This document shows positions 1 through 64,000 of a stretch of DNA of 64,000 nucleotides, one piece after another. The notes below the pieces were generated by a model. The model made no database searches. It was not told where the DNA came from and was given only the letters and a program-made list of their open reading frames with translations. The stretch's first letter is position 1, and every line of letters starts with the position of its first letter. Origin of the DNA: Lepidodermella squamata (taxonomy: Eukaryota; Animalia; Gastrotricha); NCBI GenBank assembly GCA_047495785.1, contig JBLDXI010000074.1, positions 310,001 through 374,000 of the forward strand. Reading direction: 5' to 3'. A program made the translations under genes and the position numbers.

Positions 1-300
1 TACTCTCGTGAGTTGTGACCACATTTTGTGTTATGATGACGAAATTTTTTGTGCTAACATTGACTACTTTGTGTGCTCTCATAATGTGAAAAACAAGAAA
101 AATGTCGATAACATTAATTGCAGGAAATTTATGAAATATTGAAACCTGTAATTAATTTTCGAAACTATTCCTGCTATAACGTGACTTCGTCTAATAAGCG
201 ACAGAAATGCAATATAAATCCAATAAAACCTGTGTTTTTCTTATCAATTTAATAGGGGAGGTTCGCGAATATAGTAAAACTCGAATTATTGCGTTAATAT

Positions 301-3300
301 ATGGCCGAATCTGGCAAGCGACGTCTTTCAACAGCTTCGAACAGTGAAGAAGATTTAGAAAAGCGACCCAGACTTGAAGATGAAGATAACGAGGATGAGA
401 GCTTGACTTCGCCGGACGAGTTAATTAAAATAACGTTCGACGTTGTGCTCAATGAAAGCCTCAGCGTGTTCCGGGCTTACAACAAGAAGCCGCCCGGGCA
501 ATTTACAGTCACCCTCTACTGCCGGCCGGAGCATTTGGGCGACGGCAAATTTACGCCGTTCAACGCGAAAATTTTCAACGAGTCGCTGAATGTGTCAACA
601 TGCAGATATCGCAGCTGTTTCAATTTCAACCGCGATTTCGCTGTGACCAGCGAATTTTTTGTTGATGTCGACTTGGGTTTTGCGGTTCCGGTTCAGCGCG
701 TTGAAATTAAAGATTCGCTGAGATTTGGCCGGGTTTACACGGTTTCAGCCGGGTTGAACTGTTTAGGTAGCCATGACCACTGGACCTATGGCCATTGGAG
801 GCCTGCGTGGCATAAAAATATCCCGCCTTATTCGCTGGAAGAACTCGCCCAGCCCTCGAAAAGCCTTGAATCTGCGGTTATTGTTCCGGAAAAATCGCGA
901 AATACTCCCGTTAACGTGTTTCGATTTGAAATGAATTTCTATGCGAAAGGGTCGTTTTTCACCGATTTTGTGCCTTATGTAAGGCTTCATGCTGAAACTA
1001 AGAAAACGCGGAGTTTCGATGTAGCTGTTCGGTCTCATTCGGATGAAGTCTGCGAAGAAGAAACCTGCTTTCCCGGGTTGGATTTGTTGCCTGAAAAAGT
1101 TATCCTGCGAATTGTTCAATGCCTTAATGGCGCTGCTCGAACGAGGGTGAGCTAATTATTTTTAACGTTATTTATTTAATTGTTTCAAAAATCTAAACAT
1201 TTTGATTTTCATTCCTGAATAACTAGCATCGTTGAAGTTAAAGATGGTCCTGTCTAATTTTGAAAAAATTGTTACTTTACTTTATTCTTTATTCTTTATT
1301 ATTCTTCTTGTTGGCGAACAACAGTGGCGAAATTGTCAAAATGGTCGAAATGGTTTTTAATTTCGATTTCATGATTTTTGATTTCATAAACTGATTTAAT
1401 AGGATTATCAGCTACAAAATAAGGAAAACAAGGATTGTTATGACCAAGTCTAAGAACAACGCATTTGCTCATATTAATAGACATCTGATGTGAGATGAAG
1501 AAGTTAGTAACAGAATTTATGTCATATATTGTACAAGTTCAGGAGAAATGCCAGGCTTTGAATATAGCTTAACGTCATCAGCGTACATTCTTATAATACA
1601 TACAATTTTTCACAACAAAGGAAGATCATTGATAAAAATAAGAAACAACAATGGACCTAGTACACTACCCTGAGGAACACCAGATGAAACATTTGACCAG
1701 GCAGAAAATGAATTATTGATTGCAACACGCTGAAGGCGATTTGATAAGAAAGCATTTATCCACTCAAGAAGGTGTTGTAGATAATAATCACGTTGGGGAA
1801 AGGGACTGAAGGGACTCGTTGATGATAGTGGCAATGCGGCTTTCGACACAGACGCTTTAAATAATGTGGAAGAAGTCGACGCTTGCGGTCCAATATTGAC
1901 ATTGTCGGGGTTCTTATGAGGTAGCGGATTATATCAATCGGTCGAGCTTCAAAATTCGTCAAAGACCCGAAATCGCCCTCAATGCTCACGTAGCGGGAGA
2001 TTCGATGCTCCAAATTATTAAAAAGGATTGTGCTGCCCATCCGGCGTCCTCCACTAAAAATAAAGCAATGCTGATTCCAGACTCGACTGACTGATTTTCA
2101 GCTGATATCCTTGAAGAACGCGAAATCTGCGCATTTTTCGCAAGGACTTCATCTTTTCTTCTCTTTTATCCTCAGTCAGAGCAGTTTTAACTGCCGCCCG
2201 GGTACTCACGACTCTTACAACCAGTGTTTTGTAAATTGAACTGAGAAAACTGAGAAGGCCTCCTTGTAGCAAGGCCGTGTCCACTAGGCCCTAGGGCAAT
2301 CGCATTTTTCGCCTGACAGAAAATCCAGGACTGATTCACGTCACACTCACCGCTGAACCAAATACGGGCAATTTTAGCATGTTTGTCGTTAGATTTATTG
2401 GTCCCTTGTAGGTGAAGAACATGCACAGGTAAGTTTGATTGAAAAAGATGGCTTTTCACCCATTTTACGGGCGTAACAAGAAATATAGCCAAGTTAGCGG
2501 CAAAATTGATGGGATATATGGGATTGTAGTATCAGTACTATTGGATTCAAAATCCGCAGTACCATTTCTTGCAGTTGGGACAGGCTCCCGGGTAGCATTG
2601 GCATTGATAAGCGTTAACTCTTCGGCCCAGGCACGTTGTAGTGCCGGACAGCACACATTGGCCTCCAGTTTTTCCGAGGCATTTACAACGGGTATCGCAG
2701 TTTTGCCACAACACATTATTGCCCGCTGACGACCAGCCAGAACAGCGGCTCCACGTGTCCCAGCAGTCGAAAGACTGCACTTGATCGACAGCTACAGCCA
2801 AGGTCAAGCCAATGATGCACAGGAGCAGTGAAGATTTCATTTTAGCGAGTTTGATAGCAGATTAAACAGATTAAACTGTCTTGTTTTTCCTGTTTTTTTA
2901 TATAGTCACATTGCCTAATTAAGAATAGAAATTTATTCCAACTGAATGCGTAATTAGTAATTAATCATGGGACTGGGCTTTTTATGTGTTTTTCAATTAT
3001 GAATGTAAACACGGATTTCCGGTTTAAATTCTACTCTCTCGAATCCTTGCTTTTTTACCAAGCGATAACACGGCCCTGAGGAAACATGAGGAAAAAAGTT
3101 TGCTTTTTGTCAGCCATGCCGGCGATAACGTCGCAGTTTTGTATCTGATACTCGTCACCGAAATGCAAATGTTCATAAATTTCTGTCGAATTGAAAAACA
3201 GCTCTCCGAGCTGTGGCTTTCCGTTTTCGCAGAGCACTAAGTTCGTGGCGAATTTTTGTTTCATGCCATATGCGAGGGGATTCATTGGGCCGAGGAATCT

Positions 3301-6300
3301 CAGAACTCCAATGAACGGTTCCGATTGAAAATTAGTTGACATGCTGATGAGAAGACGACGAAAACTTGCAATACGCAAAACAAACAACTTTCACGAGCCA
3401 AAAAATCTAACAAAAATTGAAAAATATTAAGATTGGTAATTAAGCAGAGGCCCGCTGGCTCGGGAGATGCGAAATTTTTCCATAATTTTATGTAAAAACT
3501 AGCTAATAAATTTCTCGAGCAGCATGTAAAGACAACACTCATCTAAACGTTTAAACCTCAATTTTTATGATTGCTCAATTTCAAGCTGCGGATCATTAGC
3601 GACTGTCTCAAATTTAGCTGCATAGTATCGCATAATATACATTTATATTCAATTTCGATTGAATACAATAACTTGATGCAATTTTTGCAATTTTCAGGCT
3701 ATTCTAAGTCTATCTGGAACCTGCCGAAAGCTACGAGAAACTTTGCGCGACCCGCAGCTACACAGCTCCTTCGACTTGAAAGCTGTGCCAGTCGCTCACA
3801 TCAACCCTCAGTTATTCAATTTCTTCGCCGAACGTGCTGTTTTGGGGCGAAATTTGACGAAAATTCGATTATCATGGGTCCCGCATCTGCCCGCCGGTGT
3901 GAAACTAACCGACTTTCTTCGTCACCTTCAGCCTATTTTGGTCAGTTTTGTCGCGGAGGCGTGCCCGTTTGTCGACGATAAAGTTCTGCGAGTTCTCAGC
4001 GAGACTCAGCCGAATTTACGCGATTTAGATCTAACTCGATGCCGTGGCATTTCACCTGATGCTTTTCGATTCATTCTGTCTTTCAAGCAGCTTAAAAAGC
4101 TCTCAGTTCAGCATACAAATATCGGTGAACCAGCGCTTTGTGAATTGCTGCGAAATTTCACGCAACTCGAAGTTTTGAATGTTTCATTTCTCAACTTTTT
4201 GGAGGGTAAATTTGCGCGGCATTCTGACCCGACAGCCGGGCCGGTTTTCAACGAGTTGATTCGAGCCGAATTTGTGCCTAATTTGATTGCGTTGAAAATC
4301 AATCAAATGCAAAGTGACACGGCGAGTTTTACGGCGTTCATCAAGCGATGCGTGAAAATGGAAGAACTGCACTCGGTTCAGCCGGATTTCTACGAATGCC
4401 GATGGGAATCGAGTGTATTTTCGGCCATAGCTAGTTCATGTCCGAAACTGCGGCGGTTATCACTCAGCGAAATGCTGTACAAAAACGCGATGACGGAGCA
4501 GAATTTGCTGGGTTTTGTTGAAAATTGCCCGGATTTGGAGTACCTATTCGTGGTACCAACGTCCTGCACTGCTGAGGTAAGTAATCATTCAAACAACGTT
4601 TTTTCCATGTAATTATTAGTCATCTGAATTAATTAGCATTAATTTGCCTTCTCATTTTACGAAATATCCCATCGCCACATATCGGCACGGAAATGATTAG
4701 CGGATGTGCGAATTGAAAAAGTAGCTCGGTTCAGCTAATCTGGTTTATCTTCGTTCATTGGATAGGTCATTTTTACTGTTGTAAGGATCCTGGTTCAGCG
4801 CAAAGTGTTGTTGAAAGTGATTCGCGCCAACGCACTTGAAACATATGCCAACAACCAACCAACCAACCAACCAACAACAGCACGAATGGCGACATTTGAA
4901 AAACAGTTACGTTAGTATCACAATGCAAATAATAGAAAAACCATGATATTAATGGGTATTAAAATGTTTGGCTCCCACACCGGTCCACTTTCAGCTCCTC
5001 CAGCAATGCCTCTTTGAGGCTTGTTAGAAGTGACTGTAAATCTGGTAAATGCGGCGGGTAACGACTGCATGCCCTTCAATGTTTCACATTAACTGGCCTT
5101 AACCAAATTTGATAAAGGGCACTCTGGGGTGGAGAGCCACCGTGCTTTGCCAGAACGCTTGCTCCAAAGCCTCATTTCAAGAGCTCCAGCTAGCCACGGC
5201 CGCTTGGTGGCAATGGGTCTGGGCGGGAGCGTAATCCATTAGCACCATTAGCTAAATGTACAAGGGTAGTTGGAGGTGCTTATTTGGACAGTCAGGGAGT
5301 TCCCCACACCACTTTAACTCGGTCTTATCAGCACTGATCTAGCCGATGACTCGTTGCACAAAGACTGGCCAGACTAGCGGTCCTGTTAGACCAAAAAAGT
5401 GTTTTTTTTTCAGAAAGGAGACAGCGAAATAGATCAGATCAGTCCTCAGTAATATCAACAAGTGTACTCTGCTAGCGTGCTCGGTCGCGAGGGCGAGGCA
5501 GGCGTCCAAGCCGTCGTCCATAGTATCCGACTTGACCAGTAGCCCAGCCGGTGACTCTGTTGAGCTGACTTGCGAGGTGTGACCGGAGGTGTGTCGACAT
5601 TTCCCACTGGGACCTGTAACGAGGGACACCTAGTAGGCGTTGGCCGGCAGGTTCGACAAGTTTATCATTAACGTCGTCAATGATGGACTGGCGTATCTCG
5701 GGCCAATGAGCGTTCTTCTGCATAGCCCATAGTGCTTCGTCCGCCTTTTCCTGTTCGTCAGTAACGTCGTTCAGTTCATGCTCAACTGTGGCAACTATAT
5801 ATGAGCGTCTGCCTGTATACTATACAAAAAATACAAATACAAAATACAGAAGAAGGTCGGTGCTGCAGCCTGCAGCATGGCGGACATTTCCGCCAGCTGC
5901 TGAATGTTCGGGATTTATGCGGCACAATTCGACGCTCTATGCCCCGGTCGCCGCATTCAGTGTTACTTACACAGGCATTTGAAGTGCGTAAGTAGGTGTG
6001 TCAGCTAGCAACGGTTAACAGGTAGTTAGTTACAATTGTTACAACAGCAGTCTCAGAAGAAATGAAATTTTTTAGAGATAAGTGCATAACGGGCATTGGC
6101 TATATGAACATGAATAATGAATTTGAAGAGAAACCACCACCCAACACACGCACACTCGTGATGGGAACGCGTATAATATGTAATCTCGCGATAAACAAAA
6201 CTGGAAGTCAGGGATGACGTGAAAAGCGGCTTTTGATAAAAAATCAAACTTGCGAGTTAAGTGCATAATTTTTGTGGTAGTGCTGAATCTGCTGAAGTTT

Positions 6301-9133
6301 GATCGTTGGGGCTTGTAAAAAGCATTAAAACATGGCCTTAAAAGCTGTCAAGGTTGAAGGCTGAGTGTAAAGGTCCCCATTCTTTCAACGCGTCTGCGCT
6401 ATGCGACAACTGATGCACAGCCAGGGTAATGAACTCGTGACCGTAGTGATCCGAAATCGTTAAGCCAATTGTTGAACATTTGTTGAATGTCAATCGACTG
6501 ACCGAACAAATTACGGTGGCAAGAAACGTACGGCTGTGATGCTGAGGGTAGCAATTAGTAAGCGAAAAGTAGGAACTTTCTATGGAAACACCGTTTGTTG
6601 ACATTGGGTTAGTCATTCCAGCACCGTCCATGTAAAATTATACTTTGGCGAATAGTAGTGCGTTTGTGGATCTTCAGGAAATCGGCCGCTGTACAACTCG
6701 CCGTGATGAAAGTCGAGCATATAGCGGCCGTTATCAGCTCCAGGAAGTGGAGACTGGATCAATTTTAGCGGCTTGGAGTACGAATTATATTCTTGACCAG
6801 CCGCCTCAATACCGAGTGTGCGGCGTCAACCTCAAACATAGTATGGCCCGCTTCAAAAAAGTTGACCTGGATGTACGTAAACTTGAATTTACGGACGGCA
6901 TGGACCATAGCCGCGATGATCTGTCGGTTTTTTGCTGCCCTAAAAAAGAACCGACATTCCAATTATAAGTTTTTTATCAATTTACTCGGTGAACTGAGAC
7001 TCATGTTAGTCCCTACCATAGCTAAGCAAGGATCAATAAGAATATCGGTTTTGTAACAGTCTCGCAATAGGCGTCCTTAGTTTCGGCGTCGAAGATGCTT
7101 TTCATGCTTCCAATGAACAAAAGCTTTGTTAGTTATACCTGTAACAAGTACCGGACCGGTACTTCACAGGTTTCTAATGTCAAGGTTCAGCGACTTGAAG
7201 ACATAACAAAAAGTTACAGTAAATTTATGCGCATAATTTTTGAACGAATGGATTTCTAGTCACTTGTAAGCGTAAAAATCTAAATTTTGATTTTGGATGT
7301 TGATGCCAGTAAAATTTGTCTTACTATTTCTTTTAGAATGTGGACGCTTTGCTAGCTGTGAGCGAAAAATTGGCATGTGTTGTGCTTGTCGGCCGAAATA
7401 TCGAACCGGCTGACGTCGACCGGCTGGAGCACAAGTACCCGCGAAAACGCCTCGTCTACGTCGATTACCGGCCCAGCTGGCAGCTGCAGCGCCTCGATTC
7501 CAACGAAAGCAGCCTCGCATCGGCACTCGAGTCGGCTGATAACTCCGAGAACGCGGATTCAGACGACGAAGATGAGGATATGTCTTCATCAGGCAGTGAG
7601 TACTCTCGAACTAGCCTGGAGCTATTCCAGGAAGAAACCCATGCTCGAGATTCTGCCCTGAGCACAGCGATTAAAGACGCGACTAATTCGCTGGAAAATA
7701 TCAAGGTCCATCTGGAAAATCTGATTGCAAAAGGGCCGTATTTTGGTAAACGGAAGACATTCCAAGCCGATATTCGGTTCGCCATGGCAACGGCTATCGA
7801 CCAGAAACGATTCGATGTCCTGAAGCTACTACTCGATTTGTCACCTGCCAAAGATTTGCCTGAAATTTTCGCTGGCGATTATCCAGTTTTGAATTTCGCC
7901 ATTAGGAAGCGGTGTATTGAAGCTGTCAAAATTCTGCTAAGCAAAGGCGCGCCTGCTAACTACGAGTCTGGAATTTCGCCGCTTGGTCTTGCTTTTACGA
8001 CCCTGCTTGATTTGTTTGAAGATCCCGATTTTGATGAGGCGAATAAAGCCGTGTTTCTTGAAATCACGCAGCTGCTTTTCGACCATGGCGCTGATGCGTT
8101 GGTTTTCAATACGTTCGAAGCTGGGACGAATCTGCTTCATTATCTTCCGTACCTTGTCGGAAGTGGTAAGTCACATTCCATAAATCAAGTTTAAATTTAG
8201 CGTCATGTAGTGGGGTGACTAAAAATGACTCGGTGACTTCGGCGGAAATTTGAGTGTGCGAGTTAGCATTGGGAATTTTGGAATTGGGCGATTGAGATTG
8301 AATATATCTTTTGTTTTTTAGCTCCCGAATTCGCCGATCTTGTCATTGAACGCACGCCATCTGCGGCATATTTCGCGCAAGAGCTCGACTCGACTTATGA
8401 CCCAGAAGGCCCGACCCCACTCGCGTCTGCCTTCGATATGATCGACATGAGCGATGAGCTGCCTATCGTTCAAAATATTTTCCAAAAATGTATAGTGCCA
8501 CTTATTCGAAACGGGGCGCCTTACAAACCGGACTTTTGCTTCTCGACCCGTTCGAACTTCAGCGACTATGTTGCCCTGAATCATCATTTCAGCCGCAGGA
8601 TCTGGCAACAGCCCCATGTTGTCGCTCATCTGCTGATCGAAGCGCGCCGAACTTCGAAGTTAGACGTAGCGGCGCTGATGAAAGTTTCAGCGCCGAGAAA
8701 TGTCCCGGAAGCTGGGTTAATCCGGCCTAACCCACCTCCGATCGCTCATCGCAATATAGCTGTAGCAGTAGCAAATCAGCAGGATAACAACAACGTCGAA
8801 GCAGGTCGTCAAGATGAAGACGGCGATGATGAAAATGAAGTCTCTGGATTTGCCATGGAAACCGATGATGACAGCGAAGATGATGACGACGGCTTCGATG
8901 GCGTGTCTGATGAAGAAGTTGGCGACCTAATTCAGCCTTTTGCTCGCTACATTCGCTCGCAATTTCCGCGCAATTTACAAGCCCAATGCCGGACAGTTAT
9001 TCTAAACTTGCTGCCGGCTGGTCCGCGGCGTTGCGATGCGATTGCCTCTCTGGATTTGCCTCGTTCTGTTTTGACTTTTCTTAACTTCCCCGAGTTTGAC
9101 GTCCCGGTTGTTGCGGCAAAATCTGCCGATTAA
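301..9133 (+). CDS. Chimeric FBXL4-like F-box/LRR plus ankyrin-repeat/SOCS-box protein (~1121 aa; exons 301-1146, 3698-4576, 7337-8165, 8322-9133)
   Basis: All three GT-AG junctions are phase-compatible. The F-box is rebuilt across intron 1 ([17 protein letters not shown]|[21 protein letters not shown]). The LRRs resemble FBXL4 ([30 protein letters not shown]). Exon 3 starts [12 protein letters not shown], matching the paralog's last LRR exon (NVADILDACPQL), then runs without a stop into ankyrin-like [19 protein letters not shown]. The C-terminal SOCS box is [23 protein letters not shown]. Confidence 0.8.
1299..1790 (-). mobile_element. Degenerate non-LTR retrotransposon (CR1/L2-group) RT fragment
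   Basis: Broken frames encode [34 protein letters not shown] and [16 protein letters not shown]; it lies in intron 1 of the F-box gene. Confidence 0.8.
2547..2840 (-). CDS. Macin-family antimicrobial peptide precursor (theromacin/hydramacin/mytimacin-like), 12 Cys in the mature region
   Basis: A signal peptide ([17 protein letters not shown]) is followed by [38 protein letters not shown], the macin cysteine pattern. Single coding exon. Confidence 0.9.
   Translation of the reverse strand: MKSSLLLCIIGLTLAVAVDQVQSFDCWDTWSRCSGWSSAGNNVLWQNCDTRCKCLGKTGGQCVLSGTTTCLGRRVNAYQCQCYPGACPNCKKWYCGF
2893..2905 (-). promoter_or_regulatory. Putative TATA box of the macin gene
   Basis: CTATATAAAAAAA on the minus strand about 55-60 nt upstream of the ATG at 2840. 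Confidence 0.45.
4848..4878. repeat. (CAAC)n microsatellite
   Basis: ccaacaaccaaccaaccaaccaaccaacaac. Confidence 0.8.
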
Positions 9134-9313
9134 GTATTCATTTATTTCAGAATGCGCACTAAAGAATCATTTTCTTCTTCCGCTTTCTATCTACTTTTGT
9201 CACGTGATTCATTTTTTATACTCGAAATGTCTTGCAAATAAATCCTTGGTTTTATACAAATTTCGATTCTCTTCAAAATTTGTTAATTCGAATTTGTAGG
9301 CTGAATCAATTTA

Positions 9314-12300
9314 ATGGCTGAATTTCCTGATGGAAGTGGCGGTAAACGACCCCGCTTGTCACTGCCAACCGGCCCATTACTCATCAATTTCGACTGTTTG
9401 GACGATGACGATTCAGACGATAGCAGCTATCACCCAGATAAGGGCGAATTACAGGAATTTCAACGTGAATCCGAGGCGAAAGTCACGAAAATTATCAAAT
9501 CAGTACGAGACAGCGAAATTTCTCTTCTCGAGTTTGAAAAATTAGTCGCTGAGCGAATTCAATCGACATCGCCAATCGACCATGAGCTACTTGTCACAGA
9601 AATCCGATTTGCTATGGCAAATGCGATCCAGTTCAAAAAATGGCAGATTTTGGAGTCGCTGATCAATTCTTGCCCCGGCCATTTGTTACCTGAAGTTTTC
9701 TCCGGATCGTATCCGTTGTTGAATTTCGCAATAAAAATTGCTAGTGTTGAGGCTGTTAAGCTGCTGTTAGACCGGGGCGCTCATTGTTGGGCTGATTTTG
9801 CGTCGTCCAGCCTTGAAACCATAATCACAGCGATTGAAGACGCGTTCGATTACGAATATTTCACTGAGACGACTTCAAAAGCTTTCTACGAAATTTTCCG
9901 GCTGCTTTTCCGATTTCAAGCCGATCCTGCGAAATGCCCGCGGCTTGTCAGCCAAATTGCCAGTATCGCCGGTCGTTCGCCGGAAATTGCGACGTTGTTG
10001 CTGGAGAACACCCCCGGCAAGTGTTTTGTACCGACTGAATTTCGCGAAGGCCGATTGCTGCCTTCGACGATCTTCCTGGCGTTCGAGTCCATCAATTCTT
10101 GGGACACTATTAATGTACTGGAAAACATTTTCAGGTATATATGATACGGCTTGAACAGCTTGTTTTTTCCAAAAATCTTCTTCTATAAGTTGACACGTGC
10201 CGACTAGAAATATTTTCAGCAAAACAATAATAAATGCTGAGATTTTAAAATCTTAACAATAATAGCAATAACGCACCGATTTCTTAGCTATTAGTTATCG
10301 ATCAAGGTCAAATTTTTCAAAATCGTACCAAGTTTTTTGAAATATGATTATCTATATAGGAATTTTCAAATAATTTTTTTCTGAATCGCGAATTAGAAAT
10401 TTTTTGATTTCGTTTCAACTCAGGAAATTTTCGAGTTGCTATATAGAGGGTTGCTTCATTCTCAAAATTTGTTTCAAGTTCAACTTACTTTCATATATCA
10501 AAACCATTATCGACGGTAATTGAAGTCAATCCGCAGCAGGTAAAACAGTCAAAACAACTCAAACAAAACAATAGTCGGATGAAAAACTCGTGAAAATATT
10601 TTTCAAACCCCTAAAATAAAAATTAACAACGTTAAGTGATTTTGTAGCCGCAACTTCTGAGAACTTTCAACTCTCAGATATAATTCTCAGATATAAAGGC
10701 AACACCATCAATACAATCATTGATAGTAATGATGGTGTTGGATATTCGTAAAGGTAAGCCATTTGCCATCCGGTCGACTGGTAGCCGGGTAGCCGCCTGG
10801 GCCTGGTTGAGCCGGGTTGCCAGATGGCTGAGCCGGGTAGCCACCAGGTTGAGCAGGGTAGCCAAACGGTTGGGCCGGGTAGCCGCCAGGTAGAGCCGGG
10901 TAGCCGCCAGGTAGAGCAGGGTAGCCACCAGATTGAGCAGGGTAGCCAAACGGTTGAGCCAGGTAGCCAAAGGGTTGGGCCGGGTAGCCAGCAGGGAATA
11001 GATTGCGCGCAACAGCGGCAGTAGATGGGGTAGCAGTTTGTTGAGTTTGTTGGCGGTCAGGCCTTTCTTCACTTGGGGTGACGAAGTTACAAGTGAATTT
11101 TGATGGCGCAGTTGCTATAACAGCATCATAATTGAACAACGGCAGGGGCAGAGCCGGCCCTGGTGGCGCCATTTTCGGCGATGGCCATTTAAAATCTCTC
11201 CTCAGCGTAGTCTTATCACCGTATTTGACCTTTGGCGGTCGAACAGGCGGCGGCGACGGCGAGTGGCTGAACAAAGGCAGCGGCTGAACGAGCTGCCGAA
11301 CTGGCTTAACTGGCTGCTTAACGATAACCCTCGGCAGCAGCTGCACCAGCTCACGTTGCTCTGCAGACATTTGCACCGCCGGCCCACCAGTGAGCGTTCG
11401 CGGCGGTCTGGCGATTTCCGGGAAAGCCCGTTTAGAGGCCGTCCCGGTCTTTGGCATAATGGCAGACTCAGGCGACAGTTCAATAGGCGAGGGAGAATCC
11501 GAAACTACAAGAGGGGAGTGGAATTTCACCTTATTCGAAACCGGCCGTTCCTCCGATTCCCCGCTTTCCTCGAGTAAAGAAATAACCGGGCGTCACCGCC
11601 GTCGCTGTCCTCGCCGTCGTCAGGATCGACGAAATGCCCGTTCTCGTCGATCGCGGGCAGATGAGCGTTTCGCATCGCCATCTGGTATACGCGATGCAGA
11701 ATTTTCGAGTTATTTACGTCGTCTGGCTCGTCGTACTGGTTGATGGACTCCACGTTGGCGTGACCAGTATGTGGGCGGTTGCGTGCGCGTCCACCCCGTT
11801 CGACCGCAGCCAAAAAACGGTGAACCGGCGGTTGCTCTGCATGGAAATATTCCGATCAGAGCCGTCCGGATTTTTATCAAGGCCGACACCTTGCATCATC
11901 GCACGAAGGAATCCGCCGATGGTGTTGCCGCCGAGAACCAAATGGTAGGATTCTTCGCTAACTTAGCCTTGGATCGAATGGGCTTTAGGAACCAGGGTGC
12001 TCCTGGCACGTTTGATTCCGGGTCGCGTCTGTTGATAAAAAACGGTACAGCCGGACAAAGCAGAAGTGATTATCCGGATTTTCGTTATCCAGCAGGCCTT
12101 TCGAGGCTTGCCGGATTTTCCGTCGCCACGTCTGAAATATCGTTCAAAATGTTTGAAATCGTACCAAATTTTTGAAAAATCAATTTTCTATATAGAGATA
12201 TTTTGTTTTGAAATCGTACCGAACATTTTCAGGTATACGATACGGCTTGAGCAGCTTGTTTTTTCTAAAGTCTAAAACAACGGACGGAAGTCTAACCGCA

Positions 12301-15180
12301 GTAGGTATAAAATAGTCAAAACAACTCAACAAGTCGGATAAAAAACTCGTGAGAAAAATATTTTTCAAACCCCTAAAATAAAAATTAACAACGTTAAGTG
12401 ATTTAATCTAGCCGCAAATTCCAAGCAACTCTCAACTCTCGGATGAAAAGGCAACACCATCAATACCATCTTCTTCATTGACAGTAATGATGGTGTTGGA
12501 TGTTGGTAAGGGTATCCGATTTACCCAAACCTTCGCCATCCGGTCGACTGGTTAAGCCGTGTTGCCGCCAGGTAGAGCAAGGTAGCCACATGGTTAAGCC
12601 GGATAGCCGCCAGGGTATCCACCAGGTAAAGCCGGGTTGCCAGCTGGGAACAGATTGCGCGCAACAGCTTGAGAGGAAGATGGGTTGGCAGTAGATGGGG
12701 TAGCAGTTGGTTGGCGGCCAGGAGTTGCTTCACTTGGGGTGACGAAGTCACAAGTGAAGTTCGCTGGCGGAGTAGCTATTACGACCTCATAATTAAACAA
12801 CGGCGAGGGAAGAGGCGGCCCTGGTGGAGCTATTTTCGGCGATGACCATTTATATTCATTCTTTGGACCGTGTGGGATTTGTGGCTTTCGGATGGGCGGC
12901 GGCGACGGTGAGTCGCTGAACAGAGGCAGCGGCTGCACGAGCTGCCGAACACTTAGGGTCAAGTTTCAGACAGTGTGGCTTAATCGAGCCGAGGCATTCT
13001 TTTTCGTGAGCAGTATTATCGGATTGAACGAAAAACGCTAATGGTACGGCTTTGTTGTTACCAGCATTGATTCCCAGCAATGTACAAAACGCGTGGCCGT
13101 GTTTTGTGACGTTTGCATTGGTTGCATCGAGAAAATACATGTCATACAATGACTGTTAAGCAATTTGTTCTTGTTGCCAGGTAGTCATCATGACAAGAGC
13201 GCTTGTCGTTGTCTTCTTCGACCATTTTTGAGACGCTAGCAACCTCGATAGAAGCGAACATTCCCATCTCGGAGGCAGTGTGCCCTTTCACAACCGTTCG
13301 GTAACCGTTCATAGCGTAACCGGGCTTCCAAACCTCCTTGCGGCATGACAAACGATGGAGGTGGAGGTGGAAACGGGATAGGCGCGGTGACGGGATAGGT
13401 GGGTACGGGTTGACAACGATTTCTAAGCTCAACCACCTCCCAGAAGCCCAACCCACGAGATGCTTTAATGGCTGTGGCGATGGCCTTCACACTACACGAT
13501 TCCTAATGGGGGCTAACGTAATGTTCTGTAGAATGAAAGGGATGTACAGCAATTTCCAGTCGTGTTCACCACTCATGGAAGCAGCTGCTTCGCCAACCTG
13601 GGACCTAGATAGTCTGAAATCAAACTTAGCATCGAGGATGCCGTCTGATGCAAAAGCCGTATGTGCCATGGTCTTTACATAGAACTCGATCTCAGACTCG
13701 GGTTCGGGCAGAAATCGATTTTGGAAATGAATTTGAAACTCTAAGAAAGAATTCGGCCGAACCTGCGACTGTTTTAGCCCCAAATTCTGGAGACCAAATT
13801 TGATTGAAGATAGAAAACCCTCGCTCTGCCTCGGTGCTGTTCGCTGGTTTCTCTAATATTTTTGCCAGCTGGCCTTGTGGCACTTGACCACGCTTGGCTT
13901 TTCGGAAGTCGGAACCGCCTGGTGGCAATCTTCACATCGTACTTGAACGATTTATCCTAAAGAATGCAGCTCTGCTTCGCCTTGCGGATGCCGATCAACA
14001 CAAGGTGCAACAGGCCTTTGATCAGCGGGCAAACGACTTACATACATCAACAGTTTCCGGAGTATCCGTAGTAGGCGGATATTTTAAATTAGGTGGATAG
14101 TGGGGATTATAGGTCTAATATGATCCGTATGATCGCCTGCATCGCCTGGATCGACGACTCGGTCAGCTTCAATGATCATATTCTTCAGAATATCGAGATA
14201 CTTCGCGACTCTTGCAGCGTCTCTAAGACAATTTAAAGCAGAATTTGGGCACACGATCGATCTTAATTTCTTTGATCATATGCATGCAGCATACGGAATT
14301 CAACGGATCCGGTGATCTTGTAGATCGAGATAGCACGAATTAGCAGAAATTCCTCTCTTTGATTGAAAAGAGTATCACAGCCGTGAATTTCATGATGTAG
14401 TCGCGTCGACATGATGTTAGTTGAGAAACGCGTTATTTTCAGAAGTTTTTTCATTCATTTTCAAGCAAATGCAAGCAATACATAACGAATTAATTGGACA
14501 CTAAATATTAGCTAGTGTTGAAAGTGGAAAATTAAAAACAATATTATTGCCAATAATGCTGATAATAATGAAAATAGTTGGAATAATGGTTATACGGTTC
14601 ATTGAAATTTGATTCTGAATTCATTTTTAGATTTGGCATCATTCCTGTGGTGAAAAATGGCGCACCCCTGCTGCCTGCAGATGACATGTTCAGGACCGAT
14701 CTTCCGCCAGCTCTGAACCTCATTTCACTCGAGAAACGATGCAGCCGCAAATTCTGGCGCCAACCTTTTGCCGTCGTTCGACTCGTTATTGAGGCGCGTC
14801 AAACTTCGTCCTTGAATATGAAAGCAATTCGCAAGTCACTACCAGCATTGTCACCCGAAAAGCCTTCGCAGAATAATGAAGAGGACAATGTTGAAGGTAC
14901 CAACGAGGTGGTTGAAAGTGACCAACAAAACGAAGAAGAATCTGAATCGGATTCTAGCAGCGAAGCGGGCGAAAATCTCGAGGAATGTTATGCCCTCTTA
15001 AATTATCTAAGATCTGAGTTCCCACGCCGGCTTCAAGCCATATGCCGTACTGTTATTTTGCGCAATTTACCAATAGGCCCGAAACGGGCTGATCACGTCA
15101 AATCGCTGGATTTGCCGCCTCCTCTCATTTCGTTTTTATTGCTGCAAGATCTTGATCTACCTCCAGTTTGTTCTAACTGA
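9314..15180 (+). CDS. Ankyrin-repeat/SOCS-box (ASB-like) protein, stand-alone paralog (~456 aa; exons 9314-10134, 14631-15180)
   Basis: Aligns to the C-terminal half of the chimeric gene (EIRFAMANAI vs [10 protein letters not shown]; SYPLLNFAIK vs [10 protein letters not shown]; NIFR|FGIIPVVKNGAP vs [16 protein letters not shown]). SOCS box PRRLQAICRTVI..LDLPPPLISFL. Phase-2 GT-AG junction. Confidence 0.85.
10135..12150 (-). mobile_element. Crypton-like tyrosine-recombinase transposon remnant (frameshifted) with Pro/Gly/Tyr-rich downstream repeats
   Basis: Minus-strand frames at ~11700-12110 give ENPDNHFCFVRLYRFFINRR..PWFLKP..W..VLGGNTIGGFLRAMM..G..ISMQSNRR..HTGHANVESINQY. This matches the DUF3504/Crypton YR C-terminus (CPV.LY..Y..RP, LG.NTI, NHSLR, TGH.N..S...Y). 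Confidence 0.65.
10780..11000. repeat. 21-bp minisatellite (GYPA(Q/L)P(G/F) heptads on the minus strand)
   Basis: About 9-10 imperfect copies of gagccgggtagccgccaggta; a shorter copy lies at ~12545-12645. Confidence 0.85.
12222..12950 (-). repeat. Second, diverged tandem copy of the 10123-11310 segment
   Basis: aacattttcaggtata..gatacggcttga, aaaatatttttcaaacccctaaaataaaaattaacaacgttaagtgattt and the PLPLFS.SPSPPP..FTC.FVTPSE coding block all recur. Confidence 0.85.
12960..13460 (-). mobile_element. MULE (Mutator-like) transposase fragment
   Basis: YFLDAT..VTKHGHAFCTLLGIN..KAVPLAFFVQSD is the first catalytic Asp region; the upstream YRYER..VRFYRGC segment is FLYWCH-like. Confidence 0.6.
13790..13980. 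mobile_element. hAT transposase fragments
   Basis: Minus-strand PANSTEAERGFSIFNQIW matches the hAT C-terminal dimerisation motif. Confidence 0.5.
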
Positions 15181-15438
15181 TTGATCTTAGAACTGAATTT
15201 TATCAACGAGTTGATTACGTTTATGGTAACCCGTTTCGCAGCTTTTTGTTTTGATTTTTTGAGTTTCGAATTTCACGGCGTTCATTTTGATTCGATTTTA
15301 ATGGTTGATGCGTCGCATCACTAAATATCTTCTTTTCTTCTAGCTGATCGTGGCAATTTAAATAAATTCTCATCAACGTCGGTCATCAACAGTGATAGAT
15401 TAATTTATATAGTTTTAAATCTTAGATTTATTTGTTTA

Positions 15439-18400
15439 ATGAGTGAGAAAAAGGCAAGTTCTGCCCTTCCCGATCTTATCGAGAAGAAGCGCGGCTACGT
15501 TGACCAGCAGCAGATCGAATCGAAGGGCGAAGCTGAAACCTCCGTCTGCCGGTTGCTGCTCAATTTCCGCCGCCGGGAAGGCTTCGGCCCTCGCGAAGCT
15601 GGCTACGTTAAAGTCAACATTTACTTCATCAACCGGAAAGAACTTGACGAATCAGAATCTCGCGATGTCGCTAATACCTACCCAATCCGAGAGAGTGAAC
15701 GCAACGGCTCGGCTGGCGAAATCGGGTTTACACGCATGATTGACCCCGCCAGCACATGCCGCGAATCTACCTTATGCCTACAAGACGCGTTTGATAAGAC
15801 CTCAGATTTCTTCATCGACGTTGACTTGCACATCAAAATGCGAATTGTCAAAATTGAGGTTGAACAATCTGTTCATTTCGGCCGAGTTCGACGCGTGTCG
15901 ACCGGGCTGCGATGCCATGGCATGCACGATCACTGGACTAATGAGCTGTGGCTGCCGAACTGGTCTGTTGATATCGAAAATTCAGCTCTGAAATCGAATG
16001 CTGCTGCTAATTTACTCGGCCTAGCGCCTGAAAAATCCGTTTTCATGGTTCCGATGCGAAAAATCAAACCATGCGACGCGTTGCGAGTTGAATTGGCAAC
16101 TCAGCAGCGTGACATGTGGGTTCCTGAGCTGTTTTTGGCTGCAAAATTGGAAGCAGAAGCTGCAGGTCCTAGGATTACCTTGTTGAAGCCTATTGCTGGC
16201 GTTACAGAGAAGATCGACTCTAATTCTAATGAAAAAATTGAATATCAGGAGAAGCGATCGACCAGCATTGACTCCCTTCTACCGGATATTTTGTTCAGCA
16301 TCGTAAACTGCTTGCCAAGTGAAGACAGACTGAAGGTAAGCCTTGTAATTTTCTGCAATAAGTTTGCGTTCCTCGCGTTATTGCGGAAATCCCTCCATCC
16401 CCCATAAATGGAAACGAAAAATTTCCCAAAACCCAAAACAAGTTCGAGGTCAAACTAGTAAGCAAACAGGAATCGCACAATCGTCTCGAGTCCATGTAGA
16501 GCGCGCATCAATAATACCAAATTGATCCAACAAGTTCAAACTAGTAGAACCAAGTAGAAGGCAAATGCATCTTTATTGATTTATCTTTAGCATCAATTCA
16601 TAATTAATAATCAATAAACACCATCATCTTCTTCTTTCCTTCTCATCATCGTTTCAATGGGCGCTGAGGCTTCTCTTGCGGGAAGTTCCATCAGTTTGTC
16701 CCCCAACGCGCTCGTTTTTGAGCCAGTAGTGGAGGCAAACAAGCGCGTTGAGCATCACTCCAGAAAGTTTGTTTCGCCATCGCTAAATGACAAACCCACA
16801 ATGGCTGAAATCTAATACAAATCTAGTCGCTGGTATCGCCAGTAAAAGATGGAACATCTACCAAGCTATCAGCAAAGGTAACAAGATCGGAGAACCCGGA
16901 GACTTTCTTTGCCTTGTCCTCCGGACGATTCGCAAGCCCGCACATTTTCCGCCCCTTCTGGTGCAGCTCTGCTAGGGCGAAGTAATAGGGCAAAACTTTC
17001 CTGAGCAGCAGATAAAGCAGAGTATCTACTCGCCTGTTTACGTAGCCCTTCAGATGGGTCCACTTAAGCTGCCACCAGAAGTTTTCGATGATCTGCCAGA
17101 AGTAAATGACAAATTATATTAAATGGAAAATTACGTTATTAGTTCGCTGGTATTGCAGGCTGAAATCGCACCACAGCTTACCTTGTTCTGGCCCTATCCA
17201 GTTGTTCCAAAGGTGTGCCTGAACTTCTTCTGGGAACTCCCCGGAAATTGAGTCCCACAACAATATCACATCTTCGTACTAAATAACTCATAAAAATTAC
17301 ATTTCCAAGTTGTTGTCATAATTACCGAGTCGGCAACTTTGATTGTTCTTACCAACTCCATAACCTGCCTTCTCAGCCGCTTGTCTTCGTCACTTGGACT
17401 AAGACACTTCGATGCGGCAGACAGCAAAAAGCGGAAAATGCTTTGCAGCGCATGGAAGTAGCAGAGGATAAATTGGCATGAGGGCCACAGCTTCTTAATA
17501 ATTGAAATAGACTTCTGGCCTTTATCGACCATGAAATTCCTGCAAATTATATCGTAAATTATGTTGAAAAATTATAAGAACTGCTATATAAGACTTTGAG
17601 AGGTAAAACGACCGAGATGGTCCTGGCGACGAGCTCCTTCCTCTTGCCAATACTTGATCAGCTGGTCTTTGGCTGCGAGGAGATATTTCAGCATATGGCA
17701 GGTCGAATTCCAGCTGAAAGTGACAGCAAGAATCAAGGAAAATAGAGCTGCAGCAACGGAACGGACGATTCTTTCAATTCGGAAAACCTTGTGGCGACTA
17801 GATCCGCAACAACCCCGGCGTTCGCTCGCACGCCCTTGGCCACTACATTGACCAAGTCGGCACGAAGGGCGGAGGCGCGAGCCTTGCGAACGAAACACCA
17901 CCTTGCCAGCCGGATGACCTGGCCGGCAAAGGTGATGACGGTGAAAAAAAAGCGAGGCGTAGTAGTCGTGGCAAGCTAAGTCTTATTTATACGTATTAAG
18001 CTGAATAGTCTTGAACCATCTTGAGCATAAACAATTCCTCAATCAATTATGTTCAACTGTTCTAAGTAACACCGGCGATTCGTAGGATGGGGTTGCAATT
18101 TTGACCATTTTGTCGAGTAATTGTAACCTCCCAGGATGCTGATATTAGCAAAAGTTGCAGGGTTTCCACTAAGTCGCGGATTTTCAGATGTTTGTAGTGT
18201 TTTGTGAAAGGCGATGCCTGCGCTATTTGTGAACTTCGTTGTTTAGACATTGATTTTTTAAATTATTCTTCTTGCATTTAGTCGCTGATTTCATTGTCGG
18301 GAACTTGCCGACGTCTGCGCGACCTGTTTCGCCACCCATCCTTGTACAACTCTGTCGATTTCAAAGAGTTCTCACCTGCTCATCTCACAGAAGCCGTGCT

Positions 18401-21400
18401 CAACTTTGTCGCCGAGCGAGCAACGCAGATGAGGCATCTGCGAATCGCCTGGTTGCAGCATATGCCCGGAAAAGCTGATTTCGCTTCGTTTTTACGCAGC
18501 CTCAAGCCGACGCTAACGTCATTCATCGCCGAATCATGCCCAGTTGTCGACGACCAGCTGCTTCGTGTCCTCGTTCAAACTCAACCTCACATCGAAACGC
18601 TGGATTTAGCGCGTAAGTTTAAATAATTTTTTCTTGAATTACTGATGTGTCCAAATTGATTTGACATCTTCAATTTAAGCCTTATGATGTTACTTTTGAA
18701 ATACCAAAGTATAAAAAATTTAAAAATCGAATGTTACCTGTAGTTTTGCTTAAAAGATCAAAGATCCGAGAAACCTTTCAAGTAGATTTGTAGATTTGAA
18801 GTAGATTCAAGAGATGTGCTTTTTGAAGACATGATATTTACACTGATACACTGATACACTGATTTATTGTTGCAATTTGTCTCGCGACGTTTAGCAATTA
18901 AAAAGGGTCGAGGCGCCTCACCACCGATATAGTATATTGTTCTAGTTCACAGGCAATGTTTTTAGTATATTTTACAAAATTAAAATGAGAGCTATTTACG
19001 ACCTCAGAGGGTATAGAATTCCACGCCGCACGCACACGTCGCACAAATGAATATTGATAGTTCATTTTTCTGAACTTCTCCATCACAACCGCATGATTTG
19101 GCAATCGACCGTTTTTCGATATAGTGAAGAAACGAGAAAATTGTTCGTCCACCATATTCAGATAAAGCTTATGGCAGAGAGCTAGATCGTGCAGAAAACG
19201 ACGCATCTCTAAGGATAACATTCCTAATTTCCGAAGTCTTTCTTCATATGAGGCACCTTCAATTGTCGAGTAGTATGTGCTGCGATATAATAATCTTTTT
19301 GTGAAACGGGCTTGTACAGATTACGCCCATAGTTTCAGCATCTCATGAAGAAGATGAAATATTTTGGTGATTTTTGAAAGCCGGCGGTTATTGTGTGGGC
19401 CGTGGTGGCGGTTTTCTCCATATTTTAATGGCTCCAACGGCGGCGTCATCGGTGCAACCTGCTGAACAGCAGCGGTCTCTCCAGCGGTGTGAACGAAAAA
19501 CCTTTCTTCACAGTTCGAAGATTTCATGTTGGCCATAACGGAGGCGTCTTCCGTAACAACCGGCTGAACAGCAGCGGCCACTTCGCTGGCTTCTTCAGCG
19601 GTCTCAAACTCGCGACTCATTTCGATACTAGAATCCAGGCAAACAGCCTCGTGAACTCGTAACCCGACTTCTGCTCCTTGCGAATGTTGCTCCTCGCCAT
19701 CAAGCTCATGCACTTCAAGCCTTAGGGGGTCATTATCACCCTGGGCCTGCAAGGTTAGTTGCTGGGTGACCTGATTTGAGGTCTCGGTCTCGCAGCTCGG
19801 TTTGACAGGCGGAACTAGAGCTGAAGCCTGTAATGGGCGGTGTCTGTCTGCGAGACTCAGCAGATTCTCAATTAATGCATTTTAAATCGAAATTTGCGTC
19901 CTGTTAGGAAAGATGATAACCACTTGAATAGACATTCATTAATATTAAACGATTTCAAGACGCCGAGAAGTTAAGCGTGTGGGACCGCATCGAAAGCTTT
20001 AGAAATTTCAAAGTATGGTATTGAATCGGTACTGAAGCATGATTTCAAGATTGAACAGAAGTCTATCGAAAGTAAATCGTCAAATACTATCTTCACGAAG
20101 TTAAACTTTTTACTATCCTCCCCAAAGACGGGTCGATTTTACAGGTGATATACCAGCGTAAATGATTAAATTCACGGATTTTCATGGCCCACGACGATAA
20201 GCGTCGTCACGGTTCGTCGATCGGGCGCCACGGCCATTTCGACTCGTCCCACGAAAAGAGTGCGTCTTTTAAAAGAACAACGTAGGCTTCGCGGCAGAAA
20301 AAGGGGATAGCCCTCATCATCGAAGGATTGGCTTTTTGCAAGCACCAAAATAGTGTCCTAGCGAACCGCATCCAAAAGATGTTATATCGGTCTGTCGGCA
20401 GATCGTGCAGCCAGACTTGCTGGCGGCATGTCCACAACGGGCAACTGCCTCGGCAGGCGAGCCGACGACGATGAGCCGAACTCTGCCACGAAACGGGAAA
20501 ACAAATTTGCAACTATATTGGTTCGGGATTATCCTTCAAAAACTATTTTTCAAAGATACGGTACGCAGGCAGGTTGAATGAAGAGTTGAATGAAGAAAAG
20601 GCAAATCGCACGTCCATTATTCTACCAATTGTTGTATGCCAATTGTCAACGATATCGTAATTTCCTACCATTCTCTCGAATATTTGTACGAACGAGAAAA
20701 ATAGACGCATATTTGACTTGTTGAATCGCCAAAGGCAAGCCAGATTCTATGAGTAAGCAATTGAATGAATCCGCCAATAACGCATTCTTATCGTTATCAT
20801 AAATCCCTACCTTCCATCAATTTGGTTTCATACTGATTAATAAGTTGTTAGTACTGATGAAGCTTATACAATGTTTTATCAATTTAGGATGCCACGCAAT
20901 CTCACCCGAGGCTTTTCGATGCGTTTCTCAACTCACCGAGCTACGACGAGTTTCTTTTTACGACACCAACATCTCCGAGGCGTCTCTGCTCATGATTTTC
21001 GACAAATGCGAGAAACTCGAGGCAATCAACATTGGCGCGTTGCAGCATTTCAACGCATGCGATGGCAATATCGACAAGGTTGTAACGAAAATTGCCGAAA
21101 AGTACGGTGCCACAACTCTCCGCGCTATCTACCTGTATTTCGTCAAATTGTCTAACAAATGCTTGGTCAACGATTTTCTACCTCGCTGTGGTCGTTTGGA
21201 AGAGTTGTTCATGGGTGGCTTTTGCGGCTCGGGCGAGTGGAATGCGGAAACTTATCGCCTGCTAGCTGTTTCTTGCCCGCGGCTTCGTCGTCTTTCGATT
21301 GCAGCTGTCTCGAAGAAGGCCGACGTGAAGTCGTCAGACGTTGTCAGTTTCACAAAGCATCTCAGCAAGTTGGAGCACCTGACGCTGATTCCAACCGATG

Positions 21401-24144
21401 CTAATCCTTCGGTAAGCTCAATTTCAATATCTCTGGAAAAATCATATGAAAGTAATAACTGCTATTTAATTTACCTTTGAGTAAGTAGTGTTACGCAACA
21501 CGCATTAATATAGGGCGACGACTATCAATTCTAATACCTGAAATACTTGCGGCAAAACTGTAACAGCAAAAAAGTCAACAAGAATAAAAAATGATAGCAA
21601 TTAGCGAAAAATCGATTTCATAGACAAAAGCAAAACGGAAAGGCGATCTAGTGTAACAAAAATAAAATCCCCTTGGGCCACGGGAGCGGAACCGACACAA
21701 AATCGTCAACAATTTCGTGAATTTCGTGAATAGATTTATTAATGGCTCTATATTTCGGAACTCGGCGGCGAATTCGGCCGTGATGCTCTCCTGGTTTTAT
21801 TTGGTCGACTTTCGCAGCGGCCTCGGTGTCTTCGTCGCGCAGCAACGCAACAAAATTCCACATCGGCTACCGTCGACCTCCAGCCAGTTTGGTCACCTTA
21901 GAAGTATAGCTTTCGCCGATGTTGCTGGTGCGATGACGTTCACGGCTTCGTCTGCCTCGACGCGGCCTCGTAGTACCATTGATCACGCCAATATTTGATG
22001 AATGGTCGAAGTGACGGCAGCAAAGATTCGAGATTCTGGCCGCAAAAGTCACTTCGACCGCGTCCAGAGGCAGCAGCGCTAGCGCCATGAATCGTCGAAC
22101 CAAGCGGCGGAACACCGGAACATGCCGATAGCGACGCCAGTGACCATTTTCTTTACTATCGATAGTAAACAGTTACAATAGTGGAAGAAGTACCCGATTA
22201 TTTTCAAAAAATAGTCGCGAATTAATGGCAGAAAACCGTTGTCGACGGCAAATTCCTCCTCGAGAACGCGAGGCAGTTCCTCCGCTTTCATAGACGAACA
22301 CGACATCATCGCAAGTAAATTTGAAGGTTGAAGGTGAAGAAATACTTGGGTGGCGTATTTGACGTCGTCCTTAGAAACGTTGCAGTGTTTCCGGCGAATG
22401 TCGCTACGATATAATGCAGAGTAAATGCAGCATATACAGATGATGGGTTGCCAAATAGTCAGAATTGTCGGCGAATGTCGCGGAATATTTACAATATAGT
22501 GTGACGGCTGCCATGTCATTCAGTGGAAGAGGGGTTGCTGCTTTATGGACGCCGACAACAGCGTAGAACGCGTAATTGTACTTGGTGACGAAAGAAAACG
22601 TTGCATCTTCAGCCTTCAGCCATTCCTGTTGATCCTTAGGCATCAGACCAATAAGAAAAGGTTTACCAGTACCAGCGGGTCGATAACAAAGGACTTCTTG
22701 AGCTTGTTCGTCGCTCTTATTGTCGTTTAAACAAATTCAGCCGTATTACATGCATCACTGCCAGATACCCTGCGAAAATGGTAACAATTAAAAAGCCATT
22801 TCAAAGGCATAGATCAACCCAGCAAGCTGCATTTCTTTGCGTTTGAGGGCATAGATGTCAACCTGATCCACGTAAAACCGCCTATCGTCAAGCTATAATG
22901 TCCCTCTCCTCCGCCCATCGACGGCTTGTCCAGTAGTAGTTCGAGTGTAGGATTGTATGAATATTTCAAAGAAGTTAGTAAAGGATAATATGAAACTCCG
23001 ACTTCAACTTTCTCCAGGATGGTATAAGTACCGTTGAAAGGACCATGAACCCCGTAAGAAACATAAGCTGGGAAAGCGAGTAGTAAGCGGGAGGATTGAC
23101 TATCCTCACTTCGCGCACAGCAACAATTGTTCAAAATTATGGATTAAATGAACCTGAGGGGCTTCAACAACAAACCGAAACTGTTGGAAAGTCATTTGGC
23201 CGTTCGCGTTGCCAAATTTCGGGTACAGCTGATTAGTTCGCTATTCATCGGCGCCCTTAGGAAAAGCTACATAACCAGTTGGAGGTATATTCTTGGGGAC
23301 GCAGTGTATCTTGGTTCCACTAGCAAGTTTTTTGTGACGTATGGCAAGCTTCCAGTCGCTGCCATAGACTTTCGGCTAAAGCTCTTTTCAAAATAATCTC
23401 AAAGCCCTCTTTAATTCACCCATATTTTTTCCAAACATCTTGGAATATTGAGAACCCATCGCATTGACGATGAAATGAATGATGAAAAGGAAATGGCAAT
23501 CAATCATAAAAAGTCTAATGATTGTATAATTTTATTTTTAGAACGTTGCCGACATTCTAGACGCTTGTCCACAATTGCGTCACCTAGTAATAGCCAGCAA
23601 AAATGTTTCGTCCGAAGCAGCTAAGGCGCTGGGCGAGGATTACCCCAACTGTCGTATCGAATGCCACGAGCCGCCAAAAGAGCGCCATCCAGCGCACGAA
23701 CTGAGCGACGACGACGATGAGTTTGATTCGATGGATGAAATGGAGGAAGAGGAGGAGGGAGACCTCGATGCTATGGCTGCACTCGGGGCAATGGATGCGA
23801 GGGCAGCCTTTGCTGCGTTTTTCGCTCAACATCTGGGCGGAGGTGGAGCTGACGATGAGGATGATTGGGAAGGTTTTTTCTTAAATTTCTCGTCGAGCAT
23901 TAAGTAATTCTTAATCTTGTTCTTTATTTGATTAGGAGTAAGTGACGAATATGAGGACGATTCCGAAGGGTCTTGGGAAGACGAAGACGATGATGGCGAA
24001 GAGGGCGAAGAGGAAGGAGAAGAGGAGGAAACTGAGGAGAAAAAGGCGACTGCCTCTGGCGGCACCAAGCGCGATAAGCCAAATAATGATAAAGCAGCTG
24101 GCTCGAAAAAGCCGGACCAGAAATGGCTCGACAACGTCGATTGA
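15439..24144 (+). CDS. FBXL4-like F-box/LRR protein, stand-alone paralog (~763 aa; exons 15439-16335, 18282-18612, 20888-21411, 23542-23872, 23936-24144)
   Basis: The N-domain is shared with gene 1 (STCR..F..DF(F/A)..DVDL..FGRV..GL.C.G.HDHWT..W.P.W). F-box IDSLLPDILFSIVNCL..|SLISLSGTCRRLRDLFRHPSL, then LRRs, then a long acidic tail ending KWLDNVD. Junction phases are compatible. Confidence 0.85.
16780..17545 (-). mobile_element. MULE transposase remnant (appears to be spliced)
   Basis: FMVDKGQKSISIIKKLWP..FILCYFHALQ contains the second Asp and the CxxH motif. IIENFWWQLKWTHLKGYVNRRVDTLLYLL is the catalytic Glu region. Confidence 0.7.
17584..17800 (-). mobile_element. hAT transposase fragment
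   Basis: SWNSTCHMLKYLL resembles the hAT TRWNSTxxMLxR motif. Confidence 0.55.
18840..19320 (-). mobile_element. 5'-truncated CR1/L2-group LINE 3' end with tandem-repeat tail
   Basis: VQARFTKR..SYEERLRKLGMLSLEMRR..DL..YSFVRRVRAAWNSIPSEVV, followed by a short (ATCAGTGT)n tail at ~18841-18863. Confidence 0.8.
21648..22130 (-). mobile_element. MULE transposase C-terminal fragment
   Basis: RRLVRRFMALALLPLDAVEVTF and MWNFVALLRDE are typical of the insertion and C-terminal regions of animal MULE transposases. Confidence 0.55.
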
Positions 24145-25590
24145 AAGAACTTGTTAATGACTGTTTTCTTACCAAATGAGCTGGAATCTCCGGTGACGAT
24201 AATCTTCCAAGTTGTGTAATGATTTGCGACCAATATATATGCTGTAATAACATCGACTGTGCTGAAATTTTTCTTTTTGAAAATAAAACTATTCTGTGTA
24301 TATCATATTACTGGAAAATAAAACTTTTCAAATCTTGACAAGGCTTCGTATTTTTGTTGATTTCGGTGGTTGGTTTCATAAGTGATTTCATAACGACGTG
24401 ATATATTTGATGACTCAATATTTGCTCACATGACGGGTCCAGGTCCGAACTTTGTTGGCAGGAACCTCGGTTTCGGCTCCTCAAAATCCGTTGACGAACA
24501 AGTTTTCAGTCGAGGGTCCTAATTGCCATTATGTGGTCTAGAATGATGTCTTTTGCCTGCTTTAGAAGTAGTTGGAGAGAAATGTGTGTTTATGAAGCTA
24601 AGAAACCGTTTACATTTCCTGCCCACCTGCCTGTAGATCAAGGCCGGCGGATTTGATCTCGATGCTCAAGGAGGCTTATAGTAGCTTAACCATTAGACGC
24701 CGGCGCAATGACGTGTTAACTCGAGCACCTTTCAGAAAATCCCAGAAAATCAAGAAGAGGCTGAAATCAAATTCTGAGTCGGCAGAAAGTCTTGCATTTA
24801 GCTTTAGATTTTAGATTGAAAGCCGAACCTCTTTTTCAGAAGAAATTTACCTGGGTTGCCGTTGCTATGACGTGTTAACGCGTTTTCATGACGTGTTAAC
24901 AAGTCATTTAAAATCTTTCTAACTATTTTCGACCTGGTCGGAATGGCTTTGAAAATTTGGATTTTCGGGGAGTGCTTGTTTCTTGCTATTGATTAATCAT
25001 AATTTATGACGCAACAATGGGTTCGATAGCCCCAATCCTCCGACCACGGTGAATTTTCTCCGGAATTAACGCGTGTACACGTCTTCGGCGGCTAAGGGTT
25101 AAATAGGCTTAAAGTGATCGTTCAAACCATTCCCAATTCCCAGCATTGGGAACTGGTTCAGTGTTCGCCATTTCGACACAGAGGAACCACTCCTGAAACC
25201 AAGTGAAATGGTTACCGGCTTTGTTGACTCTTGGTGCCTCATTTACAGGGACAAGGGGCAGGCAGCTGGAATAGCAGCGCTGCTTGACTGGTGAAAAGAC
25301 TACCAATTATTTTTCGATTCTGAATTTTTTTACGAATGTTCGAATGAGAAGACGTTTAAACAAGCTCATTTTACGAATGTGTCCATCAATAATCTCTTCT
25401 TTCAATTTATACTACTGTACTGTAGTATTTCGAGCAATAACAATTGACACCTGGACCCCTTGACTTGCATTAATCATCCGACAAATTTATTTTGTGTAGT
25501 CAAATGATAGTAGATTTGAAGCGTCTATTTATATACTGCCTACTGCCTATGAACTGGAATCAGCAACATTTCATAACATAGATGGAACAG

Positions 25591-26627
25591 TCAATGATGA
25601 GCAGCCTTCCATGCTTTGTACAGCGCAGGAATGTCCTTCAAGATAGGGCCCAGTTTAGGTTTCCAGCCAGTGACACGTTGCAGTTTGGCCGAAGAGGCCA
25701 ATAGCGAATACACCATGAGCTCCGGGCTGCCTGGAGGATTCGGGATTTGAACTTTCTTGCCAATTTTATCGCCCCAAAGGTGGCGAGCAAAAGCTTCTTG
25801 AATGTCAGCATTCGGAACATTGGTATCATCAGTAATATTAAACAATTGTCCAGAGACCTACGAAGAGAGTTAGTATCAAAAGGATGCCTATTCAATTTCA
25901 ACTAGCCTACCTTTTCTGCAGGTGCCTCTACTATCGCGACGTAAGCATTGGCCATGTCGTACACGTGGATCCAAGGGAATTTCTTGTCAATGGCTCCGAT
26001 GTACTTGATGTCGCCGTTTTCAGGGATGGTAAACCAGTCGACGTAATGACCAAAATCACCGCCATAAACCCAGCCCGGACGAACATCGACCGTTTCGAGA
26101 AACTCGGCTGGATTGGCGCGAGCTCGGACGGCGGCTTCGTAGTTTGCTTTCCAGGTCAAGCAGCCATTCGGATTTGGTGGGGTGTCTTCATCGATCAATT
26201 GACCATTGTGGTCGCCGTATGACATCACTCCTCTATGAAGTTGGAAAATGAAACATGCTTAAGTTTCGAGCAAACGCGACTTTTCTTACCCGGTGAAAAT
26301 GTAGCGCCTAGTTTGCTTTGTTCGCTTAGCAATTTCAGCTACTGCGTCGAGAATGCCGGCGCTTCTAGCCGATTTACCGTCCTCGGCGGGCCAAGGTGCC
26401 AAACAGTCAATAACGACATCGAAGTTCTCGAGGTGATTCTTGTAAGTGTTGATATCGTGAGCATCAGCCTCAATGACTTCGATTTCCACAGCTTCCAATT
26501 TCCGCCGAGCTTCAGGTTTGTTGGGGCGAACAATTCCGCTGACCTTGTGGCCAGCTCTGCGGAGACCTACTGCTGCTTCATAGCCGATATAACCGACACC
26601 GATGACAATAACTCGCTTCGTTGCCAT
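25591..26627 (-). CDS. NAD(P)-dependent epimerase/dehydratase (atypical SDR), 3 exons
   Basis: Rossmann motif VIVIGVGYIGYEAA..LRRAGHKV, then YIFTG|GVMSYG, VRPGWVYGG and WIHVYDMANAY. Two short introns (~26233-26289, ~25857-25910). TATAAAA upstream at ~26707-26714. Confidence 0.85.
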
Positions 26628-27005
26628 TATAATTTAGAAAAACGTAGATTTCTACAAATAGTGACAAAAATGACGTCTGGACTGGTTTTGCGTGACTTTA
26701 TGTGAGGTTTTATACTGCTTATCTGACTTTATCGCGAATTTGGACCGGTCGTAAACTGATAACAAATAATGACCTTTTTTAGATTACGGGTTTGATTTTA
26801 GCTGCTCAGACACTAGCATTATTTAATTAAATGCAACAGAAACAAAAAATACAGATTTTAACGCGTGGTTGGAAATTATGAATGAAAGGATAGTAGGTCA
26901 AAAAGTCGTAATGATGGGCGGTAAAACATAATACCAGAGACTCGGTCAATTCCTCATGTTTTATCATGAGCCTCACGAAGATCCAAGAGTTCAATAAGCT
27001 TAATT

Positions 27006-28613
27006 TCAAGAGACAGAGAAAGTCGATGACATTGTGAAGATTGTAGCAAATATGGTCAACGAAGCGCCCGCTAGAGTATTTGAATTGCCTTTATATGCCA
27101 ATAGCTGATCGTGGAGTTTCTTTTTCGCTTCGTCACTTAGCGATTCACATATATTCTTCAGCTCGTACGGATCTGAAGACATGTCGTAAAATTCGCAAGG
27201 CTGTTTGCCTTCGATGTCAAACTCGCAATACAACTGGTCAGTTTTCCCGTCGAGGATTCGCAGGCAATCATACGAGTTGTTTCTCGAGTCCTGGCAGAAA
27301 CAAAATTTGTCACCATCCCATAATGGAGGGTTTTCAAATGTTTCAGCGTCGACGCTGCGACAGTCAGCGTTAGCATCAACAAAGCAATCTGATCTGGCGT
27401 TTTTGGCTGTAGATCCTTCACCCCGATATTGTGTGAAAACATCGGTGCGCCAGGTTGGATTCTTGTCGTAAAATCTAGTCAGAGAAATACCATCGGTCGA
27501 AGAAGATTCCAACCCCGCTATCGCAAGGAAGGTTGGAGCAAGATCAATCAAAGCCACAGGCTTGTCAACCGAAATAGGCTCGCTGATGCGATGCGATCGA
27601 GACAAACTTTCCTTAGCTGGCAGCCATAAAATTGGTACCCGAATATCAGTGTCATAGGGTAACCGTTTATCTAAGATCATACGGTATTGCCCGGTATGGT
27701 ATCCGTTGTCTGACGCGTAAAACAGGTGAGTTTTATCCAACAAGCCCATTTCTTTCAACCTGGCAACGGTATTGTTTATAATGTCCTCAGCAGTCAGTAA
27801 GATCTGGAGCCTTCTCCGGAAAAGAAGGTCCGTAAACTCTTCCTTATTTGCATCCATCGGAGGCTGGTTTGAAATCAACCACTGCTTTCCTTCTGTTCCA
27901 GTGTTGTATGAAGGAGGCCTCGGCGCTTTCACATCTGCGAATTTCTGTTGAAATGTTGGTTCAGCATCGTCTGGCATATGGCAAGCCGTTAGTGCCAACA
28001 CCATGAGAAATGGCTTATCACCGGGTTTGCGCGTAGCTAGGAATTCATTAGCATGTTTTTCCACAACTCGTGGCATGTAGTCATCCGGATATTTGTCCGA
28101 ATGCTCAGTGATTACTCCGTTGTTGGACATATTGTAATAATACTGCGTGCTCTTACCCGTTCCATGCCAATCAGTCCAACCTGCTGGAACTCTCGCGCCC
28201 CCTGTTTCGTCGGTTAGATATTGATTGAGATATTTTCCAGCGTAAAATGTGTCATAGCCTTGCTGCTGTAAGGCATAGGCGAAAGTTCGATGTTCGTTTG
28301 CTGCCTGCCAAGAATACGAAGCGCACCCGCCGGCTACCAGGTTAGTAAAAGCTCCATTGTGCTGCATAAACAGTCCGGTTAGCAACGCCGCTCGACTAGG
28401 GCAGCACACAGGTGTTGTTGTGAAAGTGTTCAGGAATTTTATTGGACTTTGCCCGAACAAGGCGTTAATTGTTTCCAGGTACGGCATCGTAGGCATATCC
28501 TGATCATCTGTCAAGAATAACACAATGTTCTCTTTTGAAAATGATTGCACCAATCGGGAACATGATAAAAGAATGACGCAGGTCAGCACTTTGTAAAATT
28601 TTCGAGCTGCCAT
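27006..28613 (-). CDS. Sulfatase, N-acetylglucosamine-6-sulfatase (GNS)-like, intronless
   Basis: Signal peptide, NIVLFLTDDQD, formylglycine motif CCPSRAALLTG, TFYAGKYLNQY, SDNGYHTGQ..DKRLPYDTDIRVP and EFYDMSSDPYELKN; hydrophobic C-terminus. Confidence 0.92.
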   Translation of the reverse strand: MAARKFYKVLTCVILLSCSRLVQSFSKENIVLFLTDDQDMPTMPYLETINALFGQSPIKFLNTFTTTPVCCPSRAALLTGLFMQHNGAFTNLVAGGCASYSWQAANEHRTFAYALQQQGYDTFYAGKYLNQYLTDETGGARVPAGWTDWHGTGKSTQYYYNMSNNGVITEHSDKYPDDYMPRVVEKHANEFLATRKPGDKPFLMVLALTACHMPDDAEPTFQQKFADVKAPRPPSYNTGTEGKQWLISNQPPMDANKEEFTDLLFRRRLQILLTAEDIINNTVARLKEMGLLDKTHLFYASDNGYHTGQYRMILDKRLPYDTDIRVPILWLPAKESLSRSHRISEPISVDKPVALIDLAPTFLAIAGLESSSTDGISLTRFYDKNPTWRTDVFTQYRGEGSTAKNARSDCFVDANADCRSVDAETFENPPLWDGDKFCFCQDSRNNSYDCLRILDGKTDQLYCEFDIEGKQPCEFYDMSSDPYELKNICESLSDEAKKKLHDQLLAYKGNSNTLAGASLTIFATIFTMSSTFSVS

Positions 28614-28937
28614 TTCTATCAACAACTCATGAAAGCCTTTGCCTCAGCAACTATCGTTTTGGTATTTGTTATCTGCTAAATGCTCAATAGCTAGATAGCA
28701 TAAGATATCATGTATGACTGATGCAGACCAGCGAGTCGTTAATATACAGGCTGAACCCTTGGCTTTGTACCTCGAAGTGAATGTTCTTACCCCATAAAAA
28801 CATGTATAATACAGCTTCAATGCCTCAATGTGTAATATTAGTGTAAACATCCTCTTTGTCTTGAATGGCCGTGATAGGTGATGCCGCGATATCAATGTTC
28901 AAGTACCGTGATACCAGACCGAGCTTTAGCTTAGTTA

Positions 28938-29226
28938 GGAACCTCCTCTCGAAATGTTCTCGCTAATTTTTTCTTCTTTGTAGCTTTTTCAGCTAATCAT
29001 TATTGGGTCTTACTTTTAGCGGAACCAAATTATGAATGGGCCTAAAACCACTTTTCAAAACTGTCAACTTTCACTGATATCATAATTGATCAGCATACCG
29101 TAAATACCGAATTATAAGGCACTGTCTTACCTGTTTTTTCAAAAGCCCGGTATCCCCTGCTAAATAAGCGGCTAAATAAAGGTTGGGGAAAGAAATTATT
29201 AGCGAAGCAACATTTCGAGGGAGCCC
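28938..29226. mobile_element. Possible MITE (~290 bp) with imperfect terminal inverted repeats
   Basis: ctcgaaatgttctcgctaattttttcttc (~28948) is nearly the reverse complement of aagaaattattagcgaagcaacatttcgag (~29190-29219). No clear TSD. Confidence 0.45.
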
Positions 29227-29599
29227 ACGATAAATAGCTTCCTGTTCACTAATGAAGCCAGCAAAGTGATGAAATAAATGGTGGTCATTGGATTTGGGTG
29301 ATTACCATCAAAGTTCCATCTTTGTTCAATGCTTCTGTTGAACTCAAATTATGGTACATATATCCTATTCGAAATCAAGCAGAGATAACGCTCGTCATCG
29401 ACAGGGTTTTGTTTGGGGAGATTCGGCGAGGGAGCGAATTCACGGCGATAAATTATTGAACCATCGAACACGATGTGGTTAATTATTTAGCCACTGCGCC
29501 GTTGAATGTGACACCAAGCGACTTCCTTCCATTCTACTGTACTGTGATTATACTGTGATTTATATCGTTTTCTACAAGCTGTGCCGAAGTCTTATCGTA

Positions 29600-30982
29600 A
29601 TGATCAAGTTTCTACTGTGTTTCACTTGCATTCTCAACCTCTCAGAAGTCAATAGCTCCCAACAGCAGACCTGCGATAACACTCCCATTCAGGTGCAGGA
29701 GCATGACGTTAGCCAGGCTATTTTTGGCGATTCCAAGTACTGGGAGAGACCAGTAAAAGATGCCCGCAAGTCTATCAATGTGCAACTCAAGTTAGGAATA
29801 CTTGCTATCAGCGATATAGTGAGATTCCGCCCCTATGTGAATGACTCAGTTCCAACTTTTTTTGCTTAGAATGAGAAAATGCAGTTGGTTAGCATTAATG
29901 GCTACATCGGCATGGTGAGTCACTTTTGATTTATTATCGTGATGTGTATGACCCAGTTTTTTTTAAATTAGAAATGGATGGATGAAATTCATCGCTGGAA
30001 CGGAACTTTTCCCCTATCATGTGTGGGCAGTCTCGTACTTCCCTACGGTGAGCATACCGGTCTGTGGCTGCCCGAAGTCGCCTTCATGAATGCTGACGAT
30101 GTATATCTGATCACTCGAGACAAGGAAACCTACATACGTATAAATTCAGATGGCAGCAGTAAATTCAGTAGTGCTGGACTTCTATCTTTCCACTGCGACT
30201 TTGATCTCTCGCTTTTCCCGTTCGATACTCAAGATTGCATTGTTCATCTTGAAAGTTGGCGGTATCCACAAACTCATCAGATATTCAAGATCTACGAGCC
30301 AGGCATTGTTATGCAAAACGTAACTCCTCACGAACAGTGGGAGATAGTTCAAACAAGAATTTTAAACCAGACTGTATTATACTCAGATCCAACAGTAACC
30401 TTCGACACTATGAAGTTTCAGCTCAGTTTTCGGCGAAAACCCGGTTATTATACGCTCAACGTGATCGTTCCAAGCTCTATGATTTCGATAATTGAACTAG
30501 CCTCTTTTGCTGCTTCGCCTAAGCGAGTAGAACGTCTGGAAATATCATTCACATGTATGCTAGCTTACGCAATGTTTCAGTCTCTGACTGCCGCTGAAAT
30601 GCCGCACTCAGCTGACCATCCGCCTATGCTCACCATCTACTTGTGCCTGATGACGGTTTACATCGCCGTAGCTATTTTCGCACAAAGTATTTGCTTATTT
30701 CTGCTCGAAAAACGGGCCTACAAACTCAAACTGATCAGGTACTTATGCATGCGGAAGCGTGGTCAAACGAACTCTGGTTTATCGGAACTCTATGCTGAAA
30801 CACAGATAGATGGTTCTACTCAACTTAAGATCGAACACGAGGCGGTTGCGAAAAATATTGCGGCGTCTTTGGTGGACGTAATTGATAAAATTGCATTCTA
30901 CTGTTATTTCGCGACTGTTCTAATCACCACATTGATCTGTTTCATTTTCATCCCTCAATATTACTCATCCGTATCCAAGTAG
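29600..30982 (+). CDS. Cys-loop pentameric ligand-gated ion channel subunit, divergent non-alpha, probably cationic (exons 29600-29818, 29870-29914, 29972-30982)
   Basis: Signal peptide, ERPVKD, LWLPEVAFMN, Cys-loop CDFDLSLFPFDTQDC, ESWRY, RRKPGYYTLNVIVP (M1), ERL..SFT.ML (M2) and DVIDK..F (M4). No vicinal Cys in loop C. Confidence 0.9.
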
Positions 30983-31446
30983 CAGCGCATCAGCATAACA
31001 GCACTAATGCTGCTTTCTGCTTTCTATTCCTATCATAAATCATAACTCAGTCGTATGTGGCCTCTGACATGAATAGTGAAAATCTCTCGCTCACTAACTC
31101 AACTTCAAATATCATGAAAAGGAGTAATTAAACCAAATCTCTCAGTGGAAATCGATTCCGGCACTGTTTCAGTTTTTGAAGATTGAAAAATTTCTGGGAT
31201 CACCTAAGCGCAAGGATTCCACTTTTTAATCGAATTCGCTTTCAAACATGATGAGGTATTTTGAACAATTCTCAATCCTTCATACTGAGTAGATCCCGTC
31301 TTGAGTTTATTATTGAAAACACCTATTAGCTAGTAGCAAAAAGCTTTTTGTTGAAATAAAGTCGAAATACTGATGAGCGATTGTTGTTCTGTAAAGTGAG
31401 AGTATCAATGAACATATTTTCGCAGATGCGGTTCGTAGACGGATAG

Positions 31447-31644
31447 TCACCGTTCAATGACTTGACCGAATTTCGGGTCAGTGCTGGGGACATTCTCAGC
31501 CAATGAGCGGGAGGAAGAGCTGCTTACTGAAGTCTGCTCGTAACCAAAGGCCATGAAAGCGAAGAGAGTCACAATGCCGAGCAGAATGAAGGCGGCGAGG
31601 AGTAAACCGTAGACGTAGATTGTAGCGCTGGCGACCGTGCTCAT
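31447..31644 (-). CDS. Single-TM microprotein family, copy 1 (65 aa)
   Basis: MSTVASATIYVYGLLLAAFILLGIVTLFAFMAFGYEQ...FGQVIER. Confidence 0.8.
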   Translation of the reverse strand: MSTVASATIYVYGLLLAAFILLGIVTLFAFMAFGYEQTSVSSSSSRSLAENVPSTDPKFGQVIER

Positions 31645-31852
31645 TCGAATTTAGACGCTACGGGTAATTTAGAATTAATCCGCGCAAATATTCTAAAACA
31701 GAACAAGTTTATTAATGAGCAAAATGTACGCAAATAACAGTTGATGCAATAGCAAATTGGTTCGAAATTGAAGAAATTCGGCTCGATTGTTTGTCTTATG
31801 TTCCCAATAATCAGTGGACATATTTTCTCAGATGAGGCTCATAGACAGATAG

Positions 31853-32035
31853 TCACCGTTCAATAACTTCACCAAATGGGACTGAGGAAGATGAGCTCGT
31901 CGACGAGGTTTTGCTGACAGAATTTTGTTCGTAGCCGAAAGCCATGAAAGCAAGCAGGATCACTAGACCGACTAGGACGAAGAGTGAAAGAAGCAGGCCG
32001 TAAATATAAACCGTGGAGCTCGCAACTGCGCTCAT
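31853..32035 (-). CDS. Single-TM microprotein family, copy 2 (60 aa)
   Basis: MSAVASSTVYIYGLLLSLFVLVGLVILLAFMAFGYEQ...FGEVIER; the 3' flank resembles that of copy 1. Confidence 0.8.
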   Translation of the reverse strand: MSAVASSTVYIYGLLLSLFVLVGLVILLAFMAFGYEQNSVSKTSSTSSSSSVPFGEVIER

Positions 32036-32257
32036 TTGTTGTATGACCAAGTGCTAAGACGCTAAAAAACTCAGAAAAAAGCGAAAATGAAAAACGAAAT
32101 GCATTTCAAAATTCATAGTTTTACTGTAAGAAATCACAACCCTCATTCCATTAATAAGTTTCGATAAATAATTGGGCACAAGCGATCTAGCATAATTGAT
32201 AAAGTCTTGTATTAAGGTAACTCGTTAAATGACAGGTTTTGACAGGGTGCTCGCAAC

Positions 32258-32389
32258 TCAGCCAGTTCCAAACGTGACCTCTTTATAGCCGAATGCCATA
32301 ATGACAAATAAGACGAAGATTCCGAGCAAGGTGAGTATTGCCATGACTAGTCCATAAACATATACCGCATTCTTGTCGATTGAGCTCAT
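32258..32389 (-). CDS. Single-TM microprotein family, copy 3 (43 aa; not in ORF track)
   Basis: MSSIDKNAVYVYGLVMAILTLLGIFVLFVIMAFGYKEVTFGTG*. Confidence 0.8.
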   Translation of the reverse strand: MSSIDKNAVYVYGLVMAILTLLGIFVLFVIMAFGYKEVTFGTG

Positions 32390-33218
32390 GTCGGCACCGT
32401 TTCGGGTGATCACAAGTAAATAGCAATTAATCTAATCGCCCTATAAGTGTTACACAAATATCATGGTTATGGGAGAAAAATCATCGGGTCAGTTACGTAA
32501 AACTCGGTCATAATTTCTAAACACTGCACAGCGCTGCTCCCTCTCGGTAATGTTTGATCAAAAGGTTTGCTGATCAGCGGTAGCAGTTAACAGGTGATAA
32601 GTGGAGCGTTGCGAAAGACGCTTGATTCTGTGCCGGCCGCGCGCGCACAATAAATACGGAAGCAGTGACGCGCCTTTAAGAGGATAATTACCTGCCACTG
32701 ACGCATATCACAGCTAAAGCAGATCAAAGGCTATAGTTTGTGGTGATTGTCGATGTTTACCTAATAGACTTGGCGAGCAACACGCGCACACTTGGGACGT
32801 CCGATGTTTACCGATCTGCGCAATAATCAGTAATCACTTGACCAAATTGAGTGCTCTTTAGGACGGTGTTACACATGTCCTGGTATGCGCCGGGCACGCG
32901 CTCGGTACTCATGTGTGATATAGCTATTCCTGCCAAGCTTTTGCCACCATTTTCCTTGACGCGACACAAACGATACTTCAAGTATCACACTGGCTCTGGA
33001 CTCACTGAGCATGCTCAAATGATTTCATGTTGTAACAAAATGCAACGCTATTTTAGTACACAAATGTCTTGTTTTTATTTTGTAAACCATGCAAGAATTA
33101 CAACAGAACCAGGTATACAATGATAAGTACTGAAAATTGCACAGGTGATTGAATGATAGCTTGCTGTTTTATAAATTGAACCAGGAATGATGATGAAGAT
33201 TCGACGCGGGGTGATGAG

Positions 33219-33347
33219 TTAACCGCTTGTCGTCGCGCTGTAGTAGCCCATCGCCATGAGGAAGAACAGCAAGATGATACCCGCGATGATGCAGATCGCC
33301 AGAATTAGGCCGTACATATAGACGCAATTCTTATCGACGGATCCCAT
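33219..33347 (-). CDS. Single-TM microprotein family, copy 4 (42 aa; not in ORF track)
   Basis: MGSVDKNCVYMYGLILAICIIAGIILLFFLMAMGYYSATTSG*. Confidence 0.8.
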   Translation of the reverse strand: MGSVDKNCVYMYGLILAICIIAGIILLFFLMAMGYYSATTSG

Positions 33348-33728
33348 TTTTCTCGCTTTCGAAATGTAATTCCTAAGAATATAATGACATGGAAATATAA
33401 ATTATTTTGTCTTAGCTGGACATTCGCCTAACATAGGAAGTCAAAATGCTCGACTAAGGGCGAATGAATTGCCCCGGGTGTTTATAACTGCGGTACATCA
33501 AAGGTAAGGTGTTGAGTCAATACAGGAAACTCGCTCACTGGAGACCTCACGGATTAGCGGCTCATCATTTGGTAATCAAAGAACAAAACGCACCCTTGGT
33601 ACACATATCTCGCCTTTTATTACTGCTTAGGTTGAGCAGATAAAACACATAGGAATGTCAAACAAAAGCGAATTATTGCTGTACAATTAAGTAAATTGGC
33701 TATCAGCTTAGTGTAGATTGGGACATTT

Positions 33729-33989
33729 TCACGCAGCTCCTCCAACAGCTGCTGCGGGCGGGTTCGCGACAGTGTTTGTTAATAACTTGCTCGATTCGAC
33801 ATCGCCGGACATGACAGCATTTTTTATGACGATGTAGCGCTTGGATGTCGTATCGTCATCATCGTTATTTTCGATTTCGATGTAATATCCGATCGCCATC
33901 AGCGTAAACAGCCCCAGTATTGCCACCATAGAAATTACTGAAGCCACCACTCCATACAAGAAAACTGAGTTTTTGCTGACAGTTCCCAT
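33729..33989 (-). CDS. Single-TM microprotein family, copy 5 (86 aa)
   Basis: MGTVSKNSVFLYGVVASVISMVAILGLFTLMAIGYYIEIENNDDDD... Confidence 0.78.
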   Translation of the reverse strand: MGTVSKNSVFLYGVVASVISMVAILGLFTLMAIGYYIEIENNDDDDTTSKRYIVIKNAVMSGDVESSKLLTNTVANPPAAAVGGAA

Positions 33990-34398
33990 TCCTCGATTTG
34001 TCTTTGGGTGTGATTCTGCTAAATTGCGAAAGTGACAAAAGTGCGAACGCACGCTGCACCGAGAAATAGCGCATTGTTTGACGCGTTAAGGTGGATTAAT
34101 TCGTAATTAGACTCATCGCATTCTGCGCATCGCCACTTGTTAGTTCATGGCGTCGACAACCTGGTTTCAGCTAATTATCCAGTTTTTGGTGCGCTTGCAT
34201 TAATTATGAACACTTGACAAGGCGTCAAACTCGACAAGTCAAGCCGCGGACATTTTTCGCATGTTTTATTCGATAAAAACGTAAACAAACGGTTATCATA
34301 GGCTAATTCCGTATTTACAATGTTAGACCCATTAGTTCTGAAAATTTTAGATGATAATAGAGTTGTCGAATGATAATATAGAGATGCTCGATATCCAG

Positions 34399-34783
34399 TT
34401 AACCAGTCGACGTAGTCGCGTAGTAGTATCCGAACGCTGAAAAATCAAGATTGATCTGTTATTGTGATGTGTACAGACATTCGTTATAATGGATGCGCTA
34501 GAAGACTCATAACAGAAAGGTTTCACGTTGGAATGTCCCATAATCGGTATATCGATGGAAAATCCTTGCCCATTCATTGGGAACTTACCCATGACGAAAA
34601 ATAGAATCGCGATTCCGACAAAAATAACCTGTTCAATGCATTTAAAATAATTGTAGTTCACAAATGAAAGAATCTTACAATAGCGAGGATGAGAGCATAC
34701 AGGTACACTGTTAAAGCATATTGGTAGACTGTAATGGTGTAAAGTGCTTCACACTTACCGGTGTTTGTAGTGATAGTTCCCAT
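34399..34783 (-). CDS. Single-TM microprotein family, copy 6 (43 aa; 4 exons 34783-34759, 34707-34679, 34628-34589, 34436-34399)
   Basis: Removing three GT-AG introns (51, 50, 152 nt) gives MGTITTNTVYLYALILAIVIFVGIAILFFVMAFGYYYATTSTG*, colinear with the unspliced paralogs. Confidence 0.8.
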
Positions 34784-35307
34784 TTCGATGTGATGACTTC
34801 TGTAGGAAATAGCACTCAAAAATGGCAAATTTTCTCGAGAGCCGCAAAACAGCGCAAATGAAGGGCGCGCTCTTCCGCTCGAGAGTCATTTCACAACGTT
34901 ACAATGAACGCCTCTAGCATCGAGGCGTTAATGTAGCAGGAGTCGCGTTGTTTCGTGTCAATAGATAACGCTCGCTAACGCCACTCGAGTGACAGTGATT
35001 ATTTGCCAACAACAGGTAGTAATGACAGAACAATTAATTATATTACGAGTGCGCCGTTTCGCGTAACCTGCTCCCGCTTCTCCTGATAGAAGCCGAAATC
35101 GCCAGCGTCAAGCCGCTTTGGCTCGCCGAGCGCAACCTTAAAAGTTTGACGCTTCGGAACCCAATACATCCTCATTACCAGTATTTTGCGTTTATTTCAA
35201 GTTCAGAATTGGCACAAGATAGATAATTGCACAACCTTAAGTATAAATTATTGCATGGTAAAAGCGTTTTGTTTAAAGAGGTTCGGCGGGTGGGTTTATC
35301 CAGAATT

Positions 35308-35430
35308 TTAGGTGGTGATTTGCAGGTAGGCGAATCCCATTAGGAAGAATAGAACGGCGATGCCGAGGAAAACTATTACTGCTAGGACGAGGCCGTAGAT
35401 GTAGATCGTGTTCTTGTCGATGGATCCCAT
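35308..35430 (-). CDS. Single-TM microprotein family, copy 7 (40 aa; not in ORF track)
   Basis: MGSIDKNTIYIYGLVLAVIVFLGIAVLFFLMGFAYLQITT*. Confidence 0.82.
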   Translation of the reverse strand: MGSIDKNTIYIYGLVLAVIVFLGIAVLFFLMGFAYLQITT

Positions 35431-35512
35431 GTTTCGTAGGTAGATTAGTCTGAACTTTAGCTTATTATGAACCTAGTTTAAATAATCGTTAAGAGTTAGC
35501 GCCAGTCATCTT

Positions 35513-35629
35513 TTAGCCGCTGCTATTTGAGATGATGAGCAAGACGAAAAAGACAATGATTCCCACGACAGCTAATACGCCCACGACTAGGCCGAAAGTG
35601 TAAATGGCATTGCTGTCGACAGAGCCCAT
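35513..35629 (-). CDS. Single-TM microprotein family, copy 8 (38 aa; not in ORF track)
   Basis: MGSVDSNAIYTFGLVVGVLAVVGIIVFFVLLIISNSSG*. Confidence 0.75.
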   Translation of the reverse strand: MGSVDSNAIYTFGLVVGVLAVVGIIVFFVLLIISNSSG

Positions 35630-36708
35630 TTCATCACGTATTGAAACAGGTCTAAAACAGTTTTGACAGTATTTTATATCGCGGTGAGAGACGCTTGCCT
35701 GAAGGTACCTGAAGGGCCCACAATATTTTGTTAATTGGATAGCAATATTTTCCTATCTACCAGGGAGCATCCGGTCAAGGACATCGGTAATCAAACAGAC
35801 GTCGAGACACGCGATATCGATTTCCTCACAACAAATAAGATGGGATCAAATTGTAAATACAGGAAGTGGTCAGTATTCCATCTGAAATCCTCCCGAGGGA
35901 AACATGTTTTCCCAACTCGTTTCAAATAATATGCAGAGCCGAGTAATACTGATAGCTGCAAGACTTCTACGTCAGAGTCCGATTGTGGACGACAAAAAAC
36001 TCGGATGGTTTGTTGCATTTCACAGTAGCTTGCTAATTGCTATTCAAGGCGGTGATTATCCGGTTTAGTGGTTTTCAAGTAGCGTGAAATGTTATTGTTT
36101 TGGATAATGAGTGACTACAAATGCCGATTATTTTTAAGGCGTCGTTTGCTTTACCGTTGGTTGCAACACCAATCAAGTGGCGTCTTGTGGAGTAAAGGTG
36201 ACCCAGTTGCATTGGAAAAAGTGATTATCTGCATAGTATTTTTGTGGCAGTGTTCGCAGTTGATTGAAATCATCTACGTCGATTTGATACAATGCATGAG
36301 ACGAACGGCACTTTTATCTCACGTAAGTTGAGCCAAGCAGTTCCAAACCGCAATCTTCATGGAGTTTACCTCGTATGAGTTGCTGATTTATTGGTTTTAA
36401 GAATCGAATTTTCAGCTGTTTAGCAAGAGTTGGGAAATCTTCTAATTGAGAACTGCCTCGTCAATTTGATCGTGGCCGCGACTTCGAATTTTGAGCTATG
36501 CCAAGGTTATGAAACCGCAGGGATTATTACACGAGTACTTTTCAAAACGCTTCTTGTTTTATTCAGCGAAATGATCCAATGAATGTTTGCTGGAAGCATT
36601 TCGTAGATGACTTCTAAGAGCTAATAATACCGGTGTAAAACCAAAAATTTTATTGTAATAAGTTGAATAAAATTGGGAGGGTCAAAAGTTCTAATCGAAA
36701 GATTTCTC

Positions 36709-36882
36709 TCAGCGCCCATCAAAAACGACAGGAGTTGGTGTCGTAGTAGCCATCGGTTGATTTTCTGGTACTTGCAAATAGCCGATCGCCATCAGAACGA
36801 ACAACGTCAAAATGCCCAACATTATGATGATTGCCAAGACAAGACCATAGACGTACACGGCATTCTTATTGACCGATCCCAT
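36709..36882 (-). CDS. Single-TM microprotein family, copy 9 (57 aa; not in ORF track)
   Basis: MGSVNKNAVYVYGLVLAIIIMLGILTLFVLMAIGYLQVPENQPMATTTPTPVVFDGR*. Confidence 0.82.
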   Translation of the reverse strand: MGSVNKNAVYVYGLVLAIIIMLGILTLFVLMAIGYLQVPENQPMATTTPTPVVFDGR

Positions 36883-37780
36883 GTTATCTGAAATCCAGCG
36901 GAGAAGTCATTATCGAGAAAGAAGTAAAATAGGTTAATTTACCTGGAGCTTTGGAGGGTTTCAAGTTCCGTGGTTACCTCTTGAGCCGATTTACCTTTTG
37001 AATGGGCAGAATAATTGCGGTGATTAAGTAGAAAATAGCGCATGTAATGGCGCCCACTTGACGATACGTTATTGTAAGAAACGCCGCGTGATTTTGCGTG
37101 GTACACCCGAGTAATAACCATTTAGCATCATCATTAATAGATGGCAATCGACTATGATACCCGGTTTTGCGCATTGTTTTTGCCAACATCAAAACGGGAC
37201 GGGCAAGCGTGGCCCCCATTCATATGTCACGCTTAACAGGCCCTTTGTTTTACGAGCGCTACTAATTCTCCCTGTTTTTGTTAATGCTAGACATGGCGGG
37301 CGAAAAAGCGCCTCTTTGGCGATCAGCCATTTAGTAAGACAGGAGAACGCATGTCAATGGTAGGCGTGTTGCCAAATAGGTTGAGTCAACAATCAATTGT
37401 TGTTTGCTTTGCCATCACCATTGTTCAACAGGAACCACAATGACTTAATCCACCAAGTAAACGTTTTTTTCTCACCTGAACGCGTTTTCTGGTTCCGTTG
37501 CCGCGGAAAAAACTGATTAAGCTTATCAAGATTGACGCATTCAACAGTCAACACAATTTACTTGGCTTCTCGATTTTATTTTGCCCGAAAAATCTGAACT
37601 ATAACGAACACAATAATAATACGTGAACAGCAGTGGACTTTTCACCAAAATCAGATGAAAAATGAGTCTTCGAAGGAAGTTTTGAGGCTCTGGTTTCAGG
37701 CAGGATCTGAAGTAAAAAAGTGGATTGATACCAGGAGAAACGGAACGTTGTTGTGAAGATGATGCTGTCTGATTGACTTG

Positions 37781-37912
37781 TTAACCGCTGTTCGAAGTTC
37801 CGATGTAGGCGAATCCGATTAGCACAAATAGTGCTATCATCATTAGGAAGATGATTATGGCGAGGACCAAGCCGTAGAGAAAAATGGAGTTCTTATCCAC
37901 TTGCCCGCTCAT
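37781..37912 (-). CDS. Single-TM microprotein family, copy 10 (43 aa)
   Basis: MSGQVDKNSIFLYGLVLAIIIFLMMIALFVLIGFAYIGTSNSG*. Confidence 0.8.
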   Translation of the reverse strand: MSGQVDKNSIFLYGLVLAIIIFLMMIALFVLIGFAYIGTSNSG

Positions 37913-38707
37913 TACTGTGGATAACAGCCTACTAAAATTTGAAACAAAATGGTAAAACAGTAATTTCAGCCACAAATATGCACCTTAGATAAATTAAGAG
38001 AGATCTGCTGCGTTCTGGTGGTACAATGCGCTAGCGAATCCTATCTCAGCGTCGCCTCTCAGCTGACAACAAGTCAAAGCTTCAAACATGATTTTATTTA
38101 CCGCAGCACTCGCAAGTCTGTCAATCGACTTGAGTGTGCCTTGTTCTGGGACGTTTGTAGAGAAGCGTCGGCCAGGAACGCGATACGGGCCTCTTAATCG
38201 CTCATTTTTGTTAGCTGGTAATGCGTGCGCGATTATTCCCCGTTAATGTTTACTTAGCGCACATGATACGCGGTAGATTAACACGCTCGCCCCAAGGACA
38301 TGTCCCTTTGAATACAACGAAAGACAAAACTGACTATCGGCACAAACGTAACAAAATCGAAAAATTGCTCACAAAAGGGCAGCTGGGATTTGATAACTAA
38401 GCATCCAGTACTGTTCCTTATAGTAATCTGGAGCCAGGAGTCTTCGTGTCCAAAAGCCTTGCCAACACCGCCAATATCTCGCTATTCGGTAAGAGTCCAA
38501 GAAACAAGAAACTCATGGTTAAAAAGCCTTCCTTTATTCTTTCATCAGTAAAAATTTAATTCAGTTGAAAACGGATATTTCGCATATAAGGATAACTGAG
38601 CATTTTGAGCATGATATAATACTGGCACATGATATGATATGAATTAGGAATGTCTTTGTTTGCTGCTTCCGCTGGTTTTTGTCGCAAATTTGCTGCAGCG
38701 TTGTGTT

Positions 38708-38929
38708 TCAGAAAGCTTGGCCCGTTTTTTGGAAGTATCCGATACCTGTAACGTGAACGACGCATTAGTTTAACTTTCTTTGTGGATTTTAAAATTGTTA
38801 CGTAGCTGACATGGGAAGTGCTATGGGCCGCTTACCTAGCATGAAGAAGAGTACGGCTATTCCGAGAAACACGATCACCGCAAGTACGAATGTGTATATT
38901 GCGATTGTAGTGTAAGACAGCGATCCCAT
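38708..38929 (-). CDS. Single-TM microprotein family, copy 11 (43 aa; exons 38929-38836, 38745-38708)
   Basis: MGSLSYTTIAIYTFVLAVIVFLGIAVLFFML|GIGYFQKTGQAF*; the 90-nt intron is at the same codon and phase as intron 3 of copy 6. Confidence 0.75.
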
Positions 38930-39114
38930 TTATCAACCCGTGCCAGATTAGGTTCTGCAGATTAATATGTCAGGGGTAAAGACGGGATCAGAGGAGATGG
39001 GGTTGAAACCGAAAATCCTGTACAGAAAATCCTATAAAGACAGGGTAACTCAGTTATTACCGAAATTGGGAATGTTAGTCAAGTGAAAGGTTGCATGGGG
39101 TTATTAGAAAAAGC

Positions 39115-39299
39115 TCAAGTTGAAGATGTTGTGGCTTGGAAGAAGCCGATGCCCATCAGCAGGAACAAAATCGCAATTCCTGGAATAAAATCGTGTGCAA
39201 GTTCCGCATTTCACTCAAGTCGAAAAATTTACCGAAAAATATGATTGCGGCAAGGATCAATCCGTAGATCCAGATGACGTTCTTGGAAATCGTGCCCAT
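39115..39299 (-). CDS. Single-TM microprotein family, copy 12 (43 aa; exons 39299-39233, 39179-39115)
   Basis: MGTISKNVIWIYGLILAAIIFF|GIAILFLLMGIGFFQATTSST*; 53-nt GT-AG intron. Confidence 0.8.
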
Positions 39300-40114
39300 T
39301 ATTGGCGAGAGATTAAACTCCAATTATCGAGGCTCACGACAAATGTAGCCAAGTGATGAAAGCAGACGGAGCTTATGTCCGGCAATTATTTAGTGTCTTG
39401 TGATGATATTAGGAAACGCTGATTGACACTTGTCCGGCGAACAAGCGTCAAGTTACCAAGCAAGAGCTTGTCCATTCTTTACAAATGACAGGCCGTAATC
39501 TGATGCGTTTTCTTCATACAACATGTCCACGCCCGTTTTTCGCCCGCTCATGTTAGCTACTCTTCATTTTCTCTTTGTTCGTTGCGCCATTCATCGGTTT
39601 CATGACTGCGTGTTTACCTGGCGAAGCGTCGTTATGTTATCTTAGCAATATTTTGACAAATTACGCTCTGCAAACACGCATGGTAACGCTGAGGTGATTT
39701 TTACCGGTGTCATATCAAGGCGCCTTTTGTTTTTGTCACTCTTTCATTATTATCTGTTGCTGTGATTGTTGGCACCTCGTAAAATCAGTGTTGACTTCTG
39801 TGTGTTTACGCAAGCATTATACCAAACCGTATATACCGATCGGCGCGTCCATTTTCAAGATGCGCGTGCGATTGGCGTTGTTTTCCGGCCGCACGACTGC
39901 AAACCGGAGACGCCTTTTAACACGTTTCCGGTTTTGTTTTTATCGTTTTTGCCACTGTATTCACAAAAGGCGTTCCCCTTTTTATTGCTCCTCCTACCGC
40001 GCTACTTCTTCACAACCCAGTTTTTACCTCTCGCCGACAACTTCGCTTCCGAAAACGCAGGTAAGCTTCCGATTATTTTTGGTACTTCGAGAATTAGAGA
40101 CATCTTTTTCAGGC

Positions 40115-40333
40115 ATGTCTGTTGGAACGCGCGAAGTCCTGATCTATTCCTTCATCCTCTTGGTTGTGATATTCCTCGGTATCACTGTCGCTTTCGTTCT
40201 CATGGGAGTGGGGTTTTTCAACAGCAACAGCTCGTCCCTCTCGAGGTCACTAACCCTAAGCGGCGCACCTCCGCAAATCTCGCCTACCGCCTTCATCCCA
40301 AACGGACCGCCAAACTACTTCCTGCAGGGCTGA
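40115..40333 (+). CDS. Single-TM microprotein family, copy 13 (72 aa; inverted orientation)
   Basis: MSVGTREVLIYSFILLVVIFLGITVAFVLMGVGFFNSNSSS...; preceded by a 52-nt GTAAGC..TTTCAG intron (40061-40112). Confidence 0.72.
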   Translation: MSVGTREVLIYSFILLVVIFLGITVAFVLMGVGFFNSNSSSLSRSLTLSGAPPQISPTAFIPNGPPNYFLQG

Positions 40334-41187
40334 ATGGAGCGAAGTCAACTGCACTCGACTGCAATAACTTAGTATAACCGCACTTTGCTATTACCTTTCT
40401 ACTCTGCCCTAATTATTAGACACTTGTGCCTTTTCGTCTTTCTGCGCAAAAATTACAAAGAAATGGCTGAAAGCTGATCTTAACATTTTTCTAAGCGACA
40501 TCGCTGCTTTTCGAGGTGATATTTTTTCGATGAAAATTTCGTGTAGAAGGGGAAGGGTCTAAGAATTCCTCTTAGCCTCCCCTTTTCCTCCTCTCGGCCT
40601 TGCTCAAATCACCTCGAATCAATGTGCGATTTTTTTCTATCGACTCTGTGCCATTGTAGATATAGCTGTTTTTTTCTTGTCGCGTATTCTTCGGACAATT
40701 TAACAATATGTAATAAAAATAAATTCAACGAACATTTATTTATTAGTCTTAAGTTTTGTTATAATATCACAGCGTAATAATTCAGTTAATATCATGATTA
40801 AAAAAAATCAAATAATCAGTGAAACGCGGGTGAGTCCAGCTAAAACAAGTAAAATCATACCGTGGCAAGCTAATCAGCGATATATCACAGGAGAAGAGGA
40901 TCACAAGTTTAAAATTTGGCTCTATGATCATCCCACATGAAATCAGTGAAAAAAAAAGAAATATTCAGTATCACAGGAATTAATGGCAATTTTTTGTATA
41001 TCACAATGGCTAAAATCAAGGAGAAATATCAGCGTGTTTTTTTGTTACTTTTCGAATATTTCGAATGTTTATAAGGTTGTTTCATTGAGTCACCAGCAAT
41101 TGAAATAGATTGTTATTGTGGCTTGTAAATAATTGAAATTCTAAAAGCATCGATTAAGTACATTTTTCCCGATAATTTTTTCCGCGT

Positions 41188-44100
41188 TCATGAGTTCTGC
41201 ATGGTTTCTAAAAATAGCAGTTGATCCACGAGAAAGGCGTCGTGGGTGTTGCCGAGCATGCGTTTAAGGTCGTTTGAAATGCGCTGCTCATTGTTGTCAC
41301 CGCCGTTTGACGATCGCGCATCCTTAAGGTAGTCGTAGACTTGGCGGAATTTAACCGGCCCCAACTTGCGCTCACAGTCATTTCTCATCGCCTTGATTTT
41401 AGATTGGCGGGCCTGCGGTCCAAAAGCTCGCGATGTATCCTCATCGACAAAAGTCATACTCCGATCTGAAAATCATGAAAAATGTCAAATGAATGTATGT
41501 TAAGGTTGATATTGAATTGATTGATTGATTGATTGAATTGAATTGAATTGAATTGATATTGAAGGAAAGGAAAGGAAAGGAAAGGAAAGGAAAGGAAAGG
41601 AAAGGAAAGGAAAGGAAAGGAAAGGAAAGGAAAGGAAAGGAAAGGAAAGGAAAGGAAAGGAAAGGAAAGGAAAGGAAAGGAAAGGAAAGGAAAGGAAAGG
41701 AAAGGAAAGGAAAGGAAAGGAAAGGAAAGGAAAGGAAAGGAAAGATGAAAATCGTAACTAACTTGGCATTGAGGGTCGGGTGAGAACTGTAGCCATGTAA
41801 TTAGCCAATTCAGTTCGATCATCTTCTTGATGAATAGGACCGTCATATTGACCCTCCTGTGCGACAAAGCGAATCCGTTGTTGCTTCCCACTATTCGCAA
41901 AACCCGGGAGGTTTCTTGACCCAGACGCAGCTCTAGGATTGAATGACTGGCTAACCATAGGCTGGCCACCGTTTGACGCTTCCGAATCTTCGAATTCATC
42001 GTAGTACGAGTAGTAGTAATCAGCGATTTGAGGATTAACCGGGATGCCGTTTTGAAATTCCAACTCTTTCGAGGCATCCTTGTATACGTCCTTTTTCATG
42101 GGCGTGATAGGCCGATCGTCGCGTTTGGTGGGCCCGACGGATCGCGATAACAGGTCGCCTTCGCCGAGGAAGCTGTGGCGTTTCGGGTGATCAGGGTGCT
42201 CGACTGAATACTCGACGCTGTATTCGACCTGGTTAGGGCCGTCTTGTGAAATGACGACAGACTTTCGAGGGGCTTGGAGAGATGTCCCTTGCACAGAATC
42301 GCGAATGCCATCTTTCATCGCTTTTTGCGTAATATATGTCTCATGGGTAACTTGCCTGTGGGGAAAGGAAAGAGTAAATAAAAAAATGCAGACGATTTTT
42401 CAAGCAAATTCAAATTGAAAATTCAAGCATATGTCTAAATTCTCTCCAAGGAAAATGAGAAAAAATTAGTTCAGCCAATTTTTGAATGAGGATTAGCTCG
42501 AAATTCAAATAATTTTCCCAAAAATTTACTTTTTCAAAATTATTTGGTACGCTGTAAATTCCCCGAGTATGTGGCGTTTATTTTAAGATTATTGCAATAA
42601 ACCCGTTCGAGAAAAATTACAAATTAAATTTTTATATTTTTTTAGTACGTACACTTTATTTTCACTAACTTTTCAGTTTAATTTAAATTTTCAATAAAAT
42701 CTTGATAGAAATTTGGGGCTTTTAACATAATTTTCCAAATTTTGAAATTTTATGAAATTTACTTCAAGGCATGGGCCTTTCTGTCCGCCTCGCTCCGTTT
42801 CCGAAGCAGCATCTGCTGTTTGGGCGATAGGTTGTTCAATCCGAACTCGCGCTCTGCCTCTTTCGCCTGTCGATACTCCTCCTCCTCGGCCGCAGCGGCT
42901 GCCGATGAATCATTCTCGGTTGAAGTATTGGGGCTAACACGTCGGATCGTGCCCGATGCCTGCGGTAGCTGTTGAGACTTGTTGAGCTGGTCGGACGTCT
43001 CGTAAGACGCTTTAAACCCAGCGTTTTCCCTCGTTTGCTTCAGCGACCGCCTGAAAAACGAGTACGATAGACGGCGATCAATAATTTGTTTATACGCGAC
43101 GCCTCACGCGCCTAAATTGTTATACTTCAAAAAGAGCTACGCCTTGAATAATTAAACGCATACTTCCGCGCACAGTGACAAACTGGCTGTTAAAACTAAC
43201 AAGTAAACAACGGCGCACGGACGCTATTCCGCTCAGGGTGTGCGAAAAATAATAAACTCACAAAAATTCGGCCTCGGCAGCCGCGATATCCTCAGCGTTG
43301 GGTGCTGGGTTTGTGGACGCTTTCACCGACATTTGGGTCGGCTCACGCTTCACAGCGCTGGGAGCTTTGATAGTACTGGTCGCGGTCTTCAAACGCGGAG
43401 TTTTCGCCGCCTGAACAGGGCCTGCTGCTGACTTATTCCCGGCAGGAGCAGCAGGAACTTTCTTAGCTGTTCCGGGCGTAGCTTTACTGCCGGATGACGG
43501 CTTTTCGGCAGGGGGCTCGACCACAGTCACAGATTTAGCTTTGACTGTACCGGAAGCCTCAGCTTTGATTGTACCTGCTGAGGCTGGTTTAGCTTTTACT
43601 GTCGCATCGTTGCCAGTTACCGGTTGAAGAGTTGAATTACCGTCCTGTGGCTGGTCTGATGTACTGAATCCCATTGTCCGCCGTAAATCCTCTAAATGGG
43701 CAGGTTCATTTCTGAATAAGGCAAAATGCGCGGCATTGCATTGTCGAGAATTAATGGCAAAATTACTAACATCAACTGTGAAATATCTCGAGCCTCCTTC
43801 TCTAATTGTTCACTGGAAGTTTTCTGGCTTACGGCAGCGCCACCGGTCTCGAGCTGGCTTTTTAATCTCTCAATTTGGGCAGACATGAATGGAATTTGCA
43901 ATATTTCACTTGCTGAAGGTCTCTTGTGTATGTCACGTGTCAATATTCTGAAAAACATTAATTCTAAATTCAAGTCTGTACGATTCGAAAGTTCGACTTA
44001 CTTCAAGTAAATGTCATTCAGTTCCGGAGAGTATCTCGACGGCAACTTAGGAATTTCGCCTTCTACGATTTTGTACATAACACCCATCAAGCCTTGCCCC

Positions 44101-44922
44101 TCGAAAGCGTGATTCAAAGTGCAGAGTTCGAATAGAATGCATCCCACAGACCTGTCACGATGAATGCTAGTGATTATCAGAGTGATAAATACGTTGGCGA
44201 AATCTTACCACATATCTGATTTAGAGTTATAACCATCGTGTTTCAAAACTTCTGGGCTCATGTAATAAGGCGTGCCCGTGAATGTTGAAGCCATATCCAT
44301 TGTTCCCATTAAAACTCGGGAAATGCCAAAATCTCCCAGTTTGATCATGTCGTTTTTGAGAAAGACATTCCTGTGCATGATAAAACTGAGAAACAGCTCA
44401 ACTCGGCTGAAATAAAAATTACCCCGTAGTGAGATCACGATGTAGAATACGCCTGTTGTGAATATATTCAACAGCTAGCATCAACTGGACAAACCAATCC
44501 AAGACCGTCTGCTCTTCGAAGAATGCTGATTTCTTTTTTGCATCAGAAATTTTCGTTTTCAAGTCGCCACCTTCACAAAACTCAGTTACGATGCAAAACA
44601 ATTCATTGTCAAAGAAGCTATCGTAAAATTTGACAATAGCGGGATGGTTAAGTTTTGATAATAGTCTTCCTTCCTTGATTGCATCGAGAGTCTCATCAGG
44701 GGCGATGTCCCCAACTGACATCTGCTTAGCAACCTTCCATTCTTCTTTCGAACCCGGGGGAGCTTTCAGGTCTTTCACCAAATAAGCAGTACCAAAGTTG
44801 CCACTTCCTAATTTTCGATGCAGCTCATATCTGTTGGCTAGAACTCGAGTGCCAGAAAAAGTTCCACTGCCGAATGTGGCAGACTGCTGTAACGTAGATT
44901 GTTGTTCTCCAGTTGAAGTCAT
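41188..44922 (-). CDS. NEK11: NIMA-related kinase, NEK11-like (multi-exon)
   Basis: LANRYELHRKLGSGNFGTAYLV..SVGDIAPDET..LLSKLNHPAIVKF..DWFVQLMLAVEYIHNRRILHRDL..IKLGDFGISRVLMG..TGTPYYMSPEVLKHDGYNSKSDMW, and C-terminal ..FLVDQLLFLE. This closely follows vertebrate NEK11. Confidence 0.88.
41507..41744. repeat. Intronic microsatellites: (ATTG)n/(AATTG)n followed by ~36 perfect (GGAAA) units
   Basis: Directly visible at 41562-41744. Confidence 0.97.
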
Positions 44923-45366
44923 TAAAGAAAAACAACAGCGATAACCATCTCAAGACATAATACACTAAATAACATGAAACATGATGAATTTTAGAATTCA
45001 GCAAGCAACATCTGACAAGTCGCTTCTTGCGAAACGCATTAGATTCAGAGTTCATGATCAAGATTATCAAATACTTATAACTCGACAGCTGAATTATTTT
45101 TCAGCATAAATCGAAAACAGAAGATATATTCATAGCAGCTCTCAGCTACGACATGCAGCTACGACTAGCCATGACTTAGGCTCAACCCACGCTAAGTGTC
45201 TGATTTTCTGGCAAATTAAGTCCATCCTTGAAGAAACAGATGCAGAAAATATATAGAAATCTTTAAAATGCACCGCGGAATGGCATTACTAGTTACTAGT
45301 TACCACCAAGCATTAAGCATTATGCTTACGAAATGGATGCTATCACCAGCCTCTTTTTTCGTCGCC

Positions 45367-48300
45367 TCAGGATCAGGATCAGGATCAGGAATTACGATTT
45401 CTCCTCGCCCTGACGGACTCAAGCTTTCGCCATAAGGCGGAGCTTGTGAGAAAATCGCGAGCTTACGCTCTAGGAAAGTTTGAACTGGTTTACTAACTAC
45501 TTGATTGAAATCCCTACCCCTGGTACTCCAGTTATTGCTGACTGTTTCTCCAGGGCCCAGGCATTAGTGCCCAGGTGGCTTTTCCACTCACTCAGCGAAG
45601 CCTACAACGCCGTCGTAGCAAGAAAGCTACCAAAAGACTAGTTGGAGAATTATTTACAAGAGTAGAGATAATTTACAAGAGGTAATTCCACGGAGCTAAA
45701 ATATAGATAATTTAATGACGGAGCTATAAAAGAAAATAAAGTATATTACATTTGGTTGAGTATAGGCTTTTGAAAAATATAAATAGAAATTTGGAAAACT
45801 CATTTAGTTTGGCACGTAGTTGTAGACGAAGGCGGCTTTGGAGTACGGATTGAACGCGACCTGCGGCTGCAGAGAGGCGTTGAGTTCCTTCTTCTTTCGC
45901 TCGCTCTTCACCTTGATGATGGCGTCGTGTTTGGCCTGTTCGCGTAGGAATTCGAGCGTGGCTTGCCGGCACGCCTTTGTGGAAGCGGACAGCCTGATCT
46001 TCGCTGGCAGCTGGTTCCACCACTGGATAGCCTTGGTTGGGAACGAGCGCTGGCCTGTGGCGAGCTTGCACGATGGTTTGACGTACTTCCCGGTGGCGGC
46101 GCCTCGAGTGTTGTGGTCATGCTGTTGGTTCATCGGCTTGACTAGCGACGAGAGTGCCTCGGGGGTCTCAGGATCCCTGCTGCACTTCCACATGGTTGTA
46201 GCCAGGTGGACCAGTCGTTTGCCTTGCAGATTCACCCATCGCAATCGCACGAGAACTTCATCGGCGGGCACGTCAGGACTGACGTCGAGAACGGCACGAA
46301 CGGCTTTGTTTTGCGCGTGTTGAAGTCGATCCAGCTGGGTCTTGCAGCCCTGATCGATGACGGCGTCGCAGTAGTTGAACTTCGACCCGATGATGCCGTC
46401 GTACATCATTGTTCGAGTCTTCAGGTCGGTGTGCCGAGCCGCTTTACGTAGTGCGTAGGTACCACTTCTTGCGGCTTTGATCAGATGATCGACGTGCTTT
46501 TCCATGGTGAGCTTTGAGTCCAGATAGACTCCCAGGATCTTTACGTGGTCAAGTGGCGGCAGATCGACTTCACCGAATCGAATTTCTGGAGCAGAAGCCT
46601 GTTGGTTAGACAAAAACATATAATTAGATTTGTCCCGATTCACTTTAAGACAGTTGGCGTGTAACCAATCGCCGATACTGCGAAGGTCCGCCTCTAGCTT
46701 CGCCTTGACTTCTTCAGGCGTCTTCCCACGGGCCACGATCGTTGTGTCGTCGGCGAACAGCGATGCGATGCTGTTTTTGCATTGAACTGGCAATTCGTTA
46801 ATGAAAATGATGAAAAGCAGTGGGCCGAGGATCGAGCCTTGTGGGACGCCGTACGTGATAGGCGCGATGTCTGAGATCTCGGTAGGCGTTTTCACGCGCT
46901 GAGAACGGCCTTCTAGGTAGGCGCGAAACCAAGCTATTGCAGCGTCGTCGAGGCCGGCAGAGCGAAGAGCAGATATTAGGCCTTTAATAGGCAGGGAGTC
47001 GAACGCTTTGCTTAGGTCGATGCATACCATTCCGACGCATTCACTGTTGTCCAGTGCCTTTCGGCAATCGTCGAGAATTTTAAGTAAGCATGACTCGCAG
47101 CTGTGGCCAGCTCGAAACCCGAACTGATTCGCTTTGAGAAAACCTATTCGTTTGAGGTAAGTTTTCAATTGACCGCTGAGACAGCGCTCCAGCAACTTCA
47201 GCAGACACGATGAGATGGAAATCGGTCGGTAGTTTGAAGGAATCGTGTGATCACCAGATTTGTAGATCGGAGTGACCGTCGACTCAAGCCAGGTGGTAGG
47301 TAGTTTTCCAGTCTTGATGGTTAGGTTAAACAGAGTCGCTAGACATTCGCTCATTTCAGGGATCACTAGCTTCAGGACGTTGTTTGGTATACCATCGGGA
47401 CCGGTAGTTGACTTGTTGTTCATTCGATCAACCTGTTCTTCGATTTTCTTCTTTGTTATGCAATTGAAGGAGAAACGCCACTCTGGCCGTGGTGGTGGTC
47501 GGCTGAAATCAGGTGACTTTGTTTCGGCAGCGATTTTCTGTCCAACAGCGGCGAATGCATCGTTGAGAACATTTGCGGCTATCGGAATGGTGTTTTCGCC
47601 TGGTGGTGACTTGTCGGTTAGGAACTCTCGCAGAACCTCCCATATTTTGCGGCTGTTCCCACGAGCCTTGGCCATCCGCTTTTGGTAATGACCATAGATG
47701 AATTGCCTAGATTCCCGGCGATGATCTTTATTCAAGGCCTTCAGTTTGGCTTCGTCTTCTTCCGAGAACGGACCAACACTTTTCTGACGCAGGAGCCTGT
47801 TTCGCTGGATTGACAGATTTATGAGGGCTCTTGATGGCTTTGGCAGACCACCTTCACGCTTTTCTGTTGTTTTGACCTGTACCTCAGGGGCGTGACGATC
47901 GAGCAACTGAATGAAGGAGTCGGTGATGCGGTCTGCGTAGCTGTCAACATCTTCATCTGCCTTTTGAATCGGCCAACTGATTGTCGAGGCGTCCTTTAAG
48001 AACGCTTCCGTGTTGATCTCGTTTAGCTTCCTGGTAGTGCGGAAGACCGTTGTTTTCTTTTCAGGCTGTTTCTTCAGTTCTAGAGGGAAAGAACAAAATA
48101 CACCAAGGTGGTCACTAAAAGGCTCATACGTTCCGGACGTAGACGTTTCGATCGAATCAGACAGCCAGATGTGATCGAGGCAGCTGAGCTTGGTTTTCCC
48201 ATAGCGAGTGACGGGACAGTCAGGCAGACCAAGCTTGAGCTTCGCACCCTCAAACACAGCTTCGAGAGCAAGCTTTACTGGGCTTTGGCGCAGGTCGTAG

Positions 48301-49430
48301 TTGAAGTCGCCCCCAATAATGATTCGATCTCCATTGGCCTTTTCGGTGAGCTTGTCGGTGAAAAGTTCCAGATCGCCAATAGAACAGTCGGTCGTGCGCG
48401 GGTTGTAGACAGCGCCAAGGATTAACTTTCCATGCTTCGACTCGACAGATACGACTAGCTTTTCAAGCAGTGGCAGATTCGTGATGGATAATCGCCTTAC
48501 TTTGTGAAAAGACTTTTTCATAAGAATAGCAACACCGCCGCCATTTTCACCCCTCACTTCACGGCACGACCATTCGGATCGGTAACCTTCATTATAAAGC
48601 GAGGAGGTGATGTACTTAGGTATTGCTCCGTCACGTAGCTTTGTTTCGGACAGAAAGACGATGTCTGGCTTTACCGTCACGAGAAATGTCAGCAGCTGAG
48701 CAAACTTCTCCGTTGTTTCGAGGCCGTTCATGTTAAAGTGAAGGACCAGGAGACTTGATCTGCCCAGGGCGATGAGATCGTCGATTGAGTGGCTGAAAGC
48801 GTTTGGTAGTGGTGTCGGTGACAGAGATGATGCAACGGACGTCATGTCTGGTGACGGCGGAGGCTCATCACACGGCGTTTCGGGTATCAACAAATCAGCG
48901 TACGTCAGTTCTGGTGACGGCGGCTGTTCGTCGACTGGCACAGGTGTTTCTATAAAAATATTAGATTTCTGCTTCTGGCCTTGACAACTTTTTCGATTGC
49001 AGAACCACAGATGTCCATCGTCGCCATAGACTTCCCAATGGTGTGGGGCGATACCAGCGCACTCAGCGTGAAACCAGCGCTTGCAATGGGAGCATTCGAT
49101 GGTAAATTGCTCTTCAATGCTTACTGGTTTCCAGGTGTCCTTTTTGCAAGTACCACAGGGACATGGTGCTTCCTCTGGAACACAGCTGGTGGTTGGCCGT
49201 TTCTGCGCAGCAGAGCGGGAATCGCGAGCCGCAGTTTCGCCCTGAGAAGAGCGCCTTGCTCGCAGAGTCGATTTCGACTTTGGAGGTTGTGAATCGCGAA
49301 GATTGTTGCTCGCTTTGCGATCGAGTTCGGCAGCAAAGCCAGAAGATAGCCCAGAAGACAGTTGAGCTCTTCTTCTAGTTAACATGAAGTGGATCCTTCG
49401 CCTCTCAAAAGGGGTGCCCGGCCGATGATA
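45367..49430 (-). mobile_element. Apparently intact CR1/L2-group LINE with a single ORF (PHD finger, APE endonuclease, RT; probable start 49385, stop 45804), 3' stem-loop and (TCCTGA)4 tail
   Basis: PHD: CPCGTC..IECSHCKRWFHAEC..WFC..C. Endonuclease: HFNMNGL, LSETKL, GGGVAI, GGDFN, CLDHIW, SDH. RT: YRPISI, QFGFR, DLSKAFD, GVPQGSILGP, LFADD. About 1200 aa with no stops; tcagga x4 at 45367-45390. Confidence 0.95.
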
Positions 49431-50484
49431 AGGACGCCAAAAATTTATAAAAATCGAAGTATGTTTAAAATAATAGTTATACATATTTTATGATATACAT
49501 TATATTGTGTTTGAAAAACAACAGGCGCGCTTTTTGAACATGCGTTTGGAACTTAACCGAAAATCCTCGAAGGGAAGCGCAACTGGACGAGTGCGCTTAT
49601 GAAGTTGCACGAGATATTGCGCAAAGCGTGTTTATTGCTTTTCTTATCTGAAAACTGCGAAAATTGACGCTGACCTACCAGCCGTCAACGAAAGTGCTAC
49701 CAAAGTGCGCCATTATATTCTCGAGTTCCTACCTATCCTGCCGAACATGTAATCTTTCTACCATTCCTCCTGTATCTAAGTATGTATACAGTTGTATGCA
49801 TCATGCTGTAATTAACTTTATGCAGTCCCGGACGCCTTGTTCTTTGCGCTCGAGCCTCCCTTTGCCACCTTTGTACTCATTCTGAATTTTGTAAACATTA
49901 TGACTAATAATAGGTGCAAAGCGAACGGTAAACAATAAAGATTTGAGATTTGAAAGTGAGACCAATCAAGCAAGCTACTTCGGGTGCAAGTCGACAATCG
50001 CCTCATTTTCTAATAACTCGCACAAATTTGGGGATGAAGAATCCCCGAGCGACGATGGCACATTTCAAGCTGTTTCCTTTCAGTATGGTGTTCCTTGTAA
50101 GGCGAACAACGCTCATGATTCGGCACAAATTAGATAACAGGCATAGCAAGCAGCCTAAATAAATTTCGTAGCACTTCCATTCGCCCCTATGCGATATTGC
50201 TCATTGTTCCATTCATTGCTTATTACCTCTTCAAAACAGCTATCGTTTGATTGCTGTAATGCAATATCGTTTTATATGAAACTCTTACTAAGACTTTGCT
50301 AATTGGAAAGCTAGATGAACGCTCAAAAAGCCCTATTTTTGGCAACAACAATTTTGGTTACAACAAAGTAGAAGGATTTCGAGGAACTTCCAAGTGGGAA
50401 ATCCCTAAGAGACCACTATAATAGAATGGAGGTCATAATATTTACCAGAGCAGTTTTGCTTTATTAAAAAAATCACATAATTTC

Positions 50485-51345
50485 TTATTCGCTTTTCAAT
50501 GGACGCAGTCTAATTATTTTTGCAGCGAAATTTGCTTCCATCTCGTCCGGCCAAACAAATAAGGGAGATAAAATTTTCTGTGGTCGATGATTTGAAAAAT
50601 AATCATTAAGCAAATGTCTCTCCAACTTCCGATGATGAAACTGATGTTCAGCCAGTTGTAGCTCCGTCTCCAGCCTGCTGGCGATCTTGCTGCAGATTTG
50701 TACGAAGTTGGAGAAAGTCCCGGCAATAATACGGGCTGATAGAATGCCAGGTGATGCTTCCTCCATTGAAAAATCGACTGGGTGCATTGCGGCAACTGTT
50801 TCTCCAATAATCTCCTCGCCGACACTCCTGACGAATCGCAGCTTAATATCCATTGAAATCAGGTAGTCGACTGTTTCTCCTAGTTGGGTTGATTCGCCGC
50901 CGATTCTGGATCGAAAATTGTCTTTATATTCTTTGAACAGCGAATACTTATTGATAATTTCAAAAGAATCATGACTTTTGACGTAGAAAATGGGAACTAT
51001 ATCAAGTCCACTTGGAAGTTTTTCCGCCGTGTCAGTAAAAATGAAGTAAGTTATCTTGTAAGTGGCGTCCGAGCATGGTGTTGATAAAAGGAATGTCCTA
51101 GCAGCATCGACAAATCCAGAGGCATATTTTGCATCCTCCCCTATGGCAACTAACAGCACTCCGACGGCGTAGGTAACCTCAGAATCTGATCTTCGGACGA
51201 ATCGATTCGAGCATGGAAAAGGGCTGAACTTAAATTCGTCCCACAGCCATGCACAGAGCTTGGAAGTTATGACTGCAAATAGTAAATATGGGACAAAAAG
51301 TAGCACAGCTCGCCTAGAATGGCGGCGTCGGATTAATTTGGCCAT
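50485..51345 (-). CDS. Glycosyltransferase family 6 (ABO/GBGT1-like) type II membrane protein, divergent, intronless
   Basis: N-terminal TM, then VGVLLVAIG..Y..F..A..F, ITYFIFTD, VDYLISMDIKLRF..VGEE..GETVAAMHP and E.HL.N.YF..P.KILSP..W, which is the GT6 motif order. Confidence 0.75.
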   Translation of the reverse strand: MAKLIRRRHSRRAVLLFVPYLLFAVITSKLCAWLWDEFKFSPFPCSNRFVRRSDSEVTYAVGVLLVAIGEDAKYASGFVDAARTFLLSTPCSDATYKITYFIFTDTAEKLPSGLDIVPIFYVKSHDSFEIINKYSLFKEYKDNFRSRIGGESTQLGETVDYLISMDIKLRFVRSVGEEIIGETVAAMHPVDFSMEEASPGILSARIIAGTFSNFVQICSKIASRLETELQLAEHQFHHRKLERHLLNDYFSNHRPQKILSPLFVWPDEMEANFAAKIIRLRPLKSE

Positions 51346-52880
51346 GATACAAATTCATACGTGATTCGCAAAAGCGCAATAACACAGCAGAAAGGCTGCA
51401 GTAGTGGCCACGCTCCAAATCTTCAATGCCTGATTGTTCTTGACATGCGGATGAGTGTAGCCTCCGCGATAATGGCATCTCACATCCATTCTTATTTGCC
51501 GCTAGACCAACGGGGACGCTAACAATACTAACCGCATACGCGAAAAAATGGTTCCGACTTTGTTTACCTTCGTGACACACCACCCAGTAAACATCTACTA
51601 TGCTAGTCCTATCTTTCGGGAATAAATGATAAATAATAGGCACCAAATTACTATTGCAAAAATAGTTGACGTTGTAACCAGCAACCTACCTCACTCTGGA
51701 GCTTACTGGGGCTACTTGCGGGGACCTGGGACTACGTAAGGGCTACTGAAAAATTCGTTGAGTGAGAGAGGAAACACGCGGGTTAGTTATTCGGTTGAAC
51801 AATCATTATGAAATAGTTGCTCGAAACTATCGAAAATAAGTGGTGCCCAGTCATTTGCCGCAGTTTTTAGAACACCTGCTGACTTGGTGCTCTTTCATAA
51901 CTGCTGGCTTTGGCTGCTTATTATCGCCCGAGGCAAGAAAATACTGACAATTTTCTTATAGCAGCATATCATGGCATATATAAGGCAGCGCACCTTTCAC
52001 ATATCGATAGCCCTGGTTTTTGAGGAGCACAGAGAGGCGTTTTCGCATTTTGGACAGTAAATAAGTATGGTGTTGTCGTAAACTTCCACTTTTTTCAGTT
52101 AACACAGCGTGCAGCGTGTTATCCAGGAGTTGCTCAACCATTTTCTACTCCTGCAACTTCATGCAAGAAATTTCAAGATCTAACCTGTCACCTGTCGAAA
52201 GCATCCGCCATCCGTCATTCGCAGTTCCGAGAAGACGAAAAAACACACGACGGGAAATGGGTTGGTAATTATTGGTAATTTTACCCAGCTGGGGGAAATT
52301 TCTCCGGAGTTTATTCCCATTCTTTTCGAAATTAACTTCGCCTCTCATTGGTCTCTTCTGGTACTCTTCCGGCTTCTGGGACACGATGTGTGGCAGGGAA
52401 AAAATCCTAATATCTAGCCAAATTACTCTTTGTGAAGCATGTGACACGCCCTATCTGACAGATCTCTGATCGATCAACGCGATCTGCGCGATGTTGGTAT
52501 AGCCGGGAAGCCAAATAGAGCGACCATTTTGTCGTAAAAGTCCTAGAGTTTTGATTTCGCAACGTATCGTATGGATATTTACACAAGGTATGCAGCACTT
52601 CCGGGAGCTTAAACGCTAGCATTTCCTAATTCAGAGTTACTAAGTTATCGTTTTCTGTGTATTCCCCGATTGCTTTACTATTGAGACACACTGTATGTGC
52701 TTTCGAACTTGTGCAAGAATTTGCAAAAAATATATAAAAAGGGAGGGAATAATATGCGTGGCGCGTGGTGTGTTTATGAATGGCGCGCTAAATTATTAGC
52801 AATAATAGTGCAATAATCACCATCAATCCATGTTATAAATCGCGTTCAACCGATTTCCATTCGATTCGGTCTGCATAAAA

Positions 52881-53357
52881 ATGACCGGTATTTTTAAATA
52901 CACACTAGAGCAACGTGAAGACATGGTAAAATGGTATCAAGAGTTAAACAAGGACGTTGAAATGGTGCGTTCGAAATTTGCTGAAAAATACGGGAACGTT
53001 AAACTGCCATGTCGACATACTATCAAGCGCAACGTGACTAAGGTGGAGAAGTTTGGCACTCTAGCTGACAAGCACCGCTCTGGAAGACCAAGAACGGCAA
53101 CAAATGAAGCAACGGTCGCTGCATTTCTGGCAGAAGTCGCTGAGGGTGGAGCGAAAAGCATTAACGAAATTACTAAGAAGTTGGGCAAGAATAAGTCATC
53201 GATTTACGCATTGCTACGTAGAGATTTGAAGCTTCAAGCCTTTCGATCCAAAGAGTGGTATACGACGATGGAAAAGAATGACAAGGGTGGCGCGGGATCT
53301 GCACAGACCTTTCTTCGAGCGCCTGGAAAACGAAAATCGGAAAATACTCTCGACTGA
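52881..53357 (+). CDS. Tc1/mariner-type bipartite helix-turn-helix protein lacking the DDE domain
   Basis: YTLEQR..MVKWY..F..KY..LP.R.TIKR.V.K.EKFGTLAD..RSGRPRTATNE..SI..I.KKLG..KSSIY..LRRDLKL. The ORF ends 40 aa later with no catalytic domain. Confidence 0.7.
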   Translation: MTGIFKYTLEQREDMVKWYQELNKDVEMVRSKFAEKYGNVKLPCRHTIKRNVTKVEKFGTLADKHRSGRPRTATNEATVAAFLAEVAEGGAKSINEITKKLGKNKSSIYALLRRDLKLQAFRSKEWYTTMEKNDKGGAGSAQTFLRAPGKRKSENTLD

Positions 53358-54059
53358 GCAGCAATGGCGAGAATATCTATTATCTGGTGGTTACAGCCTT
53401 TCGTCAATATGCAGCTGACACGTCTTTTAGAAAAGTTAATACTACAACTGATCATTTCGCTTGAAAATTTCATGTTGGAGAAACTGGTGACTGGTGAATA
53501 CAGTGAGAATAAAGAATAAAAATGTGTGACTTGCTAATTCGATTAATGCTCAAAGTTTTCAAGGTTCAAGAAATTTGTGATAGGTATGCTTTAACCGGTG
53601 TTTGTAGCAAAGCTGCCACAGTGCATCTCCTGAGAGTGATACAACCGATTTCCTGACCGCTTTACACCTTTGGTATTTTGTATTTGTGTGAAAGTGAAAA
53701 TCTAAAAGCAGATGCCTTGCGATAATCATTGTTTTAACTGAAAGCCAGCTATTGCATAAAAATGGCAGTTAAATTTATCATGACGTATGACCCCATTGAT
53801 CAGGCGTGGCCATGAGGGGACTTAAACTTATGACAGTACTGACTATCCATGGAGCTTGCTGGTGAGTACCAATGATAATTCGACAAAATCGGCAAGACCA
53901 ATAAATTAAGGATGTGGCTATTCGGACACAAAATTGTGTGTCACGCAATGGCTATTCAACACAGTGTGCGTGACTGGCTACTCGAACACAAGTGGGCGTG
54001 AAGTGGTGTTTGCGCGCATTCGGCTATTTGAACACAGCATCCCAAGTCACCTGATAATC

Positions 54060-55480
54060 ACCGAAATCCGGATTTTAACAACTTATTGTTAGTCCGGAAA
54101 ATGCTAAAACTGCGAAAATTCGAAATAAATAAAATTGCACCAAAAGCGCAACGTACACCTATCAACTTTGGTCTGGCGGTGCGTGAACGGTGAGGCTCCC
54201 GAATATCTGTGCGAAATTTTCGTCCGGAAAGAATTTGACCCAGACCAACCAATGACGCGAAGCGTGTTCAACAACACCCTCGACGTTCCATGCCTACGAT
54301 CTAAGCATGGGCAGAAAACACTGGCATACCGAGGCGCAGTGCTCTTCAACAACCTGTCGTCATGAGACGTAGCTAGGACGCCGAAGCTTGAATCCCGCCA
54401 TACAAAGTGACGTGTTGGCGTTATGCATGCTTGAATATTCTGAATAATTTGCCTTTTGTAAAAATTAAATTTTCAGGGATTAATAAACATAATTATTTTA
54501 TTAATCCTTGAAATTTAAAAAATATTAAGTTGAAAATTCAAAAGGTTTAAAAATCGTAGGCGTCGATGGTTACGAAGCTAGAATCAGGTTCCAAGTAGGA
54601 ACTAAGATCGAGAGAACTCAAACCATGTGATGTAGAGCTCTGCGAACTACTTTCTTAAGACAAAAAGCAACTCAAACAAGCCGTATGCTGATATTTTCCA
54701 TTGAGTTGTTTTTCTTTTTCACGTCGCGATTATGCTGCAGCTGTTGCGTAATGACGTAAGATAATTTCATCTCTTAAACAATCGAGCAGGAAATGTTTTT
54801 CAGTCGAAATTTTCAAAGTTTTCGGCTAGAGGACTTTACCGGGAACTTAATTGCTCATTTGCGGTCTGATAAATTACTGGCAGTTCAAACTGGAATGAAA
54901 AAATGGGCTGGATGTGATCAGCATCTCAATTTTCAGATTTTTCAGCTCTCAGTTTTTCTCAGTTATCCTATCAATTTTTAATTTTTAATTAATTTTCTCA
55001 ATTATTCTCTAATTCAAGTTAGATTCAAATTCAAGTAAATTCAAGTAAATTCAAATTCAAGCTTCTTCATTACATCTATTGATTTTAGTTTCATGCATTA
55101 TAAATAGATAATTTTGAAAATTAATGGCTCGAAGCAGGTGTTGATATCATTTTTTACAATGTGTTGCAATGCAATTAATTATCGATTGATCGCGCCCGAA
55201 TCAAGGGCACTTTCAACCTTATTTTGGACAACATAAAATAAGGATTAAAAAAGCGCGAACATTTAATGAGGTGATTCATCTCATTATTTTCAAAAAGTGA
55301 CCTTTGACCCTAATTATTTCTGACAACACTTTTTTCTCGTAAACAACCCAGCTGCGGCGTCCTAGCTACGTCTCATGCCTGTCGTGGGAAACACAGAACG
55401 CTAAAACGGCCAACAGCTGCCGACAACTAACATACAATGAACTGCTTAACGCGCCTATGTGTTTTTCGAACAAAGTTTAA
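54060..55480 (+). mobile_element. LINE (L2/CR1-group) C-terminal fragment split by a hAT-type insertion
   Basis: HLSTLVWRCVNGEAPEYL..GQKTLAYRGAVLFNNLS resumes after the insertion as WETQNAKTANSCRQLTY, homologous to the intact LINE's WWNQLP..ACRQAT. Confidence 0.8.
54361..55377. mobile_element. Non-autonomous hAT-type DNA transposon (1017 bp)
   Basis: Perfect 23-bp TIR CATGAGACGTAGCTAGGACGCCG, and 8-bp TSD cctgtcgt at 54353-54360 and 55378-55385. Confidence 0.92.
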
Positions 55481-55567
55481 CGACCTCTGAAACGGCTCTG
55501 AATGACTCTCTGCACGAAAACTAGCGGCTGCACTTTTTTTCTCTTGTAGAACTTCCAAACCTGGATA

Positions 55568-55905
55568 TCATTCTCTCATTCTCATTCTCATTTTTATTGC
55601 AAATTGTTTTTCAACAGTTAGCAAATAGTTAAGTTTAGTTTAGCAGAAAGTTGTTTCTTGGCGCCTCACCACAGAAGTCACGTAGTTTACCAATGAAGGC
55701 GAATTAAATTTTATATGTTTGCAAAAAGCACTGTGAGAGTTGTTAACCACGCAAGACGGCAGACGGTTCCACGCAGCACGCACGCGCCTGGAGAAGCTAA
55801 ATTTATAGTTCAGGTTATTTCTAACCGCTTTCATCGTCACAGAATGAGGAGGAAGGCGAGAGTTTCGGGAGATTATAAAAAAGTCTTTAAAGTCTTTTTC
55901 ATGCT
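55568..55905 (-). mobile_element. 5'-truncated LINE 3' end, related to the 18840-19320 element
   Basis: FFIISRNSRLPPH..NYKFSFSRRVRAAWNRLPS..SVVRR, with an (AATGAG)n-like tail at ~55570-55592. Confidence 0.75.
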
Positions 55906-57168
55906 CTTTAAATAAATAAATACCAGCATAACGGGAAAATATCCGGTCCAAAATTCGAGCGCGCATTAGCATCAGCAATAAAGGCGATAAAGCAGTGGAG
56001 CAATAAAGCAATAAAGGCCGCTTTCTTTGATTTTTGGGTCACGGTCATCGAGTCTGGCGGAAATTCCGATAAAAGGCTGCTGCGCGGCGTGATTGCAACT
56101 GATAATTAGCGATTTGATAGCTCGAACTTATTTCAATTTGTCTTGCCGTCGGCCTTAAAAGCGCGCGGCGAGGTGAGACCCCTTGATACCATTGGAGGCG
56201 CGGGCGGGGAGGATAGGTTTAAATTCAAGAATACATGTCTCTAGCAGGGGCAGTGTTTGAAATTATGCTAAAAACGCCAAATCCGTCTTAAATCCGGTCA
56301 ATTACCGTCTTTTCGCTAGCCTATTACTGTTATTCCTCGACTTCGAGAGGTGTGTTCGAATAGCCGCTTCCGCGCACACACCTCTATGTTCAAGTAGCCA
56401 ATCACGCATACACAGTGTGTTCAAATAGCGAAAAGCGCGCACACAATGTGTTCGAATAGCCATTGCGTGACACACCGAATAGCCTCGTCCATAAATTAAC
56501 GCAAAAAATAACGATCAAGGGTCTTAATCAGTTACGAAAAGTCTAAGACAATAAATCAGTGAAGCTCGCCCTTGGCAGATTACTGGTCATCAAAACAGCT
56601 TAGAAGTTGAGCTTCAGAACAACCTCTTGGATTATTGCCACCCATATAAAATGATGAACGTGATTGCTGGCCAAGACGTTTTGACAAGGATAAAAATGGG
56701 ATAGGCGTTTTTATTTATGCAAGCCCTATACATACAGTGGCTTTTTCCTCAACTTAATAATGAAGTGGAGCGATGACAAAAGCCTTCACAAAACCCGGCA
56801 AAACCCGGCTCCGCGACATTCATAAATGATTAAAGCTGCGGCAATAAAGTGCGTAATTTTACATTTTTGGCAATGGAATCATCATATTGTCACTTGTTAA
56901 CTGCTACTTGGCAATATTTTATTTTTCCTGCGATAGCTTTGAAGCAATATTCCGCGGGCAGGGTTTTTTATGCGGGCTAATATTGGGGTTATTGGAACGT
57001 ATCATCCTCATCCTTGGACGTTGGACCCGGTCGACCCGTTATTGGTGCCACACCGTTGGCTGTTCTCTGTTTTCCAAACTTCCATTTGCGACTAGTATCC
57101 GTGTGTCAACTCGAGCTATCTACATTTCTTCAACTGCCTTATTCCGTTTTATCGGCTGAATTACCGCG

Positions 57169-58371
57169 ATGCTATCGAGCATCAAAGTGCTAGATCTGTC
57201 GCGAGTTCTCGCTGGGCCTTACTGCACTATGCTTCTCGCTGATCTGGGTGCCCAAGTTTACAAGATTGAGCGGCCAGACGGTGGTGATGAAACACGATCG
57301 TGGGGTCCCCCGTTTCACAATAACGAGAGCTGCTATTTCTTGTCAGTTAACCGCAACAAAAAGAGCATAGCCGTTAATTTTAAGAAGCCTGCAGGCGTGG
57401 AAATTTTGCGCAACCTTGCTCAAAAGTGCGATGTCTTCATTGAGAATTTTCTACCAGGACAAATGGAAAATATTGGCTTGGATTATAGCTCACTGAAGAC
57501 TCTGAACCCGAGGCTTGTTTATTGCTCTCTGACGGGCTATGGTCAAACAGGAAAACTAAGAGATCGCCCTGGCTATGATGTCGTAGTTGCATCCGTGGGT
57601 GGTTTACTTGGAATAACTGGCCCCCGAAATGGCGATCCCTGTCGTGTGGGTGTGGCAATGACCGATATAAGCACTGGTTTATATGCACATAGTGCTATTT
57701 TGGCTGCGTTACTCAATCGTTCGGCAACTGGCAAGGGCACCTACATTGATGCAAATCTATTAGCCACCCAGACTGCCGTCTTGTCCCACATAGCAGCTAA
57801 TTGGCTAAACTGCGGTGTGGATGGCAAGCGATGGGGTACAGCTCATCCTTCAATAGTACCATACCAAAGCTTTTCTACCTCGGACAAACGATTTGTTGTT
57901 GTTGGTGCTGGGAATGACGTCGCGTTTAAGAAGCTGTGCGACGTCCTTAACCTTGAAGAATTGCCTAATCAAGAGAAGTTTGCCTCTAATGCCAATCGAG
58001 TAAAAAACCGAGATGAATTGATAAAAATTTTGCAAGATAAGTTTTCGGAGCATTCTTCTGAATACTGGGACAGCTTCTTTGCGAAAGTCGATCTCCCATT
58101 TGGCAGAGTCAACTCTATATCAGAAGCTATGGCCATTGCCGAGGAAAATAATCCCAAGTCAATATTAGACGTTGAAGACAAGGTTGGCGAAAAACGGGTT
58201 CGTGTTACAGGCCCAGCCATCGAATTTGGCGATGCGTCTTTCATTAGAGATAACCACTCCTATCCACCTCGCTTAGGCGAACACACCTTCAGTGTGCTTG
58301 AAAATGAGTTATCTTTCTCGAAAGACGCTCTAGCAAAATTGCAAGAGGAGAAGGTTTTACTTCAATGTTGA
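57169..58371 (+). CDS. SUGCT: Succinate-hydroxymethylglutarate CoA-transferase (CoA-transferase family III), intronless
   Basis: IKVLDLSRVLAGPYCTMLLADLGA..GDETRSWGPPF..YFLSVNRNKKS..ENF..PGYD..VGVAMTD..WGTAHPSIVPYQ..PPRLGEHT. Confidence 0.92.
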   Translation: MLSSIKVLDLSRVLAGPYCTMLLADLGAQVYKIERPDGGDETRSWGPPFHNNESCYFLSVNRNKKSIAVNFKKPAGVEILRNLAQKCDVFIENFLPGQMENIGLDYSSLKTLNPRLVYCSLTGYGQTGKLRDRPGYDVVVASVGGLLGITGPRNGDPCRVGVAMTDISTGLYAHSAILAALLNRSATGKGTYIDANLLATQTAVLSHIAANWLNCGVDGKRWGTAHPSIVPYQSFSTSDKRFVVVGAGNDVAFKKLCDVLNLEELPNQEKFASNANRVKNRDELIKILQDKFSEHSSEYWDSFFAKVDLPFGRVNSISEAMAIAEENNPKSILDVEDKVGEKRVRVTGPAIEFGDASFIRDNHSYPPRLGEHTFSVLENELSFSKDALAKLQEEKVLLQC

Positions 58372-58519
58372 GATTCCCGAAATAATATATTTTGAATAAT
58401 TGTGTCACTGCTAAAGAATCACTGCTGTTTTTATGTATTGTTTTATTGCTTCTATGTTAGATTTTAAAATGTGGATTTGATTGGATCGACTTTGAAAATA
58501 TACCGATTACAGTGATCAG

Positions 58520-61487
58520 AAACGAAGACTGAAATAGCAAGTACCAGTGGCGGCAGTGATTTATTCGCTGTCGGCCAGCCGCCAGTTGGAGCTTTAGCCG
58601 CTGTCGAAACTTTGTGTCAAATATGTGGCGATAAGGCAACTGGACGGCATTATGGAGCTATCAGTTGTGACGGGTGTAAAGGCTTTTTTCGACGCAGCAT
58701 TCGCAAGCGTCAGAACTACCAATGTCGACACCAAAAGATGTGCAGTGTTGATAAAGACAAGCGTAACCAATGTCGATACTGCCGCTTGCAAAAATGCATT
58801 CGTATTGGAATGAAGCAAGAAGGTATGAGTTTGAACCCGTCATTTCCATTTCCCTGAACATAAAAAATTGCAGCTGTTCAATCTGAACGAGATCGGATTA
58901 GCTCAAGAAGCACTCAGCCGCAACAACAGGCACAGGCTCAATCCCAGCAACAAACCCCAGTTGCAGCTCCCAAACCCTCCGAGCAAGCTACAATGCTTTC
59001 TGTGATTATGAGTGCCGAGCTTGTCTTTCATCAAGTTTGTTGTTTAAATTGCCAATATGATTTTTTATATCAAAAATTTTTGCCAACAGCAAGGCCCTCC
59101 AGCGTCTCCTATTGGCATGAATCACGAGATGCTTGAAGCAGGCGTTGATGAACTGTTGAATTCGATGAAGGAACAGGTGCTACTGTTAGTCCAGTGGGCG
59201 AAACGCATTCCGCCTTTCATGCAACTAGCTGTCGATGATCAGATTTGCCTGTTGAAGGCACACGCTAGTGAGCACCTGCTGTTGGGCGTGACGCGGCGAT
59301 CGCGGAATCAGAATTTTCTACTGCTCGGCAATAATTACGTTGTGACGCGACAATCTCCTGAAAATTCGTTCGCTTTAATTGCCGGCCGTGTTCTCGACCA
59401 GTTGCTAATTGCCTTCAGAACGATTGGCGTTGATGATACAGAATACGCCTGTTTGAAAGCCATCGTCTTTTTTGATCCATGTAGGTTTCGTACTTCACAA
59501 TTTCAAAGCTTCGATGGCTTATGTAAGAATTACGCCCGTAGCCTTTTTTAGGGTTTAGGAATTTTAAACAAGTTTCGAGATTTTTCTTCAAATTTTACAC
59601 TTGAAATCATCGGAATTAAATATTTTTCTATTGCCGTCAGATGACACATTTCTTTCTTCAGAATTTAATTAGGCTTTTGAAATTCAAAATTTAACGTTTT
59701 TTATGCTATTTTTCAGATGCTGATGGTTTAACTGCCCGTGAAGCTGTATTCAACATGCGGCAAGAGATCATTTTAGCATTGTACAGCTACATCCGGAGCA
59801 ACGCAGTGCGCGATGCAAATGCATCAGGCAGCAACTCGCAGTCGCGGGCGTCGTCGCCGCGCCTCAACAGTTCAATGAGCAACTCATTCAACCGGCCCGA
59901 TTCAGCTGCTGGCAACATTGATTTGATGCAAGAATTTAATCTAGTCAAAAGGTAGAAAATAAATTCGAAAATTTCATTTTTTTATAATTTTTTCTGACTC
60001 AGATTTGGCGAGCTTTTATTGCTCGTTCCTAGTGTGCGGAGTATTGCTGAGGATATGGTCGATCATATCAAGTTTTACAAGCTATTTGGAGCTGCAAAGG
60101 TTGACAATGTCCTTCACGAGTTGCTCCTAGGAGGTAATTTCAATTTTCGATATTTTCAAACAACCTTCAAATCCTAAGTACTCGCAAATTGAGACGGCGG
60201 AAGTTTCGAGGTTGACGAAACATTGAATCACCGAATCATTGAACTTCTCTCAAATTTAGAGTACAAGCCGATGTTGAGTAAATTCGCTTTCCAGCTAGAT
60301 TATGGGAAAGCATCATTGGCCGCTATAAATAATTGCCTGCTATCCTTGGTTGGTATCTCGATCTATCTTTGTTCATTAGAGCGATAAGGTTCATAACGGC
60401 TGCTGATAATATAAACTCTGCGAATTATTTTTAGCATTTGCGTGATAAGAGAAGATATGCGTAAGAACTGCACTTTCTTCGAGAAAAAAATGCATCAATT
60501 TGAGAGAAATATTTGAGATGATTGAAAAACTACAATTCTTTACTATTCACCACGGGTCAACATTTTCAGTAAAACAGCAGTAAAATTAATTGAAATGTGC
60601 TCTTTGTGGTGAAAGAAACCGATGGCAAGTGAAAGCGTGTATTTCACCCAGCGCTAAACTCCATTTTGGGCGAATAATTTCCCAATTCACTTCAAAAGTC
60701 GCCAAGCTGGTCTAATTTTATGCTTTCTTAATCGGAAATTGAATCTATGAAATATTCCCAATAAGCTGTTTAACCAACTCGACTATTATCTTCTTAATTT
60801 CGCTTCACTTGATTAACACAACTGCAAGCAATTTTTGTGAAGTTATCTGAATTTGTTCGATTATTTTTTCCAGACACAGCTGCTGACGAGGGCTTGCAAC
60901 CTGTGGCGGCCAGTGTGGCCTCAGGTCATAACTCGCAACCCCCAAGCTACCCATCTTCGGGCGCTGCAACTCCGACCTTGATAAATGGTGCTTCAATTGG
61001 AAACGGCGGTTCGGACATGTACGCGCCAGCTATGCAGCCACTGCCCTTTACAGTCAACGCGTTGACCTCTCCATCGCCGGACCAAAGTTTCGACGCCGGG
61101 TCATCGTCAGTCAATGCTTCGTCTTCATCATTCAACAACTCGTTCTCGTCAATGGACCCGGCTATTATGCCTCGCATGAACATGATGACCCCGCAGCACC
61201 ACCTGAACGGCAGCCCGGGTATGAACCAGAGCCCGGGCCTATCCACCCTGGCGGCCGCCGCTTTCGTCGCCAGCCAGTCGCTATCTGGCACCACGGCGTT
61301 TCTGAGCCCGCCCGCCGACCAGTACGGCCAGGCGATAACGGACCGCATCGAGTCGCCGACGATTCTCTCATTCGCGTTTTCTAAGCCGGTGCCGTACCCG
61401 GGCAGGCGACAGCAACCGTCGCCGCTAAGAACCGCCAGCATCGGCCAGCCCCCTGTAATGACTATGAAACCTGAAGAAGCAGATTGA
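58520..61487 (+). CDS. HNF4: Nuclear receptor HNF4 (NR2A); first coding exon unresolved
   Basis: [134 protein letters not shown]. Long Ser/Pro-rich F domain. Confidence 0.93.
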
Positions 61488-62472
61488 CGCATCAAGTGGT
61501 TGTTGTTTATCGAATGCATTAGTGCACGAATGCTACCAGTTTTCATTCGTAAACGGATTGTGGTGATTATTTTGTGTTCTGCTCCTTTCGACGTGGAAAT
61601 TTTTTCGCTTCTTCCAAAAAATTTCGATACCCCTGGTATTTTCTCGCCTCCGCGTGCGCACGCAACTTTTTTGTCTTCGTACGCTACTTCACGATCGCGC
61701 TCGGGCCAAATTACGTAGATAATAAAATTGTAAAAAAAAAATATTTTTTTTCCGGCTGGACTTAAAACCCGTGCGATTCGACTCTTGACTGCTGTAATAT
61801 CAATATCGACATGCCCCGTTTCTTTAGTTGATAATCGTTGAATATTGTGCATGTGAGATTTTTAATGTGTACCTACTGATACCTACTGCTTACTCGAAGT
61901 TTTTTTGAAGCGGCTCTATTTTTTTGACAGAATTTTGAACGGTAAATAATTGGAGCGATGAATTTGCGTCCGGCGTTCACTTTTTCGGTGGTACACTTCT
62001 TACGACGGCTTGTTCATACGAGTATTTTCTATGCATACAATGTTTCTTACCAGGTGGTGTTTTGCCTCCAGCGATAATACTAATAATACTATTTAGCACA
62101 ACTCCGGTCGCTCTTCACAAACAATACACTTGAATTATACTTAAATGATGTACCTACCTACTATCATTGTGAATGAACTGTCACTGAACGCAATGTACAA
62201 TTTTTCGACGACTCGCTTGCGTCATTTTTTTGTGGCTACTGCATTTATGAAACAGAATTATTACGCGTTAATTATTGATCGTTGTCACACAGTGAGTGAA
62301 CGCGATACCTCAATGTTGAGAGAAACCAAAACTTCGAAATGGGAATTTCCAATTGTCGAATAAACGCTATTTTTAGCTAAAAGCAACGCATTTTTTAACC
62401 AAACAAAACAAGCTTTATTCAAAAACTTTGACCAATCAAAAATAAGGAGTGTTAAAGAGTTCACAACAAAGT

Positions 62473-63693
<1,221 letters not shown>

Positions 63694-64000
63694 TTTCAAA
63701 AAGGCGTCTAGACAAAATAAAACGATAATTTCAGACCACAGCAAACATCCGCGAGATGAATTTGTTTTCGAAGCATGAGATTTTGCTGAAAGCAAAGATG
63801 TCAAATGCCACAATATAGAACATTCGGAATGACAGAAAGCTCTCAATTTGGGACGTAATAGATTAAGTATATCTCTAATCTTTATCAATCTCAATTCCAA
63901 AGAATTTGGTGTATTTCCCTTCGCCTCTTCCGTAAGCCTCAGATAAGTTATAATTCAGTCGTAGATATGACGCAGATCAAAACGGGATGATCCCCTTCGA

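Follow-up and report, generated by a model that had tools for sequence, protein, structure and literature searches.

Cullin-RING ligases are modular and, to our knowledge, each of the substrate receptors described so far carries one docking box and therefore belongs to one cullin family. The gene at positions 301 to 9133 of the window (the whole 64,000-nt stretch of Lepidodermella squamata DNA analyzed here) raises the question of whether the docking boxes of two cullin families can reside in one working chain, as the original prediction had placed here an FBXL4-like F-box/leucine-rich repeat (LRR) protein fused in frame to an ankyrin/SOCS-box protein. The gene model, the evidence for transcription across the join and the occurrence of the same arrangement in another species together make it probable that the fusion gene is genuine, is expressed and has been maintained in evolution, and for it we propose a function as a two-headed substrate receptor.

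The fusion gene (gene A) lies on the forward strand and comprises four exons (301-1146, 3698-4576, 7337-8165 and 8322-9133) separated by canonical GT..AG introns, with donors ACGAGG/gtgagc at 1146/1147, GCTGAG/gtaagt at 4576/4577 and GAAGTG/gtaagt at 8165/8166, and acceptors ttttcag/GCT at 3698, ttttag/AAT at 7337 and ttttttag/CTC at 8322. Translation of the spliced open reading frame (ORF), a coding sequence of 3366 nt, yields 1121 aa ending in a TAA stop, with zero internal stops. The predicted 1121-aa model was thus reproduced, and the phase-0 GTAAGT donor at 4577 and the TTTTAG/AAT acceptor at 7337, on which the predicted join depends, are both present in the sequence. Exon 1 opens with the ATG at 301 and encodes aa 1-282, comprising a basic KRPRL motif, an FBXL4-type beta-sandwich and, from approximately 1066, the first half of the F-box. 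The F-box as a whole (1066-3766, aa 256-305) is interrupted by intron 1 (1147-3697), and its second half, together with most of the LRRs, is encoded by exon 2 (aa 283-575). Intron 2 (4577-7336; 2760 nt, GT..AG, phase 0) contains repeat and transposon fragments. Exon 3 begins with the last LRR and its C-terminal cap (7337-7456, aa 576-615), continues through an acidic, serine-rich linker in which the fusion junction lies and the frame is continuous (7457-7711, aa 616-700), and ends with the ankyrin-repeat region (7712-8165, aa 701-851). The LRR tail, the linker and the ankyrin region hence all lie in one exon that is open throughout, as the original prediction had claimed in placing the join of the two halves inside a single exon. 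Exon 4 (aa 852-1121) encodes a helical middle region, a second acidic stretch and the SOCS box (8963-9082), in which a BC box is followed by a segment in the position of the Cul5 box, and ends with the TAA stop. A pattern search located an AATAAA signal at 9237-9242 on the same strand; it lies about 100 nt beyond the stop codon, and some 70 nt separate it from the ATG of the gene that follows.

The same fusion arrangement was found in a relative at ~43% identity, represented by four metagenome contigs, which further supports the fusion reading. In this organism, a GT..AG intron of 66 nt, located at the same place as intron 2, lies between the ORF of the protein P0001 (E 2.5e-50) and an adjacent one of 571 aa, and the spliced product of 1102 aa carries an F-box, an Ank_2 domain (37.9 bits against a Pfam cut-off of 27.3) and a SOCS_box (31.1 bits), all above their Pfam cut-offs. 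Exon 1 of the window gene shows 42% identity to the intronless ORF of the relative, and comparison with this uninterrupted ORF supports the exon 1/2 junction (1146/3698); exon 4 is 48% identical. By segment, identity amounts to 44% in the F-box, 40% in the LRRs, 33% in the linker, 49% in the ankyrin region and 59% in the SOCS box, which places the F-box and the SOCS box among the best-kept segments. Variation within each species follows coding constraints. Among the contigs of the relative there are five differences in the 66-nt intron, including frame-breaking indels that are confined to it, and 11 differences in 3312 nt of exon, nine of them at third codon positions; P0001, the product of the second exon, shows zero amino-acid changes on any of the four contigs. 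In the window species, 31 of the 35 differences listed across exons 3 and 4 for variant copies in two sequencing runs (X1 and X2, described below) are synonymous. On this pattern of substitutions, both halves of the fusion are evidently under purifying selection. The fusion likely arose before the two species diverged. So far only these two are known to have it: two scans of JGI metagenomes returned no further relatives, and word-indexed homology searches with the two halves of the relative's protein returned only the queries themselves. A PP2C gene near the locus of the relative matches PF00481, the general PP2C family.

The assignment of the N-terminal half to an FBXL4-like protein was borne out by several profile and structure comparisons. 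In the window, the spliced 60-aa peptide spanning exons 1 and 2 scores 26.2 bits against F-box-like (Pfam cut-off 24.3) and 22.9 bits against F-box (cut-off 20.5), and the uninterrupted F-box of the relative scores 24.6 and 21.0 bits against the same cut-offs; the margins are narrow in both species, and the key positions LPxE..I/L are kept. The F-box, whose failure to score would have counted against the original prediction, therefore passes the Pfam thresholds in the window. The LRRs of exon 2 match PF24758 (33.2 bits, cut-off 27, E 5.4e-8), with an LRR match also in the relative. A Foldseek search with the model of the relative gave SKP2, FBXL17, TIR1 and FBXL2 in SCF complexes as best PDB matches, with E-values from 2.6e-8, and a PDB sequence search with the N-terminal half returned FBXL2 only and no FBXL4 chain. 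In ESM Atlas comparisons, run from stored Atlas ids, the top four feature sets for the N-terminal half were all FBXL4 (0.96, 188-195 shared features), and the best row of the structure search was also FBXL4, with a TM-score of 0.54 and 379 residues aligned over positions 22-560, the confidence of the N-terminal domain being only 50-70.

The C-terminal half was likewise upheld as an ankyrin/SOCS-box module. The SOCS_box profile scores 28.5 bits in the window against a Pfam cut-off of 23.5, and the SOCS box, whose failure to score would likewise have counted against the original prediction, thus passes the Pfam threshold too. Ank_2 itself stays below the Pfam cut-off in the window (23.5 bits against 27.3, E 8.6e-5), and here the assignment draws also on the Ank_2 score of the relative, given above, and on HMMER, Foldseek and Atlas searches, which gave ankyrin and ASB matches. 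For the C-terminal half, the top Foldseek matches were all ankyrin folds, with ASB7-ElonginBC among them, and a HMMER search of a representative library matched approximately 300 ankyrin proteins. The BC-box consensus L-x3-C-x3-[VIL] is present in gene A, in its downstream neighbor gene B and in the relative's ortholog of gene A, and in the relative's ortholog of gene B (P0004) an alanine replaces the BC-box cysteine. With a profile built from four sequences, the best PDB match was the SOCS4 BC box TFPFSLQHICRTVI (2izv), at an E-value of 0.24 that is not significant alone, and a PDB search with the SOCS-box peptide alone yielded chance matches only, namely homeodomains at E ~1. In the Cul5-box position the relative reads IDLPDALLKYL; it and gene A both retain LP and the hydrophobic spacing, and the second proline of LPxP occurs only in paralog B (LDLPPPL).

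Whether both boxes work is the point on which the leading alternative turns. It accepts the fusion as real and holds that one docking module functions while the other box is a structural remnant, which would make the protein a single-cullin receptor, in either an SCF or an ECS ligase, with an additional substrate-binding or regulatory domain. We consider this unlikely, if the most serious of the competing explanations. It draws on F-box scores that barely exceed the Pfam cut-offs, on a Cul5-box-like segment without the second proline of LPxP and on low model confidence over both boxes, in structure models that are moderate overall (mean pLDDT 60-63, with values below 50 in the F-box region and of ~55-69 in the SOCS box). 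Both boxes, however, independently pass Pfam in two species at ~43% identity, both are conserved at or above the protein average, and the key positions are kept not only in the F-box but also in the BC box (L-x3-C-x3-I), which speaks against a remnant.

Transcription across the join was assessed with contigs from two public runs mapped over 3600-9500: X1, an RNA-like run presumed to be RNA, and X2, a DNA run. A single 1091-nt X1 contig (record 2) spans 4019-4574 and 7335-7869, joined GT..AG, and so bridges the predicted 4576/7337 junction with 556 nt in the LRR exon and 535 nt in the ankyrin-side exon. A second X1 contig joins 8164 to 8321, that is, the 8165/8322 splice. Within exon 2, X1 contigs cover 3779-4574, and at the 3' end an X1 contig extends to 9168. 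X1 depth is zero across most of introns 2 and 3 (4577-7336 and 8166-8321); in the DNA run, the introns are covered, depth is raised at 5.2-6.3 kb and neither joint is present. The call for RNA evidence across this junction is thus answered by the bridging contig in the RNA-like run, against a DNA run in which the joint is missing. Because X1 depth is zero at 4585-4978, the idea that most transcripts retain intron 2 was rejected; so was the idea that the joint stems from a processed DNA copy, since the DNA run lacks it.

These data also bear on a second alternative, according to which two distinct proteins are the main products of the locus, with a stand-alone ankyrin/SOCS-box protein arising from an internal promoter or from a translation start at an in-frame methionine of the linker (aa 656), and with the bridging mRNA as minor read-through. 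Such a start would fit with the methionine at the matching place in the linker of the relative and with the stand-alone versions of both halves that adjoin the fusion (genes B and C), and transcript starts, like transcript ends, are invisible in assembled contigs. Several observations nevertheless speak for a single chain. The bridging contig has a depth of 24.6, the same as the flanking exon bins. Upstream of exon 3, no X1 coverage adjoins the 7337 acceptor and no separate X1 contig begins, within the limits of contigs that are blind to starts; this is what was found for an independent start of the 7337 exon, which the original prediction had named as grounds for abandoning the fusion. An LRR tail would serve no purpose on an ankyrin/SOCS-box protein by itself, yet both species keep it in frame and within the same exon. 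In the relative, finally, the two halves are only 66 nt apart, leaving therefore no intergenic room for a promoter, and the second exon starts without an ATG, the gene caller having taken a TTG. We therefore regard the production of two separate proteins as improbable. A misjoined assembly or chimeric contig with a chance read-through ORF, which has nothing in its favor beyond the general risk of de Bruijn contigs, can be dismissed as highly improbable, given X2 DNA contigs that cover most of the mapped stretch and its introns and differ from it at few positions, the same arrangement on four independent metagenome contigs from a second species, and 3366 nt of open frame with synonymous-biased variation.

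The fusion gene is followed on the same strand by unfused paralogs of each half. Gene B (9314-15180; exons 9314-10134 and 14631-15180) encodes a stand-alone ankyrin/SOCS-box paralog of 456 aa with its own ATG and a KRPRL N-terminus; in the relative, the fusion is immediately followed by P0004, the ortholog of gene B. Gene C (15439-23904; exons 15439-16335, 18282-18612, 20888-21411 and 23542-23904) encodes a stand-alone FBXL4-like paralog of 704 aa, which ends in an acidic tail and is devoid of ankyrin repeats and SOCS box. The start of exon 3 of the fusion gene (7337-7456) aligns to the last exon of gene C, at 23542, as well as to the start of the second exon of the relative; the proposed correspondence with this paralog exon (NVADILDACPQLRHLVIASKNV..LGEDYP) proved exact in intron position and phase. 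Across all six reading frames, the window contains KRPRL only twice, once at the N-terminus of gene A and once at that of gene B, and because the two genes share an N-terminal MAE...KRPRL motif, gene B may be the descendant of a duplicate of the fusion that lost the F-box/LRR block. The three genes, a fused form next to two unfused ones, offer a clean case for the study of gene fusion and fission.

Under the favored reading of a maintained fusion, one mRNA would give rise to a 1121-aa chain in which an FBXL4-type beta-sandwich, an F-box and an LRR solenoid are followed by an acidic linker of ~85 aa, predicted to be disordered, and by an ankyrin solenoid; a helical region and a further acidic segment then lead to the SOCS box at the C-terminus. 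In the model of the relative, the last LRR and cap form a strand-helix-strand unit and the linker has a pLDDT below 50. From what is known of these families, the F-box would dock to Skp1-Cul1-Rbx1 and the SOCS box to ElonginB/C-Cul5-Rbx2, through the BC box and the LP-containing segment resembling a Cul5 box; by this analogy, we infer that the chain could bind both Skp1/Cul1 and ElonginBC/Cul5. The LRR and ankyrin substrate-binding solenoids would then sit back to back between two cullin-docking modules, and the receptor could alternate between an SCF and an ECS ligase or bring both catalytic arms to bear on one bound target or complex. A bolder version, which we put forward as a doubtful possibility, is that the hybrid receptor engages Skp1-Cul1-Rbx1 and ElonginBC-Cul5-Rbx2 simultaneously in a heterotypic CRL1-CRL5 super-assembly, so that a single target, gripped between the LRR solenoid and the ankyrin solenoid, would be acted on by two different RING/E2 systems, one of them priming, for instance, the ubiquitin chain that the other extends or branches; the fusion would in that case act as a "Rosetta stone" for a shared pathway of FBXL4-type and ASB-type receptors in this lineage. 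If conserved and expressed, a protein that pairs an F-box with a SOCS box would constitute a natural test of the coupling of two cullin systems on one receptor, with a bearing on E3-E3 cooperation, mixed or branched ubiquitin chains and engineered bifunctional degraders.

Compared with known systems, the N-terminal 615 aa share the layout and size of FBXL4, the receptor subunit of the SCF-FBXL4 ligase, with a beta-sandwich of ~250 aa, an F-box at ~256-305 and LRRs to ~615, and FBXL4 was the sole Atlas structure match covering the N-terminal domain. This comparison is one of fold and features, not of orthology, a second FBXL4-like gene (gene C) being located 6 kb downstream of the fusion. FBXL4 stops after the LRRs, whereas the fusion protein runs ~500 aa further into the ankyrin/SOCS-box module, and its N-terminus appears, from its residues, to be a basic KRPRL motif with an acidic run and no obvious mitochondrial targeting sequence. 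The C-terminal half resembles ASB proteins, which serve Cul5-ElonginBC ligases as receptors, in that ankyrin repeats precede a SOCS box that is terminal and contains a canonical BC box, and its Atlas structure matches include ASB4-type clusters (TM 0.49/0.63). It differs from them in the region of ~200 aa, helical and acidic, that intervenes between the ankyrin repeats and the SOCS box, in the DLPRS segment that stands at the Cul5-box position instead of LPxP, and in being joined to an F-box protein; furthermore, the sequence search gave no specific ASB ortholog and, beyond P0001 and P0004, returned only generic ankyrin matches.

At the level of whole architectures, "mixed-family" ubiquitin enzymes, in which one polypeptide unites domains diagnostic of two families of the ubiquitin system, have been described as rare and mostly found in animals (PMC3670738, Mol Biol Evol 2013). 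The fusion protein resembles them in having two ubiquitin-family domains in a single chain, and the F-box/SOCS-box pair is not named in the text consulted. Searches of the open-access literature yielded no description of a protein that carries these two boxes together. Assemblies that contain several cullins or couple two E3s are formed from separate subunits, as in CUL7-FBXW8 with CUL1 or in SCF with ARIH1. PDB entry 7b5l was among the Foldseek matches of the relative's model. The likeness to such assemblies is one of idea, two catalytic arms being brought to one receptor or substrate; they are, however, non-covalent and made of separate proteins, whereas the fusion would covalently join receptor classes of different cullins.

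Gene A, the fusion gene at 301-9133 (+), comprises four exons whose spliced translation gives a coding sequence of 3366 nt and 1121 aa with no internal stops. Exon 1 (301-1146) opens with the ATG at 301 and closes at the donor ACGAGG/gtgagc, exon 2 (3698-4576) runs from the acceptor ttttcag/ to a phase-0 donor (GCTGAG/gtaagt), exon 3 (7337-8165) from ttttag/ to a phase-1 donor (GAAGTG/gtaagt), and exon 4 (8322-9133) follows the acceptor ttttttag/ and ends with a TAA stop. The phase-0 donor after the LRR exon and the ttttag acceptor at 7337, both part of the original prediction, were re-found in the sequence. Exon 3 had been claimed to be free of stops from the linker to the ankyrin region; on translation its frame is open throughout, with an N-terminal segment (...LEHKYP) that leads, by way of an acidic and serine-rich stretch, to the ankyrin-like region. 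The paralog exon proposed to align with this segment (NVADILDACPQLRHLVIASKNV...LGEDYP) was located at 23542, where the preceding intron matches in position and phase.

When exon 3 was searched exhaustively with HMMER against 1.84 billion representative proteins, only two specific matches came back, the others being generic ankyrin proteins, and no full-length homolog under another annotation was present among these representatives. Both matches belong to a distant relative of compact eukaryotic genome, known from four metagenome contigs (L001-L004). P0001 (541 aa, 43% identity, E 2.5e-50) extends from the LRR tail to the C-terminus, equivalent to exons 3 and 4 together, and P0004 (436 aa) is the ortholog of gene B, the stand-alone ankyrin/SOCS-box paralog downstream of gene A. 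An F-box/LRR ORF (571 aa; 593 aa on L003) lies directly upstream of P0001 on all three contigs reaching that far, L004 beginning within this ORF. P0004 follows P0001 immediately on the two contigs that cover it in full, L003 and L004 stopping within the downstream ORF. The spliced product of the relative is 1102 aa long, and its F-box-like (24.6 bits), F-box (21.0), Ank_2 (37.9) and SOCS_box (31.1) matches are all above Pfam cut-offs. Its F-box, which no intron interrupts, can be aligned residue by residue across the window exon 1/2 junction, in support of that splice. Genes for an F-box/FBA protein and for a PP2C phosphatase are also present in the relative, 3-7 kb upstream of its fusion gene (L002 97-1989, L003 229-1174).

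In gene A the F-box straddles intron 1, so that neither exon 1 nor exon 2 alone scores as one; the spliced 60-aa peptide scores above cut-off in Pfam for both F-box-like (26.2, cut-off 24.3) and F-box (22.9, cut-off 20.5). The SOCS box of exon 4 is likewise above threshold (28.5 bits, cut-off 23.5) and the LRRs of exon 2 match PF24758 (E 5.4e-8), in agreement with the domains originally assigned. The BC box fits L-x3-C-x3-I, and the best PDB match of a four-member family profile, the SOCS4 BC box (2izv, TFPFSLQHICRTVI), is non-significant (E 0.24). The segment at the Cul5-box position retains LP and lacks the second proline of LPxP. Identity between gene A and the relative is 38% in the beta-sandwich, 44% in the F-box, 40% in the LRR, 22% in the LRR tail, 33% in the linker, 49% in the ankyrin region, 40% in the middle region and 59% in the SOCS box; by this comparison of sequences, F-box and SOCS box are both conserved at or above the protein average. 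Weighed against the missing proline, this conservation leaves the decay of one docking box into a remnant as an unlikely reading.

Contigs of two public sequencing runs that contain the stretch, X1 and X2, were aligned to window 3600-9500. X2 acts as genomic DNA, its contigs spanning exons and introns alike. X1, which is RNA according to a guess in the run record and whose contigs carry no information on transcript starts or ends, acts as RNA: its share of sampled words (0.33) is near the exon fraction of the stretch searched, most intron bins have no X1 depth, and the sole intron signal comes from repeat fragments. A transcript across 4576/7337, which the original prediction had proposed to look for, was found as a single 1091-nt X1 contig covering 4019-4574 and then 7335-7869, with 2760 nt skipped between GT..AG ends (equivalent to a cut at 4576/7337). 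In this layout the LRR exon contributes 556 nt and exon 3 contributes 535 nt, which reach beyond the linker and into the ankyrin region. Another X1 contig carries the joint 8164/8321, equivalent to 8165/8322. Neither joint occurs in X2, and a processed DNA copy in the X2 genome is thereby ruled out as source of the joined form.

The locus might instead mainly yield two separate products. In the relative, the initial 'M' of P0001 is a TTG set by the gene caller, with no ATG there, and the two ORFs are parted by a 66-nt GTGAGT...TTTAG intron at the site of window intron 2, which leaves no intergenic room for a separate promoter; two separate products are accordingly a rather improbable outcome. 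Across the relative's contigs, this intron shows 5 differences, among them indels that change its length by a net 1 nt and would disrupt a reading frame, and the 3312 nt of exon show 11, nine of which fall on third codon positions; the 541-aa product of the second exon does not vary among the four contigs. In variant copies of gene A exons 3-4 from X1 and X2, 31 of 35 listed differences are synonymous and the remaining four conservative. Gene A is a single spliced ORF with a transcribed junction and an architecture that is conserved and under selection, and it is exceedingly improbable that the model is an artefact.

Second contigs in both runs, covering window 7840-9470 (exons 3-4 together with the beginning of gene B), differ from the window sequence by ~8%, nearly all of it synonymous; they have about half the main form's depth in X2, are also expressed in X1 over exons 3-4, and could come from a haplotype that has diverged, from a close paralog or from a sibling strain. 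At window 9131, X1 also carries a 22-nt insertion (AATTTTTTCTTGAAATGTGGCC) just past the T of the gene A stop codon; since the stop remains TAA, this is a 3'-UTR indel polymorphism between sampled individuals or strains.

Gene B (9314-10134 and 14631-15180, +; 456 aa) shares ~32% identity with gene A, and its ATG at 9314 follows the gene A AATAAA (9237) on the same strand by ~70 nt, a very tight, operon-like spacing. Gene C (15439-23904, +; four exons, 704 aa), the stand-alone FBXL4-like paralog, is ~30% identical and has an acidic tail; beyond its predicted stop the frame reopens into a long acidic stretch (23902-24150; DEYEDDSEGSWEDEDDDGEEGEEEGEEEE), and a further small intron may extend the tail. 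Synteny of the A-B pair in the relative places the fusion and its duplicate before the two species diverged. In all six frames of the 64-kb window, the motif KRPRL is present at two sites only (361 and 9344), each time among the first 25 residues, of gene A and of gene B respectively; it recurs in both orthologs of the relative (L001 ~2730 and ~6395), preceded by MAE or MAD in both species. This hints that gene B may derive from a duplicate of the fusion that lost the F-box/LRR block, convergence on a nuclear-localisation-like motif being another possible source of the shared residues. Gene A intron 1 harbors an antisense, single-exon gene of macin type for a 97-aa antimicrobial peptide (2547-2840, -), cysteine-rich with a signal-peptide-like start (Pfam Macin 34.7 bits, cut-off 27, E 2.7e-8), and a reverse-transcriptase fragment (1610-1849, -). 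The latter resembles a degenerate copy of the element type that is represented in full by a LINE-type ORF at 45804-49484 (-; 1226 aa) with endonuclease, reverse transcriptase and PHD-like N-terminus. Antisense within the 4.5-kb gene B intron is a proline-rich ORF of 270 aa (10717-11529, -), in which GYPAQP/GYPALP repeats occur in tandem.

F-boxes bind Skp1-Cul1; in SOCS boxes, the BC box mediates binding to ElonginB/C and the Cul5 box the choice of Cul5. By analogy with these families, the gene A protein would be a receptor with predicted docking modules at opposite ends and, between them, two substrate-binding solenoids tied by a flexible acidic linker. Such a protein may serve SCF and ECS ligases by turns, or alternatively may bring both to one target. 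A real fusion with two intact, working modules is the probable reading; that one protein bridges both cullins at once is doubtful.

In the open-access literature searched, no protein combining an F-box with a SOCS box is described: the combinations named in a survey of 'mixed-family' ubiquitin enzymes are all different ones (PMC3670738), and a domain-network survey leaves the pair unmentioned (PMC4327156). Sporadic predicted proteins with both boxes may exist in InterPro. For the N-half of the relative, the top four sets in an ESM Atlas feature search are FBXL4 clusters (0.96). Its AlphaFold model (mean pLDDT 62.7; LRRs >90, N-domain 50-70, F-box <50) matches SKP2, FBXL17, TIR1 and FBXL2 in solved SCF complexes (E from 2.6e-8), and its best Atlas match is an FBXL4 cluster (TM 0.54, residues 22-560), the sole one also covering the N-terminal beta-sandwich. 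The label 'FBXL4-like' is thus borne out as a resemblance of predicted features and structure, by which the gene A N-half is likened to FBXL4, with gene C as a second such paralog in the window. The C-half model (mean pLDDT 60.3; residues 90-290 at 80-96) matches ankyrin-repeat structures only, including ASB7-ElonginBC and FEM1. The predicted ankyrin repeats stand on these matches and on the Ank_2 hit of the relative, although gene A itself falls below the Pfam threshold (23.5 bits in exon 3, cut-off 27.3). The likeness extends to the ASB proteins, since the Atlas's own C-half model matches ankyrin/SOCS clusters such as ASB4 (TM 0.49/0.63).

What the first reader, a model, noticed from the sequence alone, without database searches (positions are those of the whole stretch)
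31447..40333. Tandem array of 13 paralogous single-pass membrane microproteins of no recognisable family
Seen: 12 minus-strand ORFs and one plus-strand ORF of 38-86 aa share the consensus M(G/S)(S/T)(I/V)xKNx(I/V)YxYGL(V/I)LAxxxxLGIxxLFxxM(A/G)(F/I)GY. Each has a short polar N-terminus, one ~26-residue helix with conserved Y12/G13/A17/G23/F28/M31/G34, and a variable S/T-rich tail. The core aligns essentially without indels although the DNA has diverged, and three copies only read through after removing canonical introns, which argues for real genes under purifying selection. Eight are absent from, or only partly shown in, the ORF track and would be missed by standard annotation. Established: single-helix micropeptides of this size (FXYD, phospholamban/sarcolipin/sarcolamban, KCNE, yeast PMP1) regulate pumps and channels. 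The GLxxAxxxFxG spacing loosely recalls the FXYD helix, but there is no FXYD motif or signal peptide. Inference: an undescribed, locally expanded family of membrane regulators or homo-oligomerising peptides, possibly deployed combinatorially by cell type.
Basis: partly seen in the sequence, partly recalled or inferred. Interest (0 to 1): 0.92.

Follow-up and report, generated by a model that had tools for sequence, protein, structure and literature searches.

The report
Conserved array of tiny membrane-protein genes
Thirteen neighbouring mini-genes in an unidentified invertebrate each encode a roughly 40-residue protein that is little more than one membrane-spanning helix; they are transcribed, kept by selection, matched gene-for-gene in a related species, and belong to no described family, so they are real but their job is still unknown.

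Summary
A profile built from the intact copies finds 13 copies, all inside 31447-40333 and none elsewhere in the 64 kb (12 minus strand, 1 plus strand). Three copies (c10, c11, c13) need canonical introns of 50-152 nt removed. One of these introns appears as a spliced joint in a cDNA run.

They are real genes.
- A related species, known only from metagenome contigs, has a collinear array of 9 copies with matching orientation, conserved flanking genes on one side and conserved intron positions.
- Non-synonymous differences are far fewer than synonymous ones, which are saturated (pooled Fisher p = 2e-41; c12 dN/dS about 0.09).
- Between the two arrays, only 201 nt of about 9.6 kb still align, all of it coding.
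- Eight of 12 minus-strand copies have AATAAA 100-175 nt after the stop (P = 4e-6).
- cDNA covers four copies.

No family matches in Pfam, NCBIfam, PDB sequences, the ESM Atlas or an exhaustive HMM search of 1.84 billion representatives. The FXYD, regulin and KCNE tests fail.

Best reading: independent, ancient, sub-functionalised single-pass microproteins. They probably sit N-in/C-out and act through one conserved helix face by packing against a partner membrane protein. That mechanism is inferred, not shown. The duplications are old, not a recent local burst.

The parts
31447..31644 (-). c1, single-exon CDS, 65 aa (helix plus S-rich tail of about 30 residues)
   Evidence: HMM E = 2e-19; cDNA contigs cover 31300-31693 while neighbouring c2 has none; AATAAA 136 nt after the stop
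31853..32035 (-). c2, single-exon CDS, 60 aa; sister of c1
   Evidence: HMM E = 5e-17; c1/c2 clade 99/98; pN 0.21 against pS 0.83, Fisher p = 1e-13; AATAAA at +140
32258..32389 (-). c3, single-exon CDS, 43 aa
   Evidence: HMM E = 7e-21; positional orthologue o3 in L006
33219..33347 (-). c4, single-exon CDS, 42 aa
   Evidence: HMM E = 1.5e-21; positional orthologue o4 (P0003, 45 aa), dN/dS 0.25; AATAAA at +140
33729..33989 (-). c5, CDS 86 aa as read straight through (acidic tail; the tail model is unverified)
   Evidence: HMM E = 2e-16; AATAAA at +108; no orthologue seen in L006
34399..34783 (-). c13, four exons 34783-34759, 34707-34679, 34628-34589, 34436-34399; 43 aa
   Evidence: All three introns are GT..AG; the 51-nt intron 34758-34708 appears as a cDNA joint 34707->34759 with ends CT..AC on the plus strand; the position of intron 2 is shared with o13 in L006; AATAAA at +129
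35308..35430 (-). c6, single-exon CDS, 40 aa
   Evidence: Best HMM hit, E = 1e-22; cDNA depth about 11; orthologue o6 is 39 aa with its stop at the same place; AATAAA at +112
35513..35629 (-). c7, single-exon CDS, 38 aa; only 82 nt upstream of c6; divergent C-terminal end of the helix
   Evidence: HMM E = 7e-16; cDNA depth about 16, with nearly continuous cover across the c7-c6 spacer; no poly(A) signal before c6; long branch in the tree
36709..36882 (-). c8, single-exon CDS, 57 aa (T/P-rich tail); putative 55-nt 5'UTR intron at 36942-36888
   Evidence: HMM E = 3e-22; AATAAA at +55 and +146; the 5'UTR intron is inferred only from a GTAAAT..TTTCAG pair in the upstream sequence; no cDNA in the one run laid
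37781..37912 (-). c9, single-exon CDS, 43 aa
   Evidence: HMM E = 6e-18; positional orthologue o9 is very diverged (29 % identity)
38708..38929 (-). c10, two exons 38929-38836 and 38745-38708; 43 aa
   Evidence: GTAAGC..TTACAG intron of 90 nt; the intron position and the 12-codon second exon are conserved in o10 of L006; c10/o10 are 68 % identical, pN 0.18 against pS 0.96
39115..39299 (-). c11, two exons 39299-39233 and 39179-39115; 43 aa
   Evidence: GTAAAT..TTCCAG intron of 53 nt, phase 1; same intron position in o11, which uses a GC..AG intron; 68 % identity to o11
40115..40333 (+). c12, the single inverted copy, CDS 72 aa with a conserved 37-residue tail; putative 52-nt 5'UTR intron at 40061-40112
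   Evidence: HMM E = 5e-14; orthologue P0001/o12 is 80 % identical over the core and shares the tail through to the C-terminus, dN/dS 0.09; clade 100/99; the 5'UTR intron is inferred from sequence only

Best explanation
The region holds 13 separate, very small protein-coding genes of one previously undescribed family. Each product is a single-pass membrane microprotein. It has an initiator Met followed by a small residue, a polar stretch of about 7 residues (typically with Asp/Ser-Lys-Asn), and one helix of 26-29 hydrophobic residues bracketed by Tyr/Phe at both ends. A short tail follows, uncharged and S/T-rich or acidic, usually 0-9 residues.

Shown here: the genes are real. Four are transcribed, one intron is seen spliced, most have their own poly(A) signal, the family is under strong purifying selection, and the array is old and syntenic between two species.

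Inferred: most products are too short for the helix to leave the ribosome before termination, so they should insert post-translationally like tail-anchored proteins. The only conserved basic residue lies before the helix and the longer tails are acidic, so the likely orientation is N-terminus cytosolic, C-tail outside or lumenal. Conservation follows the alpha-helical period and marks one face (G13, A17, I24, L27/F28, M31, G34/Y35).

I therefore think they work by packing that face against transmembrane helices of a larger partner such as a pump, channel, transporter or receptor. The paralogues would serve as partner-specific or tissue-specific accessory or regulatory subunits, in the manner of FXYD proteins, regulins or KCNE but unrelated to them.

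My odds: about 0.9 that these are functional membrane-microprotein genes, and about 0.4 that the accessory-subunit mechanism is right.
For: Existence and number.
Gene models with canonical introns.
Transcription and splicing. A cDNA run with SMART adapters gives patchy cover over c1, c13, c6 and c7 only. A 51-nt GT..AG joint sits exactly at the predicted c13 intron.
Own 3' ends: AATAAA lies 100-175 nt after the stop in 8 of 12 minus-strand copies, against a 10 % background (P = 4e-6), with 13 against 4 strand bias in the array.
Selection: pN 0.18-0.24 against pS 0.73-0.96 in the four clear orthologue pairs; pooled Fisher p = 2e-41; codon-position differences 0.49/0.32/0.67 over all pairs.
Synteny: a collinear 9-copy array in the related species, with kinase (82 %), GT6 and SUGCT (80 %) alongside. 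Intron positions are shared. Between the arrays only 201 nt of about 9.6 kb align, all coding.
Antiquity of the paralogues: the two species interleave in the tree.
Structure: one helix over residues 5-39, pLDDT 90.
One-sided conservation: the power spectrum peaks at 100 degrees; 134 of 5000 shuffles reach it.
Charges and tails.
Against: No partner is known and no interaction was tested.
The helical-face signal is modest (p about 0.03).
The charge bias is weak (usually +1/-1 before the helix), so the topology is not secure.
Only four of 13 copies have cDNA support, from one small run stored as short assembled contigs. There is no translation or proteomic evidence.
The neighbouring Cys-loop receptor gene, a tempting partner, is not found beside the array in the related species within the 4.8 kb available.
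The family was found in only two species, so conservation depth is limited.
Confidence: 0.55

Rival explanations
1. The peptides act on the membrane itself as homo- or hetero-oligomers: small pores or channels, viroporin-like or type-I-toxin-like peptides, or immune or antimicrobial effectors. They would not be accessory subunits of another protein.
For: Small-residue positions (G13, A17, G23, G34) recur along the helix and could equally drive self-association. Tandem multigene arrays are typical of effector families. A weak sub-threshold match of one copy to a bacterial type I toxin model (E = 0.15) reflects no more than the shared hydrophobic design.
Against: The peptides have no signal peptide or amphipathic design, and the helix is uniformly hydrophobic with no polar lining residues. 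One-to-one orthologues with dN/dS of 0.1-0.3 and stable gene order are unlike arms-race effector families.
Confidence: 0.17
2. They are extremely diverged members of a known small-subunit family, such as SERCA regulins or sarcolamban, FXYD, or a small subunit of OST, V-ATPase or a respiratory complex. Sequence methods cannot recognise such members at 40 residues.
For: The overall design (short N-terminus, one helix, short tail, about 40 aa) resembles regulins. Sarcolambans are known to vary greatly in sequence (bioRxiv 10.1101/2020.07.19.211243). One copy has a faint FXYD-family match (E = 2).
Against: No hit to any such family in Pfam at E <= 10 apart from that one noise-level match, and none among PDB chains at E <= 10. 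The Trp-Leu-Leu element described for SLN and sarcolambans is absent (Trp occurs in 1 of the 21 peptides scored, WLL in none). There is no FXYD motif and no basic cluster after the helix. Known small subunits are usually single-copy, not 9-13 ancient paralogues.
Confidence: 0.1
3. The array is one complex transcription unit rather than 13 genes. A shared promoter or leader exon would be spliced (in cis or by a spliced leader) to alternative ORF-bearing terminal exons, or several ORFs would sit on polycistronic RNAs.
For: Pyrimidine-rich AG acceptor-like sites lie 15-50 nt upstream of many ATGs in both species. Twelve copies share a strand with gaps of only 82-1079 nt. cDNA cover runs nearly continuously across the 82-nt c7-c6 spacer, and c7 has no poly(A) signal of its own.
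Against: Most copies have their own well-placed AATAAA. c1 is covered at depth about 12 while adjacent c2 and c3 have none. c8 and c12 appear to have complete mini-introns in their own 5'UTRs, implying local first exons. No joint to a distant leader was seen, although the run is small.
Confidence: 0.12
4. The ORFs are non-functional: remnants of a repeat or transposon, or chance hydrophobic ORFs.
For: They are very short, and unannotated small ORFs are common.
Against: All 13 copies are intact. Synonymous sites are saturated while protein identity between orthologues is 66-80 %. DNA similarity is confined to the coding cores, both within the array and between species. Splice sites and stop positions are conserved.
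Confidence: 0.02

Closest known systems
SERCA regulins (phospholamban, sarcolipin, myoregulin, DWORF; insect sarcolamban)
   Same: They are 28-52 aa with no signal peptide: a short cytosolic N-terminus followed by one helix near the C-terminus. They were missed by annotation as small ORFs, and they act by packing one helix face into a groove of a pump. Several tissue-specific paralogues exist.
   Different: No sequence or profile match. The Trp-Leu-Leu element and the in-helix Asn are lacking. Many copies here have tails of 20-50 residues after the helix. The helix is 26-29 residues, longer than in the regulins. There are 9-13 ancient paralogues in one array rather than dispersed single genes.
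FXYD proteins (Pfam PF02038, ATP1G1/PLM/MAT8)
   Same: Both are single-pass accessory subunits with conserved Gly/Ala positions in the helix and an aromatic-rich motif at its outer end. Both are multi-paralogue families with tissue-specific use. The G-L-x-x-A...F spacing is loosely similar.
   Different: The best Pfam score is 8.3 bits (E = 2) against a cut-off of 26.9, in one copy only. There is no F-X-Y-D motif, no signal peptide or extracellular N-domain, and no Ser-Arg-Arg basic cluster after the helix. The likely topology is the opposite one.
KCNE (MinK-related) channel subunits and yeast PMP1/PMP2 proteolipids
   Same: These are single-helix modulators of a channel or a P-type ATPase, and PMP1 is also about 40 aa.
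   Different: No match in Pfam or PDB. KCNE proteins are more than 100 aa with glycosylated N-termini. None occurs as a large tandem array.
Tail-anchored membrane proteins (a biogenesis class, not a family)
   Same: There is a single hydrophobic segment, no signal peptide, and at most about 30 residues after the helix in most copies. The total length is short enough that insertion must be post-translational.
   Different: The cytosolic part is only about 7 residues, so unlike typical tail-anchored proteins there is no functional cytosolic domain. A few copies (c1, c5, c12) have tails of 30-49 residues after the helix.

Membership tests
FXYD (PF02038) | Match to the family profile above the Pfam gathering score | tested here: not met
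   Nine copies were scanned. Only c6 appears, at E = 2 and 8.3 bits against a cut-off of 26.9.
FXYD (PF02038) | F-X-Y-D motif N-terminal to the helix, and a basic Ser-Arg-Arg-type cluster just after it | tested here: not met
   No copy has the motif; the nearest element is Y-x-Y-G. The 15 residues after the helix carry 0-2 basic residues, at most 1 in every copy except c5, and no cluster.
Regulins / sarcolamban (PLN, SLN, SclA/B) | Sequence or profile similarity to phospholamban, sarcolipin or related chains | tested here: not met
   No such family appears in Pfam at E <= 10. No PLN or SLN chain appears among PDB sequences at E <= 10 with the family profile.
Regulins / sarcolamban (PLN, SLN, SclA/B) | [quoted passage not shown] | tested here: not met
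   Of the 21 peptides scored, one has a single Trp and none has WLL; o3 stopped the script but has no WLL in the sequence. Tails of up to 49 residues follow the helix (paper read).
Regulins / sarcolamban (PLN, SLN, SclA/B) | Binding to and modulation of SERCA | not testable with these tools
   This needs co-reconstitution or co-expression assays.
KCNE / ISK_Channel (PF02060) | Match to the family profile | tested here: not met
   It is not among the Pfam matches at E <= 10 or the PDB matches at E <= 10.
Tail-anchored protein class | No signal peptide, and a single hydrophobic segment within about 30 residues of the C-terminus | tested here: met
   17 of the 21 peptides scored have at most 30 residues after the hydrophobic run, and 14 have at most 9. 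There is a single predicted helix over residues 5-39. c5, c12 and o12 exceed the limit.
Tail-anchored protein class | Post-translational insertion (GET/TRC40, EMC or SND) with the N-terminus in the cytosol | not testable with these tools
   This is inferred only from length and charge distribution.
Any described protein family | Significant hit in Pfam, NCBIfam, PDB sequences, the ESM Atlas, or a named protein in large sequence collections | tested here: not met
   (best Atlas score 0.76). In some searches, every hit is an unnamed peptide from the same locus of one related species.

The most novel reading that the evidence does not exclude
This is an independently evolved system of single-helix accessory or regulatory subunits. 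It would be analogous to FXYD proteins or regulins but unrelated to them and restricted to a poorly sampled animal lineage. At least nine ancient paralogues are kept in fixed order, and each would tune a different membrane pump, channel or receptor, or the same one in different tissues. In a genome that earlier scan notes describe as having expanded and unusual Cys-loop channels, the partners could be those channels.
Probability: 0.35. Interest if true: 0.75.

Novelty: new variant of a known kind. Interest (0 to 1): 0.62.

Why it matters
Single-helix microproteins are an under-annotated class. The few that have been studied (regulins, FXYD, KCNE) turned out to be key tuners of pumps and channels. 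Here a whole family of 9-13 such genes would be missed by standard annotation. It is shown to be transcribed, spliced and held under strong purifying selection, with one-to-one orthologues across species. That makes it a clean, testable case of a lineage-restricted microprotein system. It also provides a ready set of natural variants for asking how one transmembrane helix face encodes partner specificity. Finally, tiny multi-exon genes exist (c13 has 43 codons in four exons), which is a warning for small-ORF prediction pipelines that consider only uninterrupted ORFs.

Tried and rejected
1. Pfam, NCBIfam, PDB-sequence and ESM-Atlas searches returned only sub-threshold hydrophobic noise, with a different family for each copy.

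2. A word-indexed search of 5.8 billion proteins (twice) and an exhaustive HMM search of 1.84 billion representatives returned only peptides from one related species' locus.

With the tightest subgroup it scanned the JGI metagenome contigs and returned one locus, L008. That locus is a bacterial lipoprotein signal peptide with a lipobox and was rejected as a chance match.

4. I considered that the peptides derive from, or mimic, the M4 helix of the neighbouring Cys-loop receptor, because both contain I-D-K followed by hydrophobic residues. I rejected this: the family profile does not hit that ORF at E <= 10 in the six-frame scan, and the adjacency is not seen in the related species.

5. I considered N-myristoylation of the Met-Gly start. 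It is unlikely to be general. Only 8 of the 13 window copies and 4 of the 9 L006 copies start Met-Gly, and the preferred Ser/Thr at position 6 is replaced by Lys (recalled consensus, not tested).

6. I considered that the hydrophobic stretch is a signal peptide. I rejected this because it is 26-29 residues long and most copies would be left with a mature peptide of 0-9 residues.

7. The repeat or transposon origin was rejected. Self-comparison shows similarity only in the coding cores.

8. Naming the organism failed. The SUGCT neighbour is 48-55 % identical to orthologues from many animal phyla, with no close named relative, and a literature search for the metagenome sample id found nothing.

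9. Literature searches for a described family of this kind found nothing relevant.

10. A fold search was not run, because a single helix gives meaningless matches.

11. The adapter-bearing cDNA ends at 31629 and 34788 could not be interpreted as true 5' ends. One lies inside the c1 CDS.

Full report
**Observation**

The ORF list for 30.5-41.5 kb already shows a series of short ORFs with a common design. I built a profile HMM from 11 intact copies and ran it against all 2647 six-frame stop-to-stop segments of the window. It returned 11 complete copies (E = 5e-14 to 1e-22) and two copies split between frames. All lie inside 31447-40333, and nothing outside scores below E = 0.1. Twelve are on the minus strand. 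One, c12, is on the plus strand at the right-hand end.

**Gene models**

Three copies are interrupted by canonical introns.
- c13 has four exons (34783-34759, 34707-34679, 34628-34589, 34436-34399) with GT..AG introns of 51, 50 and 152 nt.
- c11 has a 53-nt intron.
- c10 has a 90-nt intron.

After splicing, each regains the family consensus and encodes 43 residues. Nine of the 13 products are 38-43 aa. The other four carry tails and are 57-86 aa. The 208-aa plus-strand ORF at 39707-40333 is mostly spurious. The c12 CDS starts at 40115, and the orthologue agrees only from that Met onward.

**Transcription**

One RNA-type run (X1) and one DNA-type run (X2) held the stretch. X1 carries SMART cDNA adapter sequence at loose ends, so it is a cDNA library.

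Its contigs match at 99 % or more and cover only short islands:
- c1 with its 3'UTR (31300-31693, depth about 12);
- c13 (depth 0.5-2.8);
- c6 and c7 (35240-35633, depth 11-16);
- a weak patch at 36.0-36.4 kb.

c2, c3, c4, c5 and c8 have none. A joint 34707->34759 skips 51 nt with ends CT..AC on the plus strand, which is GT..AG on the coding strand. This is exactly the first predicted intron of c13.

Patchy cover centred on the ORFs, together with a spliced joint, argues for RNA rather than contaminating DNA. The caveats are that this is one small run stored as short assembled contigs. Absence of cover for the other copies therefore proves nothing, and the adapter-bearing ends cannot be taken as true 5' ends.

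**3' ends**

An AATAAA lies 100-175 nt after the stop in 8 of the 12 minus-strand copies. The chance rate on that strand of the array is 10 % (binomial P = 4e-6). The array has 13 AATAAA on the coding strand against 4 on the other. Most copies therefore carry their own polyadenylation signal.

c7 is an exception. It sits 82 nt upstream of c6 and has no signal of its own, and the cDNA contigs tile almost continuously across the spacer. c7-c6 may be one dicistronic RNA.

**A second species**

Protein searches found only unnamed peptides from ENA metagenome assemblies. Their contigs (L001-L007) all represent one locus of one organism with about 38 % GC. The 24-kb scaffold (L006/L007) holds nine copies in the same order and relative orientation as the window: the inverted c12 orthologue first, then orthologues of c11, c10, c9, c8, c6, c13, c4 and c3.

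Beyond c12 the same neighbours follow in the same order: an 89-aa ORF (65 % identity), a protein kinase (82 %), a GT6 glycosyltransferase (34 %) and SUGCT (80 % in its N-terminal part). On the other side, the Cys-loop receptor and sulfatase of the window are not found within the 4.8 kb available.

The intron positions of c10, c11 and c13 (its second intron) are shared with the orthologues. Two of the orthologues use GC..AG there. The 12-codon second exon of c10 is conserved through to the stop. The stop positions of c6/o6 (40 and 39 aa) and c10/o10 (43 and 43 aa) coincide.

**Selection**

Nei-Gojobori counts were made on the codon alignment. The four clear orthologue pairs give pN = 0.18-0.24 against pS = 0.73-0.96, which is saturated. 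The one pair with a calculable distance, c12/o12, gives dN/dS = 0.09. Fisher tests on N and S differences give p between 4e-8 and 2e-16 per pair, and 2e-41 pooled. The within-window pair c1/c2 behaves the same way (p = 1e-13).

Over all 231 pairs, the codon positions differ at rates of 0.49, 0.32 and 0.67. At the DNA level, only three short segments of the two arrays still align, 201 nt of about 9.6 kb, and all lie in coding cores. Within the window, self-similarity is also confined to the cores.

These are therefore old, selectively maintained coding sequences, not a repeat. In a maximum-likelihood tree the two species interleave completely (7 label changes, as many as in shuffles). c12/o12 (support 100/99) and c10/o10 (88/73) pair up. 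c1 and c2 form a window-specific pair (99/98) next to c3/o3. Most duplications therefore predate the species split. With only 38 columns, the deeper forks are unresolved.

**What the products look like**

AlphaFold2 on the family alignment gives one helix over residues 5-39 with mean pLDDT 90. In the 21 peptides the script scored, the hydrophobic run is about 27-36 residues. It is bracketed by Tyr10/Tyr12 and Tyr/Phe35. Every one of the 22 peptides has a small residue (G, S, T or A) after the initiator Met.

The N-terminal stretch usually carries one Lys/Arg and one Asp. The 15 residues after the helix carry 0-2 basic residues, at most one in every copy except c5, and are acidic in the long-tailed copies (c5 +2/-6, o9 0/-4). 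Tails are S/T-rich.

Column conservation along the helix has its strongest periodic component at 100 degrees. Of 5000 shuffles, 134 reach that power. This places G13, A17, I24, L27/F28, M31 and G34/Y35 on one face.

**How it most likely works**

The following is inferred, not shown.
- A 40-residue protein whose helix ends 0-9 residues from the C-terminus cannot expose that helix before translation ends. Insertion should therefore be post-translational, as for tail-anchored proteins (established knowledge of that class).
- The lone basic residue before the helix and the acidic or neutral tails favour an N-in/C-out orientation by the positive-inside rule, though only weakly.
- A long helix with aromatic belts, conserved small residues and a single conserved face is what one expects of a helix that packs against other transmembrane helices.
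- One-to-one orthologues with low dN/dS and unequal cDNA cover among the copies fit sub-functionalised paralogues.

I therefore favour accessory or regulatory subunits of larger membrane proteins, at about 0.4. Self-assembling oligomers or pores follow at about 0.17, and unrecognisably diverged members of a known small-subunit family at about 0.1. On gene architecture, a single complex transcription unit remains possible at about 0.12. Acceptor-like sites precede many of the ATGs, but the separate poly(A) signals and the isolated cover of c1 argue against it.

**Comparison with known families**

- No Pfam family reaches its threshold. The best values are E = 0.004-2, each copy hits a different family, and the FXYD model scores 8.3 bits against a cut-off of 26.9 in a single copy.
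- NCBIfam gives nothing.
- The family profile finds no phospholamban, sarcolipin, FXYD or KCNE chain among 177,635 PDB sequences at E <= 10.
- The best ESM-Atlas feature score is 0.76, below the level of a lead.
[quoted passage not shown] They are absent here.

The family thus resembles these regulators in design but is not a member of any of them.

**Organism**

The SUGCT neighbour is clearly metazoan but only 48-55 % identical to orthologues from vertebrates, molluscs, arthropods, tardigrades, nematodes and cnidarians alike. Introns of 50-90 nt are typical here. The animal belongs to a poorly sampled lineage, and I could not name it.

**Verdict**

The claim of real, selected genes of an undescribed family is supported. 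The array is ancient rather than a recent local expansion, and the function remains an inference. Earlier notes of this scan on the same genome describe unusual, expanded Cys-loop channels. That is a lead for possible partners only, and I did not test it.

Noticed in passing
window 45804-49484 (-): There is an intact 1226-aa ORF of a LINE-type retroelement with PHD finger, EEP endonuclease and reverse transcriptase domains. It lies between the kinase and the GT6 gene. In the related species those two genes are only about 700 nt apart, so this is a lineage-specific insertion.
   Followed up: partly
window 35431-35512 (-), between c7 and c6: Only 82 nt separate the c7 stop from the c6 start. c7 has no poly(A) signal of its own, and cDNA contigs tile almost continuously across the spacer. 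This may be a dicistronic micro-ORF transcript.
   Followed up: partly
L006 7625-7687 and 2217-2279: In the related species the introns of the c13 and c11 orthologues begin with GC (GCAAGT..CAG), where the window's copies have GT. These are conserved intron positions with a GT-to-GC donor change.
   Followed up: no
window 40061-40112 (+) and 36888-36942 (-): Apparent mini-introns of 52 and 55 nt (GTAAG/GTAAA ... TTTCAG) end 2-5 nt before the start codons of c12 and c8. Pyrimidine-rich AG acceptor-like sites lie 15-50 nt upstream of many other copies in both species. They could be 5'UTR introns or trans-splice acceptors, and no read evidence is available.
   Followed up: no
window 29978-30982 (+): A 334-aa ORF encodes the C-terminal half of a Cys-loop receptor ligand-binding domain plus transmembrane helices (Neur_chan_LBD, E = 4e-19). 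It sits next to the array but is not found beside it in the related species.
   Followed up: partly
window about 41600-41900 (-): A coding-looking microsatellite gives a pentapeptide unit (F-P-F-L-S) repeated about 14 times inside the 41454-42077 ORF. It is probably a 15-nt tandem repeat rather than a gene, and there is no Pfam match.
   Followed up: no
window 57169-58371 (+): The SUGCT (CoA-transferase family III) gene reads as one uninterrupted 400-aa ORF. The best named animal orthologues are only about 50 % identical, which shows how isolated this lineage is.
   Followed up: partly
window 31409-36346, run X1: Several 'opposite strands' joints in the cDNA contigs (for example 31409/31521 and 35191/35284) look like hairpin or chimeric artefacts of the library or of the assembly. 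I gave them no biological reading.
   Followed up: no
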